In this document: piece by piece, positions 1-64,000 of the stretch | Numbering within the stretch: position 1 is the stretch's first letter | How the letters are laid out: each line of letters begins with the position of its first letter | NCBI GenBank assembly: GCA_024405515.1 | Contig: JAKSOR010000002.1 | Coordinates: 14,062 to 78,061 of the forward strand | Reading direction: 5' to 3' | DNA: 64,000 nucleotides | Source: Clostridia bacterium | GTDB lineage: Bacteria > Bacillota > Clostridia > Christensenellales > CAG-917 | The notes under the pieces: generated by a model | Databases searched by the model: none | Seen by the model: the letters and a program-made list of their open reading frames with translations, nothing else | Told to the model about the DNA's origin: nothing | Translations under genes and position numbers: made by a program

Positions 1-3000
1 CAAAGTTTTCAGTAATCTTATAGAGATATGTCACATCGTTATTATCACCGTCAATAACTCTGTATGTTACTTTGTTTATAACAGAACCGGCCTGTTTGAT
101 TGTGGATGATTCATCGAAATCATATTCAAGTGTGTGACCCGGTTCAAGACTTGCGGCGCCCTTAATCTGGATTGTGTTCTTGTCTCCGTTAGTAAGAGGA
201 GTACCGTCATAGACTTTGGTGAGTCCAGGGGATGTGATGGTTATTTCTCTCAGAATAATTGTAAGATCTCCTTCATAAATAACGATATTATAAAGGTCGC
301 TTAAATCAATTTCATTTTCTTCGTCCATCATGTATACATCAGCTGCTGCCGAGTTCTTTCCTGACTTTTCTGTTGCCGAACCATAAACATTGACTCTGAG
401 GATATGTCCTATTTCCGTAAGGACGCTGCCTGAGAGAATTTCCCATTCATCGCATGTAAGAGGAGTACCGTCATATTTCTTTTCGGCGCTGAATGTAAGA
501 AGGATGATATTGCGTTTTGTAACTGTAAGAGTGCCGAAATCCTCATTAACTGTATAAACATATGTAACATCATTACCGTCTTCATCAAGTACTGTTACTG
601 TGTATGCGTTCGGGACTCTGCCAGGTTCTGTGATTTCTCCCGTTCTTTCACATACGACTCTGTGTCCTTCAAAGAGATTTGTATCATCAATGAAGAATGA
701 GGTGTCATCTTCTGAGTCAAGAATGAGAGGAGTACCGTCGTATTCTTTTTCATCACTGCCTGATGTGACAGATATGAACTTCTTGTAAAGCTTTAATTTT
801 CCGTAGTTTGTATTCTGGAAATTGTAGTTTGCTGTCATATCGTGGTTTTCACCGTCCATAACGATGAAATCAGCGGTGTTAGTTACTTCGTAGTATTTCT
901 CGCCGGTCTTGATATCGGTCTTAAGTTCTGCGCCGGCAGGAATCTCGGTAATGGAGGTCCAGTTTGTTGCAGTATAAATTGAGTGACCGCTTATGAGTCC
1001 GTCTCCGTCTGTGTAAACATATTCAGGGCAGGTAAGGGCTGTCTTGCCGTCATAATATCCTGTCTTGGATGCTGTTGTGAGTGTTACATTCTTCGGCATG
1101 ATGATAAGATCACCGTAATGATAATCAATTTCAAAGCTTGTATCCTCAACAGAATTTGCATCAAAGAGCTGAACCGTGAACGTGTTAGGTGCAGTCTGTG
1201 CGTTACCGTCTTTTGTCTTACCCGTGATAGTTACCTTTATTGTGTATCCTGCTGGTAGTTCTGAATATTCATAACCATCCGGATCACCTGCAAGCGGTGT
1301 ACCGTCGTAGAATTTAGCCTTTTCGGAAGATTTTACTGTGATAATCTTTGCTGCGACAGTAAGTTCACCGAATTCTTCGTTTACTGCATAGTATCTTGAA
1401 ACATCTTCACCGCTTTCTTTATCCGTGATAGTGTATTCGGCAGTGTTTAATGTCTTTCCGATATCCGTAATGGTTCCGGTTACTGTTACAAGGAACTGAT
1501 GAGAATCAAGTACGTTGCCTTCGATGGAATAGGTATCTTTTGTAAGAGGCTCGCCATCGTAGATCTTGCTTGCAGAGCCGGTTCTTAATATTACGGAAAT
1601 GCGTACAATCTGAAGTTTTCCGAATTCTTTAATTATATTGTAGTATGATGAAGCATCATTTCCGTCTTTGTCGGAAACTGATACGATGAAATCATTATCG
1701 ACTTCGCCGAGTTCTTTAATTGAAGAAATACATTCTACGAATTCCTTGTCTCCGCCTACAAATGAAGAACCGTCCTTTAATGTATAACTGTTCTTTGTGT
1801 GAATCTCGCCGTCATATGGCCAGTATCCAGGTGAAGAGACGATTGTCACATCTCTCTTTGTGATTTCGATAGTACCTTTTTCGTATGTTACAGAGCATGC
1901 CGAAGTAATATCAACAGGTGCTGCGCCCGGATTTTCAGGATCTCTCTTTGTGATATGGAATGTATCAGGGATGATTTCGCTTTCGTAGATGCCAGGTACG
2001 GTGCCTTCGCCTCTGAACATAGCTGTGAAATCATATCCGAGTGCTCTTAATGCCTCAATTCCGCCGAGTTCCTTAAGACCGATGACTTCAACAACAGATG
2101 CTGTATGTGAAACACCATCGTACTGTGCTGTGACATCCTTAGGTTTTACTGTGATTGTGAGGCTGTCCGGGATAGGCGGGATGACAGGTGATTCTTCTCC
2201 GTGTTCATGCATATGACCACGCTCACCACCGGTTACCTCTACCTGGAACCATCCGTAGTTATCAATATATACCTCGACCCATGCGTGTGCACTTTCGAAC
2301 GTGATATCCACAGGAGTATTTGCTTCAGTGATTTCTGTCACAAATCCTTCAACAAATCTTGCCGGAATTCCGAGGGCACGGTAGAGCATTGTAGCTGCTG
2401 TGGCAAAGTGCTTACAGATACCGCTCTTATACTGTGAGAGGAATGCAATGGCTACGTTTTCGGCGCTGTCAAGAGCCATGTCATATGTGAGTGAGTAGTC
2501 AGCGCTTGCCTGGATATATGATGCCACACCGGCTATCTTCTGATAGAGTGAGAGAGCAGGGTTATTAAGGTCATTATCTTTGATAATGCCATCCATAAAC
2601 TGCTTCGTGTCGGTATCTATTCCGAGGTATGTACTGTGTACATAACTGTTATAAGCATTTAATTCGCTTTCGTATTCACTGCCTAAAGATATGCTGCTTC
2701 CGAGCAGATTCTGTAAATCACTCATGGTCATTGTGTAATAACCTACTGTGTATGCAGCTGATGAATTGCCCGTGTATGCGGCATCGCTTGTCTGAACCTG
2801 GTATGTTCCTGATTCAGGGTCCATATAGTAAGGAAGCGGATATCCGAAGTCAAGATAAGATGTGATGGTTGCTGTATTTAAATCCTTGCCGTATTTTTCA
2901 AGGATAAGTGATGCAATATAATCAGCGCTTACCTGTTTTCCGTTAACAGTAATATGATTTGATGAAGAGGATACCATATTAAACGGAATGAAGCCGGTCT

Positions 3001-6000
3001 TTGCATATGAACCGTATGCGTTTATCTTAAGGTAAATCACGGAAGGTGCAGTGGTGAGAACGGTAAGCATCGGCTGATCCTCATCCTGTTCATCCTTTTC
3101 TTCCTCATCAGTGGCATATACTGTGAGTTTTCCGAAAATGACATTTGGTGAGTACAGTGCTGTCACATCATTTCCGTCTCCGTCCGTGACCTTGAACTTT
3201 GTCATGTCTACTGTATTGTCTTTGGTTGTTGTTTCTGTTGCGGTTCCTGTATTTGAACCTGTAGCTGCAGTAAGGATAGTATCATCAATGACGTCCCCGT
3301 CTCTTAACTGTGCAAACAGAATGTCCACTCTTGGGTTAGTAAGAGGTGTTTCATCAAAGTCTTTGGAATCTGATGCCGACTGGATGATTACGATTAATCC
3401 CGAAACAGTGAGTTCACCGAATTTTTCATTTACTGAATAGTATTTTGAGAATTCCGCATCAGAAACTCTTGCACCGGTACTGTCTTCAAGCCAGTATGCT
3501 ACTGTGTTGTATACTGTGCCAGGTTCGGTGATTGTTACATACGGATCTTCGTGACAGAATCTGTATCCTTCCTTAAGTTCATCTGTGTTGAGGGAGATGA
3601 TATCGCTTGAGTGTGGATTTCCGTCATAAATCCATGTTCCTGAACCGGTTATTATTTCAAGGGTTCTTTTCTTAATGGTGAGCGTACCCTCTGTTGTCTT
3701 AATTTCGTATAAGGCGGATACATCCTGATCATCTCCGTCAAGGATGCTGTATGTGAATGTGTTCTTTGAAGAACCGATACCTGTCTGTGAGCCGGTTATA
3801 CTGAATACGATATGGTGATCCTCGGAAAGCAGGTGGTCATCAATTTTATATGCTGTCTCATCATTGAATACAAGTGCCTGTCCGTCCTCAAGTTCATCAA
3901 GAAATACTGTCTTTGAAAGTGTGGTGAAGGAGATGAACGGATTTCCTATATAGAAGAGGTTTTCTACTTTTGTGATTTCGTAGAATTCAGTAAGTTTTTC
4001 TTCAGGATTGCTCTTAAGCACTATTTCACAGAGGGTTATTTCATTTGGTGTGCCTTCTGTGTATTTTGCAGCGAGTGTAACGGTTTCTGTTACAAGGATA
4101 TGGCCGCTTACGAGTGAACCGCTTGTAATCTTTACGACATTATGGTTATATGTCTTTCCTGCTTCATAAATATCGTGCCATTCCTCACTCTCTACCGTAA
4201 TCTTACGTTTAAGGATAGTGAGCGTTCCTTCCTCTTCCGTTATATCGTAGTTGGAAGTTGCATCTTCTCCTGAAACATTCATTACTGAAAGTGAAGTGAA
4301 GAATATTGTGTATTCGCCAGGTATTGTTCCGAGCTGAGGCGTGTCATAGAGAATATAATCCGAAACTGCGAGGCCGTCTGTTGAGACAATGAAGTCCTCT
4401 TTTCCGTAGTATTCTCCGGAATATTCATAAGCTGCATTCTTAAGTCTTACCGAAAGCGAAATCTTGGTAATTTCAAGGTAAGCATCTTCGTTTACGGAAA
4501 TAATGTAGTTGTCCGTGACGTCCTCATCATCGCTGTCCTTAATTTCGATGGTTACGCTGTTTAATACCCTTGATACGTTCTTAATCTTTACGTAATCTTT
4601 TGCGGATGCCGTATGTCCCGGAACTAACTGTGAAACGCCGTCATTTAATACTTCCTCGAAATCAGGAAGTGAATGCTCTGTTCCGTCATAATTCCATGTA
4701 GTGCTGCCGATGACAAAGCTTATCGGGCGTGCTGAAATTGTGAGGGTGCCTTTCTCTTCTATTATGACATTGTAGTTTGAAGAGACATCCTCATGTACTG
4801 AATCCTCAACTATTCTATAGAATGAGATTGAAGTGATATCGTTTGTGTAAATGCCGGCATTCTTTTCTTTTGTTGTGGTTATCTCAGTATTATCAGGTAC
4901 AAATCCCTCATCGAATGCTGCTGTGTAGAGACCTTCAAGATATTCTCCGTCATATACTTTTTCAGCAGAAAGGGTAGTGATTGTGTATGTTCTTCTTAAA
5001 ATGAGAAGTTCACCGGTAATATATTCAATTGAGTAGTTTGCTGTCACATCACTTTCGGATGAGTCTTTTATGATAACGGTAAGAAGGTTCTTTACTGAAG
5101 TCTCGCTGCCGTCCGCACCAAGCGTTACATCTGTTACCTTTGTGTATTCGGAAACAGAAGCGGCATGTCCCGTGACAAGAGGTGTTGTCTCTGAAACGGT
5201 GAATGTGCTGCTGTACTGGTATTCCTTATTGTACTTTGATGTGAGTGAACCTGTGGTTATTGTTACAGGTCTTGGTGTAACTGTAAGTGTTCCGTATTCA
5301 TCGGATACGGAGAAATTGTAAAGATCTGCGTATGAAGGATCTAATGAGAATGCAAGAACGTTATCTGTTCCTTCTGCAGCTACATCTGTGACTGTAGTGA
5401 ATGAAGTGCAGGTAAGAGAATGACCTTCAAGCAGTGATCCTGTGCTGAAGTGGTAACCGGCACCGTATTCTTTATAAGAGTGTTCTTCTCCGTCGTAAAC
5501 AAATTCCTGTGACTCGGTTACTATTTCAAGTGTTCTCTTTGTTATTTCAAGTGTGCCAGGGATTATGGTGAATGTATAACCGTTTGTATAGTCATTACCT
5601 TCTTCATCCTGGACAAGAATTGATGACAGATCGATACCGATTTCACTACTGTATGTACCGATATCCTTTCTTCCGCCGGTGAATACGAGGCTGTCTGTAA
5701 TGATTATATGACCTTCCGCAAGCTCACCGTCTGTAATCGTGAATGCTGTTGTGTCTGTCTGTCCCTGGGTTTCCGCATTGTATTCAAGAGATAAATCGGA
5801 AACAGTGATTTCGATTTCTCTTCCGAGAATTGTAAGAATTCCGAAATCTTCGGTTATATCGTAGTTTGCCGTTACGTCATTTTCGGTTGCCTTATCAAGA
5901 ATTACAATGGTAAGGGCATTTTCTTCAGAACCTATTTCTGTAACGGATGTGTATTCTGTTACTGAGATTTCATGTCCTTCTAGAAGAGCATTTGCATCCT

Positions 6001-9000
6001 CATATGATACAGAGTCGTTATAAAGAGGTGTGCCATCATAAGGTTTGCTGTCGGACTGTGACTTGATTGTGATAGGACGCTTTGAAATTGTTCCGTTGCC
6101 GTTTATAAATGTAATATTATAGTTTCCAGTTGAATCATAACCGGTTGCTTTCTTTGTTATTTTAAGTTTTGCCTTTCCTTCGGTATCAAATGCCACTCTG
6201 AATTCCTGGATGCCTGCATCAGAACCTGAGGTGAGGGTGATAAGTGAAGGAAGTATTTCATCTACGGTTTCCACAAGACCGTCTGTTGTGAATGTGCCGC
6301 TTAGAGGCGTGCCGTCATAAATCTTATCTGTAGGAACGGTTGTGATGGTGAGGTCTTTCTTTGTTACTGTAAGAACACCGTCCACACATGTGATATCGTA
6401 GTTTGAGGTCACATTGTTTTCAGATGAGTCTTTGATTACCACATTGCCAAGAGTGGAAGCGCCTGTTCCGGCGTCTGTTATTGAACCTGATGCAACGGCA
6501 GTGGCTGAGTGGCCTGAGATAAGACCTGAAACAGTGAATGTCGAAGGTGCATTAAGAGCAGTTCCGTCATATGTCTTTTCATTATCATCGGCTGTGAGAG
6601 TTGCTTCTTTTGGAAGAACCTTGATCTTTGCCAGTACGTAGGTGATAGTGTAGTTCGCGGTTACATCATTTACTCCGTCAGTAACTGAAACAGCAGTGAA
6701 TTCGTTTTCAGTATATGTTACGTTTTCGGCATCATATACTACGTTCTTATAAACTGTGGATGCCGATACAACAACTGAATGGCCGGAAGCAAGTCCCTGC
6801 TCGGAAGTGATTTCAAAATCGGTAAATGTATGTTCTTCAGCATCGTAGGTGAAGTCCTCACCGAGTGTGGTGATTTCAATTTCACGTGATGTGACAGTTA
6901 TTGTTCCGTCTGTATAGGATATATCGTAGTTTGAGGTCACATCGTTTCCGTCAGCATCATAAATAACAGCATCAGAAACAACAAGTGAATCTGTTCCTTT
7001 GTCTGTTAATGAACCGGATACTGTTGCTTCTGCCGTATGACCTTCCACCAGATTATCCGTAGTGAAATCAGTATCGGCGGCGGTAAGCGGTGTGCCGTCA
7101 TATATCTTAGAGATTGAATTTCCTGTAAATGTTATTTCACGGGCAGTTACACTCAGTGTTCCGTATGTCCATACTATGTCATAGCTGAGTGTGGCATCAT
7201 TTTCCTCATCACCGATACGTACGGTGAATTCATTATCCACATCGGTTATTACATCCTTTACGCCGGTTGATGAAATAATGCTGATTTCATCTCCTGAAAT
7301 AAGACCGTCATAAGTGAAGCCCTCAGTGAAATACTGCTCCTCTCCGTTATAAGTGAATTCCTTATCCGGGGTTGATATGCTGAGCTGACGGGCCGTGATT
7401 GTGATTGTGCCCGTTGAGACATAAACGAATGAATAGTTTTCAGTGACATCATTTCCGGATGCATCTTTTACATTGAATGTTATCTCATTCGGTGTACCGT
7501 CTGAAACTGCATAAATTACTTCGGTGAATGTATCTGCATCGGCAGTATGTCCCGAAATAATGCCGTCAAGTGAATAGCCTGTGCCTTCTTCGTGATTTGA
7601 GTGTTTTTCTTTATCGTATTGGAATGAAGCATCATATGTAGTGACTGATACTTCTTTAGGAAGAACAGTAAGTGTTCCGTATACGTATGTGATATCGTAG
7701 TTCGAAGTCTTGTCGTTTGCACCGTCTGAAACGGAAACGGTGAGGATATTGTCAGTGCCGTCTGTTATATAGTGAACGGTTGTTTCAGCATTAAGAAGTT
7801 CAGCAGTTTCGCCTGAAACTGTCTTTGTATCGGATGTGATCTCAAACGTGGTTGCCTGGTGATCTTCATCATCATAGGTCCATGTATCACTTGCCGTTGT
7901 TACTGTTATTGCACGTTTTGTGACCTCGAGTGCACCTTCAGTGGTCTCAATATCATAGTTGTCTGTTACATCCTCATCTCCGTCAGATACGGTTACAGAC
8001 TCTATTGTGTTAGAGGAAGTTCCTGCATCTGTCTGTGAACCTGTAATGACCACGTTAAGTGAATGTTCGCTTATTAGTCCTTCTGATGTGAATGTACTGC
8101 AGGTAAGTGCAGTTCCGTCGTATTCTTTTGAATCGTCATCCGAAACAACAGTTAATGATTTCTGTGTGACTGAAAGTTTTCCGTAAGTGTACGAAATAAG
8201 GTAGTTTGCAGTGGTATCAGTGCTGTCTTTCTTTACGGATATCTCAAACTGGTTATCCTTTCCGGACTCTGATACATTCTTTATAGTGCTTACAGAAGAT
8301 GCAACGACTTCGGCTGTTTCACCGCTTGCAAGTGAAGTGCCTCCTGTAACTGAGAAACCGGTCCATGAAAGTTCTTCGCCCGTGTATTCAAAAGTCTTGC
8401 TTTCTGTTGTGACTGACAAAGGACGTCTTAAAAGAGTGAGGGTACCTGTTTCATAGGTGATATCATACTGTTCTATTACATCTTTGCCTTCTGCGTCCTC
8501 AATTCTGTAAACAATGAGATTGTCTATGCTGTCCTCATTACCGTCAGTATCAAAGAATACATCTGTGATTGATGTGGTACTGAGTACTTTTATTGTCTGG
8601 TTAGGGGCAAGGCGGTCTGCACTGATTCTGTCATCAGAAAGCGGAGTGCCGTCATATGTTTTTGAAGCAGTAGGGGTGGTGACAGTGAGAACTCTCGGTT
8701 CTACTTTAACTGCTCCGTACTGATAGTTAATGGTGTAATTTGAGGTTACATCTTTTTCACCGTCTTCAACTTTAATCTCAAAGAGATTTACGAGATTTCC
8801 TACTTCTTTAATCTTTGTATCTGATGTGAATACGGCTTTCTGTCCGTTGGCAATTCCAAGGTCACCTACGGTGACAAATGAGTTCTCGAAATGTTCTGTT
8901 CCGTCATATTCGAAGGTTTTGCTGTTCGATTTGATGGTTATAACCCTCTTTTCGATAGAAATGTTGCCATATTCATATGAAATCTTATAGTTGAATGTGT

Positions 9001-10330
9001 TGTTTGTTTTATCTTTGCTGAGGATATTACATACGATTCTGTTTACTGCTGTTGAGCAGTCTGTGATTTTTTCACAGGAAACAACTTTTACCGTATCTTC
9101 TCCTGCAAGCTTGAGTTCTGAAATGACTTCAGTGTTTTCAGCAGAGTGAAGCTGTCCGTCATAAATCCATGACTCCGTAGCGCTTTTGATTGTTACCGGA
9201 CGCGGTGTAACCGTAAGAGTTCCGAATGTATATACAATGCTGTAGTTTGCCGAGATATCTTCACCGTTTCCGTCCTTGACAGAAAGAACGAGTGCATTTT
9301 CGACTCCCTCGCCATTTACATCCTGAACTTTGGTTGAACTCTCAACAACAAGCTGGTGCCCGTCCACAAGGCCATCCTGCATGAAATCTGTATATTCATG
9401 AACTGTTCCGTCATAATATGATGAATTTGACGGGGTGGTTACATAGATGAGTTTCTGTTCAACCGTGAGTTTGCCGAAATTCTGAATAAGGTTGTAGCGG
9501 TCAGTTACGTCAACGCCGTTACTGTTTATGATATGGAATTCAAGTTCATTTGATACCGAACCTACATTTGTTATGGACGGGAGAGGGAGAGTGCAGATTA
9601 ACGTATCTCCGAAAACAGATGAAAGTGAACCTTCTGTTATCTCATATCCGTCAGGGATTCTGACAGTAAGCGGTGAGGCTGAGTAAGTAGCTGTTTCCGA
9701 AGAAACTTTGATGGTCAGGAATCTCTTTTCAAGAGTGAGGTCCGAAGAAATAATATTAAGGTTATACGAAGAAGTTACATCTTCTCCGTCCTTGTTTAAT
9801 ATCTTGATTGCTGATTCTTTAGGGGTTACTTTGGTGGTTGATTTTGAAGGATCCTCAAAAATAAACTCTGAGCAGGTTATTGTATCCTCGTAACTTAAAT
9901 CTGCCCTGACAGTAGGAAGATCTCCGTAAGTAATTTTGTTTTCGGCTATATAAACATTTGTCTGCTGCGGCAGAATGGAGAATGCATGCGGAGAACCGGT
10001 ACGTTTTGTGCCGAAAATTCCCTTGGATACGGCTCGTACCTGATAATCACCTATTTCAGTAGGGACATCGGTGGTCCAGGTTATGCCGTCTGTACTGTAT
10101 TCATAATACACATCCTGCATGATTGCTCCTGCAGTATATGTGATTTCATTTCCGTAAATAAAGGAATCAGGGCAGTCAGCATCTGTTACTGTTCCCGTGA
10201 TTCCCATAAGGGTAGCGGTAAGGGCAAGAACAGCAGCTACAGCAAGAATAAATATGAATCTGTAACGGAAAAAGAACTTTCTAACTTTAGCAAGTTTTTC
10301 CATTTTCTGTTGGTATTCTTGATACAACAT
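1..10330 (-). CDS. Giant N-terminally anchored surface protein, partial (more than 3440 aa; C-terminus lies beyond the left edge). It is built from tandem ~75-80-aa YDG/MBG-like repeats with one embedded transglutaminase-like core.
   Basis: Hand translation of the minus strand. AGGAGG (10340-10345) lies 9 nt upstream of the ATG at 10330 and gives MLYQEYQQKMEKLAKVRKFFFRYRFIFILAVAAVLALTATLMG (hydrophobic anchor). An alternative in-frame ATG is at 10303. I translated the first ~450 codons without a stop. Frame continuity was confirmed at 2220-2440 and at 1-300. The ORF is missing from the track because it has no stop inside the window. No other frame holds a long ORF across 1-10330. The repeats carry YDG(T/Q)P/L, GH.L, a D(V/I)T..Y motif and G.LT(V/I), as in the neighbouring 1536-aa paralogue. 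Confidence 0.85.
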   Translation of the reverse strand, partial: MLYQEYQQKMEKLAKVRKFFFRYRFIFILAVAAVLALTATLMGITGTVTDADCPDSFIYGNEITYTAGAIMQDVYYEYSTDGITWTTDVPTEIGDYQVRAVSKGIFGTKRTGSPHAFSILPQQTNVYIAENKITYGDLPTVRADLSYEDTITCSEFIFEDPSKSTTKVTPKESAIKILNKDGEDVTSSYNLNIISSDLTLEKRFLTIKVSSETATYSASPLTVRIPDGYEITEGSLSSVFGDTLICTLPLPSITNVGSVSNELEFHIINSNGVDVTDRYNLIQNFGKLTVEQKLIYVTTPSNSSYYDGTVHEYTDFMQDGLVDGHQLVVESSTKVQDVNGEGVENALVLSVKDGNGEDISANYSIVYTFGTLTVTPRPVTIKSATESWIYDGQLHSAENTEVISELKLAGEDTVKVVSCEKITDCSTAVNRIVCNILSKDKTNNTFNYKISYEYGNISIEKRVITIKSNSKTFEYDGTEHFENSFVTVGDLGIANGQKAVFTSDTKIKEVGNLVNLFEIKVEDGEKDVTSNYTINYQYGAVKVEPRVLTVTTPTASKTYDGTPLSDDRISADRLAPNQTIKVLSTTSITDVFFDTDGNEDSIDNLIVYRIEDAEGKDVIEQYDITYETGTLTLLRRPLSVTTESKTFEYTGEELSWTGFSVTGGTSLASGETAEVVASSVSTIKNVSESGKDNQFEISVKKDSTDTTANYLISYTYGKLSVTQKSLTVVSDDDSKEYDGTALTCSTFTSEGLISEHSLNVVITGSQTDAGTSSNTIESVTVSDGDEDVTDNYDIETTEGALEVTKRAITVTTASDTWTYDDEDHQATTFEITSDTKTVSGETAELLNAETTVHYITDGTDNILTVSVSDGANDKTSNYDITYVYGTLTVLPKEVSVTTYDASFQYDKEKHSNHEEGTGYSLDGIISGHTADADTFTEVIYAVSDGTPNEITFNVKDASGNDVTENYSFVYVSTGTITITARQLSISTPDKEFTYNGEEQYFTEGFTYDGLISGDEISIISSTGVKDVITDVDNEFTVRIGDEENDATLSYDIVWTYGTLSVTAREITFTGNSISKIYDGTPLTAADTDFTTDNLVEGHTAEATVSGSLTDKGTDSLVVSDAVIYDADGNDVTSNYDISYTDGTITVTSREIEITTLGEDFTYDAEEHTFTDFEITSEQGLASGHSVVVSASTVYKNVVYDAENVTYTENEFTAVSVTDGVNDVTANYTITYVLAKIKVLPKEATLTADDNEKTYDGTALNAPSTFTVSGLISGHSATAVASGSITDAGTGASTLGNVVIKDSSENNVTSNYDITCVDGVLTVTKKDLTITTVPTDKIYDGTPLSGTFTTDGLVETVDEILPSLITLTSGSDAGIQEFRVAFDTEGKAKLKITKKATGYDSTGNYNITFINGNGTISKRPITIKSQSDSKPYDGTPLYNDSVSYEDANALLEGHEISVTEYTSVTEIGSEENALTIVILDKATENDVTANYDITEDFGILTILGREIEITVSDLSLEYNAETQGQTDTTAFTITDGELAEGHIIITDSLVFTGGRKDIGTYSSEIGIDLSSILVQDEEGNDYTNGYTFTIIPGTLEITKRTLEIVTESQEFVYDGEEHSYKEYGAGYHFSTGSLLEGHSLTCTSFTTVTDVAAEGTDNVLAFSLDPSYADLYNFSVSDEYGTLTVTPRPVTITTGSLTSKYNKEYQYSSTFTVSETTPLVTGHAASVSEYTKVTDVTLGADGSETSVKNLLTVIIKDSSESDVTANYSIEYITGELLILRRTYTITTLSAEKVYDGEYLEGLYTAAFDEGFVPDNTEITTTKEKNAGIYTNDITSISFYRIVEDSVHEDVSSNYNVIIEEKGTLTISARPISFVIGSTTWNYDGTEHSLPDFEEVLNDGVSQLVPGHTASAKDYVKIKNVSRVLNSVTIEIKDSDDEDVTDNYIISVNEDAYLEITKISLSVRLKNAAYEYSGEYYGKEDFIVSTDGLAVSDYILYDTPQLGTIPGEYTIFFTSLSVMNVSGEDATSNYDITEEEGTLTILKRKITVESEEWHDIYEAGKTYNHNVVKITSGSLVSGHILVTETVTLAAKYTEGTPNEITLCEIVLKSNPEEKLTEFYEITKVENLFYIGNPFISFTTLSKTVFLDELEDGQALVFNDETAYKIDDHLLSEDHHIVFSITGSQTGIGSSKNTFTYSILDGDDQDVSALYEIKTTEGTLTIKKRTLEIITGSGTWIYDGNPHSSDIISLNTDELKEGYRFCHEDPYVTITEPGTVYNTVAYWLEDSTGARVSDAEFSKYYSVNEKFGELTVSGLIVIIQSASDSKDFDETPLTNPRVDILFAQLRDGDVIDDTILTAATGSNTGTATETTTKDNTVDMTKFKVTDGDGNDVTALYSPNVIFGKLTVYATDEEEKDEQDEDQPMLTVLTTAPSVIYLKINAYGSYAKTGFIPFNMVSSSSNHITVNGKQVSADYIASLILEKYGKDLNTATITSYLDFGYPLPYYMDPESGTYQVQTSDAAYTGNSSAAYTVGYYTMTMSDLQNLLGSSISLGSEYESELNAYNSYVHSTYLGIDTDTKQFMDGIIKDNDLNNPALSLYQKIAGVASYIQASADYSLTYDMALDSAENVAIAFLSQYKSGICKHFATAATMLYRALGIPARFVEGFVTEITEANTPVDITFESAHAWVEVYIDNYGWFQVEVTGGERGHMHEHGEESPVIPPIPDSLTITVKPKDVTAQYDGVSHTASVVEVIGLKELGGIEALRALGYDFTAMFRGEGTVPGIYESEIIPDTFHITKRDPENPGAAPVDITSACSVTYEKGTIEITKRDVTIVSSPGYWPYDGEIHTKNSYTLKDGSSFVGGDKEFVECISSIKELGEVDNDFIVSVSDKDGNDASSYYNIIKEFGKLQIVRISVILRTGSASKIYDGEPLTKDTYSIEGNVLDSHQFLVTVTGTITDIGKTLNTAEYTITDKESGEDVSRYYAVNEEFGELTVAAKIITVKSSEKAKFYDGTPLAGDPDGYEYSELPAGYTIKVTITGKTKDGNAQTAPNTFTVQLFDANSVEDTSFEIDYHYGDLIIMPKNVTLTTASKTGYYDGKTALTCPEYVYTDGDGLISGHSIYTATNWTSITEIPAGAELKTDIKTGEKYYEVTNTADFIVMDGENHDMTANYNFQNTNYGKLKLYKKFISVTSGSDEKEYDGTPLILDSEDDTSFFIDDTNLFEGHRVVCERTGEITEPGRVPNAYTVTVLDEDGNDVTYVYTVNEDFGTLTVTKRNIILLTFSAEKKYDGTPLTCDEWEILSGSVLTEIGHILRVNVYGSATEKSGKNSAAADVYMMDEENEIDLSDLYNIVIYEGDLTIILREITITSPGLTKVYDGTPLTNGDKNTIQIKGAASLEPGHTLEYDFDESSTIKQAGSVINKVTYRVIDGDNNDVTYLYKITENF
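2220..2440 (-). other. Transglutaminase-like core inside the giant protein. The Cys and His are present; the third triad position reads Glu instead of Asp.
   Basis: Reverse translation gives QYKSGICKHFATAATMLYRALGIPARFVEGF...ESAHAWVEVYIDNYGWFQVEVTGG. The Cys codon is at 2414-2416 and is in frame with the start at 10330. Confidence 0.75.
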
Positions 10331-10348
10331 TACTGTCCGCCTCCTGTA

Positions 10349-13300
10349 TTATTTTGCGACAGTTACTGTAAGTGTTCCGTCAACAGTTGTTATGTTGTAG
10401 CATGATGTCACATCCTCGCCACCAGCATTCTTGATGATTACGCTGTCAATAGTGTTCGGGGATGAACCAGGTTTAAGCTGTGAGCCGCTTACTGTTACTG
10501 TGATAATATCTCCGGATGCAAGATCTCCGGTGATAGTGTATGTGGTGCATGTGAGTGCAACAGGGTCTGCTTTGTTGTATGTGCCCGATGCACTGTCTGC
10601 TGTAATTGTTATGTCTCTAGGTGTGACCTTGATAATTCCACAGTTTCCTGTGATTCTGTAGTACTTTGTGACATCATTTCCGCCTTCATCCACAATCTTA
10701 TAAGAAGCTACGTTATCTGCTTCGCCTACTTCTTTTCTTGATGCTGTTGCATTAAGATATTCAAATGAATGTCCGTCGGCAAGACCGGCAAGTGTTGCAG
10801 CCTGTTCAAGTGAAGTTACGGCAACGCCGTTAATTTTTATTGAGGATGATGAGTGCTCAGTACCGTCATATGTCACAACCATACCTTCTGTCTGAACGGC
10901 AATATCCTGCAGATATGTCTGCATCTTTCCGCCATAGTATGTGAACTTAAAGTCTTTTGTCACGTCGTTGCCATTCGGGTCGAGAAGAACAAATGAATCG
11001 ATGGCACTTGTATCCGTACCGAATCCGAGGAGTGTTCCGACGGTTTTTACTTTTTTGTATGTATATCCTTTTGCTTCGAGCTTCTCAAGACCTTCAAGAC
11101 CTGTCGGTGCATAAAGGGTATATGTTTCTCCGTCTTCGATATCTGCGGCCTTATAGGAAATGTTCACCGGTTTGACATAGTATGTTGCGCTTTTTTCTGC
11201 TTCGGTCAGAGGTGTTTCGTTTACGACCGTGTTTCCTGCGGTTGCATCAATCTGTACCCAGCCGATTCCGTTTACATAAACTTCCGTCCATGCATGGCGT
11301 TTCATATTTGTGATGGTTACCCATTCGTTTTCTTTTGCATATGCATAGTATCCTGAAACGTATCTTGCAGGGATACCTTTTGCTCTGAGCATCATTGTGC
11401 ATGCTTCAGCAAAATGAGAGCAGATACCCTGTTTATAATCTCTGAGGAATGCTATTACTTTATCCTGTTCGGAATCCAGCGCTCTGTCGTATGAGATATT
11501 GTAATCAGCTGCATTTCTTACATAATTTACGATATCCTCAACGGATACAAGACTGTTTTCTGCAATGATTTCATCAAGGAAAGTCTTTGTGTCTGAAGGA
11601 ATCTGGAGATATCTTCCTGCATTGCTTACAAATGCATAGTAATCAACTTCTTCGGAGGCATATGTGTAATCCAGAGGCTGACTCATTGCACTGATATCAT
11701 CATAAGTTAGTGAGTAATAATTTACTGTGTATTCACCGCCTTCAGGGCTTCCAGTATAGAGAATGTCACTTGTCTGAACGCCGTTTCCGTCCATTGCCAT
11801 ATAGTACGGAAGAACATAAGGGGAATTTATCAGTTTGATTGTTGCAGAAGAAGGTGTAATTCCTCCGTTTCCATCAATTACTGCGGATGTGAGATAGTTA
11901 TATGAATAAGTACCGTCTAAAAGTTCCGTATATTCGGTGCCTTTTGTCCATCCGTCCCCGTCATATCCTGTATAAGAGAAACTTCTTAAATATACAGGGC
12001 CGGTTTTATCTGCCTTGATGCTGAGCACACTGTATTCAGAGGCATACTCTTCTTCAGTTGAAAGGCCTGTTCTTTCCTTTGAGTAGACAAGGATTAACTG
12101 ACCTTCGTTTATTAAGATGTCATATGAATCAGTTACATCCTCATCGGTTTCAGGATCATATCCGTCTATTGTGTCAAAGAGTGATGCATCTGCCATAAAG
12201 CATACGAAAGTCTCTCCGTCATTTGTTGCCTTCACGTAAACTTTGTCAAAGTCCTGATTGAACCCGAGGAGGCTTATTGTTGAGAGTGAGTTGAAGGTAT
12301 CATCTCCTATAGTTATTGTGTTGCCGGTTGTAATCTTGATAAGACCGTCTGTTGAACTGTTTCTTCTGAAGATCTTAATACGTGCAAATGTGTTTGTTGC
12401 ATTTCCGATATAATCAAGGTTACCGTCAATTGTTGCCACAATATAATCAGTAGGGGCAGGTGAACCGTATGTGATATCAAATTCCTTATATGTAAGCGGA
12501 TGACCTGCATATTCTTCTGTTCTGTCTTTTGATCTTACCGTGATATCGCGCTCGACTATTTCAAGAGTTCCGTCAATAACTGTTATGTCATAGTTTGCAG
12601 TTACATCCTTTGATACTGCAAGAATCTTAAGTGAACCACTCTTCATTCCGTTGACTGCAGTGCCTACTTCATTTATTGAAGCGGATTCGGCAAGAATGAA
12701 TGTGAGCGTGTGACCGGAAATAAGTTCTCCTTCTGTGATTGTATAATCTTCTGATGTGAGTCTTAACGGAGTTCCGTCATACTGCTTTGATGCAGAATCA
12801 AGCTGAATGGTTATCGCAAGCGGCGACACAGTTAATGTGCCGAAGTCTTCAGTTATATCATAGTTAGAAGTCTTCGGGCTGTTTGCAACAATGTTTCTTA
12901 TCATATATGAGAAACTGTTGTCTTTTTCACCGGCATCTAAAATGGATGCATATGAACCGGAAACAACCAGTTCCTCGCCGTCAGCGATGACACCGTCGGT
13001 AATTGTGTATCCCTCACTTGTAAGCGGAGTTCCGTCATATGTCTTTGATGCGGAAAGCGTTGTGATAGTGAGAGTCTGCTTTTCAACAGTAAGTGTTCCG
13101 TATTCAGGAATAAGTTCATAGTTTGATGTGACGTCGTTTTCATCGGCATCTTTTACGAGAATTGAGAACTCGTTATCGATTGTTCCTGCATCGGTTAATG
13201 AATTAAGGAATGTTACCGTGAGAGTATGTCCGTCCGCCACAGTGGATTCAATAAGTTCATAATCCTGTTTTTCAAGCGGAGTTCCGTCATATGTCTTTGT

Positions 13301-14959
13301 TGCTGATAATGACTTAATATTAAGTGCTCTCTTTGCGATGGTTAATGTTCCCTCGTTAAGAATGAAATTGTAGTTTAAAGAATTATCTGTTCCGTCAGCT
13401 TTTGTCACGGAATATGTGATGGCGTTAGTTACTGAACCCGGTTCTGTCATTTCCGTATCAAGAGAGTAGGTCAGTATATCCCCGTCAGCGGCATCGCCTA
13501 CAGCGGTAATATCACCGCAGTCTATCTTTTCACCGTTATATACTTTGAGTTTATCCTCAGAGGTGAGGGTAATGTCTCTCTTTAAAATAGTGAATGTGCC
13601 GGTTGTTACGATAATATTGTAGTTTGAAGTTACATTTGTGTTGTTTGCATCAAATACGAGAGGACTTATCTTGTTCTCAATGTTTTCACATACATCTGTA
13701 ACTGTTGTCACTGCTCTGTAGTAAATTGTGTGTCCGTCGCATAATGTTCCGTCGGTTATTGTAAGATCGGCATCCGTGCTTGCAAGCGGAGTTCCGTCAT
13801 AAACTTTGGATTTTGTTGCACTTTCAACAAATAAATCACGAGGTATAACCTTGATTGTTCCGAACTGTGTATCAACAATATAGTTATCTGTTATATCGTT
13901 GCCGTCAGAATCTTTGAATGTCCATGTTACTTTATTAGGTGTTTCTCCGACATCAGTACGTGAACCTGTGTAGACAATATCAAATACATCGCCAGGAGCT
14001 ATTTCGCCCTGAACAATTTCATAACTCTCGCACTTAATAGGAGTGCCGGTGTATTCTTTGGTATCTGAACCGGTTTCGATGGCAATTCTTCTGATTCCCA
14101 CCTGAAGGGTTCCTTTCTGGCATGAAATAATATAGTTAAATGAAACATCATTACCGTCTTTATTTACAATCTTTACAGAGAAGTCATTAACAATGGTGCC
14201 TACGTTTGTGATAGATGAATCATTATCAACAATTATGTAGTCTCCTTCGACAAGTGAATCTTCATCCGTTTCAAAAGAAGTATCTTCAAGCGGTTCCCCG
14301 TCATAAATCTTTGAGGCAGAAGGGGATTTAACGGTAATGGAACGCGGTGTCACAACAAGTGAACCGAATTCTTTTGTGATATCATAGTTGGCCGTAACGT
14401 CTCTTGACTGTGAATCAAAAACAGTGACTGAGAATGTGTTTGCAACGGTTCCGACATAGGTTACCGACTGTGTGAAGTCAGCACTGATTCTGTGACCAGG
14501 TGCAAGTTTACTGTTCTCACTTATGGCATATTCATGGCTTTCAAGCAGTTTTCCGTCATAAGGTTTTGCCTTGGAAACGGAAGTAATTGTCAGTGGGGCC
14601 TTATTAACGGTAAGTGTTCCGAGTTTTATGTCAATTTCATAATAATCGGATACATCGGTGCCGTTGGCATCAACAATTGTTACAGACATATAGTTAAGGG
14701 AAGATCCAACCTCGGTCTGTGAACCATATACAACTACTTTCGGTGTATGGCCTGCTTTAAGACTTCCTTCTATTATCGAATAATCACTGCAGGTATGTTC
14801 CTGCCCGTCATAAACTGCTGTCAATGATGCGGATTCGAAGACAACTGATGATTTTTCGACATCAATTACATTGCCTCCGACCAAACCGAAAATGATTGCA
14901 AGAGTACTTGCAATTCCGATTACTACTGCACCTATGATGTAAACTAGTTTGTTCTTCAT
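10349..14959 (-). CDS. 1536-aa N-terminally anchored surface protein. It has about ten YDG/MBG-like repeats, a transglutaminase-like domain and two or three further repeats. No LPXTG, SLH or other C-terminal anchor was seen.
   Basis: ORF track. The N-terminus MKNKLVYIIGAVVIGIASTLAIIFGLVGG is a signal anchor. The recurring repeat is K.YDGTPL....Y.I..G.L..GH.L.......T..G...N.....I......DVT.NY.I....GTLT(V/I). The core reads DKVIAFLRDYKQGICSHFAEACTMMLRAKGIPARYVSGY...RHAWTEVYVNGIGWVQIDAT. The protein ends ...DGTLTVTVAK. Confidence 0.9.
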   Translation of the reverse strand: MKNKLVYIIGAVVIGIASTLAIIFGLVGGNVIDVEKSSVVFESASLTAVYDGQEHTCSDYSIIEGSLKAGHTPKVVVYGSQTEVGSSLNYMSVTIVDANGTDVSDYYEIDIKLGTLTVNKAPLTITSVSKAKPYDGKLLESHEYAISENSKLAPGHRISADFTQSVTYVGTVANTFSVTVFDSQSRDVTANYDITKEFGSLVVTPRSITVKSPSASKIYDGEPLEDTSFETDEDSLVEGDYIIVDNDSSITNVGTIVNDFSVKIVNKDGNDVSFNYIISCQKGTLQVGIRRIAIETGSDTKEYTGTPIKCESYEIVQGEIAPGDVFDIVYTGSRTDVGETPNKVTWTFKDSDGNDITDNYIVDTQFGTIKVIPRDLFVESATKSKVYDGTPLASTDADLTITDGTLCDGHTIYYRAVTTVTDVCENIENKISPLVFDANNTNVTSNYNIIVTTGTFTILKRDITLTSEDKLKVYNGEKIDCGDITAVGDAADGDILTYSLDTEMTEPGSVTNAITYSVTKADGTDNSLNYNFILNEGTLTIAKRALNIKSLSATKTYDGTPLEKQDYELIESTVADGHTLTVTFLNSLTDAGTIDNEFSILVKDADENDVTSNYELIPEYGTLTVEKQTLTITTLSASKTYDGTPLTSEGYTITDGVIADGEELVVSGSYASILDAGEKDNSFSYMIRNIVANSPKTSNYDITEDFGTLTVSPLAITIQLDSASKQYDGTPLRLTSEDYTITEGELISGHTLTFILAESASINEVGTAVNGMKSGSLKILAVSKDVTANYDITVIDGTLEIVERDITVRSKDRTEEYAGHPLTYKEFDITYGSPAPTDYIVATIDGNLDYIGNATNTFARIKIFRRNSSTDGLIKITTGNTITIGDDTFNSLSTISLLGFNQDFDKVYVKATNDGETFVCFMADASLFDTIDGYDPETDEDVTDSYDILINEGQLILVYSKERTGLSTEEEYASEYSVLSIKADKTGPVYLRSFSYTGYDGDGWTKGTEYTELLDGTYSYNYLTSAVIDGNGGITPSSATIKLINSPYVLPYYMAMDGNGVQTSDILYTGSPEGGEYTVNYYSLTYDDISAMSQPLDYTYASEEVDYYAFVSNAGRYLQIPSDTKTFLDEIIAENSLVSVEDIVNYVRNAADYNISYDRALDSEQDKVIAFLRDYKQGICSHFAEACTMMLRAKGIPARYVSGYYAYAKENEWVTITNMKRHAWTEVYVNGIGWVQIDATAGNTVVNETPLTEAEKSATYYVKPVNISYKAADIEDGETYTLYAPTGLEGLEKLEAKGYTYKKVKTVGTLLGFGTDTSAIDSFVLLDPNGNDVTKDFKFTYYGGKMQTYLQDIAVQTEGMVVTYDGTEHSSSSIKINGVAVTSLEQAATLAGLADGHSFEYLNATASRKEVGEADNVASYKIVDEGGNDVTKYYRITGNCGIIKVTPRDITITADSASGTYNKADPVALTCTTYTITGDLASGDIITVTVSGSQLKPGSSPNTIDSVIIKNAGGEDVTSCYNITTVDGTLTVTVAK
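11225..11450 (-). other. Transglutaminase-like Cys-His-Asp core of the 1536-aa protein
   Basis: GICSHFA (Cys codon 11420-11422), HAWTEVY and WVQIDAT motifs in canonical order and spacing. Confidence 0.8.
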
Positions 14960-14971
14960 AATCTTCCCGGT

Positions 14972-16384
14972 TTATGCATTTCTAGCAAGAGTTCTGATGT
15001 GTGTCTTGCATATCGGCATTCTGTCTACGCCGAATAATTCGTCTAAGTATGCACAGAGTTTATCGGCACTGTTTCTTAAGTAAACAGGGTTCTGTGCTTC
15101 AAGTTTTCTTATGACTTTCTTTGATAAAATGTCATCAAGTGCCTCAAGTTCGTTTCCGCCACATGCTACATATACTGGTATGTATGTCTTTATCTGCTTC
15201 ATGATTCGGTTACCGAATGTCATATGGAAGTTTTCAATTAAATATGCATCTAATTTCTCAAGTCTTCTCATATTTCTTGAGGTAATCTCATATTCTTCAA
15301 GTGCTTCTCTTGTCAGCTGATCGAACTGCTCTGCTGAAATGTGCACGTTCTTTGTCTTCGGTGCGATGAACGGTTCTGCTTTTGTATCAAGGTTAAGTAC
15401 CATAGCACGGTCATAAACCTTATCTGAGATAGCAAATGTAGAGTCGTCGTTGTTTGCTGTTCCTATAAACCACATGTTTACAGGGAGTTTTATTCTTCCG
15501 TTAACAAGTTCTGTCGGGTCTGTGTCCCATTTATCAGAAACTACGTCTAAGAATCTTTCATCCGGGTTAGGGAGTTCAAGGAGAGATAAGAACTCAGCAA
15601 AATAGTACTCGACACGGGCAATGTTCATTTCATCAAGAACTGTTACGTAAATGTCTTTAGAGTAGTTTGCTTCGTACATCTTCTCTAAGAGTTTTGTTTC
15701 ATTGAATCTCTGTGTGAATTCATTGTAGTAACCGATAAGGTCTGTTCTTTCTTTCCACATAGGCTGAACAGGGATAACAGTGGACTGGTTTTCAAGGAAG
15801 TCTCCGAATGCATGGGCAAGGGAGGTTTTACCTGTACCGGACATACCCTGAAGAATCATGATATGTGAAACCGAAAGACCTGCAATGAATCTTCTTATGT
15901 CATCAATTTCATAGTATAAGTGAAGCTTATTTGCTGCATACATATGGAATGAATCGCAGAATTTTTTAAGAGATATAGACTTATCGTAGTTTTCTCTCTG
16001 GTATGAGACTGCGTTCTGGTCTATCTGGGAAAGCATGCAGAAACGAGGAGTGTCGCCCTGTTCTTTCTTTTCTTTGACAGCTGACGGAGCAGCAACGCTG
16101 ATTCCGCCCTGAACCTGGATAGGGTTCTGACCATCGAGAACAATATCAATAGGCTCCGATTTTTTGGAAACGAACGATACTATGATGAGTATTACCAGGA
16201 ATACAGGCAGTAAAAGAAGGAATATGATAAGAACGTACATTGTTTCGGAATGTACAAGTGGAGGGTTGCCGCCTGCCTGTTCGAAATAATATGCGATGGA
16301 GAAAGCAAGCAATGCTGTCACAACGGCTATTGCTATGATAAATGCCACCATCATTATTATTTTCTTTGTTTTCTTATTTTCCAT
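14972..16384 (-). CDS. Membrane-tethered McrB-family (AAA_5-like) AAA+ NTPase, paralogue 1. It has an N-terminal 2-TM hairpin.
   Basis: Two hydrophobic helices sit at the N-terminus (IIMMVAFIIAIAVVTALLAFSIAYY and VLIIFLLLLPVFLVILIIVSFV). Walker A is ILQGMSGTGKTS (15824-15847). Walker B is VTVLDEMNIARVEYYFAEFLSLLE, which parallels McrB DEINRAN..FGEL..LIE. VIPVQPMW..TDLIGYY parallels McrB VQFHQSYSYEDFI.GY. The segment LPVNMWFIGTANNDDS...DRA parallels McrB IIGTMNTADRS...RRF. Confidence 0.8.
   Translation of the reverse strand: MENKKTKKIIMMVAFIIAIAVVTALLAFSIAYYFEQAGGNPPLVHSETMYVLIIFLLLLPVFLVILIIVSFVSKKSEPIDIVLDGQNPIQVQGGISVAAPSAVKEKKEQGDTPRFCMLSQIDQNAVSYQRENYDKSISLKKFCDSFHMYAANKLHLYYEIDDIRRFIAGLSVSHIMILQGMSGTGKTSLAHAFGDFLENQSTVIPVQPMWKERTDLIGYYNEFTQRFNETKLLEKMYEANYSKDIYVTVLDEMNIARVEYYFAEFLSLLELPNPDERFLDVVSDKWDTDPTELVNGRIKLPVNMWFIGTANNDDSTFAISDKVYDRAMVLNLDTKAEPFIAPKTKNVHISAEQFDQLTREALEEYEITSRNMRRLEKLDAYLIENFHMTFGNRIMKQIKTYIPVYVACGGNELEALDDILSKKVIRKLEAQNPVYLRNSADKLCAYLDELFGVDRMPICKTHIRTLARNA
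15000..16048. repeat. Direct repeat copy A: a 1049-bp tract identical to 18388-19436 (offset 3388 bp)
   Basis: Line-by-line comparison of about ten sampled blocks found no mismatch. The identical antisense ORFs in the track (15111-15320 and 18499-18708) agree with this. Confidence 0.85.
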
Positions 16385-16407
16385 ATTGTTCTTTTATATC
16401 TATATAT

Positions 16408-18357
16408 TTAGTTATTACTATCCATAAAGTCATCGAGTGACATTACTTCATCTTTTACGTTTGTAGCCTGAGGGATTTCATCCATATTCGGGATTTCTTC
16501 CTTAACTTCATCCTTTGAAACCTTTGCTTTCTTCGGAGCTTTGGCTTCTTTAGGAGCTTTTTCAGGCTTTGCCTCTTTGCCTTTTGCCGCTTTTTCTGCT
16601 TCTTTGTCTTTCTTTATTTCTTCCTTAAGTTCTTTTGCAGGTTTTCTTAAAACTTTCTTTCTTATGGATTTCTTTGTCTTATTCCATTCTTTCTCAAAGA
16701 ACTGCTGGAAGTATTCGTATTCTTTTTCGAGCTGTGCAAATCCTTCTTCGGAAGTGTAGTCATCCATTTCGCCTTCAAGTCCCTGAGCAGATCTTAATGA
16801 ATTAAGTCTTGCCTTAAGATGAGCAAATTCTGTCTGGAGGGCAATGAGTTCTTTCTGCTTTTCTGAAAGTTCCTGCTCTTTTGCCGCAAACAGCATATTT
16901 GCTGCCTGTAATTTCTGGGCATGGGCTCTGTCGGAATCCTGTTTGTCCTGGTACATCATTTCAATGACCTGGTCTTTGTGCTCCATATCTGCCTTAAGTC
17001 TCAGTTTTTCCGTATTGACTGCAGCAGCTATATCTTCATCTCTTGATTCTTCCATTTCCTCAATTCTCTCGTCACATTCTTCTTCCATAGCGGCAAGTTT
17101 GAGTTTGAAATCAGAGAGCTGTTTTGCATTTGTATAGGTAGCTTTTGCAAGTTCCTGCTGTGATTCATCGAGTTCTGCTTCAAGTGATTCAATCTGTTCT
17201 GATAAATCTTCTGCTTCGGAAGCCATCTTCTCAATGGTCTTTAAGGATGCAGCAAGGTTAGCATGGTCATTTTCAAGGGATTTGTTTCTTCCCTCAAGAA
17301 GTGCCATATATTCATCAGGATCACCACCATTTTCCTTTACATGTCGGCGTACGGTTCTGATTTTTTCCTGAAGTTTTAAGTCTTCTTCTTCCTTTCTTCT
17401 TAATTCTTCCTTCTCATAAGCGGATTTGTAGAGTTTCTTTATATCAAGGCCGTGTTCGTATGTAAGGAAGGCTGAAAGGAATATTACTTCAGAGAATTCA
17501 TCTCCGATGTCATCTCCGAACGGTGTTAATACCTTTGTTTCCTCGGTTATTGTGTATCCGTCTCCCTGGTAATCCGTGATAAAGGAGTATAGGGCAAGGG
17601 CGTTCTTGAAATTATGGTTCATCTTAAGAACGTTTGTTCTTGTGATAGGCGGTTTAATCATCGGTACTTTTGCAACTTCTTCCATGAGCGGGGTGGAAAG
17701 GAGTGCCTCTACGCCGATAAGACAGTTGTTGATTCTGTCGATGATTTCCTTTGATTTGTTATGTGTTGAAAGGTACTGGTCATTTAATCTTGTCTCATTA
17801 AGATCACAGGAGTATTCGAGAGTTTCGCCGTGGAATGAAATTGTCTTCTTCATTTTAAGTTTTCCGCGGTATGTGTTGGTTCTTTCAAGAATCTTCTCAT
17901 ATCTGTCCTGAATGAATGATCTTAAGTATGTGAGTACAAGATATAAGAATCTGTTCTCATATACTGCAAAATCACTGAATCTTTCAACGGAATAGAGAGA
18001 TGACGGAATAAGCGGTTCGCCTTCTTCCGGGATTCTGTCTACAAGGTTAGTGTGTTTTGCAAGGTGCTCAACGGATTCTTTTGATACATGCTTGATTTTT
18101 TCAATCGGCATGACTTCTCCGTTGCTCTGAATGAACTGACGCTGTTCGGCTATTGCTTTTTCAATATATACAAGGCCTGATTCGATCTGATTTACCCACT
18201 CCTCATCGATCTTGCAAACTGAACGGATAATCTCGATACGGTCATTTTCCGTACCTACGGAAGCAGCTATTGACCTGTAGGTCGTAGCTTCCTGAGATTC
18301 TTTCGTTATTTTGCGGTAATCAACCAGCGCTCGGTAATATAGATCGTATATGTTCAT
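16408..18357 (-). CDS. 649-aa cytoplasmic protein in the McrC position. It has a ~330-aa N-terminal globular domain (possibly McrC/DUF2357-like), a ~270-aa coiled coil, and a K/E/A/P-rich tail ending in an acidic stretch. No nuclease motif was recognised.
   Basis: The gene lies between the two McrB-like genes, with gaps of 2 nt and 23 nt. It contains the motif DFAVYENRFLYLVLTYLRSF and, later, PPITRTNVLKMNHNFKNALALYSFI. Residues ~330-560 are heptad-like and E/K/L/Q-rich. The tail reads KKDKEAEKAAKGKEAKPEKAPKEAKAPKKAKVSKDE...SLDDFMDSNN. There is no hydrophobic segment. Confidence 0.6.
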   Translation of the reverse strand: MNIYDLYYRALVDYRKITKESQEATTYRSIAASVGTENDRIEIIRSVCKIDEEWVNQIESGLVYIEKAIAEQRQFIQSNGEVMPIEKIKHVSKESVEHLAKHTNLVDRIPEEGEPLIPSSLYSVERFSDFAVYENRFLYLVLTYLRSFIQDRYEKILERTNTYRGKLKMKKTISFHGETLEYSCDLNETRLNDQYLSTHNKSKEIIDRINNCLIGVEALLSTPLMEEVAKVPMIKPPITRTNVLKMNHNFKNALALYSFITDYQGDGYTITEETKVLTPFGDDIGDEFSEVIFLSAFLTYEHGLDIKKLYKSAYEKEELRRKEEEDLKLQEKIRTVRRHVKENGGDPDEYMALLEGRNKSLENDHANLAASLKTIEKMASEAEDLSEQIESLEAELDESQQELAKATYTNAKQLSDFKLKLAAMEEECDERIEEMEESRDEDIAAAVNTEKLRLKADMEHKDQVIEMMYQDKQDSDRAHAQKLQAANMLFAAKEQELSEKQKELIALQTEFAHLKARLNSLRSAQGLEGEMDDYTSEEGFAQLEKEYEYFQQFFEKEWNKTKKSIRKKVLRKPAKELKEEIKKDKEAEKAAKGKEAKPEKAPKEAKAPKKAKVSKDEVKEEIPNMDEIPQATNVKDEVMSLDDFMDSNN

Positions 18358-18359
18358 TT

Positions 18360-19688
18360 TTATGCGTTCCTTGCGAGTGTTCTAATATGTGTCTTGCATA
18401 TCGGCATTCTGTCTACGCCGAATAATTCGTCTAAGTATGCACAGAGTTTATCGGCACTGTTTCTTAAGTAAACAGGGTTCTGTGCTTCAAGTTTTCTTAT
18501 GACTTTCTTTGATAAAATGTCATCAAGTGCCTCAAGTTCGTTTCCGCCACATGCTACATATACTGGTATGTATGTCTTTATCTGCTTCATGATTCGGTTA
18601 CCGAATGTCATATGGAAGTTTTCAATTAAATATGCATCTAATTTCTCAAGTCTTCTCATATTTCTTGAGGTAATCTCATATTCTTCAAGTGCTTCTCTTG
18701 TCAGCTGATCGAACTGCTCTGCTGAAATGTGCACGTTCTTTGTCTTCGGTGCGATGAACGGTTCTGCTTTTGTATCAAGGTTAAGTACCATAGCACGGTC
18801 ATAAACCTTATCTGAGATAGCAAATGTAGAGTCGTCGTTGTTTGCTGTTCCTATAAACCACATGTTTACAGGGAGTTTTATTCTTCCGTTAACAAGTTCT
18901 GTCGGGTCTGTGTCCCATTTATCAGAAACTACGTCTAAGAATCTTTCATCCGGGTTAGGGAGTTCAAGGAGAGATAAGAACTCAGCAAAATAGTACTCGA
19001 CACGGGCAATGTTCATTTCATCAAGAACTGTTACGTAAATGTCTTTAGAGTAGTTTGCTTCGTACATCTTCTCTAAGAGTTTTGTTTCATTGAATCTCTG
19101 TGTGAATTCATTGTAGTAACCGATAAGGTCTGTTCTTTCTTTCCACATAGGCTGAACAGGGATAACAGTGGACTGGTTTTCAAGGAAGTCTCCGAATGCA
19201 TGGGCAAGGGAGGTTTTACCTGTACCGGACATACCCTGAAGAATCATGATATGTGAAACCGAAAGACCTGCAATGAATCTTCTTATGTCATCAATTTCAT
19301 AGTATAAGTGAAGCTTATTTGCTGCATACATATGGAATGAATCGCAGAATTTTTTAAGAGATATAGACTTATCGTAGTTTTCTCTCTGGTATGAGACTGC
19401 GTTCTGGTCTATCTGGGAAAGCATGCAGAAACGAGGGGTGTCTCCCTGTTCTTTCTTTTCTTTCTTGATAGATACACCTTCAGTAACCGTACCATTTGCA
19501 ACGATAGGGAGTGCTGATGACGATGTGATGTTTGCCAGGAACTTGGAGTCATCCTTTCTGAATGCCGCAAAAACGAGAGCAATAAGAATTAATGCCAGGA
19601 TTACGACATAAATAATGAGAGCAGTTTTGTTGAAAACCACATTAAAGAATGACTGCATTGCTTCTGATGCGCTGATTAATATGTTCAT
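18360..19688 (-). CDS. Membrane-tethered McrB-family AAA+ NTPase, paralogue 2. It has a single N-terminal TM.
   Basis: The N-terminal TM is ALIIYVVILALILIALVFAAF. From KEKKEQGDTPRFCM to the C-terminus it is 100% identical in protein sequence to paralogue 1 and carries the same Walker A/B and NNDD motifs. Confidence 0.8.
   Translation of the reverse strand: MNILISASEAMQSFFNVVFNKTALIIYVVILALILIALVFAAFRKDDSKFLANITSSSALPIVANGTVTEGVSIKKEKKEQGDTPRFCMLSQIDQNAVSYQRENYDKSISLKKFCDSFHMYAANKLHLYYEIDDIRRFIAGLSVSHIMILQGMSGTGKTSLAHAFGDFLENQSTVIPVQPMWKERTDLIGYYNEFTQRFNETKLLEKMYEANYSKDIYVTVLDEMNIARVEYYFAEFLSLLELPNPDERFLDVVSDKWDTDPTELVNGRIKLPVNMWFIGTANNDDSTFAISDKVYDRAMVLNLDTKAEPFIAPKTKNVHISAEQFDQLTREALEEYEITSRNMRRLEKLDAYLIENFHMTFGNRIMKQIKTYIPVYVACGGNELEALDDILSKKVIRKLEAQNPVYLRNSADKLCAYLDELFGVDRMPICKTHIRTLARNA
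18388..19436. repeat. Direct repeat copy B of the 1049-bp identical tract
   Basis: Same comparison as for copy A. Confidence 0.85.
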
Positions 19689-19695
19689 ACTGTCC

Positions 19696-22600
19696 TCACT
19701 GCTGGCTTACCTGGAGGGAAGAAAGTGCAATTACTTTCTGGCACTGTGAAATGCTGTCATCCCCGAAGATAGCCCCGAATGTTTCTGTAAATTTCTCCGC
19801 GTCATAGTTTTCAGCGTTTCTGAGTACTGAAACAATAACCGGAAGGAACTTATATGCCAGTGTAAAGTCGAGAGCTTCCGAAGCATCGGAGTTACATGCA
19901 AGCATTGTTGCTGCGAACTGCTCTGTTCTCATACACAGTTTGTTACTCATATGGTAAGGACTGTATTTTGCTACAAGGTCCTCAAGTCTGTCGATCTTCT
20001 TCCATGTGTCTTCTTCAAGTTCAAACTCACGTTTTGCAACCTGTGTCATATACTGGAACTGATCATAATCAACCTTTGTGATAGGTGTCTTTTTGTCTTT
20101 CTTTGTGCACTCGCCGGCCTCAAGATTGATAAAGCATGCAAGGTCAGCAATGTGCTTTGGAAGTGCATCAAGGTTTTCATCTCCGCATACGTTCATGCAG
20201 ATCCATAAATTGGACGGTACTTCGATAGCTCTGTTGATACCGCTCTTAAGTTCAATCATGTTGACCTTATTAGGATTTGAGATGTACTTGATAACAGGTG
20301 AGAAGAATAAGTCAATAGAGGAGAGTTTAACATTCTGAAGTCCGACAAAGGAAATCTGGGGAGCAGTGAATGTCCCTTTTGCTGCTGCCTTAGCGAATGG
20401 TGTTTCCTCAAGTCTTGAACCGTTCTTTTTGTAGAAGAGATCAAGCGGTGATTCTGCTCCTGTAAGATCCTGGAGTGTATTCTGTGAGAAGAAATATGCG
20501 TTCATGATTGCCACTGTGAGATCGAAAATCTGTTTAGGGGCACGGATGAGCATAAGTCTTGATGTTGCCATTGATGAAAGAAGTAATCTTGCCTGGCTGT
20601 AGTTGATTCCGAGGCCTCTTTCGTTTGAGAATACCAGGAACTGTTTGCATATCTTTGAGAAAGTAATGTTCTTATCAACGAATGCCTGTCCTTCGTCTTC
20701 TTTATTTGCTGTTTCTTCCTCATCATCGAATTTGAAGTTCTCAAATTCTTTTTCGAAGATGTCATCAAGCTGGGATGAAGATACTCTTTCTGCATGTTTG
20801 AATCTGTCAGGAGCGGTCTTTTCAATCTGTTTCTTCTTTGAGAGGTCTTTAAGTCTTATGGCTGCCCATACGATAAGACCGATTCCGCTTACTCCGACGA
20901 GTCCGCATATAGCAGCTACGGCAGCCTGGATAAGAATGCCGTCATTCTTGAGCATTAATACTGATACTATCGCGCACGCAATACCTATTAATGTTGCAGC
21001 AATTCCACCTGCCAAAAGACCTGTCCATTTCTTGAGTTTTGCAGGGGTGGAAGTTGCACGTAATCTGAAATCATCATCAATGATATTTGATTCTGACTGC
21101 AGATAATCTTTCTTCTTTTCTCCTGTTTTAGCGAGATCCTTGCCTGCAACGGTCATCTCATCCATTATCTTGATATTTGATACGGATGGTCCGATATAGA
21201 GGTCATAGATTCCGGACTGGAGAATCATTGAATCGGTATCAGGGTCATAGAATTCAAGGTTTTCGATAGGTACTGTTACTTCCTGTGATTCGCCCGGATT
21301 AAGTTTAACCTGGACAAATGCCTTGAGTTCCTTGTTAGGCGTCATTACTGCAGAACCTTCGTTACCTACGTAAATTTGGGCAGTTTCTTTACCTGCCATA
21401 CTGCCGGTATTTGTGATTGTGAAGGTTACATCAGTGCCTTTTACCGAGAATTTTGAATATGTGAATGTCGTATATGAAAGACCGAAACCGAACGGATAAC
21501 GGACTGAAATATTGGATGAGTCATAGTTATAATAACCAATAAACTGTCCTACTTTGTTTCTTCCGCTGTCACGGTTGTTCTTTATCTGCTGGAACCAGTC
21601 GTTTGTATCTTCGTAAAGGGAGATGCTCATTCTTCCGACCGGGTTGAATTTGCCAAAGATTACATTGATGAGGGCATACGCTGAATATGTTCCTTCAATA
21701 GGTGCCCAGATGACACTCTGATAATCTCTGTCCCATCCCATATCAACAGGATATCCTGATGAAACGATGGCAACTGTCTTGTCTCCGAACTGGCTTAATC
21801 TGTCTATAAGTGCCTGCTGGTTTGCAGGGAGTGCAAGGTCCATTGAATTATGGATATTTGCCTCATATTCTTTGTTTGTTCCGAGGAACAGCCATATCAT
21901 ATCTGCCTGACCTGCAAGAGATTCAGCCTGGGAAAGAAGTTCTTCAGAGATATTTTCCTCAACATTGTATCCAGGAGCATGGCCTATAAATTCAAAATCA
22001 AGAGTCTTTGCATATGCTGTGAGACCGCCGATATAGTTAGGTGAACCGGAAAGTCCGTCCACGTCACCGATAATTGCTATTTTCTTTTTCTCTTTTACAG
22101 GGAGAATACCGAATTTATTCTTTAAAAGAACTACTGATTCGAGTGATGCTGCCTGAGCGCATGATGTGGCGCTGCTTGATGCCTGTCTGTTGCATGCATC
22201 GGCGAAATCAAAGAGTTTGTCAAGTGCTGCATCGAGCATTTCAGGAGATACTGCGCTTCCTTCCTCAATGGTCATGTTAAGGTCTTCAATTGAACCTGAA
22301 CCCTCGAGAATGGATTTCTGAAGTGACTGATAGTTCGCAACTGCAGAGGCGAGGGAAGATGCTGCGCCTTTAAGACACAGATTACCCTTTACAAGCTCTC
22401 TTAAAGTTTCATCAAAAGAATAGGCATCCGCAAATACTGTTGTTCCGAGCTGAGATTTGGCGACCTGGTCTATAAATGAGCGGTTTATATCCCCATAGTC
22501 TTTCAGCATTTTTGTTGAAGTTACGACTGCTTCGGCTTTGCACTTCTTCATTGCCTGCATATAAGGACTGATGAAGAAATGGTAGACAATTCTCTTAGAA

Positions 22601-23046
22601 GGAGTCGAATCGAAATATTCTATATCTGTATCCGCGACTGAGAAATCAGGAACGATGGATGCAGAACCTGCCTTGTGAACACCGCTGATGAAAGCGCCGG
22701 TGAAGATACCTGAAAGATACGGATCTTCACAAAGACCAGGCATGTACATGTTGCATCTAGGTTTTGCTGTCGGGACCTCAATAAGGTTTACGCCGGTTGC
22801 TCTTGCTGTGTTAGCGATATCGAGAGCACTTGCTTCCATAAGGGTGGTATCCCATGAATTTGCAAGGGCGGCGGCAGGCGGGTAAGCTTTTACTGCCTGT
22901 GTGCTGAGGTTTTCGAGAGTGTCCATTGTAACCTGCGGGACTCCCATTGCGTTCAGTTCCGGATTGGAGAGATTGGTCACATCCGTTAAGAGTGCAATCT
23001 TCTGCTGAACTGATAATTGATCGATAATTTGCGAATGTTTAATCAT
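19696..23046 (-). CDS. 1116-aa fusion protein: a GH3-like three-domain module (N-domain, C-domain, Fn3-like) with no signal peptide, a 2-TM hairpin and a degenerate (Walker-dead) McrB-like AAA+ domain
   Basis: GH3 hallmarks include KKIAIIGD, ADMIWLFLGTNKEYEAN...LALPANQQALI, PVGRMSISL, RYPFGFGLSYTTFTYS and GKETAQIYVG...ELKAFVQVKLNPGESQEVTV. The hydrophilic N-terminus is MIKHSQIIDQLSVQQ. The TM hairpin is WTGLLAGGIAATLIGIACAIVSVLML and ILIQAAVAAICGLVGVSGIGLIVWAAI (about 20851-21024). The C-terminal 323 aa align along their length with the neighbouring AAA+ proteins. Confidence 0.8.
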   Translation of the reverse strand: MIKHSQIIDQLSVQQKIALLTDVTNLSNPELNAMGVPQVTMDTLENLSTQAVKAYPPAAALANSWDTTLMEASALDIANTARATGVNLIEVPTAKPRCNMYMPGLCEDPYLSGIFTGAFISGVHKAGSASIVPDFSVADTDIEYFDSTPSKRIVYHFFISPYMQAMKKCKAEAVVTSTKMLKDYGDINRSFIDQVAKSQLGTTVFADAYSFDETLRELVKGNLCLKGAASSLASAVANYQSLQKSILEGSGSIEDLNMTIEEGSAVSPEMLDAALDKLFDFADACNRQASSSATSCAQAASLESVVLLKNKFGILPVKEKKKIAIIGDVDGLSGSPNYIGGLTAYAKTLDFEFIGHAPGYNVEENISEELLSQAESLAGQADMIWLFLGTNKEYEANIHNSMDLALPANQQALIDRLSQFGDKTVAIVSSGYPVDMGWDRDYQSVIWAPIEGTYSAYALINVIFGKFNPVGRMSISLYEDTNDWFQQIKNNRDSGRNKVGQFIGYYNYDSSNISVRYPFGFGLSYTTFTYSKFSVKGTDVTFTITNTGSMAGKETAQIYVGNEGSAVMTPNKELKAFVQVKLNPGESQEVTVPIENLEFYDPDTDSMILQSGIYDLYIGPSVSNIKIMDEMTVAGKDLAKTGEKKKDYLQSESNIIDDDFRLRATSTPAKLKKWTGLLAGGIAATLIGIACAIVSVLMLKNDGILIQAAVAAICGLVGVSGIGLIVWAAIRLKDLSKKKQIEKTAPDRFKHAERVSSSQLDDIFEKEFENFKFDDEEETANKEDEGQAFVDKNITFSKICKQFLVFSNERGLGINYSQARLLLSSMATSRLMLIRAPKQIFDLTVAIMNAYFFSQNTLQDLTGAESPLDLFYKKNGSRLEETPFAKAAAKGTFTAPQISFVGLQNVKLSSIDLFFSPVIKYISNPNKVNMIELKSGINRAIEVPSNLWICMNVCGDENLDALPKHIADLACFINLEAGECTKKDKKTPITKVDYDQFQYMTQVAKREFELEEDTWKKIDRLEDLVAKYSPYHMSNKLCMRTEQFAATMLACNSDASEALDFTLAYKFLPVIVSVLRNAENYDAEKFTETFGAIFGDDSISQCQKVIALSSLQVSQQ
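19699..20667 (-). other. Pseudo-ATPase McrB-like domain (Walker A and Walker B lost)
   Basis: Manual alignment to the paralogues:
- SHIMILQGMSGTGKTSLAHAF vs SRLMLIRAPKQIFDLTVAIM (GKT lost)
- VTVLDEMNIARVEYYFAEFLSLL vs SFVGLQNVKLSSIDLFFSPVIKYI (DE becomes LQ)
- IKLPVNMWFIGTANNDD..ISDKVYDRAMVLNLD vs IEVPSNLWICMNVCGDE..LPKHIADLACFINLE
- the C-terminal helical parts also align (ISAEQFDQL.. vs VDYDQFQYM..). Confidence 0.7.
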
Positions 23047-23067
23047 GGTTTATGCTCCTAAACTAGA

Positions 23068-26000
23068 TTAATCTATGTCCTTAGTTTTGATTTTTAATCC
23101 GTACAGATATACCTTGTCGTTTGCTGTACTGTTTGCTGATAAACTTGTGTTGTTAATCCTGAACTTGAGTGAATTGCCGGAGTTCAGTGTTATTGAGTAG
23201 TGAACTGGGTCAGCTGTGACTTTGATTCCGTCCTGGCTGAGTGCATCATTTATGAATACCTGGAGTTCTGAGGATGAACTCTTGAAATCTACAAAGTAAC
23301 TGAAGTCTGCCTCGACACTCTTACCTTCCGGTGCTTTTATTTCTATTGCTGTATAGTACTGTTTCTGGCTGCACTTTGATTTAAGCACTACTGCATTATC
23401 CTCGTATGCTACATATGAAACTCCCTGGAATATATCTGTAAGGGTAATTTCTTCTCGTGTCTTTGCATTGGCTGAATTGATTAATGTCCAGTGGCAGACC
23501 TTACATTCATTGTTTTCGTCAAGGTCATGGCTTCCCGGAGCAGTTGTTGAATATTCATCTCCACAGGCCGGGCATTTGAAGATTGTGTATACTTCGATAT
23601 CGCAGTTGTCTGATTCAACTCTGTCTGGAACGAAGTGGTTGATTTCTGTTGAGATTTCGCCTGCAGCTGTGAGTGTCCACTGAGTATTCTCATGTACACA
23701 TGCAGCATAATAAAGAACAGTGATATCACCGAAGCTTCTGTTTGATCTGATGCTTGGCCATGTTGTAGCTGTTCCTTTGTAATAAACAGTACCGGTGAAA
23801 TTGTTCGGATTCTGGAACCATAAGTTGGAGAATAATGCAATTGATGAAGGGGCGATAATCTTGTCAATATGTGAATCAGGATTTGTCATTGATAATTCGG
23901 CAACTGTGTAGGAATTAATCTCGCTTCCTTCGAATTCAAATGAATCGGCAAGTTCAAGAAGACCGTTTTCTGTTTCTCCTGAGATACTGTATAGATACCA
24001 TTTATCTGCATTATAGAGTGAATACGATACGTAGTAGAATTCTCCGTCTCTGAGTGTGTTTACGCTGAGAGCGCCTGCACTCTGGACAACTTCCTTTGCA
24101 TAGAGTGATACCTGGCCGTTGCTTGTTGTGCCGGTAACCACAGTTAAACCGGAAAGGTTGATGATGCCGTATAAATGCTTGCATCCCGTGAATGCTTCCG
24201 TAGAGATTGACTCAAGGTTTTCAGGAAGTGTGAGTACAGAGAGTCCGTAACAGTTATAGAATGCCTGCTCACCGATTGAAAGAAGTGAGGACGGCAGAGT
24301 GATATTATAAAGTCTGTAGCAGTTGTAATATGTTTTTCTGCTAATTGACTCAAGGTTTTCAGGAATATTTATATCTTCGAGTCTGTAACAGTTTTCGAAT
24401 GCACTTTCTCCGATTTCGGTTACTGTTGAAGGTATTGTGAGTGCAAGAAGTGAAGAGCAGTTCTTAAATACTTCTTCTCCGAATGATGTGAGATTAACGG
24501 AAGCAGAAGGAAGAGTTACAGCACTTAAATTCAGACATCCGCTGAACATGGAATCTGCAAGAACTTTTAATGATGAAGCACCGCTTAAATCTGCAGTCGT
24601 GAGTGAAGTGCAGCCTGCGAAACAGTTTTCAGGGAGTACTGTTACAGCTCCTGATACTGATACTGATTTGATTGCCGGGTTTGCATTGAAGATTCCGCCG
24701 AGAACTTTGTACTGGAAAGGGAGACCGTCATATGCATCTCCTTCTGCGGATTCGAATTCACCGAGGACGAGATTTTCAGGCATCATGCTATTAAGTGCAT
24801 ATAAGAACCAGTCTATTCCGTTTGTCTTGAAGACGAAATCGCCGTATACAGAATCGTAAAGGCTCTTCTTTGTTTTGTTATTGTGTATAAGAAGTGCATT
24901 CTTTGCAACATATCCGTGATTATCGCTTCCCTGTTCAATGTCAAATGATGTCAGATTGTATACATCATAAAGAACCGGGCATCCGATGAATGCGGATTCA
25001 CCGATATTTGCCTCACTGAGTGAGAACGGGAGATATACTGCAGAAAGTGATGAGTCATATGCAAATGCAAAGTCACTGATTGTTTCTGTTCCGTCAGGAA
25101 TTTTTGCATCTTTTAATTTTGCACAGCTGTTGAATGCATAACTGCCGATTTCCCTGAGATAACATGTGTCTTCCGGGAATAAAATGCTTTCAAGAGATGC
25201 GTTTTCTGAGAATGCATAGTCACCGATACTGCTGATACATGCTGCAATGCCGATCTTTGTGATGGCAGTGTTGGCCTCAGCAAAGTGCCCGATGATATTG
25301 TATTTTGATGCTGTTCTTACAATTCCTCTTGCATTTTCACCGGATGGTGTCTGAGGAAGTGTGAGTTCAGTCTTTGAATGATCGTAGTCAACAAGATACC
25401 AGTCACCGCCGTGTGTAACGTCTGCTTTATAGAATTCAAATCCGTTTTCATCAGTGAATTTTTCGGAATCAGCTATATATGCTGTTTCTGAATCATAGAC
25501 TGCGAGCGGGTTAGGGGCTACAGCTGTGAACGGTGAAGGGTTAATGATTTCAACAAGTTTATAGCAGTTGTTGAAAGCGTTTGATTCTATATCGTCAATA
25601 AGTCCCGACGGGATATTTATGTAGTTAAGGGATGTACATCCGTCAAATGCGTTGGACTCGATTGTCTTGATATCATCATTGAGAGAGACTCTCTTTAATG
25701 ATGTGAGTCCGTAGAATGCATTCTGAGGAATAAGTGTCGCTTTTGTAAGAGCAACTTCCCTGAGTGTTTCCGGTACATATTTATTTCCGTTTACCGCAAT
25801 GCCTGAACCGAAGATATATGCAAGATATCCGTACTCATCCCCGTTTCTGTTTCCGACATAAGGAAGTGATAACTTAACAAGGGAACCGCATCCGAGGAAT
25901 GAATTCTGACCGATGGTTGTGACTGTTTCGGCAATAGTTGCTTCGGTAAGGGCAGCACAGCTGTTGAATTCGTTTTCACTGATTAATGTGGCACCGTCTT

Positions 26001-28572
26001 TCTGTGTTAATGTGGTGAGTTTTGAGTTGTTTGCAAATGCATAAGGTTTTACATCGCTGCATACAGGAAGCTCAAGTGAAACAAGCTGTGTGTTCTGGAA
26101 TGCTTTTTCATCAATTAAATCAAGAGAACCTTTGAATTCTACTGAGGTAAGACCGCTCTCTGCAAAAGCCTGTTTTCCGATTGCTTTGATATTGTCCGGG
26201 ATTACGATGGTTTCAATACCGGATCTGTAGAAAGCTTTTTCCTGGATTTCAGTAAGATTTGCTGTGAGATTAATGCTTACAAGCTTGGCACATCCCTCAA
26301 AGGCGCTTGCCCCAATGGAATCGACGCCCTGGGAAAGTGTTATTGTCTGAATTGAAGATGCATTTTTGAATGCGCTGTCCGGAACAGTAACTGCATCAAG
26401 GAGAACAACAGAAACAACGGATGCCGGGATTTCTGTATCCTTTCTTGTTCCGAATAAATATGCGAATGTATGTGCGGTATCTGTTTTTGATGCACCTAAG
26501 TACGGGATGGTTACTTCTCTTAAGTTTGTGTCTCCTCCGAGAATGTTTGTTCCTATTTCGGTTACGGTTACAGGAATATATACCGAAGTTAATGATGTAC
26601 ATGATGCAAATGCATTGTTTCCGATTGTCCTGAGAGAGCTCTTTGGAAGAGTTAACTGTTTAAGTGATGCACAGTTGTGGAACGCAAATGTTCCGATGGA
26701 AACAACAGTATCTGGGATTTCGATTGTCTCTACATTCTTGCAGTGATAGAAAGCATTATCGACAAGTTCTGTTATATCGTTTCCGGTTAACTTGACCGTT
26801 TTAAGTGAGGCAGGAACTTGAACCTGACTTTCGGAATATGCTGCATTTCCGTTACCGAAAATGTAAGCAAAATGTCTGAACTGTGCTGAAGCAGTTCTTG
26901 ATTTTCCCATGAAAGGGACAGAAATTGATTTCATTGATGTGCAGCCTCTGAATGCACTGAGTCCGATGGACTGAACTGTTTCAGGAACGGTTGCATTTAA
27001 GATACCATCACAGTTTTCAAATGCGCTCTCGCCTATATTTCTTACTTTGTCTGAGAATGTGACATTTTTAAGTGAAGAGCATCCGAAGAATGTGTTGTCC
27101 GGGATATCCGTTGTGAGTTTTGATATATCTGTGTCAAGAGCTGAGCATCCTTCGAAAACGCTGGTTCCGAGTGCGGTGATTCCGGAAAGATCGAATTTTG
27201 TAATTCCGGAATTTTTGAATGCACTGTCACCGAGTTCTGTGAACTTGGATGGTGTTTCGATTGATGCAAGTTTATAGCAGTTTTCGAAAGCACTTTCTCC
27301 GACATATGTGTTTGAAAGGTCAAGAATCGTTAATGATTCAAGAGCTGTCATATTCTTTGAGAAATTATCACCGATTGCCGAAACATAGCCGAGAGTCAGC
27401 TTTTTGAGTGAATATGTTTTTGTATCGGCAAATTCTTTACCGAACATTTTATGAAGGGTGTCATCTGTTCCGGTGAATCCGAGTGTAGGGAGATAAATCT
27501 CTTCAAGTGAGAAGTCGTTTGCAAAGAGGAAATTAATGCCGTTTGCAACTGTTACAGGCTGATCTATTCTGACTGATTTTAATTTCTGACAGTTCAGGAA
27601 AACCTTTTCCCCGAGAGTGAGATCGGCTGTCCCTGAGAATGAAATACTTGATAAAGCAGTGCAGTCTTCAAATGCTCTGCTGCCTACAGTGAGCATGGAT
27701 TCTGAAGAAATGCTTTCAAGTGCAGGGCAGTTATAGAATGCCTGCATACCGATGGTGGTTGTGCTCCCGAGAGATACTGACTTAAGGTCTGTACAGTTTG
27801 CAAAAGCCCTGTCGCCGATTGCCGGATTTCCCTCAATAACCACCGAAGTGATGGTTTTGTTTGAGAGAGCTTCTTCTTTTATGGCTACGACTTTCATTCC
27901 CTGGATTACATCAGGAATGATGATATTTGTCTCATGTCCTTTATAGTTCGTTACAACTATTTCAGACATGTCATCAGCCGTGTCCGAGAATTCATATTCA
28001 ATGTTATCAAGAGTGAATACTGCGGCAGATTCAACGAAAGCACCGAGCTGGAGCCAGGTGAATCCGAATGCAGCAAGAATTACAACAACTGTAACGATGA
28101 GTAAAAGGCCGCCGAGTTTATAGTTTTTAGGAGCAACGGACTTTTTCTGAAGTCCCATTGTCTTTTTAATAGAATCATCAAGTTCAATCTGTTTCGGCGG
28201 GTCATAAGATACTGCCGTATTGTTCTTTTTGTAGGAATATTTGTAATCACCAAAGTCGGCTGCAACTATCTGTACCTTGAAATCGGTACAGTCATCATGA
28301 ATGAAAATGTCCTCACTAACGCTGAAACTTTCACCGCCGGCGCAGTGTATATCGTGTGATTTTACAAGCTGTTCACCGATTTTGTTTCCTCTCTTATCCA
28401 TTTCAAGGACGAGGAACTGGATTCCGCTGATAGTAGTCTCTTCATTGTTGTCAAAACGGAGGAGTAAACATTTTTTATCATTCTTATATGCAAAAATGAA
28501 CTGTTTTAAAGTTACCTGTTCATTTGACTGCGGATATGAGTAAAAACCTTTCGAAATTATCTGATAGTCCAT
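23068..28572 (-). CDS. 1834-aa type-II membrane protein. It has a ~155-aa cytoplasmic N-terminal domain, one TM, a long extracellular BspA-type (LRR_5-like) leucine-rich repeat array, a Cys-rich knuckle and a C-terminal beta-rich domain.
   Basis: The TM is KNYKLGGLLLIVTVVVILAAFGFTWL. There are dozens of units of the form I(G/P)..AF..C..L.S(I/V).(I/L)P..(V/L)..I. Near the C-terminus the sequence reads CPACGDEYSTTAPGSHDLDENNECKVCHW. No N-terminal signal peptide is present. Confidence 0.85.
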   Translation of the reverse strand: MDYQIISKGFYSYPQSNEQVTLKQFIFAYKNDKKCLLLRFDNNEETTISGIQFLVLEMDKRGNKIGEQLVKSHDIHCAGGESFSVSEDIFIHDDCTDFKVQIVAADFGDYKYSYKKNNTAVSYDPPKQIELDDSIKKTMGLQKKSVAPKNYKLGGLLLIVTVVVILAAFGFTWLQLGAFVESAAVFTLDNIEYEFSDTADDMSEIVVTNYKGHETNIIIPDVIQGMKVVAIKEEALSNKTITSVVIEGNPAIGDRAFANCTDLKSVSLGSTTTIGMQAFYNCPALESISSESMLTVGSRAFEDCTALSSISFSGTADLTLGEKVFLNCQKLKSVRIDQPVTVANGINFLFANDFSLEEIYLPTLGFTGTDDTLHKMFGKEFADTKTYSLKKLTLGYVSAIGDNFSKNMTALESLTILDLSNTYVGESAFENCYKLASIETPSKFTELGDSAFKNSGITKFDLSGITALGTSVFEGCSALDTDISKLTTDIPDNTFFGCSSLKNVTFSDKVRNIGESAFENCDGILNATVPETVQSIGLSAFRGCTSMKSISVPFMGKSRTASAQFRHFAYIFGNGNAAYSESQVQVPASLKTVKLTGNDITELVDNAFYHCKNVETIEIPDTVVSIGTFAFHNCASLKQLTLPKSSLRTIGNNAFASCTSLTSVYIPVTVTEIGTNILGGDTNLREVTIPYLGASKTDTAHTFAYLFGTRKDTEIPASVVSVVLLDAVTVPDSAFKNASSIQTITLSQGVDSIGASAFEGCAKLVSINLTANLTEIQEKAFYRSGIETIVIPDNIKAIGKQAFAESGLTSVEFKGSLDLIDEKAFQNTQLVSLELPVCSDVKPYAFANNSKLTTLTQKDGATLISENEFNSCAALTEATIAETVTTIGQNSFLGCGSLVKLSLPYVGNRNGDEYGYLAYIFGSGIAVNGNKYVPETLREVALTKATLIPQNAFYGLTSLKRVSLNDDIKTIESNAFDGCTSLNYINIPSGLIDDIESNAFNNCYKLVEIINPSPFTAVAPNPLAVYDSETAYIADSEKFTDENGFEFYKADVTHGGDWYLVDYDHSKTELTLPQTPSGENARGIVRTASKYNIIGHFAEANTAITKIGIAACISSIGDYAFSENASLESILFPEDTCYLREIGSYAFNSCAKLKDAKIPDGTETISDFAFAYDSSLSAVYLPFSLSEANIGESAFIGCPVLYDVYNLTSFDIEQGSDNHGYVAKNALLIHNNKTKKSLYDSVYGDFVFKTNGIDWFLYALNSMMPENLVLGEFESAEGDAYDGLPFQYKVLGGIFNANPAIKSVSVSGAVTVLPENCFAGCTSLTTADLSGASSLKVLADSMFSGCLNLSAVTLPSASVNLTSFGEEVFKNCSSLLALTIPSTVTEIGESAFENCYRLEDINIPENLESISRKTYYNCYRLYNITLPSSLLSIGEQAFYNCYGLSVLTLPENLESISTEAFTGCKHLYGIINLSGLTVVTGTTSNGQVSLYAKEVVQSAGALSVNTLRDGEFYYVSYSLYNADKWYLYSISGETENGLLELADSFEFEGSEINSYTVAELSMTNPDSHIDKIIAPSSIALFSNLWFQNPNNFTGTVYYKGTATTWPSIRSNRSFGDITVLYYAACVHENTQWTLTAAGEISTEINHFVPDRVESDNCDIEVYTIFKCPACGDEYSTTAPGSHDLDENNECKVCHWTLINSANAKTREEITLTDIFQGVSYVAYEDNAVVLKSKCSQKQYYTAIEIKAPEGKSVEADFSYFVDFKSSSSELQVFINDALSQDGIKVTADPVHYSITLNSGNSLKFRINNTSLSANSTANDKVYLYGLKIKTKDID

Positions 28573-28575
28573 GGT

Positions 28576-29262
28576 TTAACCTTTTTTCTCCTTCAGTTTG
28601 AGTCCCACAATGAGGGCTGCGGTTGCTATCGCACTCAGTCCGAGACCTATACCTATGGTAATAAAAATGCTGCCTAATGATGAATTGAACAGTTCCGCAT
28701 AAAGTCCGCCGACCATCTGGGAAAGGCAGTATTTAATAATAAAACACTCGGCAGTGATTAAAATGGCACTGATTACGCAGAACGGAATCAGTCTCTTAAG
28801 CTCAATGCTTGAGTGCTCGTCTTTTTCAATTTTGTCGTTATTAACCTGGTTGAGAATAAGGGATACGTATGAGGTTCCTTCAGGGAGTGCAATGATTGAT
28901 GTGGTTCCTTTCTTTTCAATGAGTTCCTTTACTGCAAGGACCTTGATGATTTTGTTTTCATCATCGAATGCCACTATATCAAAATCAATGTACTGGATGT
29001 CATCACGTATTTTTGCATAAAAGTATGACTGTGTTCCCTTTTCGTAAAGAATGTACTGGTTGATGTATTTTCTGATTTTAAGGGCAGGTACAAATAAAAT
29101 CCCGATACCGCTGGCATCTTTGAACTTTTTGATGCCTCTGTCTGAGGAAGATGTGATTTTGTAACGCGATTTAAGGAAAATTCTTGCAAGCGGAAATACT
29201 ATGATTAATGCCACTGCGACTATTGTTGCGAAAATTATTCCGATCCAGCCTGCAACACTCAT
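28576..29262 (-). CDS. 228-aa membrane protein, first gene of the operon. It has TM1, a ~130-aa cytoplasmic domain and two C-terminal TMs.
   Basis: The start at ATG 29262 is preferred over the track start at 29403. GGAGA lies 6-7 nt upstream (minus-strand context GCGAGGAGACTAAAAATG), and the predicted promoter lies inside the longer ORF. The protein begins MSVAGWIGIIFATIVAVALIIVF. The C-terminal helices are LIPFCVISAILITAECFII and IFITIGIGLGLSAIATAALIVGL. Confidence 0.7.
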   Translation of the reverse strand: MSVAGWIGIIFATIVAVALIIVFPLARIFLKSRYKITSSSDRGIKKFKDASGIGILFVPALKIRKYINQYILYEKGTQSYFYAKIRDDIQYIDFDIVAFDDENKIIKVLAVKELIEKKGTTSIIALPEGTSYVSLILNQVNNDKIEKDEHSSIELKRLIPFCVISAILITAECFIIKYCLSQMVGGLYAELFNSSLGSIFITIGIGLGLSAIATAALIVGLKLKEKKG

Positions 29263-29298
29263 TTTTAGTCTCCTCGCAATTAATAATAAATTATTAAG

Positions 29299-29327
29299 AT
29301 TGTAAGGAATTACCCGAAGATAGTCAA
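29299..29327 (-). promoter_or_regulatory. Sigma-A-type promoter of the large operon: TTGACT, 17 nt spacer, TACAAT
   Basis: Minus strand reading: -35 TTGACT (29322-29327), 17-nt spacer, -10 TACAAT (29299-29304). The -10 lies about 35 nt upstream of the ATG at 29262. Confidence 0.55.
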
Positions 29328-29414
29328 TTTCGAGAAAAAAGTTAATTATTAAAGTATCATATTGTGGTAAAGAGAACAAATATACACAATATGTTGTGCG
29401 CACATATATATGCG

Positions 29415-30056
29415 CTAGTCAAACCTGCATCCGCAGTAGTCCTGACGGTAGATGCCCCATTCCTTTGAAAGCTGGCACGATTTAAGATATCCGTCTTTCT
29501 TTTTGAAATTGGAATCGAGGTATTTTATCCCGAGTTTTCCGGCTATTCTGTTGCCTGTCTCATTAATCAGGATATGGTTTTTGTGAGGGGAGACAGTGAG
29601 CGTTGTGGCAAAGAAATCAAACTCATTTTCGTGGGCCTTAAAATAAGCTGCCGTACCCCCTAAACGTATGTCAAAACATATGCTGCATCTGGACTGTCCT
29701 TCAGGCAGATTTTCCATGCCTTTCACATACGGCAGATACTCTTCCTGATTATATTCAGGCACGATAAGTTTTACATCACTAAAATGCAAAATAACGGTTT
29801 TAAGTGCCTCTAATCTACGGATAAACTCCTCTTTTGGTAAAATATTCGGATTGTAAAAATATACTGTTATATCGAAATAATCGTGAAGATAATCGAGCAC
29901 GGAAGTGGAACACGGGCCACAGCAGGCATGCAGTAAAAGCCTTCTTTTCTGACCTGTTTCTTTCGCTTTTTCAATCTCATATTCAACTGTTCCGATGGAT
30001 GGTTTTGTCATAATAAATGAATTGTAAAATAGCACGGGAATATAGTCAAGGGCCAT
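29415..30056 (-). CDS. queH: Epoxyqueuosine reductase QueH (DUF208 family)
   Basis: Motifs LLLHACCGPCS, SRCSICF, TTLTVSPHKN and the C-terminal YRQDYCGC. The start is uncertain (ATG at 30056 or at 30011, the latter giving MTKPSIG). Confidence 0.85.
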   Translation of the reverse strand: MALDYIPVLFYNSFIMTKPSIGTVEYEIEKAKETGQKRRLLLHACCGPCSTSVLDYLHDYFDITVYFYNPNILPKEEFIRRLEALKTVILHFSDVKLIVPEYNQEEYLPYVKGMENLPEGQSRCSICFDIRLGGTAAYFKAHENEFDFFATTLTVSPHKNHILINETGNRIAGKLGIKYLDSNFKKKDGYLKSCQLSKEWGIYRQDYCGCRFD

Positions 30057-30106
30057 TAGGAATAATTCGGTTGCCTATTCGTGTTATACATAGTATAATC
30101 TTCTTT

Positions 30107-31624
30107 ATGATTACTATAAACACTTCGCTTTATAATTTTATGAAAAATTATCATGATAAGGGCAGTACAATGGCTCTTGCATTTGGTAATTTTCAGATGG
30201 ATTTTCCCGAATTTTTCTCGGAAACAGAAAAAATCGCTAAGTCTTTTTACAAAATCGGTGTGAGAAAGGGTGATGTTGTTGTCATTGCTCTTCCAAATAT
30301 TCCTCAGTGTGTAGTTGCAGTTTATGCTCTTTCCAGAATCGGTGCGGTTGCCTCAATGGTACATCCGGCTGTCGGCAAAGAGGATTTTTCAAGAATTATA
30401 AAAGAACAGAATCCTAAGGCAGTTCTTCTTTCTGCCATTAATTACAAAAAGTTCAGGAAATGCTGCGGCAAGAAAAAAATCGTATACTGCCCGTACACAG
30501 TTTATGCATATTTAGGTCTTCCGAGAGGCAAAGAATTCGAGCCATATACAGGAGACGGAAGTGATCCTATGTTTTATCTCCAGTCCGGAGGAACGATGGG
30601 CGTTCCGAAGACGGTAGTGCTTTCGTCAAAATCCTGCAATGCTATGGCATACAACCTTCTTTTCTATCTTGATGACAGATTTTCCGAAAAAACCTGTATG
30701 CTTTCGGCACTGCCTATGTTCCATACACTGGGACTCGGAGCTGGAATGCATGCACCGCTTTGTGCATCAATGCCGATTGTTCTTCAGCCGAAATTTGATG
30801 CAGTCCGTACAACAGAACTTATAGAAAAATACAATTGCACTTGTATGCTTGCAGTGCCTAGAATGGTAGACAAACTCCTGAATTTTACTGGATTCACATC
30901 GCAGATGACTAAGTCACTTCAGGATGTGTTCGTAGGCGGAGATGCCCTTTCACCAAAGACCCAGATAAAATTCAAGGAAATGATGGAAAAGGGAAACCTT
31001 CAGGCAAAACTTTATCCTGGATACGGTCTTACCGAGTCTTCGATATGCTTCCTCTCTAAAGGGAATGCTCCGTATGGTTCAATCGGTAAACCGCTGTTTT
31101 CAATTGAATACATGATAGTGGATGAGAACGAAAAACCTGTAAATCAGGGCGAAATAGGAGAACTTTATATTGCTTCCGATCAGGCAATGGTAGGCTATCT
31201 CAATGACGCAGAGGCCACAGATATGGTTCTCACAGAAATAGACGGAAAGAAATATGTCAGAACAGGTGACTATTTCAAAGAAGATGAAAACGGATTCCTT
31301 TTCTATGAAGGAAGAAAGAAGAGACTTATCAAAATTTCCGGCATGAATGTTTTCCCGACAGAAATCGAAAATACCGCAAAGGAACTCCCGTTTGTCGGTG
31401 AATGTGCCGCAATTGAGTATATAAAAGATAATAAAAACCATACCCGACTTCTTGTTGAGGGGCAGCTTACTGATGAAGAAAAGCAGAAAATCATAGTGCA
31501 CATAGCATCAAAGTTGTCCCACTGGTCAATTCCTCATGATGTTGTTTGCTTAGACCGTTTTTACAGAACGAAGATAGGGAAAATAGATATTAAGAGGCTT
31601 CAGGATGAATATCAAAAAGATTGA
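30107..31624 (+). CDS. AMP-dependent synthetase/ligase (acyl-CoA synthetase-like)
   Basis: The AMP-binding family motif equivalent is YLQSGGTMGVPKTVVLS; also GYGLTES and TGDYFKEDENGFLFYEGRKKRLIK. The track start at 30017 would overlap queH. ATG 30107 follows a TATAAT-like box at 30094-30099, but the start remains uncertain. Confidence 0.8.
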   Translation: MITINTSLYNFMKNYHDKGSTMALAFGNFQMDFPEFFSETEKIAKSFYKIGVRKGDVVVIALPNIPQCVVAVYALSRIGAVASMVHPAVGKEDFSRIIKEQNPKAVLLSAINYKKFRKCCGKKKIVYCPYTVYAYLGLPRGKEFEPYTGDGSDPMFYLQSGGTMGVPKTVVLSSKSCNAMAYNLLFYLDDRFSEKTCMLSALPMFHTLGLGAGMHAPLCASMPIVLQPKFDAVRTTELIEKYNCTCMLAVPRMVDKLLNFTGFTSQMTKSLQDVFVGGDALSPKTQIKFKEMMEKGNLQAKLYPGYGLTESSICFLSKGNAPYGSIGKPLFSIEYMIVDENEKPVNQGEIGELYIASDQAMVGYLNDAEATDMVLTEIDGKKYVRTGDYFKEDENGFLFYEGRKKRLIKISGMNVFPTEIENTAKELPFVGECAAIEYIKDNKNHTRLLVEGQLTDEEKQKIIVHIASKLSHWSIPHDVVCLDRFYRTKIGKIDIKRLQDEYQKD

Positions 31625-33338
31625 AAAGAAAGTCCATGAGATTGCTCCGTCCGTAAAGGTGGAGGAATATAATGGCTGTGTCAGACTCACAGGAGAACTT
31701 GACAAATGGGCAGATGTCTATAAGTGCGGCAGAGCTGCTGTATGTAAGGATTCTCTCGGAGTTCTCAATGATATAACCTTAAAAGGTTATACATCCCAGA
31801 TGAAGATGCCTTCGGTGAAGGATAATTCACTTGACGGCAAAAAGGTTGATGTGCTCGTTATCGGCGGCGGAATCACCGGCTGCGCCATATTAAGAGAGGT
31901 CATGCGTCTTAATGTATCGGCACTGCTTGTTGAAAAAGCAAACGATGTGGCTATGGCATCATCCTCAAGAAATGACGGCTGTATCCATGTAGGCATAGAC
32001 CTTCACAAGGGTCAGCAGAAACTTAAATACGTTTTAAGAGGTAACGAACTTTACGATACCCTCAAAGAAGACCTTGATATACAGTTCAAACGCTGGGCAC
32101 AGATGGTTATGTTCTCAACAAAATGGGAAAAGACAATCATCCCGCCTCTTTTCAAACTCAAGGCAAAAATGCTCGGCATAAAGCAGGTCGAATTTTACAA
32201 GACCGTAGATGTCAAGAATTATGAACCGGATCCGCCATCATGGTGCACAGGCGCTATGTTTATGGGAACCGGCGGTGTTATTTCCCCATACAAAACAACA
32301 GTAGCACTTGCAAACAATGCAATTGAAAACGGTGCCGAAATCTCATTAAGCACGGTTGTTCTCGGCATGGAAACAAAAGACGGGAAGGTGGTTTCCGTCA
32401 GCACAAACAGGGGAACAGTATATCCGAAAATCGTAGTCAATGCAGCCGGTGTCTTTTCTGATAAAATTGCGGAAATGGCAGGAGACAGAACATTTACGAT
32501 TCATCCGAGAAAGGGAACAGATATCATCCTTGATAAGAAAAAAGCAGGATATGCCCTTTCTTCATACAACAGAAGTTATTTTGCACCTCTTCCTGAGGCA
32601 AACCGTCCTGATGTCACGGAAGATGTCGGTCACACAAAGGGTGGCGGCGTCATGAGAACGGTAGACAATAATATCTTAGTCGGTCCTGATGCACATGAGG
32701 TCCCTGACAGAGAAGACTATACGACAAATATGCTCGACATCAACAATATGCTTAAAAAACAGGTTCTCTGCGCAGAGAAGATGACGAAGGCAGATGTCAT
32801 TACGTATTTCTCAGGAATAAGAGCAGCAACATATGAAGAAGACTTTGTTGTCCGTCGTGGTATTTTCACCAAAAACATCTACGAGGCAGCAGGTATTCAG
32901 TCACCTGGTATCACAGCAGCTCCTGCAATTGCAGAAGACATTGTAAAGTGGATCAGGGAAGATTATAAATTCGAAGATAACAAATCATTTAATCCAAAAT
33001 ATACCCACACACCGCGTCTTGCTGATCTGCCTGATGAGGAAAGGGAAAAATGGATTAAGAAAAATGCAGCATACGGTGAAATTGTCTGCAGATGTGAGGA
33101 AGTATCAAAGGGCGAAATAATTGATGCTCTTGAGCAGCCTCTTCACGTTGCAACAGTTGACGGCGTAAAGAGAAGAGTCAGACCGGGAATGGGAAGATGC
33201 CAGGGTGGTTTCTGTTCTCCTACAGTTGCGAAAATCATTGCTGAACACGAAGGTATAACTGTTGAGGAAGTTCTTAAATCCGATGGAAATTCCAATCTCG
33301 TTTTCGGAGATACAAAGGGAGGTAACGACAATGACTGA
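31605..33338 (+). CDS. FAD-dependent glycerol-3-phosphate dehydrogenase-like oxidoreductase with a C-terminal BFD-like [2Fe-2S] domain
   Basis: The dinucleotide fold is VDVLVIGGGITGCAILRE. The C-terminal motif is CRCEEVSKGEIIDAL...RPGMGRCQGGFC. It sits in the conserved trio with the next two genes. Confidence 0.8.
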   Translation: MNIKKIEKKVHEIAPSVKVEEYNGCVRLTGELDKWADVYKCGRAAVCKDSLGVLNDITLKGYTSQMKMPSVKDNSLDGKKVDVLVIGGGITGCAILREVMRLNVSALLVEKANDVAMASSSRNDGCIHVGIDLHKGQQKLKYVLRGNELYDTLKEDLDIQFKRWAQMVMFSTKWEKTIIPPLFKLKAKMLGIKQVEFYKTVDVKNYEPDPPSWCTGAMFMGTGGVISPYKTTVALANNAIENGAEISLSTVVLGMETKDGKVVSVSTNRGTVYPKIVVNAAGVFSDKIAEMAGDRTFTIHPRKGTDIILDKKKAGYALSSYNRSYFAPLPEANRPDVTEDVGHTKGGGVMRTVDNNILVGPDAHEVPDREDYTTNMLDINNMLKKQVLCAEKMTKADVITYFSGIRAATYEEDFVVRRGIFTKNIYEAAGIQSPGITAAPAIAEDIVKWIREDYKFEDNKSFNPKYTHTPRLADLPDEEREKWIKKNAAYGEIVCRCEEVSKGEIIDALEQPLHVATVDGVKRRVRPGMGRCQGGFCSPTVAKIIAEHEGITVEEVLKSDGNSNLVFGDTKGGNDND

Positions 33339-34584
33339 ACATTCATATGACGTTATCGTAATCGGCGGCGGACCAGCAGGACTTGCTGCAGCAAAGAGCG
33401 CAAAAGAGAATGGCGGAAACGTTGCCATTATCGAAAGAGAGCCTAGACTCGGCGGTATTTTAAAGCAGTGTGTTCACGACGGATTCGGTCTTATCAGATT
33501 CGGCGAAAAACTTGCCGGACCGGAATACAGCGAGAGATACATTGACTTTGTCAAAGAACTTAACATTGATGCATTTACCCTTACATTTGTTACCAAAATT
33601 GCAAAAGAGGGAGATAAATATATCATTACTGCTGTATCAAGTGCCGGTATTGAGAAATTCATCACAAAATCAATAGTGCTTGCAACAGGCTGCAGGGAAA
33701 GAACAGCCAAGCAGGTATTCATTCAGGGCACAAGACCGGCCGGTGTATTCACGGCAGGAACAGCTCAGAATTTTGTTAACCTTCAGGGAAAACTTCCTAC
33801 TAAGAAATGTGTCATTTTAGGTTCAGGAGACATAGGTCTTATCATGGCAAGAAGATTGACACTTGAAGGTGCAGAGGTCGAAGGTGTATACGAAGTAAAA
33901 CCTACTCCTTCAGGCCTTACACGTAATATTCATCAGTGTCTTCATGACTTTGATATCCCACTCTATTTAAGTCACACGGTAACAAGGGTTTTCGGTGTGG
34001 ACAGACTTGAGGCAGTTGAAGTGGCAAAAGTCGACGAAAAGATGAACCCGATTAAGGGAACGGAAAGAAAAATCGAATGTGATGCACTTATCCTTTCAGT
34101 AGGTCTTATACCAGAGAACGAACTTGCAGAGAATTTAGGTATAAAGATTAACGGATTCACAAAAGGACCGGACTGTGACCAGACATTCATGACAAGCATG
34201 GACGGCGTGTTCTCATGTGGCAACGCACTTAACGTTTTTGACCTCGTGGATTATGTTTCGGAGTGCTCTGAAGCAGCAGGTAAAAATGCAGTCGGATATA
34301 CCCCTTCTGGAAAGAATGTCCAGATAAAGAAAGGGAAAGGACTTTTATCATATATCCCTCACAGAATCGATCTTACAAAGGATTATTCAAAAGTTCTTCT
34401 CTTCTTCAGGGCAGCAAAAGACATGGATAAGGCTGAACTCAAGATTATGGTAAACGGAAAAGAAGCATTTTCAAAGAAATACAGCTGTCTCCGTCCGCCT
34501 GAAATGCAGAGACTTGAAATGGACTTCACAGCTCTCGGAATAAAAGAAAATTCCGAGATAGAGATTTTGGTGGAGGAAAAGTAA
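33331..34584 (+). CDS. NAD(P)/FAD-dependent pyridine-nucleotide-disulfide oxidoreductase (partner subunit)
   Basis: AAGGGAGG lies at 33315-33322 before the ATG at 33331. Motifs are YDVIVIGGGPAGLAAA and a second Rossmann motif, VILGSGDIGLIMA. It overlaps the upstream stop by 8 nt. Confidence 0.85.
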   Translation: MTEHSYDVIVIGGGPAGLAAAKSAKENGGNVAIIEREPRLGGILKQCVHDGFGLIRFGEKLAGPEYSERYIDFVKELNIDAFTLTFVTKIAKEGDKYIITAVSSAGIEKFITKSIVLATGCRERTAKQVFIQGTRPAGVFTAGTAQNFVNLQGKLPTKKCVILGSGDIGLIMARRLTLEGAEVEGVYEVKPTPSGLTRNIHQCLHDFDIPLYLSHTVTRVFGVDRLEAVEVAKVDEKMNPIKGTERKIECDALILSVGLIPENELAENLGIKINGFTKGPDCDQTFMTSMDGVFSCGNALNVFDLVDYVSECSEAAGKNAVGYTPSGKNVQIKKGKGLLSYIPHRIDLTKDYSKVLLFFRAAKDMDKAELKIMVNGKEAFSKKYSCLRPPEMQRLEMDFTALGIKENSEIEILVEEK

Positions 34585-34585
34585 T

Positions 34586-34924
34586 ATGGAACTTGTTTGT
34601 ATCGTATGCCCGAGAGGCTGCAGAATAAAAATTGAAGACGGCGTAATCACAGGTAATACCTGCAAAAAAGGTGAGGCATTCGCTCGCTCCGAGATGACAT
34701 GCCCTATGCGTACAGTCTGTTCTACTGTAAGAACAACATTTTCCTCAATGCCTGTTCTTCCGGTAAGAACACAGGGCGAGATTCCTAAATCCGAAATCAA
34801 GAATCTCATGAAGGAAATCAACAAAGTAACAGTAGATAAAAAAGTGAAAAAAGGCGATATCATTCTTAGCGGCGTTGTCGGGACTGAAGTCAATCTTATT
34901 GCCACAGAAAGTATACCAGATTAA
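34586..34924 (+). CDS. DUF1667 domain protein
   Basis: The sequence reads MELVCIVCPRGCRIKIE..GNTCKKGEAFARSE...PMRTVCSTVRT. This family is the usual third member of the oxidoreductase trio. Confidence 0.8.
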   Translation: MELVCIVCPRGCRIKIEDGVITGNTCKKGEAFARSEMTCPMRTVCSTVRTTFSSMPVLPVRTQGEIPKSEIKNLMKEINKVTVDKKVKKGDIILSGVVGTEVNLIATESIPD

Positions 34925-34938
34925 AAGGAGAGTCGTTT

Positions 34939-36504
34939 ATGAATAAAGACCCATTGGTATTAACAATAGACTTCGGTACTCAGAGCGTAAGAGCTATGCT
35001 CTTTGATAAAACCGGAAAAGACCTCGCAAAAAAACAGGTTAAGTTCGAAGAGCCGTACTACTCATTAAAACCGGGCTGGGCAGAACAGAAACCTGAGTTT
35101 TACTGGGAAAGACTCAAAGAGGCAACAAACGGCCTTAAAAAAGAGAATGAAGATTTGTGGGACAGAATTGAAGCTGTTGTCTGCACAACGATAAGAGACA
35201 CTGCAGTCATCGTAGACAAAACAGGCAAACCGTTAAGGGATGTCATTTTATGGCTCGATGCAAGACAGACACCTGAGGCTGAAAAAACAAGATTTAGTCC
35301 TTTCTTTATGGCTCTTGTCAAAACAATCGGTCTTTTTGATATGGCGGCAGGAAGTGCAAGAGTATCTGCATGTAACTGGGTGCATGAAAATGAACCGGAT
35401 GTCTGGAAGAATATGTATAAATTCCTGTTCTTCTCAGGATACATGACATACAGACTTACAGGCGTTATGAAAGACTGCGTTGCGAACCAGATAGGTCATA
35501 TCCCGTTTGATTACAAGAAAAAGAAATGGCAGAAACCAAGTGATATGACCGCATGTATTTATGACCTTAAAGAAAAAGACATGGTTGAACTTGTTCCTGC
35601 AGGTGAAGTCATCGGATATATAACAGGTGTTGCTTCTCAAGCACTTGGCATCAAGGCGGGAATTCCTGTTATTGCGGCAGGTTCTGATAAAGGATCCGAA
35701 ACACTCGGCGGCGGATGTGTTGATGAAACAGGCGCATCAATGTCCCTTGGGACCACGTCAACAGTTCAGGTAACAACTTCAAAGTATGTTGAACCAGAGC
35801 CGTTTGCACCATGCTACCCGGCAGTTCAGCCGGATAAATTCAATCCTGAAATTGAAATTTACAGAGGATACTGGATGCTTTCATGGTTCAAGCAGGAATT
35901 TGCAAAAGAAGAAGTGATGGAAGCCAAGGCAAAAGGAATATCAGCAGAGGAAATTCTTAACGGCCACTTAAAAGATATACCGGCAGGCTGTGAGGGATTA
36001 ATCCTTCAGCCATACTGGACACCTGGTATTAAGTATCCTACAGCCAGAGGGTCCATTCTCGGATTCTCCGATTTCCACACAAAGTATCATATCTACAGAG
36101 CAATTATCGAAGGAATCGCATACGGTCTTTATGACGGTATGAAAACCATCGAGAAAAAGACAAAGAAAAAAGTTGAGTTCATTACAGTATCAGGCGGCGG
36201 AAGCGTATCTGATGAAATCTGTCAGATCACATCAAATATTATGGGCGTAAAGGTCAGAAGAGTTCAGACTTCGGAAACCTCATCACTCGGTGCTGCCATC
36301 ACAGCATTCAAAGGAATCGGAGTGTATCCTAGCTTTGAAGAAGCTGCAAAGAACATGATCCGCGTATCATCAGAATTTGAACCTGATATGAAGGAACATG
36401 CACTTTATGAAGAACTTTATAACAGGATATACAGAAAGATTTACCCGAACAACAAGAACCTCTACAAAGATATTAGGGCTATCTTAAATAAATACGAAAA
36501 ATAA
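34939..36504 (+). CDS. FGGY-family carbohydrate/polyol kinase
   Basis: Motifs are LTIDFGTQSVRAMLFD, AGSDKGSETLGGG and VSGGGSVSDEICQI. It is not a canonical GlpK sequence. Confidence 0.8.
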   Translation: MNKDPLVLTIDFGTQSVRAMLFDKTGKDLAKKQVKFEEPYYSLKPGWAEQKPEFYWERLKEATNGLKKENEDLWDRIEAVVCTTIRDTAVIVDKTGKPLRDVILWLDARQTPEAEKTRFSPFFMALVKTIGLFDMAAGSARVSACNWVHENEPDVWKNMYKFLFFSGYMTYRLTGVMKDCVANQIGHIPFDYKKKKWQKPSDMTACIYDLKEKDMVELVPAGEVIGYITGVASQALGIKAGIPVIAAGSDKGSETLGGGCVDETGASMSLGTTSTVQVTTSKYVEPEPFAPCYPAVQPDKFNPEIEIYRGYWMLSWFKQEFAKEEVMEAKAKGISAEEILNGHLKDIPAGCEGLILQPYWTPGIKYPTARGSILGFSDFHTKYHIYRAIIEGIAYGLYDGMKTIEKKTKKKVEFITVSGGGSVSDEICQITSNIMGVKVRRVQTSETSSLGAAITAFKGIGVYPSFEEAAKNMIRVSSEFEPDMKEHALYEELYNRIYRKIYPNNKNLYKDIRAILNKYEK

Positions 36505-36563
36505 ACAAACGAGGGTTTATCTCCTGAATTTAAAGGGATAAACACCTAAATGGAGGAAATATT

Positions 36564-38276
36564 ATGTCACATCCGTACAAGGAATTTGAGCCAAAATGGA
36601 TAACAGATGCACCGAATCCAAAGTCGTTCCGTTCTATTATGAAGTGGGGAGATCCTAACTTCTACAAGGCACCAAAGGAAGGACTTTACAAACTCATCAA
36701 ATCCACATTCAATCTTACTGATGATGATTTCAAGGAAATGGTAGACACCGGTGAACAGATTGTCGATATGAAAGTCGAAACAAAACTTTCAGAAGAGCAG
36801 GTCAAGGCTATTAAGGAAATAGTCGGCGATGAATTTGCAACTATTGATGACTTCACAAGAATCTCTCTTGCATACGGCAAAACAATGATTGATATCATGA
36901 GATTAAGAAAGGGCATTGTGGAAAACGTTCCTGATATCGTTGTATATCCGTCAACAACTGAGGAAGTTCAGAAACTTCTTGCATATGCAGATTCAAACGG
37001 AATCAAGGTATATATCCATGCAGGCGGTTCTTCTGTTACAAGAGGAACAGAACCTATGGTAGGACCGAACATGATGATTGAAACTCAGAAGAGATTCAAC
37101 AAAGTCATTGAGTTTAACGAAGTTAACCAGACAATCACTGTTCAGCCTGGTATCACAGGACCGGCTCTTGAGAAGCTCTTAAATAATGCACCTGAAAATT
37201 TCGGTTCAACAAAGAGATATACATGTGGACATTTCCCGCAGTCCTTTGAATATTCATGTGTAGGCGGCTGGGTAACCACAAGAGGTTCAGGCCAGAACTC
37301 AACATATTACGGATGTGCTGCTGATATAGTTTTATCCCAGGAATATGTAACTCCTGTCGGAGTAATCAAATCAGACAACAAGCCGAGAAAGGCAACAGGT
37401 CCTGATATCGACCAGATTATGATGGGAAGTGAAGGATGCTTCGGTATCTTGACACAGGTAACACTCAAGATATTCAATCTTTCCGAAAAACACCTCAAAT
37501 TCTCATTCATGTTCCCTACATGGGAAGAAGGTATGGCAGTAATGAGGGAAGTTATGCAGGGTGAATTCGGTCATCCGTCAGCTTTCAGACTTTCAGATGC
37601 TGAAGAAACAGATATGATGAGCCATATGTACGGAATTATCGGAAGCCCGCTTGAACCGATGCTCAAAGCAACAGGTTACAAGATGCATCAGAGATGCCTC
37701 CTTCTCGGATTCTGCGACGGTGAAATCGGATATCAGAAAAACGTTGTAAAGAACATTAAGAAAATTGCCAAGAAGCACCATGGCTTATATCTTACAGGAT
37801 ATGTAACAACCTCATGGGAGCACGGCAGATTCAATGACCCGTATCTCCGTGACACAATTCAGGACTACGGCATCATCATTGATACACTTGAGTGTGCTGT
37901 AAACTGGGATAATATGCCGTCTGTTCATGACAGCGTAAGAGAAGTTGTAAAAGCATGGCCGAATGCAATCTGCACATGCCACATTTCACACAGCTATCCT
38001 CAGGGTGCAAACCTTTACTTCATCTTCATTATTAAAACAACATCCCTTGAAGATTTCAAGAAATATCACAGTTCAATTCTTAAGGCAATTGCTGATTCAG
38101 GTGCAGCACTTTCACACCATCACGGAATCGGCAAACTCTTTGCCCCGTATCTTGAAGAGAACATCGGTACTGCACAGATGAATGTAAACAAAGAACTGAA
38201 GAAATACTTCGATCCTAATAACACTCTTAACCCGGGCGGAACGTTAGGCCTTGATGAACATCCTGATAATTTCTAA
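36564..38276 (+). CDS. FAD-linked oxidase (alkyl-DHAP synthase / GlcD-like family)
   Basis: The PCMH-type FAD-binding region is VVYPSTTEEVQKLLAYADSNGIKVYIHAGGSSVTRG, and the C-terminal motif is LSHHHGIGK. GGAGGA lies upstream of the ATG. Confidence 0.75.
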   Translation: MSHPYKEFEPKWITDAPNPKSFRSIMKWGDPNFYKAPKEGLYKLIKSTFNLTDDDFKEMVDTGEQIVDMKVETKLSEEQVKAIKEIVGDEFATIDDFTRISLAYGKTMIDIMRLRKGIVENVPDIVVYPSTTEEVQKLLAYADSNGIKVYIHAGGSSVTRGTEPMVGPNMMIETQKRFNKVIEFNEVNQTITVQPGITGPALEKLLNNAPENFGSTKRYTCGHFPQSFEYSCVGGWVTTRGSGQNSTYYGCAADIVLSQEYVTPVGVIKSDNKPRKATGPDIDQIMMGSEGCFGILTQVTLKIFNLSEKHLKFSFMFPTWEEGMAVMREVMQGEFGHPSAFRLSDAEETDMMSHMYGIIGSPLEPMLKATGYKMHQRCLLLGFCDGEIGYQKNVVKNIKKIAKKHHGLYLTGYVTTSWEHGRFNDPYLRDTIQDYGIIIDTLECAVNWDNMPSVHDSVREVVKAWPNAICTCHISHSYPQGANLYFIFIIKTTSLEDFKKYHSSILKAIADSGAALSHHHGIGKLFAPYLEENIGTAQMNVNKELKKYFDPNNTLNPGGTLGLDEHPDNF

Positions 38277-38374
38277 TTTCTGACAACTATACATGCCCGG
38301 TTCAGGGCCGGGCGTGTATGCGTTCACATCAGTCCCGTGAGGGCGCTCGACAAGGTGTGAGAACAAAATAACAT

Positions 38375-39373
38375 ATGAAAAAAAGACTGCTGCTAATTAT
38401 TTCTGCTCTGCTCGTTTTGACACTGGCTATTTCATTAACTGCATGTGGTGGTGATGATAATAATAACAATAATGAACCGGCTGAGGCAGCAAATTATACA
38501 ATTGAATACAATTTAGATGGTGGAGTGAACGATATATCAAATCCTTCCTCCTATACAAAAAATGACACATTTACTCTTAATGCACCTACAAAAGACGGCT
38601 ATGAATTCGATGGCTGGAGCGGAACAGGTATATCAGGAAAGAGCAAAGATGTCACAGTAAAAAAAGGAAGCACTGGTGACAGGTCATACAAAGCCAACTG
38701 GAGCATTCCAACCTATAAAATCACGTACATCCTTGTCAGTGGCAAAGTAAACGGAGTAAATCCGACATCTTATACTGCTCAGACAGATACATTCACGCTC
38801 ATTAATCCGACAAAAGATGGTTATGACTTTGACGGATGGAGTGAAAAAGGCGTACAGGGCAAGAAGATGGAAGTCACCATTGAAAAAGGAAGCAAAGGGG
38901 ACAGAACTTTTACCGCAACATGGAAATCCGAAAGTTTCACAATTTCTTATGATCTTTCAGGCGGCACGGTAATCGGAACAAACCCGGTATCATACAATGT
39001 AGACACTCCGACATTCACGCTTATCAATCCGACAAAAGACGGTTATGACTTTGAAGGCTGGAGCGGAACAGGTATCTCCGGAAAGAACAAGAATCTTACC
39101 ATTTCCAAAGGTAATTCCGGAAGCAGGGAATATACAGCGAACTGGAAAGCAACACAATATGTCATCCGTTATAACCTTAATGAGGGTACAGTAACGAATC
39201 CTGTTTTCTATGATATTGAGACAGATTCATTCACGCTTATCAATCCTACAAGAGCAGGTTATGTGTTCGAAGGCTGGAGCGGAACCGGTATTGACGGTAT
39301 GAGTAAGAGCGTAACAATTGAAAAGGGCAGCACAGGAGAAAGAACATACACTGCTAACTGGTCAGAACCATAA
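38375..39373 (+). CDS. Lipoprotein with four Listeria-Bacteroides (InlB B-repeat / Flg_new-type) repeats
   Basis: The lipobox is LAISLTAC followed by GG. There are four ~70-aa repeats of the form Y.I.Y.L.GG....NP.SYT....FTL.NPTKDGY.F.GWSG.GI.GK....TI.KGS.G.R.YTANW. Confidence 0.85.
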   Translation: MKKRLLLIISALLVLTLAISLTACGGDDNNNNNEPAEAANYTIEYNLDGGVNDISNPSSYTKNDTFTLNAPTKDGYEFDGWSGTGISGKSKDVTVKKGSTGDRSYKANWSIPTYKITYILVSGKVNGVNPTSYTAQTDTFTLINPTKDGYDFDGWSEKGVQGKKMEVTIEKGSKGDRTFTATWKSESFTISYDLSGGTVIGTNPVSYNVDTPTFTLINPTKDGYDFEGWSGTGISGKNKNLTISKGNSGSREYTANWKATQYVIRYNLNEGTVTNPVFYDIETDSFTLINPTRAGYVFEGWSGTGIDGMSKSVTIEKGSTGERTYTANWSEP

Positions 39374-39393
39374 AAATATTTCAGTAAAACAAA

Positions 39394-39427
39394 TGCCACT
39401 GGGAGAAAAACCCGGTGGCATTTTCAT
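39394..39427 (+). terminator. Rho-independent terminator between convergent genes
   Basis: The stem is TGCCACTGGG (39394-39403) paired with CCCGGTGGCA (39411-39420), with one G-T wobble, followed by TTTTCATT. Confidence 0.6.
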
Positions 39428-39544
39428 TATATATCTTCAGTTTCAATTAACTGCACTTTCACTGAAACTATTGAAAAGTCATTTAGAGGTCTACATATTA
39501 TATAGAAAATGGCTTGTATAGTGGGAAATTACCTTAGAAAAATA

Positions 39545-40333
39545 TTAATTCTCGTATTTCTTTGAGGAATCGTAATCTTTGCCGTCTTCCTGTTTAAGTT
39601 TGTTGCTTTTTTTCTTTGATGAAACAAAGAAACATGTAAAGATTACAACAGCAGCAACTGCGAGGCAGACAATAATAGCGATACGGATTCCTTTAGATGT
39701 GGATGCAGGAAGTTCTTCGTTAGGATCAAAATTATTTTCATTTAAAAGCGCTTCCCTTTCTGCAGCCTTTAAAGATTCGTAAGGGACTGTAAAATCAGTC
39801 AGCTTGTTTTTTGCAATAAAGCCGAGTGCTTTCTCCCCGTCTTTTTCTGCTATAACAAAGATTTTGGTTAAATCTTCGCTGTATCCTGCAAATCTTATTG
39901 TAAATGTGTTATCCACTGTTATGCCGTTTATGACTTCTGTTTCACTGTCTTTAAGTGTGAGTGAAACTGCAGGGTCCTGGCTGGCATTTGCCGGAAGAGC
40001 AATGAGGGTAGGGTTTTCAGTTGTTATGAAAAATTCCTCACCGAGATACAAACATTTATAAGTATCCGCAAACTGATTTTCCCCGAGCTTTACATAATAA
40101 CTTTCAGGGATATAGAAAGTTTCGTCATCAGTTGAGAGTGCTATAACAGATTTGCCTGCGGAAGGGTTGTTTTTTAGATCCGAAACAGGAGCCTCAATAT
40201 AACTTTCCCCGTCTGCATAAACGACACCTGCTATTTCAGAAAACTGTAATAATAAAATTGCCACAAGTGCAAGCACAAGCAGTACTACAAATATTGATTC
40301 TATTACGTTTTCAGCAGTTTTGTTCTTACGCAT
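39545..40333 (-). CDS. Hypothetical bitopic membrane protein (N- and C-terminal TM helices, K-rich tail)
   Basis: ORF track. The TM helices are IFVVLLVLALVAILLLQ and IRIAIIVCLAVAAVVIFTCFFV. No family was recognised. The start was chosen at MRKNKTAENV and is uncertain. Confidence 0.5.
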   Translation of the reverse strand: MRKNKTAENVIESIFVVLLVLALVAILLLQFSEIAGVVYADGESYIEAPVSDLKNNPSAGKSVIALSTDDETFYIPESYYVKLGENQFADTYKCLYLGEEFFITTENPTLIALPANASQDPAVSLTLKDSETEVINGITVDNTFTIRFAGYSEDLTKIFVIAEKDGEKALGFIAKNKLTDFTVPYESLKAAEREALLNENNFDPNEELPASTSKGIRIAIIVCLAVAAVVIFTCFFVSSKKKSNKLKQEDGKDYDSSKKYEN

Positions 40334-40433
40334 ATGTCTATAATACAACATTTCATCTTTTTGTGAAAGCATAATAACAAAATGCGGCAAATTCAACATT
40401 TATTTAATGTTGGGAGTATGGTACAATTATTCT

Positions 40434-40787
40434 ATGACTATAGAAGAAGCATTAACCCGACTTTCAGAGTCTAAATTCCGTTCATCTTTTTACCTTGCAA
40501 AGAAAGATAAAGAGTATTTCAGTGCAAAAGGCAGGGATACAATAAAAAGCCACGCAGCGGATTTCGTGAGAGCCAAACTTGCTCCTGCCGAGCCTCTGAA
40601 CGATGGCAAACAGACACCTATGAGCGGGCACCCTGTTTTCAAGGCAATGCACGCGTGCGCGTGCTGCTGCAGAGGATGTCTCAACAAGTGGTATAAAGTG
40701 CCTAAAGGAAGAGAACTCACCCAGGATGAACAGGAAAAAATAGTTAATCTTCTGATGGCATGGATTGACAGGGAAACAGATAAATGA
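40434..40787 (+). CDS. DUF4186 domain protein
   Basis: The sequence reads SKFRSSFYL..KDKEY...G.DTIKSHAADFV ... HPVFKAMHACACCCRGCLNKWY. The start is uncertain (40407 or 40434). Confidence 0.7.
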   Translation: MTIEEALTRLSESKFRSSFYLAKKDKEYFSAKGRDTIKSHAADFVRAKLAPAEPLNDGKQTPMSGHPVFKAMHACACCCRGCLNKWYKVPKGRELTQDEQEKIVNLLMAWIDRETDK

Positions 40788-41329
40788 ACGCACTCAGCAT
40801 TGTACATGACACAATAAAGAAATATGTAGGCGAAGGCTCTGTATGCATTGATGCAACAGCCGGCCGCGGTTTTGATACAGCGTTTCTCTGCGAACTGACA
40901 GGTAAATCCGGGAAAGTGTACGCATTTGATATTCAGGAAGATGCAATAGAGTCAACAAGAAAACTCCTTGATTCAAAAGGCCTTGAGGCAACACTTATTC
41001 TTGATTCCCATTCTGAAATGAAAAAGTATGTAAAAGAAGAAGCAGACTGCATAGTCTTTAATCTCGGGTACCTTCCTAAGGGCGACCACACAATCTTTAC
41101 GCATGCCGATTCAACAATAAAAGCAATTGAGGCAGGACTAGGCCTTCTTAAAAAGGGCGGGCTCATGTGCGTTTCCGTTTATTACGGCGGCGACAGCGGA
41201 TACGAGGAAAAAGATGCACTTCTGCCATATATAAAAAATCTTGATGATGAAAAATATCAGGTTATCGGTACTTTTTTCTATAACTGGAAGAAAGATCCTC
41301 CGATACCTTTCTTTATTATAAAGAACTAG
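40784..41329 (+). CDS. mnmM: SAM-dependent methyltransferase of the YtqB/MnmM (putative rRNA methylase) family
   Basis: The sequence reads VCIDATAGRGFDTAFLCELTGKSGKVYAFDIQEDAIESTRKLL and later NLGYLPKGDH. The gene symbol is assigned by family resemblance only. Confidence 0.7.
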   Translation: MNALSIVHDTIKKYVGEGSVCIDATAGRGFDTAFLCELTGKSGKVYAFDIQEDAIESTRKLLDSKGLEATLILDSHSEMKKYVKEEADCIVFNLGYLPKGDHTIFTHADSTIKAIEAGLGLLKKGGLMCVSVYYGGDSGYEEKDALLPYIKNLDDEKYQVIGTFFYNWKKDPPIPFFIIKN

Positions 41330-41337
41330 GAGGAACT

Positions 41338-44250
41338 ATGTTAAGTCTAAAAGACATCACAAAAGTCTACGTTGTTGGTGACAGGACGGTTAACGCATTA
41401 AGGGGCGTTACAGCAGAGTTCGGCGATACCGGACTGGTTTCTATCCTCGGCCAGAGCGGCTGCGGAAAGACAACACTCATGAACATAATAGGCGGTCTTG
41501 ACAAGGCAACAACCGGCGAACTTACTATTAACGGCCAGTCAACTGCTTCCTACACGGAAAAAGACTGGAATACGTACAGAAACAATGTCATTGGTTTCGT
41601 TTTCCAGACATATCATCTTATTCCTCATATGAACGTTGTTGGCAACGTTGAACTTGCACTTACACTTTCGGGCGTTGATGCAAAAGAAAGAAGAGCTAGA
41701 GCTCTTGAGATGCTTGATAGAGTAGGTCTTAAGGACCAGGCTTTCAAAAAACCTAACCAGTTATCTGGCGGTCAGTGCCAGAGAGTTGCCATCGCTCGTG
41801 CTCTTATAAATAATCCGACCATTATTCTTGCCGATGAACCTACCGGTGCTATAGACAGCAGAACAAGTGTTCAGATTATGGATATCCTTAAGGAAATTTC
41901 AGTGAACTGTCTTATTATAATGGTTACCCATAACTCAGAACTTGCCGAGCAGTATTCAGACAGAATAATCAGCATGAAAGACGGCGTGATAACTGACGAG
42001 AGAACTATTGAGGCAAAAGCTCCTGAGAGGGAAAAAACAGAAGAGATTCCGCAGGAAGAACCAGTAATAGCTGAAACGGAACCTGAAGAAGAAGCAGAGC
42101 CGATTGCTGCAGAAGAAATAGCTGAGGAAATTCAGGCTGAACCTGTAAAAGAAGAAGTGCCTGAAGAAAAACCGGCACTGTCAGAAGCGACTCCTGCAAA
42201 GAAAAAGAAAAAGCAGAGAGCTTCAATGAGTTTCCTGACTGCATTCAAATTATCACTTACAAACCTTATAAACAAAAAAGGAAGAACAATGCTTACTGTT
42301 ATTGCAGGATCCATAGGTATTATATGTATCTCACTTATCCTTGCAATGAACACAGGTTTTTCAGCATACATCAACCGTTACGAATCGGATTCACTTTCAA
42401 AATACCCGATAGCAATTTATTCTCAGTCAAGTTCTTTAATGGATATGATGGAGGATGCTATTCACGGTGGCGATATTGATGTATCAAGAATTGATATGAA
42501 TACTGTTATCGACATCTTTAAAGAGGAAGAAGCAGTAAGGGAAAAATATCCGGATGCAGATAAAATTTTCCTTGAAAAAGTTATTCTCGGAATTATCGAG
42601 GGCGATATGGAGAATATGGGCATAAAACTTGATGCTGATATTTCAAAATTTGCCGAGGAACTGAATGCAAATTATGACCCGTCCTGGGGAACAATAAGAA
42701 AAGACTACGGATTAAGACTTAATGTGTATACAGAACTTGAGGAGGGAATTTACGACAGAATAAATCCTCTCTACGATAAGATTCTTGAGCAGGTCGGAGA
42801 CAGCATTCCGTCAGGTATTACCGAAGAAACAAAGAACCAGGTTAAGACCATGCTTGACTCTTTAAAGACCTGGACAATGATGATAGATGATAAGGATGTC
42901 ATTCTGAATCAGTATGATGTAATTGCAGGACACCTTCCTGACTACACAACTGAAGAAGGAATGAAGGAAATCGTTATCGTAGTGGATGAATATAACCAGA
43001 TTGATGATGACATTCTTCTTTTCTTAAACAAGATTTCCATTACAGACTTCCTCCAGGCATTCTTATTGGGCTCAGCAGAAGAAGTAAAACAGGAATTTGA
43101 TTTTAATGAATTCATCGGTCAGGAATATACGGTAATGGCATCAAGCGATTACTATACATATGTTCCTGCAGCGGGATTTATGAATCCTGAGCATTTTGAT
43201 TATTCAGCTACCAATGAGATTATTGCTGAAAGAGGAACAAAGATTAAGATAGCTGGTATCTTAAGACTTAAAGAAGGACTGACAGCAGGATGTATTGACG
43301 GAACTATCGGTTATACACAGGCTTTTGCCGAATATATTATCAATAAAATCAATGGTTCAGACCTCATCACCAAACAGAAAGGCGAGTATCAGAAATATCT
43401 TGATAAGCAGCAGAAGATGACTGAAGCCATTGAAGCTCTTGCTGAATACGGATATGAGTTCAGCATTGAAGAATTATCCCAGATGACTCAGGAAGAACAG
43501 ACAACCTTCATTAACGATATAATGACTGCCCATCCGCAGGAAGGTATGGCTGTTATGGCCGGAATGACAGCAAAAATCAGGAACATTATTTCCGGGGAAC
43601 AAATGTCCACATCCGACTATGAGCAGCTTCTTGAAGACCTTTCCGTAAAAGACCTTAATAAACCGAAATCAATTTATATTTATCCGACATCCATAGAGAA
43701 TAAGGATAAGACACTTGAATTCGTAAACAATTTCAATGCTAAGATTAATGCGGATCCTGAACTGGCAAATTCATTTGTTGATTATACGGTAACATATACG
43801 GATGACCTTTCACAGATTACATCTTCCATGAAAAGCATGATAGATACTATCACATACATCCTTGTAGCCGTTGCAGTTCTTGCAGTCGTTGTTGCAATGC
43901 TTCTTGTTGCAATCATCCTTTATATCTCTGTTCAGGACAGAACAAAGGAAATCGGTATTTTAAGGTCTCTTGGTGCTTCCAAGGGCAATGTATCATCAGT
44001 ATTTATCGCTGAGACATTCATAATAGGTCTCATCTCCGGTATCATAGGCGTTGTCATAGGCGTAATCCTTAAATTCCCGGCGAACGCGATAATTATTAAG
44101 GTTCTCGGCATACCGAACCTTTTACAGCCGTCATGGTGGCAGTGCCTTGCACTTATCGGCTTCTCATTCATAACAACAGTAATAAGCGGTATCATCCCGT
44201 CTTCACTTGCTGCTAAGAAAGACCCGGTTGCAGCACTCAGAACAGATTAA
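41338..44250 (+). CDS. Fused ABC transporter: a MacB/FtsE-like ATPase, an acidic linker and an FtsX-type permease with a large extracytoplasmic domain
   Basis: Walker A is GQSGCGKTT, the signature is LSGGQCQRVAIARAL and Walker B is ILADEPTGAID. The linker is EEIPQEEPVIAETEPEEEAEPIAAEE...KKKKKQ. The C-terminal FtsX motif is VQDRTKEIGILRSLGASK, followed by TM helices. Confidence 0.85.
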   Translation: MLSLKDITKVYVVGDRTVNALRGVTAEFGDTGLVSILGQSGCGKTTLMNIIGGLDKATTGELTINGQSTASYTEKDWNTYRNNVIGFVFQTYHLIPHMNVVGNVELALTLSGVDAKERRARALEMLDRVGLKDQAFKKPNQLSGGQCQRVAIARALINNPTIILADEPTGAIDSRTSVQIMDILKEISVNCLIIMVTHNSELAEQYSDRIISMKDGVITDERTIEAKAPEREKTEEIPQEEPVIAETEPEEEAEPIAAEEIAEEIQAEPVKEEVPEEKPALSEATPAKKKKKQRASMSFLTAFKLSLTNLINKKGRTMLTVIAGSIGIICISLILAMNTGFSAYINRYESDSLSKYPIAIYSQSSSLMDMMEDAIHGGDIDVSRIDMNTVIDIFKEEEAVREKYPDADKIFLEKVILGIIEGDMENMGIKLDADISKFAEELNANYDPSWGTIRKDYGLRLNVYTELEEGIYDRINPLYDKILEQVGDSIPSGITEETKNQVKTMLDSLKTWTMMIDDKDVILNQYDVIAGHLPDYTTEEGMKEIVIVVDEYNQIDDDILLFLNKISITDFLQAFLLGSAEEVKQEFDFNEFIGQEYTVMASSDYYTYVPAAGFMNPEHFDYSATNEIIAERGTKIKIAGILRLKEGLTAGCIDGTIGYTQAFAEYIINKINGSDLITKQKGEYQKYLDKQQKMTEAIEALAEYGYEFSIEELSQMTQEEQTTFINDIMTAHPQEGMAVMAGMTAKIRNIISGEQMSTSDYEQLLEDLSVKDLNKPKSIYIYPTSIENKDKTLEFVNNFNAKINADPELANSFVDYTVTYTDDLSQITSSMKSMIDTITYILVAVAVLAVVVAMLLVAIILYISVQDRTKEIGILRSLGASKGNVSSVFIAETFIIGLISGIIGVVIGVILKFPANAIIIKVLGIPNLLQPSWWQCLALIGFSFITTVISGIIPSSLAAKKDPVAALRTD

Positions 44251-44251
44251 C

Positions 44252-44722
44252 ATGAAGGTACTCTTTGTCTGTTCATCAAACGTATGCAGGAGCCCGTACT
44301 GTGAGTATGTGCTCCGCCGTCTTGTAAAAGAGGACCCGGATTTAAACGGAAAAGTAGAGATAAAGTCTTCGGCGGTGTTTAACAAAATGAAAAACATTTT
44401 TCCGAAGGCTATCCCGTCTTTAATAAAGGAAGGGTATACAGAGGAAGAGATAAAAGCACATAAACCGGATTATATCTGGTGCAATTATAAACCGTTTAAG
44501 GAAGCAGATATCATTATCGGGATGTCCAGAAGCCACAGATTTCTGCTCCCGGTATGGCTCTGGAAAAAGTATAAACCGCTGTCCGTTGCAGCAGGGGACA
44601 AATATCACCTTGTTCCGGACCCGTTCCTTTATAGAACTCAGGAAGAATATGACGAGTGTATGGGGAAGATACGGGAATATGTGGTGAAATACTATAATAA
44701 AATCAAAGAGGAACTTAGATGA
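44252..44722 (+). CDS. Low-molecular-weight protein phosphatase (LMW-PTP / arsenate reductase fold)
   Basis: The start MKVLFVCSSNVCRSP carries the CX5R-S P-loop, and the DP motif is LVPDPF. ATG 44252 begins 1 nt after the upstream stop. Confidence 0.8.
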   Translation: MKVLFVCSSNVCRSPYCEYVLRRLVKEDPDLNGKVEIKSSAVFNKMKNIFPKAIPSLIKEGYTEEEIKAHKPDYIWCNYKPFKEADIIIGMSRSHRFLLPVWLWKKYKPLSVAAGDKYHLVPDPFLYRTQEEYDECMGKIREYVVKYYNKIKEELR

Positions 44723-44997
44723 ACGTTTTACTGATAGTGGTTATTGCGGTATTTGTTTTATTAAGCCTTATGGGCTTTATTGTTATGGGAATCGATAAGT
44801 CAAAGGCAAAAGAAGGCAAGTGGAGGATTCCTGAGAAGGTACTGTTCCTGTTTGCATTCTTCGGTGGCGTGGGTTCAACACTCGGGATGTATGTATTCCG
44901 TCATAAAACAAAGCACTGGTATTTCGTTGTATTCTTCCCTCTTTTTGCTCTTATTGATATTGCAGCCCTTGCCGCCGCAATTTACTTTATTGTCTGA
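44719..44997 (+). CDS. DUF1294 small membrane protein
   Basis: The sequence reads GIDKSKAKEGKWRIPEKVLFLFAFFGGVGSTLGMYVFRHKTKHWYF. Confidence 0.75.
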   Translation: MNVLLIVVIAVFVLLSLMGFIVMGIDKSKAKEGKWRIPEKVLFLFAFFGGVGSTLGMYVFRHKTKHWYFVVFFPLFALIDIAALAAAIYFIV

Positions 44998-45881
44998 TGA
45001 AAACTGTCTGCGTAGGGGAAAATCTGGTAGATACATATATAACGGAGAATGGAGAAACTGCCGTTCCCGGCGGTGCGCCGCTTAACGTTGCATGCTATCT
45101 TTCATCGATGGGTTTTGACTCTTATATAATAACTTCTGTTTCCACCGACAAATACGGAGAAAAAATTCTTAATACCATTGAAAAATACGGTGTAAAAAAG
45201 GACATGATAGTTTACTCAGAACTGCCGTCTTCAAAATCAGTGGTTACCATTAATAGCACCGGAGACAGGTCATTCAGGTTTGAAAAAGAAGGTACTGCAG
45301 GATTTACAGTTAGTAAAGAAGATATAGATAAGGAGAAACTTAAAGGAGTGTCTCTTGTCCATTTCTGCACGGTATCTTTATTCAATGAAAAAATGCGTGA
45401 GGCAACTGAAAAAGTTCTCTCAGAAGCTGTCTCAGACGGGGCAATTATATCATATGATCTTAACATAAGAAACGGCCTCTTTGACAGTGAAAAGAAACAG
45501 AAAGAGACAGCACTTGAGTTTTTAAAATATGCTGATATGATTAAACTTACTGATGAGGAACTTGAGTTTATAACAGGAACTGAAAATACAGAAGAGGCAC
45601 TTAAAACAGTCTTTAAGTATGCATCAAATGCTAAAGTTGTGTTTTTAACTCTTGGCGAGAACGGCTCGTATGCTTATTCAAGAAACCTCGAAAGTGCCTA
45701 TCAGCCGGCAGAAAAGATACAGGCCGTGGATACTTTGGGCGCCGGTGATATGTTCTCTGCATCCTGTATTAAATACATACTCGGCAACGGATTTAAAGAA
45801 AACGCGAAAGGCTATTCAGACTGCCTGAAAACAGCAAGTATCAATGCCTCTGAGATATGCCTTAAAAAAGGAGCATTATAA
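44997..45881 (+). CDS. PfkB-family sugar kinase (fructokinase-like)
   Basis: The anion-hole motif DTLGAGDMFSA is present, and length and layout fit the ribokinase fold. Confidence 0.8.
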   Translation: MKTVCVGENLVDTYITENGETAVPGGAPLNVACYLSSMGFDSYIITSVSTDKYGEKILNTIEKYGVKKDMIVYSELPSSKSVVTINSTGDRSFRFEKEGTAGFTVSKEDIDKEKLKGVSLVHFCTVSLFNEKMREATEKVLSEAVSDGAIISYDLNIRNGLFDSEKKQKETALEFLKYADMIKLTDEELEFITGTENTEEALKTVFKYASNAKVVFLTLGENGSYAYSRNLESAYQPAEKIQAVDTLGAGDMFSASCIKYILGNGFKENAKGYSDCLKTASINASEICLKKGAL

Positions 45882-46360
45882 TGAAAATACTTCTCTATAT
45901 TTTATACTGGCTAATCCAGTGCACATACGGAATTATCCAGACCCTGATAGGATTCTGTATTTTTATAAAGCACATAAAATGTAAACATGAGTTCTATCAC
46001 GGAGCAATCCTTACATATCATGAAGGAGACTGGGGCGGAGTATCTATGGGCCCGTTCATATTTGTTAACGGAAAGAGATGGGAAACATGGGTTAAAGAAA
46101 CCAGGGTACATGAATATGGCCACACAATTCAGTCTCTTATTCTCGGACCGCTCTATTTCTTTGTTATAGGTATTCCTTCCATGATCTGGTGCAATGCAAA
46201 GAAGTTCAGGGATATGAGGGAAAGAGGAGAGAAAAACTATTTTGACCTTTACTGTGAGTCCGGTGCAAATACACTCGGTGCTCTAGTTACAGGTGAAGAA
46301 AAACCGAAGAGAGAACATACTACTGAAGAAATGAGAAGAAGGGAAAGAGAGAATGGATGA
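45881..46360 (+). CDS. Hypothetical membrane protein with an HExxH motif
   Basis: It has an N-terminal TM, the motif VHEYGHT and a second TM, then a charged tail. Its start and stop are coupled to the flanking genes. Confidence 0.5.
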   Translation: MKILLYILYWLIQCTYGIIQTLIGFCIFIKHIKCKHEFYHGAILTYHEGDWGGVSMGPFIFVNGKRWETWVKETRVHEYGHTIQSLILGPLYFFVIGIPSMIWCNAKKFRDMRERGEKNYFDLYCESGANTLGALVTGEEKPKREHTTEEMRRRERENG

Positions 46361-47042
46361 TTTTCTTTTAAGAACAAGAATGATAGTTCCGTCCGTTGAT
46401 GAACTTAAAGACAAGAAGGTTATTATCTTCGGGCTCGGCGGAGTAGGCGGTTATGTGCTTGAATCTCTTGTAAGAACAGGAGTGGGTCATATCGGCCTTG
46501 TTGATAACGATGTTTTTTCTGAGTCCAATTTAAACCGTCAGATTCTGGCGACCGTTGAAACAGTCGGGAAAGCTAAAACTGAAGTAGCAAAAGAGAGGGC
46601 TCTTTCAATCAATCCTTCATGTGACATTAAAACATATAATCTTTTCTATTCTGATGAGACTGAAAACGAAATCGCTCTCAAAGAGTACGATTATATTGTG
46701 GATGCAATAGATTCAGTTGCAAGCAAAGTCCTTTTAATAAAGAGAGCAAAGGAAAATAATATTCCGATAATTTCTTCTATGGGCACAGGTAACAAACTTT
46801 CAGTAAATTATGAAGTTACTGACATCTATAAAACACAGGTATGTCCTCTTGCAAAAGCCATGAGGCAGAAACTTAAAGAAGAAGGAATAAAAAATCTTAA
46901 AGTTGTATATTCAAAAGATGAACCTATTAAGGTTGCATCTAAAGATAATAAAAAACAGGTACCCGGAAGTATCTGTTTCTCACCTGCTGTTGCAGGCCTT
47001 ACAATTTCAAAAGAAGTTATTAAGGATTTATTAAAGATATGA
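46353..47042 (+). CDS. tcdA: tRNA threonylcarbamoyladenosine dehydratase (ThiF/MoeB-family, TcdA-like)
   Basis: The sequence reads GLGGVGGYVLESLVRTGVGHIGLVDNDVFSESNLNRQ. Confidence 0.8.
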   Translation: MDDFLLRTRMIVPSVDELKDKKVIIFGLGGVGGYVLESLVRTGVGHIGLVDNDVFSESNLNRQILATVETVGKAKTEVAKERALSINPSCDIKTYNLFYSDETENEIALKEYDYIVDAIDSVASKVLLIKRAKENNIPIISSMGTGNKLSVNYEVTDIYKTQVCPLAKAMRQKLKEEGIKNLKVVYSKDEPIKVASKDNKKQVPGSICFSPAVAGLTISKEVIKDLLKI

Positions 47043-48081
47043 TTTTATCAGTAACCTGGCTGGTTGAATAAATTCCGCCAAGGTCCTGAGTCATATATCC
47101 TTCATTTATGGCCGCTTCAACGGCCTTTTCTATATCTGCTGCTTCATCTGATAAGTCAAACGAGAGCCTGAGCATCATCGCTGCTGAAAGAATTGTGCCT
47201 ACAGGATCTGCGATATTGAGCCCTGCGATATCAGGTGCCGAGCCGTGAATTGCCTCATACATTCCTAGCGTTGTGTCTCCGAGTGATGCTGACGGCATTA
47301 CTCCTATTGAACCAACAAGAGCAGCGGATAAATCCGAGAGTATATCACCGAACATATTTGAGGTGAGAATCACATCAAAGTGGGAAGGGTTTAGTACCAT
47401 CTGCATTGCTGCGTTGTCAACATACATCATATCAACAATTACATCCGGGTAATCCTCATTAATATCGGTTACAATCTTTCTCCAGAGTTTTGAAGATGTA
47501 AGGACATTCGCCTTATCAACGAGTGTTATATGGTGATTTCTTTTCTGAGCAAGTTCATATGCGATTCTTGACACTCTTTCTATTTCAAGTTCACTGTAGC
47601 ACTCTGTGTCATATGCTTCTCTTCCGAAAGTTTTGTTATCCCTGAATCCTCTCTCTCCGAAATATATTCCGCCGGTGAGTTCTCTTACTGTCACAAAGTC
47701 TATTCCGTTTTCAACAATTTCGTTTTTGAGGACGCTTCTGTTTTTTAGTGCAGGATAGATTTTCGCTGGTCTTAAATTTGCATAGAGTTTAAGTTCTTTC
47801 CTTATGCCGAGCAGGGCAGCTTCTGGACGCTTTGGTGCATTGTCCCATTTGTATCCGCCTACTGCACCTAAAAGAACGGCGCCGGAAGACTTAGCTGCTT
47901 TTATGGTTTCTTCAGGAAGAGGATCTCCGAAATTGTCTATAGCAAATCCTCCGATAGGGGCATCTTTGATAATGAATTCATGGCCGTATTTTCTGCCGAC
48001 AGCCTCTATTACTCTCTTTGCACTTTCTATTACTTCAGGGCCGATTCCGTCTCCCGAGAGTGTACAGATACTGTATGTCAT
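47020..48081 (-). CDS. leuB: 3-isopropylmalate dehydrogenase
   Basis: Motifs are SGDGIGPEV and NMFGDILSDLSAALVGSIG. The gene sits within the leu operon. Confidence 0.95.
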   Translation of the reverse strand: MTYSICTLSGDGIGPEVIESAKRVIEAVGRKYGHEFIIKDAPIGGFAIDNFGDPLPEETIKAAKSSGAVLLGAVGGYKWDNAPKRPEAALLGIRKELKLYANLRPAKIYPALKNRSVLKNEIVENGIDFVTVRELTGGIYFGERGFRDNKTFGREAYDTECYSELEIERVSRIAYELAQKRNHHITLVDKANVLTSSKLWRKIVTDINEDYPDVIVDMMYVDNAAMQMVLNPSHFDVILTSNMFGDILSDLSAALVGSIGVMPSASLGDTTLGMYEAIHGSAPDIAGLNIADPVGTILSAAMMLRLSFDLSDEAADIEKAVEAAINEGYMTQDLGGIYSTSQVTDKIISLINP

Positions 48082-48560
48082 TTTCTTATCGCCTCCATAA
48101 GTCCGCCTTTCTCAATGATGGAAGAAATGAACGGATCCATCTCAGGAAGTTTGTATTCCCTGCCTGTTGTTAAATCTTTTAAAATGCCTTTATCGAAACT
48201 TAAAGTATCTCCGTTCGATATTTCATCTGCCATTTCTGCATTTTCAACTATATAAAGACCTGTATTGATAGCGTTACGGAAAAAGATTCTTGCAAAGCTT
48301 TTTGCTATTACCATTTTGACTCCCGATGCCTTAAGTGCAAGCGGTGCATGCTCTCTTGATGAACCACATCCGAAGTTGAATCCTGCAACTACCACATCTC
48401 CGTTTTTCACGGATGAACCAAAGTCTTTATCTATATCTTCCATACAGTGAAGTTTAAGATTTTCCTCTGAGGAATCATTAAGATATCTTGCAGGAATAAT
48501 GACGTCGGTATTTACGTTATCTTCGTATTTGAATACTTTTCCTTTGAACTTGAGCTTCAT
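48078..48560 (-). CDS. leuD: 3-isopropylmalate dehydratase small subunit
   Basis: It is 160 aa, contains GCGSSREHAP and lies downstream of leuC with a 4-nt overlap. Confidence 0.9.
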   Translation of the reverse strand: MKLKFKGKVFKYEDNVNTDVIIPARYLNDSSEENLKLHCMEDIDKDFGSSVKNGDVVVAGFNFGCGSSREHAPLALKASGVKMVIAKSFARIFFRNAINTGLYIVENAEMADEISNGDTLSFDKGILKDLTTGREYKLPEMDPFISSIIEKGGLMEAIRK

Positions 48561-49831
48561 AAGATTTCCTCCGGTGAACAGATATATCCCATCACTGCAG
48601 ATGCTGCAGCCACATACGGGGAAGCAAGATAAATCTCAGAGTCTTTTGCACCCATTCTTCCGACGAAGTTACGGTTTGTTGTTGCAACACATTTTTCTCC
48701 GCTTGCAAGTATTCCCATATATCCTCCGAGGCACGGACCACAGGTAGGGGTGGATACCGCACATCCTGCTCTCATGAAAATCTCAATAATTCCCTGGTCC
48801 ATTGCAAACCTGTATACCTCAGGGGTAGCCGGGATAATTATGCATCTTACTCCCTTTGCGACTTTCTTTCCCTGGAATATGGTCGCTGCTTCGCAAAGGT
48901 CTGAGAACCTTCCGTTTGTACAACTTCCTATTACAACCTGGTCTATATTTATTTTCCCTATGTCATCCACACCGAGTTTGCGTATGTTGCTCGGAAGGTG
49001 AGGGAAGGCAACGGTTGGTCTTATCTTGGATAAGTCAAGGACTATTTCCTGATCGTATTCGGCATCCTCATCAGGGAAGATGGCGTTTTCTTCAAGGTAC
49101 TGCTTTGTGCATGCGCCTCTTACAACAAGGTACATTTTTGCCTCATCATCAAGAGGGAAGAATGCATTTTTTGCACCGCATTCAACCGCCATATTTGCGA
49201 CAGTGAGTCTTTCTTCCAGAGACAGCGCTGAAATCTCTCCTGCAAATTCAAGGGATTTATATGTAGCACCGTCTACCCCGAGCATTCCTATGAGTGTAAG
49301 GATTACATCTTTTCCGGTTACATATTCAGGAAGTGAGTTTTTAAGGGTTACCTTAATTGCTGACGGAACTTTGAGCCAGACTTTGCCGTTTAACATAGCT
49401 GCTGCCATATCCGTGGACCCGATTCCTGTTGAGAAACAGCCGAGTGCCCCGTATGTGCATGTATGGGAGTCTGCTCCGATAATAAGGTCTCCTGGGTGAA
49501 CTAGTCCTCTTTCAGGAAGAAGTGCATGTTCTATTCCCATACGGCCGACATCATAAAAATGTTTGATTTCCTGTTTTTTTGCAAAGTCTCTTACGATTTT
49601 GCACTGTTCTGCGGATTTTATGTCTTTGCAAGGGGAGAAGTGGTCGAGAACAAGAGCAATTTTATCTTTGTCAAAAACTCTGTCGTTTTCGTTTAAAAGT
49701 TTTATAGCAACAGGAGAGGTAATATCATTACCCATAACAAGATCCACATCACAGGTGATGAGTTCTCCTGGTTTTACTTCTTTCCTTCCTGCTTTTTTTG
49801 CTAATATTTTCTGAGTTGCTGTAAGTCCCAT
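48557..49831 (-). CDS. leuC: 3-isopropylmalate dehydratase large subunit
   Basis: Aconitase-family motifs: IGADSHT, GSCTNGR and CGPCLG. Confidence 0.93.
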   Translation of the reverse strand: MGLTATQKILAKKAGRKEVKPGELITCDVDLVMGNDITSPVAIKLLNENDRVFDKDKIALVLDHFSPCKDIKSAEQCKIVRDFAKKQEIKHFYDVGRMGIEHALLPERGLVHPGDLIIGADSHTCTYGALGCFSTGIGSTDMAAAMLNGKVWLKVPSAIKVTLKNSLPEYVTGKDVILTLIGMLGVDGATYKSLEFAGEISALSLEERLTVANMAVECGAKNAFFPLDDEAKMYLVVRGACTKQYLEENAIFPDEDAEYDQEIVLDLSKIRPTVAFPHLPSNIRKLGVDDIGKINIDQVVIGSCTNGRFSDLCEAATIFQGKKVAKGVRCIIIPATPEVYRFAMDQGIIEIFMRAGCAVSTPTCGPCLGGYMGILASGEKCVATTNRNFVGRMGAKDSEIYLASPYVAAASAVMGYICSPEEIL

Positions 49832-49834
49832 AAT

Positions 49835-51361
49835 CTACCTTGTTAGAATATATTCGAAACTGTCTGCCAAGGCATTGAATGATGCCCTTATTATGTCTGT
49901 TGATACTCCGATTGTAGTCCAGGCCGATGATTTGTCTTTTGATGTGATAAGTACTCTTACATCTGCGCCGGTTGCTTTTGTTGAGTCCACAACTCTAACT
50001 TTATAGTCTATGAGCTGGACATCATTTAAAGAAGGATAGTAGACAGCGAGTGCTTTTCTTAATGCTTTGTCAAGAGCGTTGACCGGGCCGTTACCTGTAC
50101 ATGTTCCGGTTGATACTGAATTTCCGACTCTTATTGAAACAGATGCCATGTCTTCTCCGCTGCTTGAAGTTGAAATGGAATAATTCTCAAGAGCAAACGG
50201 TGAGTTAAAATCACGCATGATTTTTTCGGCCATTAATATGAAAGAAGCTTCTGCGCCTTCAAACTGATATCCTTCGTTTTCAAGTTCTTTTACTCTGTTT
50301 AATATTTCCTGAACTTTAGGATTTGACTTATCAAGGTCAGGGAATAAGAGACTGAGTTTTGCAATGATGGCACTTTTACCTGAAAACTCACTTAGTATAA
50401 GGTGTGTGTCGTTGCCGACTTTTCTTGGGTCAATGTGCTCAAAAGAATCAGATTCTTTTATTACTGCATCAACATGCATTCCTGCTTTGTGAGAAAATGC
50501 AGCATTGCCCACATACGGCATATGGGACGGAAGGACAAGATTTGCAATTTCCGCAATGGATTTTGCTGCAGAAGTTAACTGCTCAAGATGACATCTGCAT
50601 CCTGCGTGGCCTTTTAAAGAAAGGTTGGCAATTATTGTTGAAAGATTAGCATTGCCGCATCTTTCCCCGAATCCTAAAAATGTTCCCTGAACGTGTGTTG
50701 CTCCTGCCTGGGCTGCCATAACCGAATTGGCAACAGCCATGCCACAGTCATTATGTGCATGAATTCCGATTCTTAAGGAACTGAATTTCTCTGTTACTGT
50801 TTTTACAATTCTGAAGACAGTATCCGGCATCGTGCCACCATTTGTATCGCAGAGAACGAGTGTGTCTGCTCCTGCATCAGCTGCTGCATTAAGGCAGGTA
50901 AGGGCATACTTTTCGTCAGTCAGAAAACTGTCAAAAAAGTGTTCTGCATCGAATATGACTCTCTTTTTCTTAGATACAAGGTATGAAACAGTTGAAGAAA
51001 TCAGTTTCAGATTTTCCTCTTTTGATATCCCGAGTATCTCGGTTGCCTGTTTCTCGGATGACTTGCCGAAAATGACAACGGTATCAGTTCCTGCCTGGAT
51101 AAGTTTTTTTATGTTCTCATCTTTATCGGCAGTGGTGTCTTTTCTGTGTGTTGCACCAAAAGCAGCGAGTCTGCTGCTTCTTGTTTCTTTAAAGAATTCT
51201 TCATCTTTAGGATTGGACGCAGGATCCCCGCCTTCGATAATATCTATACCGAATTCATCAAGAATTTTAAAGACGGACTGCATGTCTTTTACTGAGAAAC
51301 TGATTCCTACAGCCTGTGCTCCGTCTCGTAGTGTTGTGTCCAGAAATTCAATATATGCCAT
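49835..51361 (-). CDS. cimA: (R)-citramalate synthase (LeuA-family, CimA type)
   Basis: The N-terminus reads IEFLDTTLRDGAQAVGISFSVKDM...IIEGGDPASNPKDEEFF. It also contains HAHNDCGMAVANS and a C-terminal regulatory domain. It is distinct from the adjacent canonical leuA. Confidence 0.8.
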   Translation of the reverse strand: MAYIEFLDTTLRDGAQAVGISFSVKDMQSVFKILDEFGIDIIEGGDPASNPKDEEFFKETRSSRLAAFGATHRKDTTADKDENIKKLIQAGTDTVVIFGKSSEKQATEILGISKEENLKLISSTVSYLVSKKKRVIFDAEHFFDSFLTDEKYALTCLNAAADAGADTLVLCDTNGGTMPDTVFRIVKTVTEKFSSLRIGIHAHNDCGMAVANSVMAAQAGATHVQGTFLGFGERCGNANLSTIIANLSLKGHAGCRCHLEQLTSAAKSIAEIANLVLPSHMPYVGNAAFSHKAGMHVDAVIKESDSFEHIDPRKVGNDTHLILSEFSGKSAIIAKLSLLFPDLDKSNPKVQEILNRVKELENEGYQFEGAEASFILMAEKIMRDFNSPFALENYSISTSSSGEDMASVSIRVGNSVSTGTCTGNGPVNALDKALRKALAVYYPSLNDVQLIDYKVRVVDSTKATGADVRVLITSKDKSSAWTTIGVSTDIIRASFNALADSFEYILTR

Positions 51362-51402
51362 TTTATCTTCTTGTTTCGTATATATAAAATATACGTTCTG
51401 TA

Positions 51403-52911
51403 TTATTCTTCGTACTGAATGAGCTTGTTGATTGCATCAAGATAGGCAATTAAAGATGCTTCCATAACGTCTGTTGATATGCCTTTGCCTGTCATGATTT
51501 CCTTACCGTTTGTAAGTTTTACGATAGCCTCACCGAGAGCATCCTTACCTTCTGTAATGGAGTGTACCTGATAGTCAAGAAGTCTGAAGAAGTCTCCGGT
51601 AATATTGAGGATTGCCTTGAATCCGGCATCAATAGGTCCGTCTCCTGTCATCTTTTCGGTCTGTGATTTACCTTCGGATTCAAGAGTGATAGTAGCCGAT
51701 GCCTGATTTTTAATTGCAGAGATTTCATAGTCTTTAAGAGTATATATTCTCTTGATTACTCGTCTTGTATATCCGGCAAGAAGTGTTTCTATATCTACTC
51801 TTGAGACATCTTTCTTTCTGTCGGCAAGTTCTTTGAACTTAGGGAAGAGGGTATCAATTTGTTCGTCTGTAAGTGTGTATCCCATTTCGACAGTCAGGTC
51901 CTTGAATGCATGGCGTCCTGAATGTTTTCCTATAACAAGTGCGTTTTCAGGGATACCGATATCTGACGGGTCCATAATCTGATAAGTTGCCTTATCCTGA
52001 AGAATTCCGTGCTGATGGATTCCTGATTCGTGAAGGAATGCATTTGAACCTATAATAGCCTTATTTGCGGACGGCTTGATACCGACAATGGAAGATACAA
52101 GTTTTGATGTCCTGTAAATTTTCTTTGTATCAATACCGGTTTCAAGTTTATAGTATTCTTTTCTTGTCTTGATGCCCATCGCAATTTCTTCAAGAGGGGC
52201 ATTTCCGGCTCTTTCTCCGATTCCGTTGATGGTGCACTCAATCTGGCCGGCACCTACCACTGCTGCAGCGAGTGAGTTTGCAACTGCAAGACCAAGGTCA
52301 TCATGGCAGTGAACGGAAATGGTTACATTGTCTATGCCTTTCACATTCTTTTTAAGGTATACGATCATACCGGAAAATTCCTGAGGTGTAATAAAACCTG
52401 TGGTATCCGGAATATTGATGGTTGTTGCTCCCGCATTTACTGCAGTCTGTGCGCATTTTGCAAGAAAATCTATAGGGGTACGTGATGCATCCTCAAAACT
52501 GAACTGAACATCGTCAGTGTACTTTTTTGCATATCTTGTATATTTGTCGATAATCTGTATGCACTCATCCTGGGTGATATTGAGTTTATGATTCAGATGG
52601 ACAGGGGATGTTGCAATGAAAATATGAAGGCGCGGATGAACTGCGTCTTTTATTGCATCAAATCCTTTATCTATATCATCCTCACGGCAGCGGCAGAGAA
52701 CAGCGACAGAAGCTCTTTTTACTACTCCTGCGATTTCTTTGACTGCCTTGAATTCTCCTTCGGAGGATGCAGGGAAACCTGCCTCGATTACATCCACTCC
52801 GAGCTTGTCAAGAGCTTCTGCTATATCGAGTTTTTCACCAAGATGCATTGAGCATCCAGGGGATTGTTCCCCGTCTCTTAATGTGGTGTCAAAAATAGTT
52901 ATTTTTCTCAT
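51403..52911 (-). CDS. leuA: 2-isopropylmalate synthase
   Basis: Motifs are ITIFDTTLRDGEQSPG, HCHDDLGLAVANSLAA and the LeuA dimerisation/regulatory C-terminus. Confidence 0.93.
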   Translation of the reverse strand: MRKITIFDTTLRDGEQSPGCSMHLGEKLDIAEALDKLGVDVIEAGFPASSEGEFKAVKEIAGVVKRASVAVLCRCREDDIDKGFDAIKDAVHPRLHIFIATSPVHLNHKLNITQDECIQIIDKYTRYAKKYTDDVQFSFEDASRTPIDFLAKCAQTAVNAGATTINIPDTTGFITPQEFSGMIVYLKKNVKGIDNVTISVHCHDDLGLAVANSLAAAVVGAGQIECTINGIGERAGNAPLEEIAMGIKTRKEYYKLETGIDTKKIYRTSKLVSSIVGIKPSANKAIIGSNAFLHESGIHQHGILQDKATYQIMDPSDIGIPENALVIGKHSGRHAFKDLTVEMGYTLTDEQIDTLFPKFKELADRKKDVSRVDIETLLAGYTRRVIKRIYTLKDYEISAIKNQASATITLESEGKSQTEKMTGDGPIDAGFKAILNITGDFFRLLDYQVHSITEGKDALGEAIVKLTNGKEIMTGKGISTDVMEASLIAYLDAINKLIQYEE

Positions 52912-53426
52912 TATTTTTCTTCCTCACTCTCAGCCATAACTTTATTCCCGCGCTCAAGTGCAGCGCCGCCTGTCCTTGCCATTTCAAGAATCTTATAGCT
53001 TCCGAGTGTTGCAATAAATGCATCGATTTTATCTGTATTTCCTGTGAGCTCAAGCATCATGGAATCCATTGTGGTATCTATTGATTTTGCCTTGAAAAGC
53101 GTGCATAAATCCACGATTTCCCCTCTCTTTTCAGGTGCTACTGCAAGTTTTATAAGCAGGAGTTCCCTGAGTGCAACATTTCCGTGATCAAATGTCATGA
53201 CTTTGACAACGTCTTCCTGTTTTTCAAGCTGGGCTGTAATCTGCTTTGCTGTTGACAGCGTGCCGTTAAGGCAGATTGTCATTCTTGAATATCTTTCATC
53301 CTCTGTGGCACATACTGACAAACTGTCAATATTGTATCCGCGTCTTGAGAATAATCCTGATATTCTTGACAGTACACCAGGCTGGTTGTTTACGAGTATT
53401 GCAATAATCTGTCTTGAGTTTTCCAT
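52911..53426 (-). CDS. ilvN: Acetolactate synthase small (regulatory) subunit
   Basis: The ACT domain is ILVNNQPGVLSRISGLFSRRGYNIDSL. The gene is coupled to ilvB and leuA. Confidence 0.9.
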   Translation of the reverse strand: MENSRQIIAILVNNQPGVLSRISGLFSRRGYNIDSLSVCATEDERYSRMTICLNGTLSTAKQITAQLEKQEDVVKVMTFDHGNVALRELLLIKLAVAPEKRGEIVDLCTLFKAKSIDTTMDSMMLELTGNTDKIDAFIATLGSYKILEMARTGGAALERGNKVMAESEEEK

Positions 53427-53427
53427 A

Positions 53428-55005
53428 TTAATGAATTCCTTCGTTTATTGATATCCTGCAGTCTATGACAACAGGAAGTGAGCCGTTTAAGGCCTCGTTT
53501 AGTTTTTCGTTTATATCATCTGTTTCGTTTATGACAATTCCTCTTGCTCCCATAGACTCTGCAAGTTTTACATAGTCTGTATTAAGGTAAAGGGAAGATG
53601 CCATATATCCTTTTGATTTTCTCCCGTACTGAAGAAGACGGATAAGCCCTAATGAATTATTGTTAAGGACAACAATTATCACAGGGATATGGTATTTAAC
53701 GCAAGTGAGAAGCTCATTGAAATTCATATTGAATGAACCGTCTCCCGTGATTATGAGCTGTTTTCCTCCGGTTGCAAAGTGTGAACCTATTGCTGCGCCA
53801 ATTGAAAATCCCATTGCCCCGAGCCCTCCGCTCGTCAGGAACTTATTAGGGGAGAGAAATTTATAATTCAGTGCTGTCCAGATCTGATGAAGTCCGACAT
53901 CCGTTGATACTGTTACGCTGTCCTTAAGTTTTTCTGAAAGTGCACATATTATCTGTATGCCCCGGTTTGTGTCTTCAGGGAGTTCTTCCTCTTTATATGC
54001 CCATTCAAGCATTTCCCTCTGCTCAATTTCCGGGTTTACCTTTGAGAGGACTTCTTTTATGTCTCCTAAAACTGATGCGGTAGTTAAGATGTTTTTATCT
54101 ATTTCAGCTCTGTCAGCATCTATCTGAAGAACAGCTATCTTTCTCTTTTTAAGTGTGTTGAAGGCATTGAATCTTGAATTGAATCTTGCCCCGAGAGTTA
54201 TAAAGAGGTCGCATTCTTTGAAGATGGAAGGCAGCATTAAGTTCTCGTTGGATAAAACTCCGGCATAAAGGGGACTTGACTGATCGAATGAACCGATTCC
54301 CATAAAAGATGTAACTACAGGACAGTTTAATTTTTCCGCAAGTATTTTTACTTCCTTTTCTGCTCCTGAGAATTTTACACCTCCACCTACATATATAACA
54401 GGTTTCTCGGCGCTTTTGATTAAACTCACGGCGGCGGAAATTTCTTCCGGAGACGGGTCTTTATGGGTGAATTTCTGTGAAGGCTCTTTTTCATATGTGC
54501 CCGTTTCATCAAGAACACTCTTCGGGATATCTACAAGAACAGGTCCTTTTCTCCCGCTCTCGGCAATGGTGAATGCCTTTCTTATTAGTGGTGCAATATC
54601 ATCTGCCTTTGTTATGATGATTGAATATTTTGTTACAGGCATTGCCATGTCAAAAATATCCACTTCCTGGAAAGAATCATGCCCCAGATCCTCAAGATTG
54701 ACGTTTCCTGTTATTGCTACCATAGGAACGGAATCCATATATGCATCTGCAAGACCGGTTAATAGGTTAGTGGCTCCAGGTCCTGAGGTTGCAAGACAGA
54801 CACCTGCTTTAAATGAGGATCTTGCATATCCTTCTGCAGCAAAAGCCGCGCCCTGTTCATCTGTACATAAAATATGCTTAATGGAAGAAGACGGCAGTGC
54901 ATCGTATACGGAAAGAATGGCAGCACCAGGGTAGCCGAATATGTTTTCGACTCCTCTTTCCTCAAGTGTTTTGATTAAAATCTGGGCACCTGTGTATCTT
55001 GCCAT
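53428..55005 (-). CDS. ilvB: Acetolactate synthase large (catalytic) subunit
   Basis: Motifs are GAQILIKTLEERGVENIFGYPGAAIL and the ThDP motif GDGSFNMNFNEL. Confidence 0.93.
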   Translation of the reverse strand: MARYTGAQILIKTLEERGVENIFGYPGAAILSVYDALPSSSIKHILCTDEQGAAFAAEGYARSSFKAGVCLATSGPGATNLLTGLADAYMDSVPMVAITGNVNLEDLGHDSFQEVDIFDMAMPVTKYSIIITKADDIAPLIRKAFTIAESGRKGPVLVDIPKSVLDETGTYEKEPSQKFTHKDPSPEEISAAVSLIKSAEKPVIYVGGGVKFSGAEKEVKILAEKLNCPVVTSFMGIGSFDQSSPLYAGVLSNENLMLPSIFKECDLFITLGARFNSRFNAFNTLKKRKIAVLQIDADRAEIDKNILTTASVLGDIKEVLSKVNPEIEQREMLEWAYKEEELPEDTNRGIQIICALSEKLKDSVTVSTDVGLHQIWTALNYKFLSPNKFLTSGGLGAMGFSIGAAIGSHFATGGKQLIITGDGSFNMNFNELLTCVKYHIPVIIVVLNNNSLGLIRLLQYGRKSKGYMASSLYLNTDYVKLAESMGARGIVINETDDINEKLNEALNGSLPVVIDCRISINEGIH

Positions 55006-55067
55006 ATCTTATGTTTCCTATTATTAAAAATATATAAATATTCTATATCAAACGCGTGCATAAAGCA

Positions 55068-55094
55068 ATTATATTCACAAATGGAGGTATGCAA
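55068..55094 (-). promoter_or_regulatory. Candidate promoter of the ilvB-leuB operon: TTGCAT, 15 nt spacer, TATAAT
   Basis: Minus strand: -35 TTGCAT (55089-55094) and -10 TATAAT (55068-55073). The spacer is short at 15 nt. Confidence 0.35.
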
Positions 55095-55189
55095 AATGAA
55101 TAAAAAATGAATAAACGTGTATAAAATAGTGATTTTATGCATAAAACGAGAAAAATATTAATTTTTTTGAAATATTTATTCAAATTTGT

Positions 55190-55218
55190 TTGCAATTTAT
55201 TTTTGATGGTGCTATGAT
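55190..55218 (+). promoter_or_regulatory. Promoter of the amino-acid ABC transporter operon: TTGCAA, 17 nt spacer, TGc-TATGAT (extended -10)
   Basis: The -35 box is at 55190-55195, TG at 55210-55211 and the -10 box at 55213-55218. This lies about 45 nt upstream of the ATG at 55263, and GAGG precedes the start. Confidence 0.55.
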
Positions 55219-55262
55219 GTGAACATAAAATAAAAAAACAAACTCATAGCGAGGTAAAAATT

Positions 55263-56105
55263 ATGAAAAAATTAGTAAAGGTTTTAGCAGTAGTGCTTGC
55301 AATTGCAACACTCACAGCATGTTTATGTTTTACACTCACAGCATGTAATACAGATAAAGGCATTACAGATTCATCTCCAGAAGGAATTAAAGAATATGGT
55401 AAGTTAGTAGTTGCAACGAATGCTTACTTCCCGCCATTTGAATTTGTTGATAAGTCAGGAAAGATTACAGGTTGGGATATGGAACTTGCTAAAGCATTAG
55501 CAGACAAATTAGGCGTAGAATTAGAAATATTAAATGTTGAATTTGATTCTGTATTAGTAGCTCCGGGAACAAATAAAGCTCATATTGCTATGGCAGGTAT
55601 CAGCAAAACAGAAGAAAGAGATAAAACTATGGATTTCACAGATGGTGTCTTCAATAGTTCTCAGGTTATCATTGTAAAAAATGGATCTACAATCAGCGGA
55701 CCAATGGATTTAGCAGGAAAAGTTGTAGGTTGCCAGTTAGGAACAATAGGACAGTACCTTGGAAATATGGATCCAGACTATGCTTTCTATGAAGATGAAT
55801 TTGGTCAGACAGTTGCATCACTTGGTGCTCCAAAACAGTGTGTAGCATATACAACAGGTGCTGAAGCGGTTATGGCATTAAAGAATGGTTCAATTGACGC
55901 TGTAATCATCGATAAATATCCAGCAGAAAGTTTTGTAAAAGCATATGAAGGAATCAAGATTTTAAGCGAAGCTGTATACGAAGATGAATATGCATTTGCA
56001 GTTGCTGAAGGCAATAAAGCATTAGTTGACTGGTTGAATCAGGCAATTGCAGAATTAAAAGCTGACGGAACAATGGAAGCTCTTAATCAGAAATACTTTG
56101 CATAA
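55263..56105 (+). CDS. Amino-acid ABC transporter substrate-binding lipoprotein
   Basis: The signal peptide has two LTAC lipobox-like motifs. The layout is SBP family 3 (VVATNAYFPPFEF, GLD-type region MAGISKTEERDKTMDF). Confidence 0.88.
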   Translation: MKKLVKVLAVVLAIATLTACLCFTLTACNTDKGITDSSPEGIKEYGKLVVATNAYFPPFEFVDKSGKITGWDMELAKALADKLGVELEILNVEFDSVLVAPGTNKAHIAMAGISKTEERDKTMDFTDGVFNSSQVIIVKNGSTISGPMDLAGKVVGCQLGTIGQYLGNMDPDYAFYEDEFGQTVASLGAPKQCVAYTTGAEAVMALKNGSIDAVIIDKYPAESFVKAYEGIKILSEAVYEDEYAFAVAEGNKALVDWLNQAIAELKADGTMEALNQKYFA

Positions 56106-56179
56106 TAACTATTGAATAATTGAATATAGTAGGAGGAGGTTGTGCAACAGCATAATCTTTTCCTATTAATAAGAGAAGA

Positions 56180-56875
56180 ATGAAAATAGATTTTAGTATT
56201 TTTAATCCGGATATAATTAAACTCCTTGGGACGGCGTACGGTTGGACAATTGCCATTACTGTCGTAGCACTTGCGATAGGAATAATAATAGGTACAGTTT
56301 TGGCAATTTTCATGGTTTTGCCAAAAACCAATATTTTCAACAAGTTCCTGAATTTTATTGCCAATGCTTATTTGGCTGTAATCAGAGGTACTCCTTCACT
56401 TGTCCAGTTGATGATTATTTACTTTGTAATATTCTCTGACGTTGTTTTCTTTAACAGAGCGGTAAGTCCATACATAATTGCGATGATTGGATTCGGACTA
56501 AATTCCGGAGCATATGTTGCAGAAATTATGAGGGCAGGAATCCAGAGCGTAGACAAAGGCCAGATGGAAGCCGGTAGGTCCCTCGGTCTTAGTTATGGTT
56601 CCACAATGTGGCATATTATACTTCCTCAGTCTGCAAAAAATATCTTGCCTCCATTAGGAAATGAAGCAATAGCATTGGTAAAAGAAACATCAGTAGCATT
56701 AATCATTGGTGTCAGTGAGTTCTTTACTGCAATTAAGAGTATTGCCGCATCAACTTACAATGTTATTACACCATATTTATTAGCTGCAGTAGTGTATTTT
56801 GTCACGGTATATATTATGACAATTGGAATCAAACTTTTAGAAAAGAGGTTAAGGAAGAATGAACACAGAAGATAA
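56180..56875 (+). CDS. Amino-acid ABC transporter permease (His/Glu/Gln/Arg family)
   Basis: It has multiple TM helices and the EAA-loop region [24 protein letters not shown]. Confidence 0.9.
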
Positions 56876-57953
56876 TTCATTAATTAAAGTAGAAAAATTA
56901 ACAAAGAAATTCGGTAATCTTCTTGTTCTTGATGAGATTGATTGTGAGATAAAACAAGGAGAGAAAGTAGTAATAATAGGACCTTCTGGTGGAGGTAAGT
57001 CAACATTTTTAAGATGCCTGAACTGTTTAGAAGATCCTACGGCAGGGAAAGTGTTTTTTGATGGAATTGATTTAGCTGATGTCAAAGTTAATATTAATAT
57101 TCAGCGTCAAAAAATGGGCATGGTTTTTCAGCAATTTAACCTGTTTAACAATTTGACAGTACAAAAAAATATCACGCTGGCGCCGATTAAAGTAGGGAAG
57201 GACAGACTCCGTAAAGCAAAAATTAATAATTTGCTTGCTCCAGTTTATAATAAACTAATATTTAAAGTTTTTAGTGAAAAATATAATTCAAATATTGATT
57301 CTAAAATTCATTCTATGAATGAAAAGATTGATAATCTGAAACTTGAATTGGAACCAATTGAAAAGGACTGGGCAAGTACTGAGGTTGAAAAAACTATTGC
57401 CGGAAAGACATTCACTACATATGACCCAAAACTTACAAAGCAAAAACTTGCATTAACTTCCAAAATTGAAAAATTAGAGCGTAAAATAACGCATACTTTA
57501 CCAATGAAGGAAAAGGAATTTATTACGCCAGAATTTTCAACAAAAAAAGAGATAATTGATGCTGCTAATAAAAAAGCAACGGAATTATTAGAGAGGATTG
57601 GACTGTTAGATAAAGCTAATCAATATCCTAACACGTTGTCGGGTGGTCAAAAACAGAGAGTGGCAATTGCTAGATCATTAGCAATGAATCCTAAAGTAAT
57701 GTTGTTTGATGAACCGACATCTGCTCTCGATCCTGAAATGGTAGGGGAAGTTCTTGACTTAATCAAACAGGTTGCAGATACCGGAATGACGATGATAATT
57801 GTTACTCATGAGATGGGATTTGCTAAAGAAGTCGGTAACAGAATTCTGTTCATGGCACAGGGTAAAATACTTGAACAGGGTCCACCAGATGAATTCTTTA
57901 ATAATCCTCAGCATCCTAGATTACAGGAATTTTTGTCTAAAGTATTAATTTAA
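56859..57953 (+). CDS. Amino-acid ABC transporter ATP-binding protein with a ~110-aa insertion in the helical subdomain
   Basis: Walker A is GPSGGGKST, the Q-loop MVFQQFNLF, the signature [16 protein letters not shown], Walker [14 protein letters not shown] and the H-loop IVTHEM. The protein is 364 aa, whereas the family norm is about 240-250 aa. Confidence 0.9.
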
Positions 57954-57969
57954 TAGAGTATGAATAAAT

Positions 57970-58003
57970 AAAAAGCGCCCATCGTCATGATAGGCGCTTT
58001 TTC
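57970..58003. terminator. Bidirectional rho-independent terminator between convergent operons
   Basis: The sequence is AAAAAGCGCC-catcgtcatgata-GGCGCTTTTT, flanked by an A-run and a T-run. Confidence 0.7.
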
Positions 58004-58020
58004 TACGCGGTTTAATAGTA

Positions 58021-59175
58021 TTAAGTTCTGTTTGCTGCAATTACAGCCTCAGCTACAACCTTGGCAACTTCTTTGTTAAGAGGAGAAGCAATTATATTGT
58101 TTTCGTTTAAGTCCTCATCTTTAATCATTGATGCAAGAGCATATGAAGCAGCCTTTTTCATTTCTTCTGTTATTGCTTTTGCCCTGCAGTCAAGTGCTCC
58201 TCTGAAAATTCCAGGGAAAGCGAGAACGTTATTTATCTGGTTAGGGAAATCTGATCTTCCGGTACCTACTATTCTGGCTCCCGCTTTTAATGCGAGATCC
58301 GGCATGATTTCAGGAGTAGGGTTTGCCATAGGGAAAACGATAGCATCTTTATTCATGGACTTTATCATATCTTCCGAGACAATATTAGGGGCTGATACTC
58401 CTATAAATACATCTGCACCTTTAAGTGCATCTTGTAATGAACCGGTAATATGTTCCCTGTTTGTAAGTTTTGCAATATCTGCCTGTGCACTGTTTAAATT
58501 CTCATCGTTTTCGACAATCAGCCCGAAACGGTCTGACATAATTATATTTTTTACGCCGAGATTTAGTAAATGCCTGCAGATTGCAAGACCGGCTGAGCCT
58601 GCTCCGCTGATTACAACCTTAATTGTATCAATGGATTTTTCAACTACTTTTACTGCATTAATGAGGGCAGCGCCAACGACTACCGCCGTTCCGTGCTGAT
58701 CATCATGGAAAACCGGGATATCACAGATTGCTTTTAATTTCTCTTCGATCTCAAAGCATCTAGGTGCGGCAATATCTTCAAGGTTTATTCCGCCAAAAGA
58801 GCCGGAAATAAGATAGATGGTTCTTACTATTTCATCGACGTCTTTGCTTTTTACACAGATAGGGAAAGCATCGACATCTGCAAATTCTTTAAAAAGTGCA
58901 CACTTTCCTTCCATAACAGGCATTCCTGCCTCAGGACCTATGTCCCCGAGACCGAGTACTGCCGTTCCGTCTGTAATTACGGCAACAAGATTTGATCTTC
59001 TTGTCAGTTCAAAAGATTTATTTATGTCTTTCTGTATTTCAAGACACGGCTGGGCAACTCCAGGAGTATAGGCAAGTGAAAGGTCTTCTCTGGTGTTTAT
59101 TTTAGGACGGGAAATTACTTCGATTTTCCCTTTCCATTCATAGTGCTTTTTTAATGATTCTTCCTGTATTGACAT
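58021..59175 (-). CDS. NAD(P)-dependent malic enzyme (short form)
   Basis: Motifs are LSLAYTPGVA, FHDDQHGTA and VISGAGSAG. Confidence 0.9.
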   Translation of the reverse strand: MSIQEESLKKHYEWKGKIEVISRPKINTREDLSLAYTPGVAQPCLEIQKDINKSFELTRRSNLVAVITDGTAVLGLGDIGPEAGMPVMEGKCALFKEFADVDAFPICVKSKDVDEIVRTIYLISGSFGGINLEDIAAPRCFEIEEKLKAICDIPVFHDDQHGTAVVVGAALINAVKVVEKSIDTIKVVISGAGSAGLAICRHLLNLGVKNIIMSDRFGLIVENDENLNSAQADIAKLTNREHITGSLQDALKGADVFIGVSAPNIVSEDMIKSMNKDAIVFPMANPTPEIMPDLALKAGARIVGTGRSDFPNQINNVLAFPGIFRGALDCRAKAITEEMKKAASYALASMIKDEDLNENNIIASPLNKEVAKVVAEAVIAANRT

Positions 59176-59182
59176 ATATCCC

Positions 59183-60550
59183 TCAGATCATCTTTTCAGG
59201 ATGATAGTTTTCATCAAATTCTTTTTCTGTTAAATACCCGAGCTTTATGCAGGCTTCCTTTAAAGTGATATTTTCACTGAATGCTTTTTTTGTTGTTTCT
59301 GCAGCTTTGTCGTATCCGATTACAGGTGACAGACATGTTACTGTCATAAGAGACTTTTCCATATTGTTCTTCATTACACTTTCATTTGCTTTGATTCCTG
59401 AAACGCATCTTTCTGTAAAAGAATTAATGCCGTCTGTTAATAGTCTTACTGACTGCAGGAAATTATATGCTGTAACCGGCAGGAATACGTTAAGTTCAAA
59501 ATTGCCCTGTGTTGCTGCCATTGAAATTGTGGTGTCATTTCCTATTACCTGAAGAGCAATCATTGTTACTGCCTCACACTGTGTAGGGTTTACTTTGCCA
59601 GGCATAATGGATGAACCAGGTTCGTTTGAAGGTATTGTAATCTCACCGAGTCCGCATCTAGGACCGGATGCAAGAAGTCTTATGTCGTTTGCAATTTTCA
59701 TAAGATCTGCTGCAAGAGCCTTCAGTGCACCATGTGCAAATACCATTCTGTCAAGAGATGTCAGAGCATGGAATTTATTAGGTGAATCCACAAACTGTAT
59801 TGATGTAAGTGAGGAAAGTTTTTCACAGACATTCTTCCCGAAATCCTTTGGCGCGTTTAAACCGGTTCCGACAGCTGTTCCGCCGATTGCTATGTTTGAA
59901 AGTACAGAAAGAGTATTTAAAATGTTTGTTCTGTCAGTCTCAAGCATCGCCTTCCATCCTGAGATTTCCTGCCCGAAGGTGAGAGGCACTGCATCCTGAA
60001 GGTGGGTTCTGCCGATTTTTATAACACTGCTGTTTTCTTTTTCAAGTTTATCAAGAACGCTGATTAATCTGTCTACGGCAGAAATAAGTTCGGTTTTTAC
60101 ACTGGTTACAGCTGCTATGTTCATAGCTGACGGAAATGTATCGTTTGAACTTTGTGACATATTGACATCATCGTTAGGGTGAAGCACTTTCTCTCCGGCT
60201 TTTCTGTTTCCGACATTTGCAATTACTTCGTTAACATTCATATTGGACTGGGTTCCGCTTCCTGTCTGCCATACGACAAGAGGAAATTCATCGTTTAATT
60301 TCCCGCTCAGTATTTCTCTGCATGCATATTCTATTAAGCTGAATTTTTCCTTTGTCATCTTCGGATTAAGTTCCAGGTTAGATGAAGCGCAGGCAAGTTT
60401 GAGATAAGCAAATGCTTTTATGATTTCTTGCGGCATCTTTTCCCACCCGATAGGGAAATTCTCTAGACTTCTCTGAGTCTGTGCTCCCCAGAATTTTTCT
60501 GCAGGTACTCTGATCTCTCCCATAGTGTCATGTTCGGTTCTGAAATTCAT
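59183..60550 (-). CDS. fumC: Class II fumarate hydratase
   Basis: It carries the signature GSSIMPGKVNPTQCEA, plus N-terminal EHDTMGEIRVP and GWEKMP. Confidence 0.93.
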   Translation of the reverse strand: MNFRTEHDTMGEIRVPAEKFWGAQTQRSLENFPIGWEKMPQEIIKAFAYLKLACASSNLELNPKMTKEKFSLIEYACREILSGKLNDEFPLVVWQTGSGTQSNMNVNEVIANVGNRKAGEKVLHPNDDVNMSQSSNDTFPSAMNIAAVTSVKTELISAVDRLISVLDKLEKENSSVIKIGRTHLQDAVPLTFGQEISGWKAMLETDRTNILNTLSVLSNIAIGGTAVGTGLNAPKDFGKNVCEKLSSLTSIQFVDSPNKFHALTSLDRMVFAHGALKALAADLMKIANDIRLLASGPRCGLGEITIPSNEPGSSIMPGKVNPTQCEAVTMIALQVIGNDTTISMAATQGNFELNVFLPVTAYNFLQSVRLLTDGINSFTERCVSGIKANESVMKNNMEKSLMTVTCLSPVIGYDKAAETTKKAFSENITLKEACIKLGYLTEKEFDENYHPEKMI

Positions 60551-60700
60551 ATTCTGTCTCCAGGTTGTTAATATCTATATTTTACTATTTTCACCGGAAA
60601 ATCTAAAGTATTATTTCTTCGGACAGAATTTTGCATAAAAACTGCATATTTGTATAATTTTATGAATAATCGTGAATAAATTTTTATTTTTACTGAAAAA

Positions 60701-60718
60701 TCTGAATATTTAATCATT
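60701..60718 (+). promoter_or_regulatory. Candidate ArgR/AhrC operator (ARG box) next to the argG promoter
   Basis: TCTGAATATTTAATCATT has one mismatch in the second half-site to the remembered consensus TNTGAATWWWWATTCANW. Weaker TGAATAA half-sites lie at 60663-60680. Confidence 0.35.
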
Positions 60719-60723
60719 TTTGT

Positions 60724-60752
60724 TTGCCTTTATCATATTAAAGTATTATGAT
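60724..60752 (+). promoter_or_regulatory. argGH promoter: TTGCCT, 17 nt spacer, TATGAT
   Basis: The -35 box is at 60724-60729 and the -10 box at 60747-60752. AGGAGA precedes the ATG at 60787. Confidence 0.5.
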
Positions 60753-60786
60753 TGATATACATTTATGAGCATACAGGAGATTTCAT

Positions 60787-62013
60787 ATGGACAAAAAGAA
60801 CATAAAGAAAGTTGTTTTAGCATATTCGGGCGGACTTGATACATCTATCATCATCCCGTGGTTAAAAGAAAATTATAACAACTGTGAAGTCATTGCAGTA
60901 GCAGGAAACGTAGGTCAGGCAGATGAGCTTGAGGGATTAGAGGAAAAAGCCATTAAGACAGGAGCCTCAAAATTATACGTTCTCGATTTGACTGACGAAT
61001 ATGTAGATAATTATATTATTCCGACAATGAAGGCAGGAGCAAAGTATGAGGAATACCTTCTCGGCACAAGCCATGCACGTCCGTGTATTGCAAAGGGACT
61101 GTGTGAGATTGCTAAAAAGGAAAAAGCTGATGCAATCTGTCACGGCTGTACAGGTAAGGGAAATGACCAGGTAAGATTTGAACTTGCAATCAAGCATTTT
61201 GCACCTGAAATGCAGATTATTGCTCCGTGGAGAGAGTGGTCAATTAAGTCCCGTGATGAGGAAATTGATTACGCAGAAGCACACAATGTTCCTCTCAAGA
61301 TAAACAGAGAAACAAACTACAGCAAAGATAAGAACTTATGGCACCTTTCACATGAGGGCCTTGATCTTGAGAATCCTGGCAATGAACCGAATTATGACAA
61401 AAAAGGTTTCCTTGAAATGGGAGTATCCCCGTTTATGGCACCTGATGAACCGACATATGTTGAGATTGAATTTGAAAAAGGATGCCCGGTTGCAATCGAT
61501 GGTGAGAAGAAATCCGCAAAAGAGATTATCTATAAGCTTAATGAACTCGGCGGAAAGAACGGAATCGGTCTTCTTGATATTGTCGAAAACCGTCTTGTCG
61601 GCATGAAGAGCCGTGGCGTTTATGAAACTCCTGGCGGAACAATTTTATACTTTGCACACAGCTATCTTGAATCAATCTGTCTTGACAAGATGACAGCACA
61701 TGAAAAAGAGAAACTCTCTATCACATTCGGTGAGGTTTTATATAACGGACAGTGGTTCACACCTCTTCGTGAAGCTTTATCAGCATTCGTTGATAAGACA
61801 CAGGAAACTGTAACAGGTAAAGTAAAACTCAAACTCTATAAAGGAAACATCATCAAAGCAGGAGTATGGAGTGATTATTCATTATACAACGAAGACCTAG
61901 CTTCATTTGGTGAAAGCGATTATGACCAGACGGATTCAAGGGGATTCATCAATCTCTTCGGGCTTCCGATTAAGGTCAAAGCAATTTTAGACAAACAGAG
62001 AGAAAACAAATAA
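60787..62013 (+). CDS. argG: Argininosuccinate synthase
   Basis: Motifs are [11 protein letters not shown] and [15 protein letters not shown]. Confidence 0.95.
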
Positions 62014-62019
62014 TTCATT

Positions 62020-62048
62020 ATCCTGCTCTTGCAGGATTTTGATTCTTT
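62020..62048 (+). terminator. Hairpin plus T-tract between argG and argH (possible partial terminator or processing site)
   Basis: ATCCTGC (62020-62026), loop tctt, GCAGGAT (62031-62037), then TTTTGATTCTTT. Confidence 0.35.
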
Positions 62049-62063
62049 AAGGAGAAAATCCAG

Positions 62064-63443
62064 ATGGAAAAAATGTGGGCCGGAAGAACTGACGGGAACA
62101 CCAGTAAAATAGCCGATGATTTCAATTCATCGATAAAGTTTGATAAGAGATTATTTGAGGAAGATATTAAGGGCAGTATGGCTCATGCAATGATGCTGTC
62201 TGTAAAAAATATTATCTCTAAAGAGGAAGAGGAAAAACTTCTTTCAGGTCTTGAATCAATTCTTAATGATATTAAATCAGGTGAACTTATAATAGATGAG
62301 AATGCTGAAGACATTCATATGTTCGTGGAAAAGGTTCTTACTGAGAGAATAGGGGAAACAGGCAAAAAACTTCATACGGCAAGAAGCAGGAATGATCAGG
62401 TAGCACTTGACCTTAAAATGTATACAAGAAGTGAAATAGAAACAATTATTTCAAAACTTAAGGATTTTGTAACTGTTATTTCTTCCAAAGCAGACCAGTA
62501 CAAAAAGAGTATCATGCCTGGATACACTCATCTTCAGCGTGCACAGCCTGTTACTTTCGGACATCACTTAATGACATATGCAATGATGTTTCTGAGGGAC
62601 ATCTCAAGACTTAATGACTGCAGAAATAGACTCAATGTATCTCCTATAGGAAGCTGCGCCTTAGCAGGTACCACTTATGATACAGACAGATATTTCGAAG
62701 CAGAAAAACTTGGATTTGACTCGGTTACATTAAATTCAATAGACGGCGTTTCTGACAGGGATTACTGTGTCGAACTTCTTGCCGATTTGTCTCTTTTAAT
62801 GGTACATCTTTCAAGACTGTCTGAAGAAATTATTCTCTGGTCTTCATGGGAATTTAAGTTTGTTGAACTTTCAGATGCCTTTACAACAGGTTCTTCGATT
62901 ATGCCTCAGAAAAAGAATTCTGACATGGCTGAACTTGTAAGGGGAAAGTCGGGAAGAGTTATAGGAGATCTGGTCGGAACCCTTACAATGCTCAAGGGTC
63001 TTCCGCTTGCCTATAACAAAGATATGCAGGAAGATAAGGAAAGTCTGTTTGATGCTCTTGATACCGTAAAGATGAGTTTAGACGTATATATTCCGATGTT
63101 AAACTCTATGATTGCGCTGGAAGACAATATGATTAACGCTGCTAAGGGCGGGTTTATAAATGCAACTGATCTCGCAGATTATCTCGTTAAAAAAGGAATG
63201 CCTTTCAGAACCGCATACAAGGTTTCAGGCAGTATAGTTTCATACTGCATAAAGAACGGCAAAACGCTCGATACCTTATCCCTGGATGAGTACAAGCAGT
63301 TTGATGAACTCTTTGAAAATGACCTGTACGATGCAATATCCCTTGAGACATGCGTAAGCAAGAGGATATCAGTCGGCGGTACAAGTGCGGCATCTTTTGA
63401 TAAACAGCTTGAATTCGTTAAAACTGAACTTATGAAATTCTGA
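62064..63443 (+). CDS. argH: Argininosuccinate lyase
   Basis: It has the lyase-1 signature GSSIMPQKKNSD and an N-terminal MWAGR. Confidence 0.95.
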   Translation: MEKMWAGRTDGNTSKIADDFNSSIKFDKRLFEEDIKGSMAHAMMLSVKNIISKEEEEKLLSGLESILNDIKSGELIIDENAEDIHMFVEKVLTERIGETGKKLHTARSRNDQVALDLKMYTRSEIETIISKLKDFVTVISSKADQYKKSIMPGYTHLQRAQPVTFGHHLMTYAMMFLRDISRLNDCRNRLNVSPIGSCALAGTTYDTDRYFEAEKLGFDSVTLNSIDGVSDRDYCVELLADLSLLMVHLSRLSEEIILWSSWEFKFVELSDAFTTGSSIMPQKKNSDMAELVRGKSGRVIGDLVGTLTMLKGLPLAYNKDMQEDKESLFDALDTVKMSLDVYIPMLNSMIALEDNMINAAKGGFINATDLADYLVKKGMPFRTAYKVSGSIVSYCIKNGKTLDTLSLDEYKQFDELFENDLYDAISLETCVSKRISVGGTSAASFDKQLEFVKTELMKF

Positions 63444-63462
63444 CAGTAAATTTTACAGATTT

Positions 63463-63490
63463 AACCCGGTATCTGCCGGGTTTTTCTTTT
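63463..63490 (+). terminator. Rho-independent terminator after argH
   Basis: AACCCGG-tatctg-CCGGGTT followed by TTTTCTTTT. Confidence 0.7.
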
Positions 63491-63573
63491 CTCTTCTCGC
63501 GCGCAGGTTTGTATCCCGAATTAACTATTACTTTGCATAAAGGCTTTTTGTGTGTTATCATATCTTGATAGAT

Positions 63574-64000
63574 ATGACTTACAATGAATTTAAAGAACAG
63601 CTTCAGAATGAAAAAATCGGAGCAGATAATCTCGCCCCGTGTTATTTCGTGACCGGAACGGATGAATATGTTTTCGATCAGATGGTCCTTGCCCTCAAAG
63701 AATATGTGGACAGGGATTTCCGTGATATGAACTATTCAGAGTATTCGGAGGATGAAATTTCGGATGCTGTTTATTCTCTCTCCACGTTCCCTATGTTCAC
63801 GGATAAGAGAATGGTTGTTCTTACACTTAATAAACCGTCCAGAGTGAAAGAGGAAGAGGAAGCACAGGGCGGAGGGGATGCTCTTGAAAAAGAGAAAACA
63901 AAAGTCCCTGATTTAATTGATTCATATCTTGATAATCCTCTTGATTCTACCATTTTCGTAATCAATGCAATGGCAAACCCGCAGTTCAAACTGAAAAGCA
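63574..64000 (+). CDS. holA: DNA polymerase III delta subunit-like protein, N-terminal part (partial; runs off the right edge)
   Basis: Hand translation gives MTYNEFKEQLQNEKIGADNLAPCYFVTGTDEYVFDQMVLALKEYV...FPMFTDKRMVVL. The frame is open to the window end. The pattern resembles the HolA N-terminal domain, but the assignment is tentative. Confidence 0.5.
   Translation, partial: MTYNEFKEQLQNEKIGADNLAPCYFVTGTDEYVFDQMVLALKEYVDRDFRDMNYSEYSEDEISDAVYSLSTFPMFTDKRMVVLTLNKPSRVKEEEEAQGGGDALEKEKTKVPDLIDSYLDNPLDSTIFVINAMANPQFKLKS

Follow-up and report, generated by a model that had tools for sequence, protein, structure and literature searches.

A membrane-anchored protein with two pseudoenzyme modules, of GH3 fold and McrB type, in a McrBC-like cassette of gut Clostridia

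Organisation of the cassette

The stretch of DNA analysed (64,000 nucleotides, here called the window) contains an eight-gene cassette of gut Clostridia in which all members except a McrC-like protein are membrane-anchored. The order is small membrane protein, LRR giant, target gene, McrB-like gene with one transmembrane (TM) helix, McrC-like gene, McrB-like gene with two TM helices, and transglutaminase-like giants. All features described here lie on the minus strand; the intergenic gaps in the window are 2–23 nt and a ribosome-binding site precedes each gene. The target gene was found within the same cassette in nine of nine loci, three of which were reached from the McrC-like protein. The cassette appears to be previously undescribed, no account of it having been found in the literature.

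The target gene (19696–23046, from the list of open reading frames and its translation) starts with ATG downstream of the ribosome-binding site AGGAG, and encodes a 1116 aa fusion of a pseudo-GH3 module, a two-TM hairpin and a pseudo-McrB module. Met1 is near-invariant among 88 aligned relatives. More than 100 full-length relatives were found at 25–34% identity, and the AlphaFold2 (AF2) model of the whole protein has a mean pLDDT of 89.

The first gene of the cassette (28576–29262) encodes a small multi-TM membrane protein of 228 aa from the ATG at 29262, identified from its TM helices, its ribosome-binding site and orthologues of 225–233 aa at the same position in other loci. It is followed by a BspA-type LRR giant of 1834 aa (23068–28572; LRR_5, E 3e-185), in which N-domain alignment and TM prediction define a conserved cytoplasmic N-domain of about 150 aa, a TM helix at aa 153–171 and an extracellular LRR_5 region of about 1660 aa. 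At the other end lie two TM-anchored giant surface proteins. The first (10349–14959, 1536 aa) has an N-terminal TM helix, an MBG domain and a Transglut_core match (1e-21) with the transglutaminase-like Cys motif GICSHF intact; the second (2–10330, more than 3443 aa) carries a second Transglut_core and runs off the window.

McrB-like NTPase 1 (18360–19688, 442 aa, one N-terminal TM helix) begins 7 nt downstream of the target gene, and NTPase 2 (14972–16384, 470 aa) has two N-terminal TM helices. NTPase 1 matches AAA_5 (29.7 bits, Pfam cut-off 22) and the PADLOC candidate PDC-M26A (1e-46), and its sole PDB match is E. coli McrB, aligned from Walker A to the NTAD motif, which is NNDD here. GMSGTGKT, LDEMN and NNDD are all intact. 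Together with the DUF2357 partner, the AAA_5 and PDB matches place these NTPases in the McrB type. The earlier note on this DNA, made from the sequence alone, had spoken of two AAA paralogues; there are indeed two genes, but their NTPase modules are the same, with 368 identical C-terminal positions (367 residues and the stop codon) encoded by identical tracts of 1049 nt (18388–19436 and 15000–16048), which we class as gene-conversion copies. The two active genes are identical over about 1 kb within every genome, indicating concerted evolution; homogenisation is confined to this pair and never extends to the dead copy in the target gene. Between genomes the active motor is 68–87% conserved. The concerted evolution of the active paralogues had gone unremarked in the earlier note, as had the membrane-anchored, nuclease-less cassette and its LRR and transglutaminase giants.

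The McrC-like protein encoded between the two NTPases (16408–18357, 649 aa) consists, according to Pfam and its AF2 model, of a DUF2357 N-domain (30.8 bits, cut-off 23.3), a single helix of about 180 residues and a K-rich disordered tail, with no TM helix. Its profile matched only coiled coils in the PDB, and the coiled coil would be about 26 nm long. No nuclease was recognised by Pfam, PDB profile or Foldseek searches, and no Foldseek match of the AF2 model fell below E 0.1; residues 129–303 may hold a degenerate nuclease fold.

The GH3-like module

The GH3-like module spans aa 1–640 (21127–23046) and comprises a degenerate barrel, a GH3_C domain at residues 305–525 (E 6e-33, 115 bits, cut-off 31) and an Fn3-like domain at residues 554–621 (58 bits, cut-off 25), with RYPFGFGLSYTTF at residues 516–528. 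The N-terminal barrel scored 19.5 bits, under the 27-bit Pfam cut-off. Clostridium thermocellum BglB (7ms2) is the best solved relative (E 3e-57, residues 52–631), and each of the best 50 Foldseek matches to the AF2 model was a GH3 enzyme (E down to 5e-40; target TM-score 0.58–0.79). The full GH3 domain order without a signal peptide, as described in the earlier note, is thus borne out by Pfam, PDB and Foldseek matches, and none of 108 family members has a hydrophobic segment in the first 60 aa, that is, neither a signal peptide nor an N-terminal TM helix. In domain order, fold and signal-less N-terminus the module resembles cytoplasmic three-domain GH3 beta-glucosidases (7ms2; PSTG1, 8j9f; Bifidobacterium adolescentis, 5wab), but it differs from these in its replaced site residues and in being joined to an AAA+ module by way of a TM hairpin.

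Alignment with GH3 enzymes showed that KH is replaced by PD, GR by NM and the acid/base Glu by Asn (N397), and that the GH3 Arg, Tyr and Trp and the Asp that binds substrate are gone. Of the eight residues at catalytic or −1 subsite positions only one is kept, D207 in GTTVFADAYS, which aligns with the nucleophile Asp although its S-D-W context is lost. The erosion of the GH3 motifs proposed in the earlier note therefore holds for KH and for the surroundings of the nucleophile, but the nucleophile itself survives in the target. Across the family this position is K, E, D or N, with D in 18/108 members, and in the target it has apparently been kept by chance. None of the eight residues is kept in 63 of the 108 relatives and more than two in no relative; ten ordinary GH3 enzymes in the same alignment keep 8/8. 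On this comparison the GH3-like module is classed as catalytically dead throughout the family, and not just in the target copy.

Relatives of the target are named 'beta-glucosidase' (JGI) or 'glycoside hydrolase family 3 C-terminal domain-containing protein' (NCBI) in public records, and a warning that such annotation would mislead was justified. That the target is a working membrane-tethered beta-glucosidase, as these names imply, is highly improbable: the GH3_C and Fn3-like matches are strong and D207 coincides with the nucleophile, but the acid/base Glu, the KH pair and the other substrate contacts are missing, the barrel lies below the Pfam cut-off and D207 is conserved in so few relatives. 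The name is wrong because the target consists of two inactivated enzymes in a McrBC-like cassette.

The module is nonetheless maintained by selection, with pN 0.10–0.12 against pS of about 0.8. Across the two dead modules pN ranges from 0.10 to 0.16 (pS about 0.8), a constraint at least as strong as that on the housekeeping gene queH (pN 0.198). Pseudoenzymes often retain ligand binding, and this purifying selection, together with a complete GH3 fold modelled at high confidence, would suit a cytoplasmic sensor of a glycan, muropeptide or similar ligand that gates the NTPase ring. The eight canonical site positions are, however, variable, with top-residue frequencies of 0.10–0.40, no higher than the mean of 0.47 for the module. 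The invariant residues are those of ordinary GH3 structural motifs (LLKN..LP, PANQ, GYR and PFGxGLSY), and no new family-specific motif replacing the pocket was visible in the alignment of relatives. As the pocket is not conserved, the sensor role suggested in the earlier note is weakened and we consider it unlikely. The module is probably a rigid cytoplasmic docking platform instead.

The membrane hairpin and the pseudo-McrB module

Two adjacent hydrophobic helices, at about residues 681–699 and 708–726, form a TM hairpin (aa ~677–727; 20866–21018), which the AF2 model represents as two long helices (669–700 and 704–743). K and R residues number four in the N-side flank, one in the short KNDG loop and five in the C-side flank, and the same hairpin and charge pattern was seen in sampled relatives. 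A conserved juxtamembrane motif, SDYLQSxSNI, lies just ahead of the hairpin. One family member (P0091) has no hairpin; membrane anchoring is therefore not absolutely required in the family.

The missing N-terminal signal or TM helix (108/108), the even number of TM helices and the K/R-rich flanks round a short uncharged loop argue, by the positive-inside rule, that both large modules face the cytoplasm, as had been supposed. An extracellular GH3-like module acting on or binding cell-wall glycans would suit a cassette that otherwise encodes large extracellular proteins. It is contradicted by the missing signal peptide or N-terminal TM helix and by the K/R-rich flanks with their short loop, would put the McrB-like module outside as well, away from the cytoplasmic NTPases that it resembles, and we regard it as very improbable.

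The hairpin is followed by the pseudo-McrB module (aa 786–1116; 19699–20691), an AAA+ core and lid without nucleotide motifs. BLASTP aligned it with the neighbouring AAA_5 protein over 340 aa (E 2e-16, 21% identity), and hhalign aligned it with the neighbouring NTPase profiles over 324 columns (probability 99.7%, E 3e-26) that take in the pre-AAA (subfamily-specific N-terminal) helices, the lid and the C-terminal tail. Hydropathy and hhalign thus confirm the earlier description of two adjacent TM helices and a McrB-like C-terminal domain. The profile match predicted for this domain was obtained with the neighbouring NTPase but not directly with AAA_5, which matched 0/20 members in Pfam; searched with the dead-domain profile, E. 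coli McrB reached only E 0.05, though it fills the top three places. McrB and the module are therefore linked transitively, via the neighbouring gene. Relatives of the module formed 494 clusters at E ≤ 1e-30 in a representative library.

Walker A GMSGTGKTS of the neighbour aligns with RAPKQIFDLT, a replacement correctly noted before. The loss of Walker B was also correctly recognised, although the residues given for it (LQ) were one residue out of register: LDEM aligns with LQNV, so that D is replaced by Q and E by N. The NxxD signature is gone too, as is the Arg at the YDRA position, which aligns with an Arg-rich stretch of E. coli McrB. A GK[ST] Walker A is kept in only 2/108 relatives. These alignments show the module to be a second copy of the McrB-type NTPase encoded in the same operon, stripped of all motifs for handling nucleotides. 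The target thus combines a membrane anchor of two hairpin helices with two pseudoenzyme modules, one of GH3 fold and one homologous to McrB, in a conserved operon and under selection; with both modules dead family-wide, the proposal that it is non-catalytic stands.

Comparison with known systems and a possible role

In sequence, the active NTPase module is closest to PDC-M26A and to the NTPases of MkoA-MkoB-NTPase-DUF2357 loci on plasmids. Rhodoferax and Deinococcus plasmid NTPases are 37–39% identical to the active module, each followed by a DUF2357 protein that aligns with that of the window only over the DUF2357 core. They differ in being soluble proteins of about 790 aa with a long N-terminal domain and no TM helix, and in lacking a dead paralogue, a GH3-like module and surface proteins. 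In E. coli McrBC the Walker A, Walker B and NxxD positions are intact as here, and in the cassette the DUF2357 partner is likewise present, between the NTPases. The cassette, however, has TM helices in place of the DNA-binding domain and a coiled coil in place of the PD-(D/E)xK nuclease, and comprises three McrB-type modules (two identical and active, one dead) tied to surface giants.

CoCoNuT and CoCoPALM systems (Bell et al. 2024; PMC11090510) are McrBC-derived and have long coiled coils and McrC homologues that may be nuclease-less; the CoCoPALM GTPase is fused to a TM and coiled-coil (FtsB-like) domain. These clades have an NxD signature as their defining feature, whereas NNDD of the cassette aligns gap-free to NTAD, and the cassette has no FtsB-like domain or signal peptidase. 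Neither that paper nor the supplements consulted mention GH3-like, LRR_5 or transglutaminase partners.

These relationships raise the prospect that the cassette is a membrane-sensing, McrBC/Type IV-like anti-phage system with the target as its sensor or regulatory subunit. It would account for the PDC-M26A match, for the Mokosh-like genes beside the nearest NTPase relatives and for a nuclease-less McrC derivative. CoCoNuTs with nuclease-less McrC are, however, always accompanied by a HEPN domain or another nuclease (PMC11090510), and neither these nor any other nuclease or effector toxin was recognised in any cassette gene. No cassette protein other than the active NTPase matched a PADLOC model. 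The flanking genes are metabolic, the GC content is like that of the surroundings, and the motor is highly conserved while the LRR protein diverges rapidly (47% identity, in a comparison in which the target is at 78%). By these features the cassette is not a defence island, and we give a defence function little weight.

A MoxR AAA+ ATPase, a large surface adhesion protein and a TM-anchored transglutaminase-like protein are encoded together in a Bifidobacterium PFNA cluster (PMC8430577). Such MoxR/DUF58/transglutaminase clusters resemble the cassette by analogy only, in having an AAA+ gene beside surface proteins; MoxR is not of the McrB family, and the PFNA cluster has no McrC-like partner, pseudo-GH3 or LRR_5 protein. 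MoxR belongs to the same helix-2-insert clade as the ATPase of the cassette.

On balance the target probably serves, without catalysis of its own, as a scaffold or adaptor in a membrane-bound McrBC derivative that does not act in restriction and is coupled to surface proteins. Its partners would be two McrB-like GTPases with the same motor and one or two TM helices, and the activator would be the McrC-like DUF2357 protein with its coiled coil and no nuclease. We infer that these proteins co-assemble and are linked to the surface proteins, and that the complex would be a GTP-driven membrane machine assembling, regulating or mechanically coupling to them. We do not read it as a restriction enzyme, because the complex lacks a DNA-binding domain and a recognisable nuclease and is encoded with giant TM-anchored LRR and transglutaminase-like surface proteins.

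The dead module could plausibly join, or dock onto, the active ring through its retained AAA+ core and lid. Obligate synteny (9/9), the short intergenic gaps, full-length homology and similar membrane tethers (about 44 aa in the active proteins, about 59 aa before the dead module) fit either arrangement. Alternatively, and with less probability, it may act beside the ring, for example by binding the McrC-like activator as a decoy, or by recruiting other partners on a platform of its own. The loss of both cis and trans nucleotide-site residues, the low identity of dead and active modules (18–21%) and the exclusion of the dead copy from homogenisation would fit such a role. Against it, the two modules align over their whole length; the lid, too, is covered and holds the best conserved of the motifs they share (ACGG...ALD, GNK/GNR and FGxD). 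The tethers are also of similar length, and the dead-module gene adjoins the first active gene. Inactive AAA+ subunits that keep the fold and have a structural role among active protomers occur in mixed assemblies, such as clamp-loader delta and delta-prime and dynein AAA5/6; they are unrelated in sequence to the dead McrB module. The loss of the Arg speaks against the module being a functional protomer: within a ring it would probably inactivate two nucleotide sites, its neighbour's among them.

The GH3-like module and its active site

The open reading frame at 19696-23046 (minus strand) is a real gene. It begins with ATG, encodes 1116 amino acids and is preceded by an AGGAG ribosome-binding site, with the end of the preceding gene lying 21 nt before its start. 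Pfam matched GH3_C (residues 305-525, E 6e-33) and an Fn3-like domain (residues 554-621, E 8e-16) above cut-off, and, at residues 53-177, the GH3 N-terminal barrel below threshold (19.5 bits, cut-off 27). The nearest solved structure by sequence was BglB, a cytoplasmic beta-glucosidase from C. thermocellum (7ms2; E 3e-57, target residues 52-631). An AlphaFold2 model with 88 relatives as input was confident (mean pLDDT 89, pTM 0.65). When the full-length model was used as a Foldseek query, the best 50 matches listed were all GH3 enzymes (E down to 5e-40, target TM 0.58-0.79), so this search is silent on the C-terminal module. The GH3 domain order and fold are thus present, with a (beta/alpha)8 barrel, an alpha/beta sandwich and an Fn3-like domain, and the RYPFGFGLSYTTF motif quoted in the earlier note was found in the translation.

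Active-site residues were scored by aligning 108 full-length relatives with ten ordinary 800-residue GH3 enzymes from the same search. The eight positions, each kept in all ten ordinary enzymes, were the Asp of SDGP, an Arg, the Lys-His pair, a Tyr, the nucleophile Asp and its Trp, and the acid/base Glu. In the target, the SDGP Asp, Arg, Lys-His, Tyr and Trp of the -1 subsite are replaced by T43, C98, P133, D134, T178 and A208, at positions that vary across the family. The acid/base Glu, which lies in an S-E-G motif in the second domain, is N397; the column contains R, K, N or E in the family, but E in ten of ten ordinary enzymes. The nucleophile motif had been described as eroded. Its S/T-D-W context at the barrel end is indeed lost, reading A-D-A, whereas the Asp itself is present as D207, aligned with the nucleophile. 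D207 is not a conserved feature, because this column reads K in 22, E in 20, D in 18 and N in 7 of the 108 relatives, against D in all ten ordinary enzymes.

None of the eight site residues was retained in 63 of the 108 relatives, one in 42 and two in 3; with most relatives keeping zero or one, the catalytic loss is therefore old. The frequency of the top residue at the eight positions was 0.10-0.40, compared with a module mean of 0.47 in the same 108 sequences, and the invariant residues of the module are the usual GH3 structural motifs. No new family-wide pocket motif was found in these relatives in place of the lost site. An old loss with no replacement motif argues against a conserved sugar-sensing role, and the suggestion that the module senses a glycan or muropeptide is further weakened by the below-average conservation of the site positions. 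A genome scan from the family alignment with the generic GH3 motif [YF]PFG[FHY]GL[SGT]Y returned ordinary GH3 enzymes only, with no match past query residue ~713. Judged by its residues, the GH3-like module is catalytically dead across the whole family; the target on this evidence cannot hydrolyse sugars by the GH3 mechanism, and almost certainly cleaves nothing.

The C-terminal McrB-like module and the membrane hairpin

The C-terminal module aligned with the NTPase encoded by the next gene (BLASTP, E 2e-16 over 340 residues). When 20 dead domains were compared with 28 active neighbours using hhalign, the probability was 99.7% (E 3e-26, 324 columns), and the alignment extended from the helices preceding the AAA+ core through to the C-terminal tail. 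Walker A reads GMSGTGKTS in the active neighbour and RAPKQIFDLT in the dead module, and its GK[ST] is kept in only 2 of the 108 relatives. Walker B is LDEM in the active neighbour but LQNV in the dead module, at positions that vary in the family. The sensor-1 signature (NxxD) is replaced similarly, with NNDD against CGDE (mostly xxGE in the family), as is the Arg position, with YDRA against ADLA. The module thus lacks the sequence motifs for nucleotide binding or hydrolysis, and the loss of motifs in both large modules agrees with the proposal in the earlier note that the protein is non-catalytic.

Direct profile searches were less informative. Pfam gave a match in none of 20 members of the dead domain, and a dead-domain profile placed E. 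coli McrB in the top three places of the PDB in the correct register, but weakly (E 0.05). A direct match was therefore absent for AAA_5 and weak for McrB, and the McrB kinship is established through the neighbouring paralogue; by alignment, the target ends in an inactive duplicate of the McrB-type NTPase encoded in its own operon. It follows from the same searches that the dead domain is invisible to automated annotation. As had been anticipated, relatives carry the public names 'beta-glucosidase' or 'glycoside hydrolase family 3 C-terminal domain-containing protein', a third name being 'hypothetical protein'. The dead-domain profile matched 494 clusters at E <= 1e-30 among 1.84 billion representative proteins. 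Most of the 150 best matches listed were ~1050-1440 amino acids long with the dead domain at the C-terminus, and the shorter proteins among these 150 are apparently truncated on short contigs. In gut and rumen metagenomes some 500 clusters (at 50% identity) have received, or will receive, the label beta-glucosidase or GH3, and this mislabelled family inflates carbohydrate-degradation inventories.

No hydrophobic segment was present in the first 60 residues of any of the 108 relatives, and the target N-terminus aligned with residue 1-2 of cytoplasmic GH3 enzymes. Two hydrophobic helices (~681-699 and ~708-726) are separated by KNDG, with flanks containing 4 and 5 Lys or Arg per 15 residues. From these flanks and the positive-inside rule we infer that both large modules face the cytoplasm, as proposed previously. 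The earlier description of this protein, with a GH3 fold, no N-terminal signal, a transmembrane hairpin and a motif-dead McrB-like domain, is confirmed with minor corrections. The same hairpin arrangement was seen in sampled relatives, with the exception of one family member, P0091 (1085 amino acids), in which the hairpin is absent and a Lys-rich linker of 48 residues runs from the GH3-like module to the dead McrB module. P0091 is therefore a naturally soluble version of a target-type protein.

Selection was measured between the window and a 78%-identical orthologue (from L093, the closest orthologue's locus). The value of pN was 0.10 for the GH3 barrel, 0.12 for GH3_C plus the Fn3-like domain and 0.16 for the dead McrB module; for comparison, it was 0.20 for the neighbouring gene queH and 0.37 for the surface LRR protein, all values permitting pN/pS-type statements only, and not dN/dS, because pS is at saturation (~0.8) even for this orthologue. 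By this measure both dead modules are under selection, and the target offers a tractable example of a fusion subunit with two dead modules that selection maintains. A decaying pseudogene was considered and rejected, as the reading frame is intact, over 100 relatives have kept its length and the pN values are low.

The eight-gene cassette and its NTPase pair

The target lies in a cassette of eight minus-strand genes with gaps of 2-23 nt and a ribosome-binding site before each. The first encodes a small multi-TM protein (28576-29262), and the second a BspA-type LRR_5 protein of 1834 amino acids (23068-28572) with a 150-residue cytoplasmic N-domain and one TM helix. The target (pseudo-GH3, hairpin, pseudo-McrB) follows, and then McrB-like NTPase 1 (18360-19688) with one TM helix, a McrC-like protein (16408-18357) without a TM helix, and McrB-like NTPase 2 (14972-16384) with two TM helices. 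The last two genes encode giant TM-anchored surface proteins with Transglut_core domains (10349-14959 and 2-10330), the second running off the window. The same gene order was found in eight more metagenomic loci, five via the GH3-like protein and three via the McrC-like protein, and a ninth, truncated locus (L093) has the upstream part of the cassette in common. The cassette flanks vary between loci and are metabolic genes in the window, where GC content is uniform throughout. An Rfam scan of the window detected no riboswitch or other RNA family, and a promoter scan found no more sites than in shuffled sequence. By its source names the family belongs to uncultured Clostridia, namely Oscillospiraceae/Ruminococcaceae and Candidatus Coproplasma. 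The target is conserved, and its gene invariably accompanies those of the motor. In many uncultured Clostridia a McrBC-type motor is genetically locked to giant LRR and transglutaminase-like surface proteins.

Some further features of the outer genes were observed. The mechanical reading frame of the small membrane protein (28576-29403, minus strand) has a GTG start and 275 codons, but the ATG at 29262 is probably the true start, giving 228 amino acids; a GAGGAG ribosome-binding site lies upstream of it, and orthologues have 225-233 amino acids. A promoter-like TTGACT-17-TACAAT at 29327-29299 is suitably placed before this gene, as a consensus match that is not in itself evidence. More than 3443 amino acids of the second giant surface protein (2-10330, minus strand), the last visible gene of the cassette, can be seen, including an N-terminal TM anchor, an MBG domain and, at residues 2592-2698, the second Transglut_core of the cassette.

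The motif-intact NTPases matched Pfam AAA_5 above cut-off and the PADLOC defence candidate PDC-M26A (1e-46). Their sole PDB match was E. coli McrB (E 0.003 with a single sequence, E 0.002 with a profile), aligned from Walker A to the NTAD signature, which is NNDD in the cassette. The two genes in the window are identical over 1049 nt (15000-16048 and 18388-19436, minus strand), and their last 28 nt contain seven differences, all synonymous; the pair at locus L089 has 16 differences at the 3' end, again synonymous only. In nine of nine loci (the window, L001, L003 and L085-L090) the paired proteins match exactly over their last 364-405 positions, counting the stop codon, whereas from one genome to another these modules have just 68-87% identity. 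NTPases 1 and 2 differ in their membrane anchors alone, and the dead paralogue has never been homogenised with them. Frequent gene conversion and selection for identical proteins both seem to act on the pair, which represents extreme concerted evolution, the paralogues being identical over ~1 kb in all genomes examined. Identical modules with differing anchors would fit a ring of one kind of motor module held on different anchors. An assembly artefact is an unlikely source of the identity and was rejected: the pattern recurs in nine independent assemblies, the two N-termini are different, and synonymous-only 3' differences occur at two loci.

At L093 (JGI 3300001598) the 96.6-kb contig includes 110 codons of the first McrB-like gene and stops a little ahead of the tract that the window carries twice. 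The NTPase repeat probably causes breaks in short-read assemblies, and the cassette may therefore be under-represented or fragmented in metagenome bins.

The McrC-like protein matched DUF2357 above cut-off, so that an McrB-like NTPase with intact motifs and a DUF2357 McrC-type partner are encoded in one operon. Its N-terminal 300 residues are very conserved, and are followed in the AlphaFold2 model by a single helix of ~180 residues and a Lys-rich disordered tail. Residues ~71-128 contain many invariant positions (R73, Q74, F75, I76, G80, E81, E86, K87, K89, S95, H98, L99 and H102), yet have a pLDDT of ~48-62; this would suit a segment that becomes ordered only within a partner, for example in the NTPase ring pore. 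No PD-(D/E)xK nuclease was detected in the protein by Pfam, PDB profile or Foldseek. The family profile matched only coiled-coil proteins in the PDB, and Foldseek with the model gave nothing below E 0.1 and so recovered no nuclease and no McrC of known structure. The Foldseek comparison is probably governed by the long helix, and residues 129-303 may hold a degenerate nuclease fold. No N-terminal DNA-recognition domain was found on the McrB-like NTPases, whose N-termini are one or two TM helices and a low-complexity linker. With TM helices at the McrB N-termini and no recognisable McrC nuclease, the cassette is without both of the parts that define McrBC restriction.

Relation to known systems and possible function

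McrBC is the textbook GTP-dependent restriction motor. In the cassette this motor appears with the DNA-binding domain and nuclease absent, and is fixed to the membrane by anchors of three kinds. By homology the closest systems are E. coli McrBC, PDC-M26A and the coiled-coil McrBC derivatives (CoCoNuTs) of Bell et al. 2024 (PMC11090510). That paper also covers TM-anchored CoCoPALMs, which are named there with a detailed description still to come. Their branch has an NxD signature, a one-residue deletion relative to NxxD (PMC11090510). The invariant TANNDDS of the cassette aligns without gaps to MNTADRS of E. coli McrB, and on this alignment the signature reads NxxD, although N-N-D followed by D can also be read as NxD+D. 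An FtsB-like TM/coiled-coil fusion and signal-peptidase-family neighbours are CoCoPALM traits, and no such Pfam families were found in the cassette or the nine loci. The cassette thus differs from the systems of Bell et al. 2024 (PMC11090510) in the gap-free reading of its signature, in its partner genes and in having no recognised nuclease. PMC11090510 and those of its supplements that were searched contain no mention of GH3, LRR_5 or transglutaminase partners. The Bifidobacterium PFNA cluster (MoxR, DUF58 and transglutaminase) offers a loose functional analogy. Full-text searches on McrB/DUF2357/transglutaminase, CoCoPALM, TM or LRR McrB-like proteins and GH3 pseudoenzymes yielded no description of the cassette. 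The cassette is, from its gene content, a McrBC-derived system with unusually many unexpected features.

We propose that the target would act as a non-catalytic, membrane-tethered subunit whose partners are the two TM-anchored McrB-like GTPases and the McrC-like activator. Assembly of the dead module with or onto the NTPase ring, which the earlier note also suggested, is a plausible but tentative proposal and falls a little short of an even chance; it is favoured because the AAA+ core and lid are retained, the genes are tightly spaced and the tethers are of similar length (~44 residues in the active proteins, ~59 in the dead module). As the Arg position is lost, a dead protomer within the ring would silence two sites, which, we speculate, an asymmetric hexamer could tolerate with the dead protomer at its seam. 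The GH3-like module is probably a rigid docking platform, a candidate partner being the conserved cytoplasmic N-domain of the LRR protein, whose gene lies immediately upstream. Overall, the complex resembles a GTP-driven membrane machine tied to the giant surface proteins more than it does a restriction system.

A defence role may nevertheless apply to the cassette, because the nearest relatives of its NTPase adjoin Mokosh-like genes on plasmids; it lacks the recognition domain and the recognisable nuclease of McrBC restriction. The nearest outgroup of the active NTPase, at locus L091 (Rhodoferax antarcticus plasmid NZ_CP019242.1, 42465-55484) and locus L092 (a plasmid of Deinococcus sp. AJ005), is a soluble AAA protein of ~790 amino acids with 37-39% identity, followed by a DUF2357 protein. 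At L091 it is preceded by MkoA-like (SF1 helicase) and MkoB-like genes, as identified by PADLOC, and the order is the same by annotation at L092. From its genes, this four-gene plasmid module looks like a Mokosh/McrBC hybrid defence locus.

The membrane-machine proposal can be extended to a new bacterial surface machine, which we consider somewhat unlikely in its full form, in which a three-anchor McrB-type GTPase ring and a GTP-driven McrC-like shaft act on giant adhesins across the membrane. The ring modules would have TM anchors of three types, one of them that of the doubly dead GH3/McrB subunit, and GTP hydrolysis would drive the shaft with its long coiled coil. The TM-anchored LRR and transglutaminase-like adhesins would be assembled, tensioned or switched across the membrane, and the pseudo-GH3 would serve as a structural stator or docking platform. 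The gliding motor of Mycoplasma mobile has parts derived from housekeeping enzymes, and provides an analogy only for a pseudo-GH3 stator. On this reading a restriction-enzyme motor would have been exapted for surface biology in gut Clostridia and, if confirmed, McrBC-type GTPases would extend from nucleic-acid defence to envelope or surface functions.

The first 150 residues of the LRR protein (28123-28572, minus strand) contain a conserved, beta-rich cytoplasmic domain of ~125 amino acids before the single TM helix. Comparison of the window with L001, L003, L086, L087 and L093 revealed the motifs IISKG.Y, KQF, LLLR..N and C.DF.V. By eye, this domain looks similar to the soluble part of the small membrane protein (KQY...YDVVLF...NKVFKVL). 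A possible role is that of a cytoplasmic handle for contact with the motor or with the pseudo-GH3.
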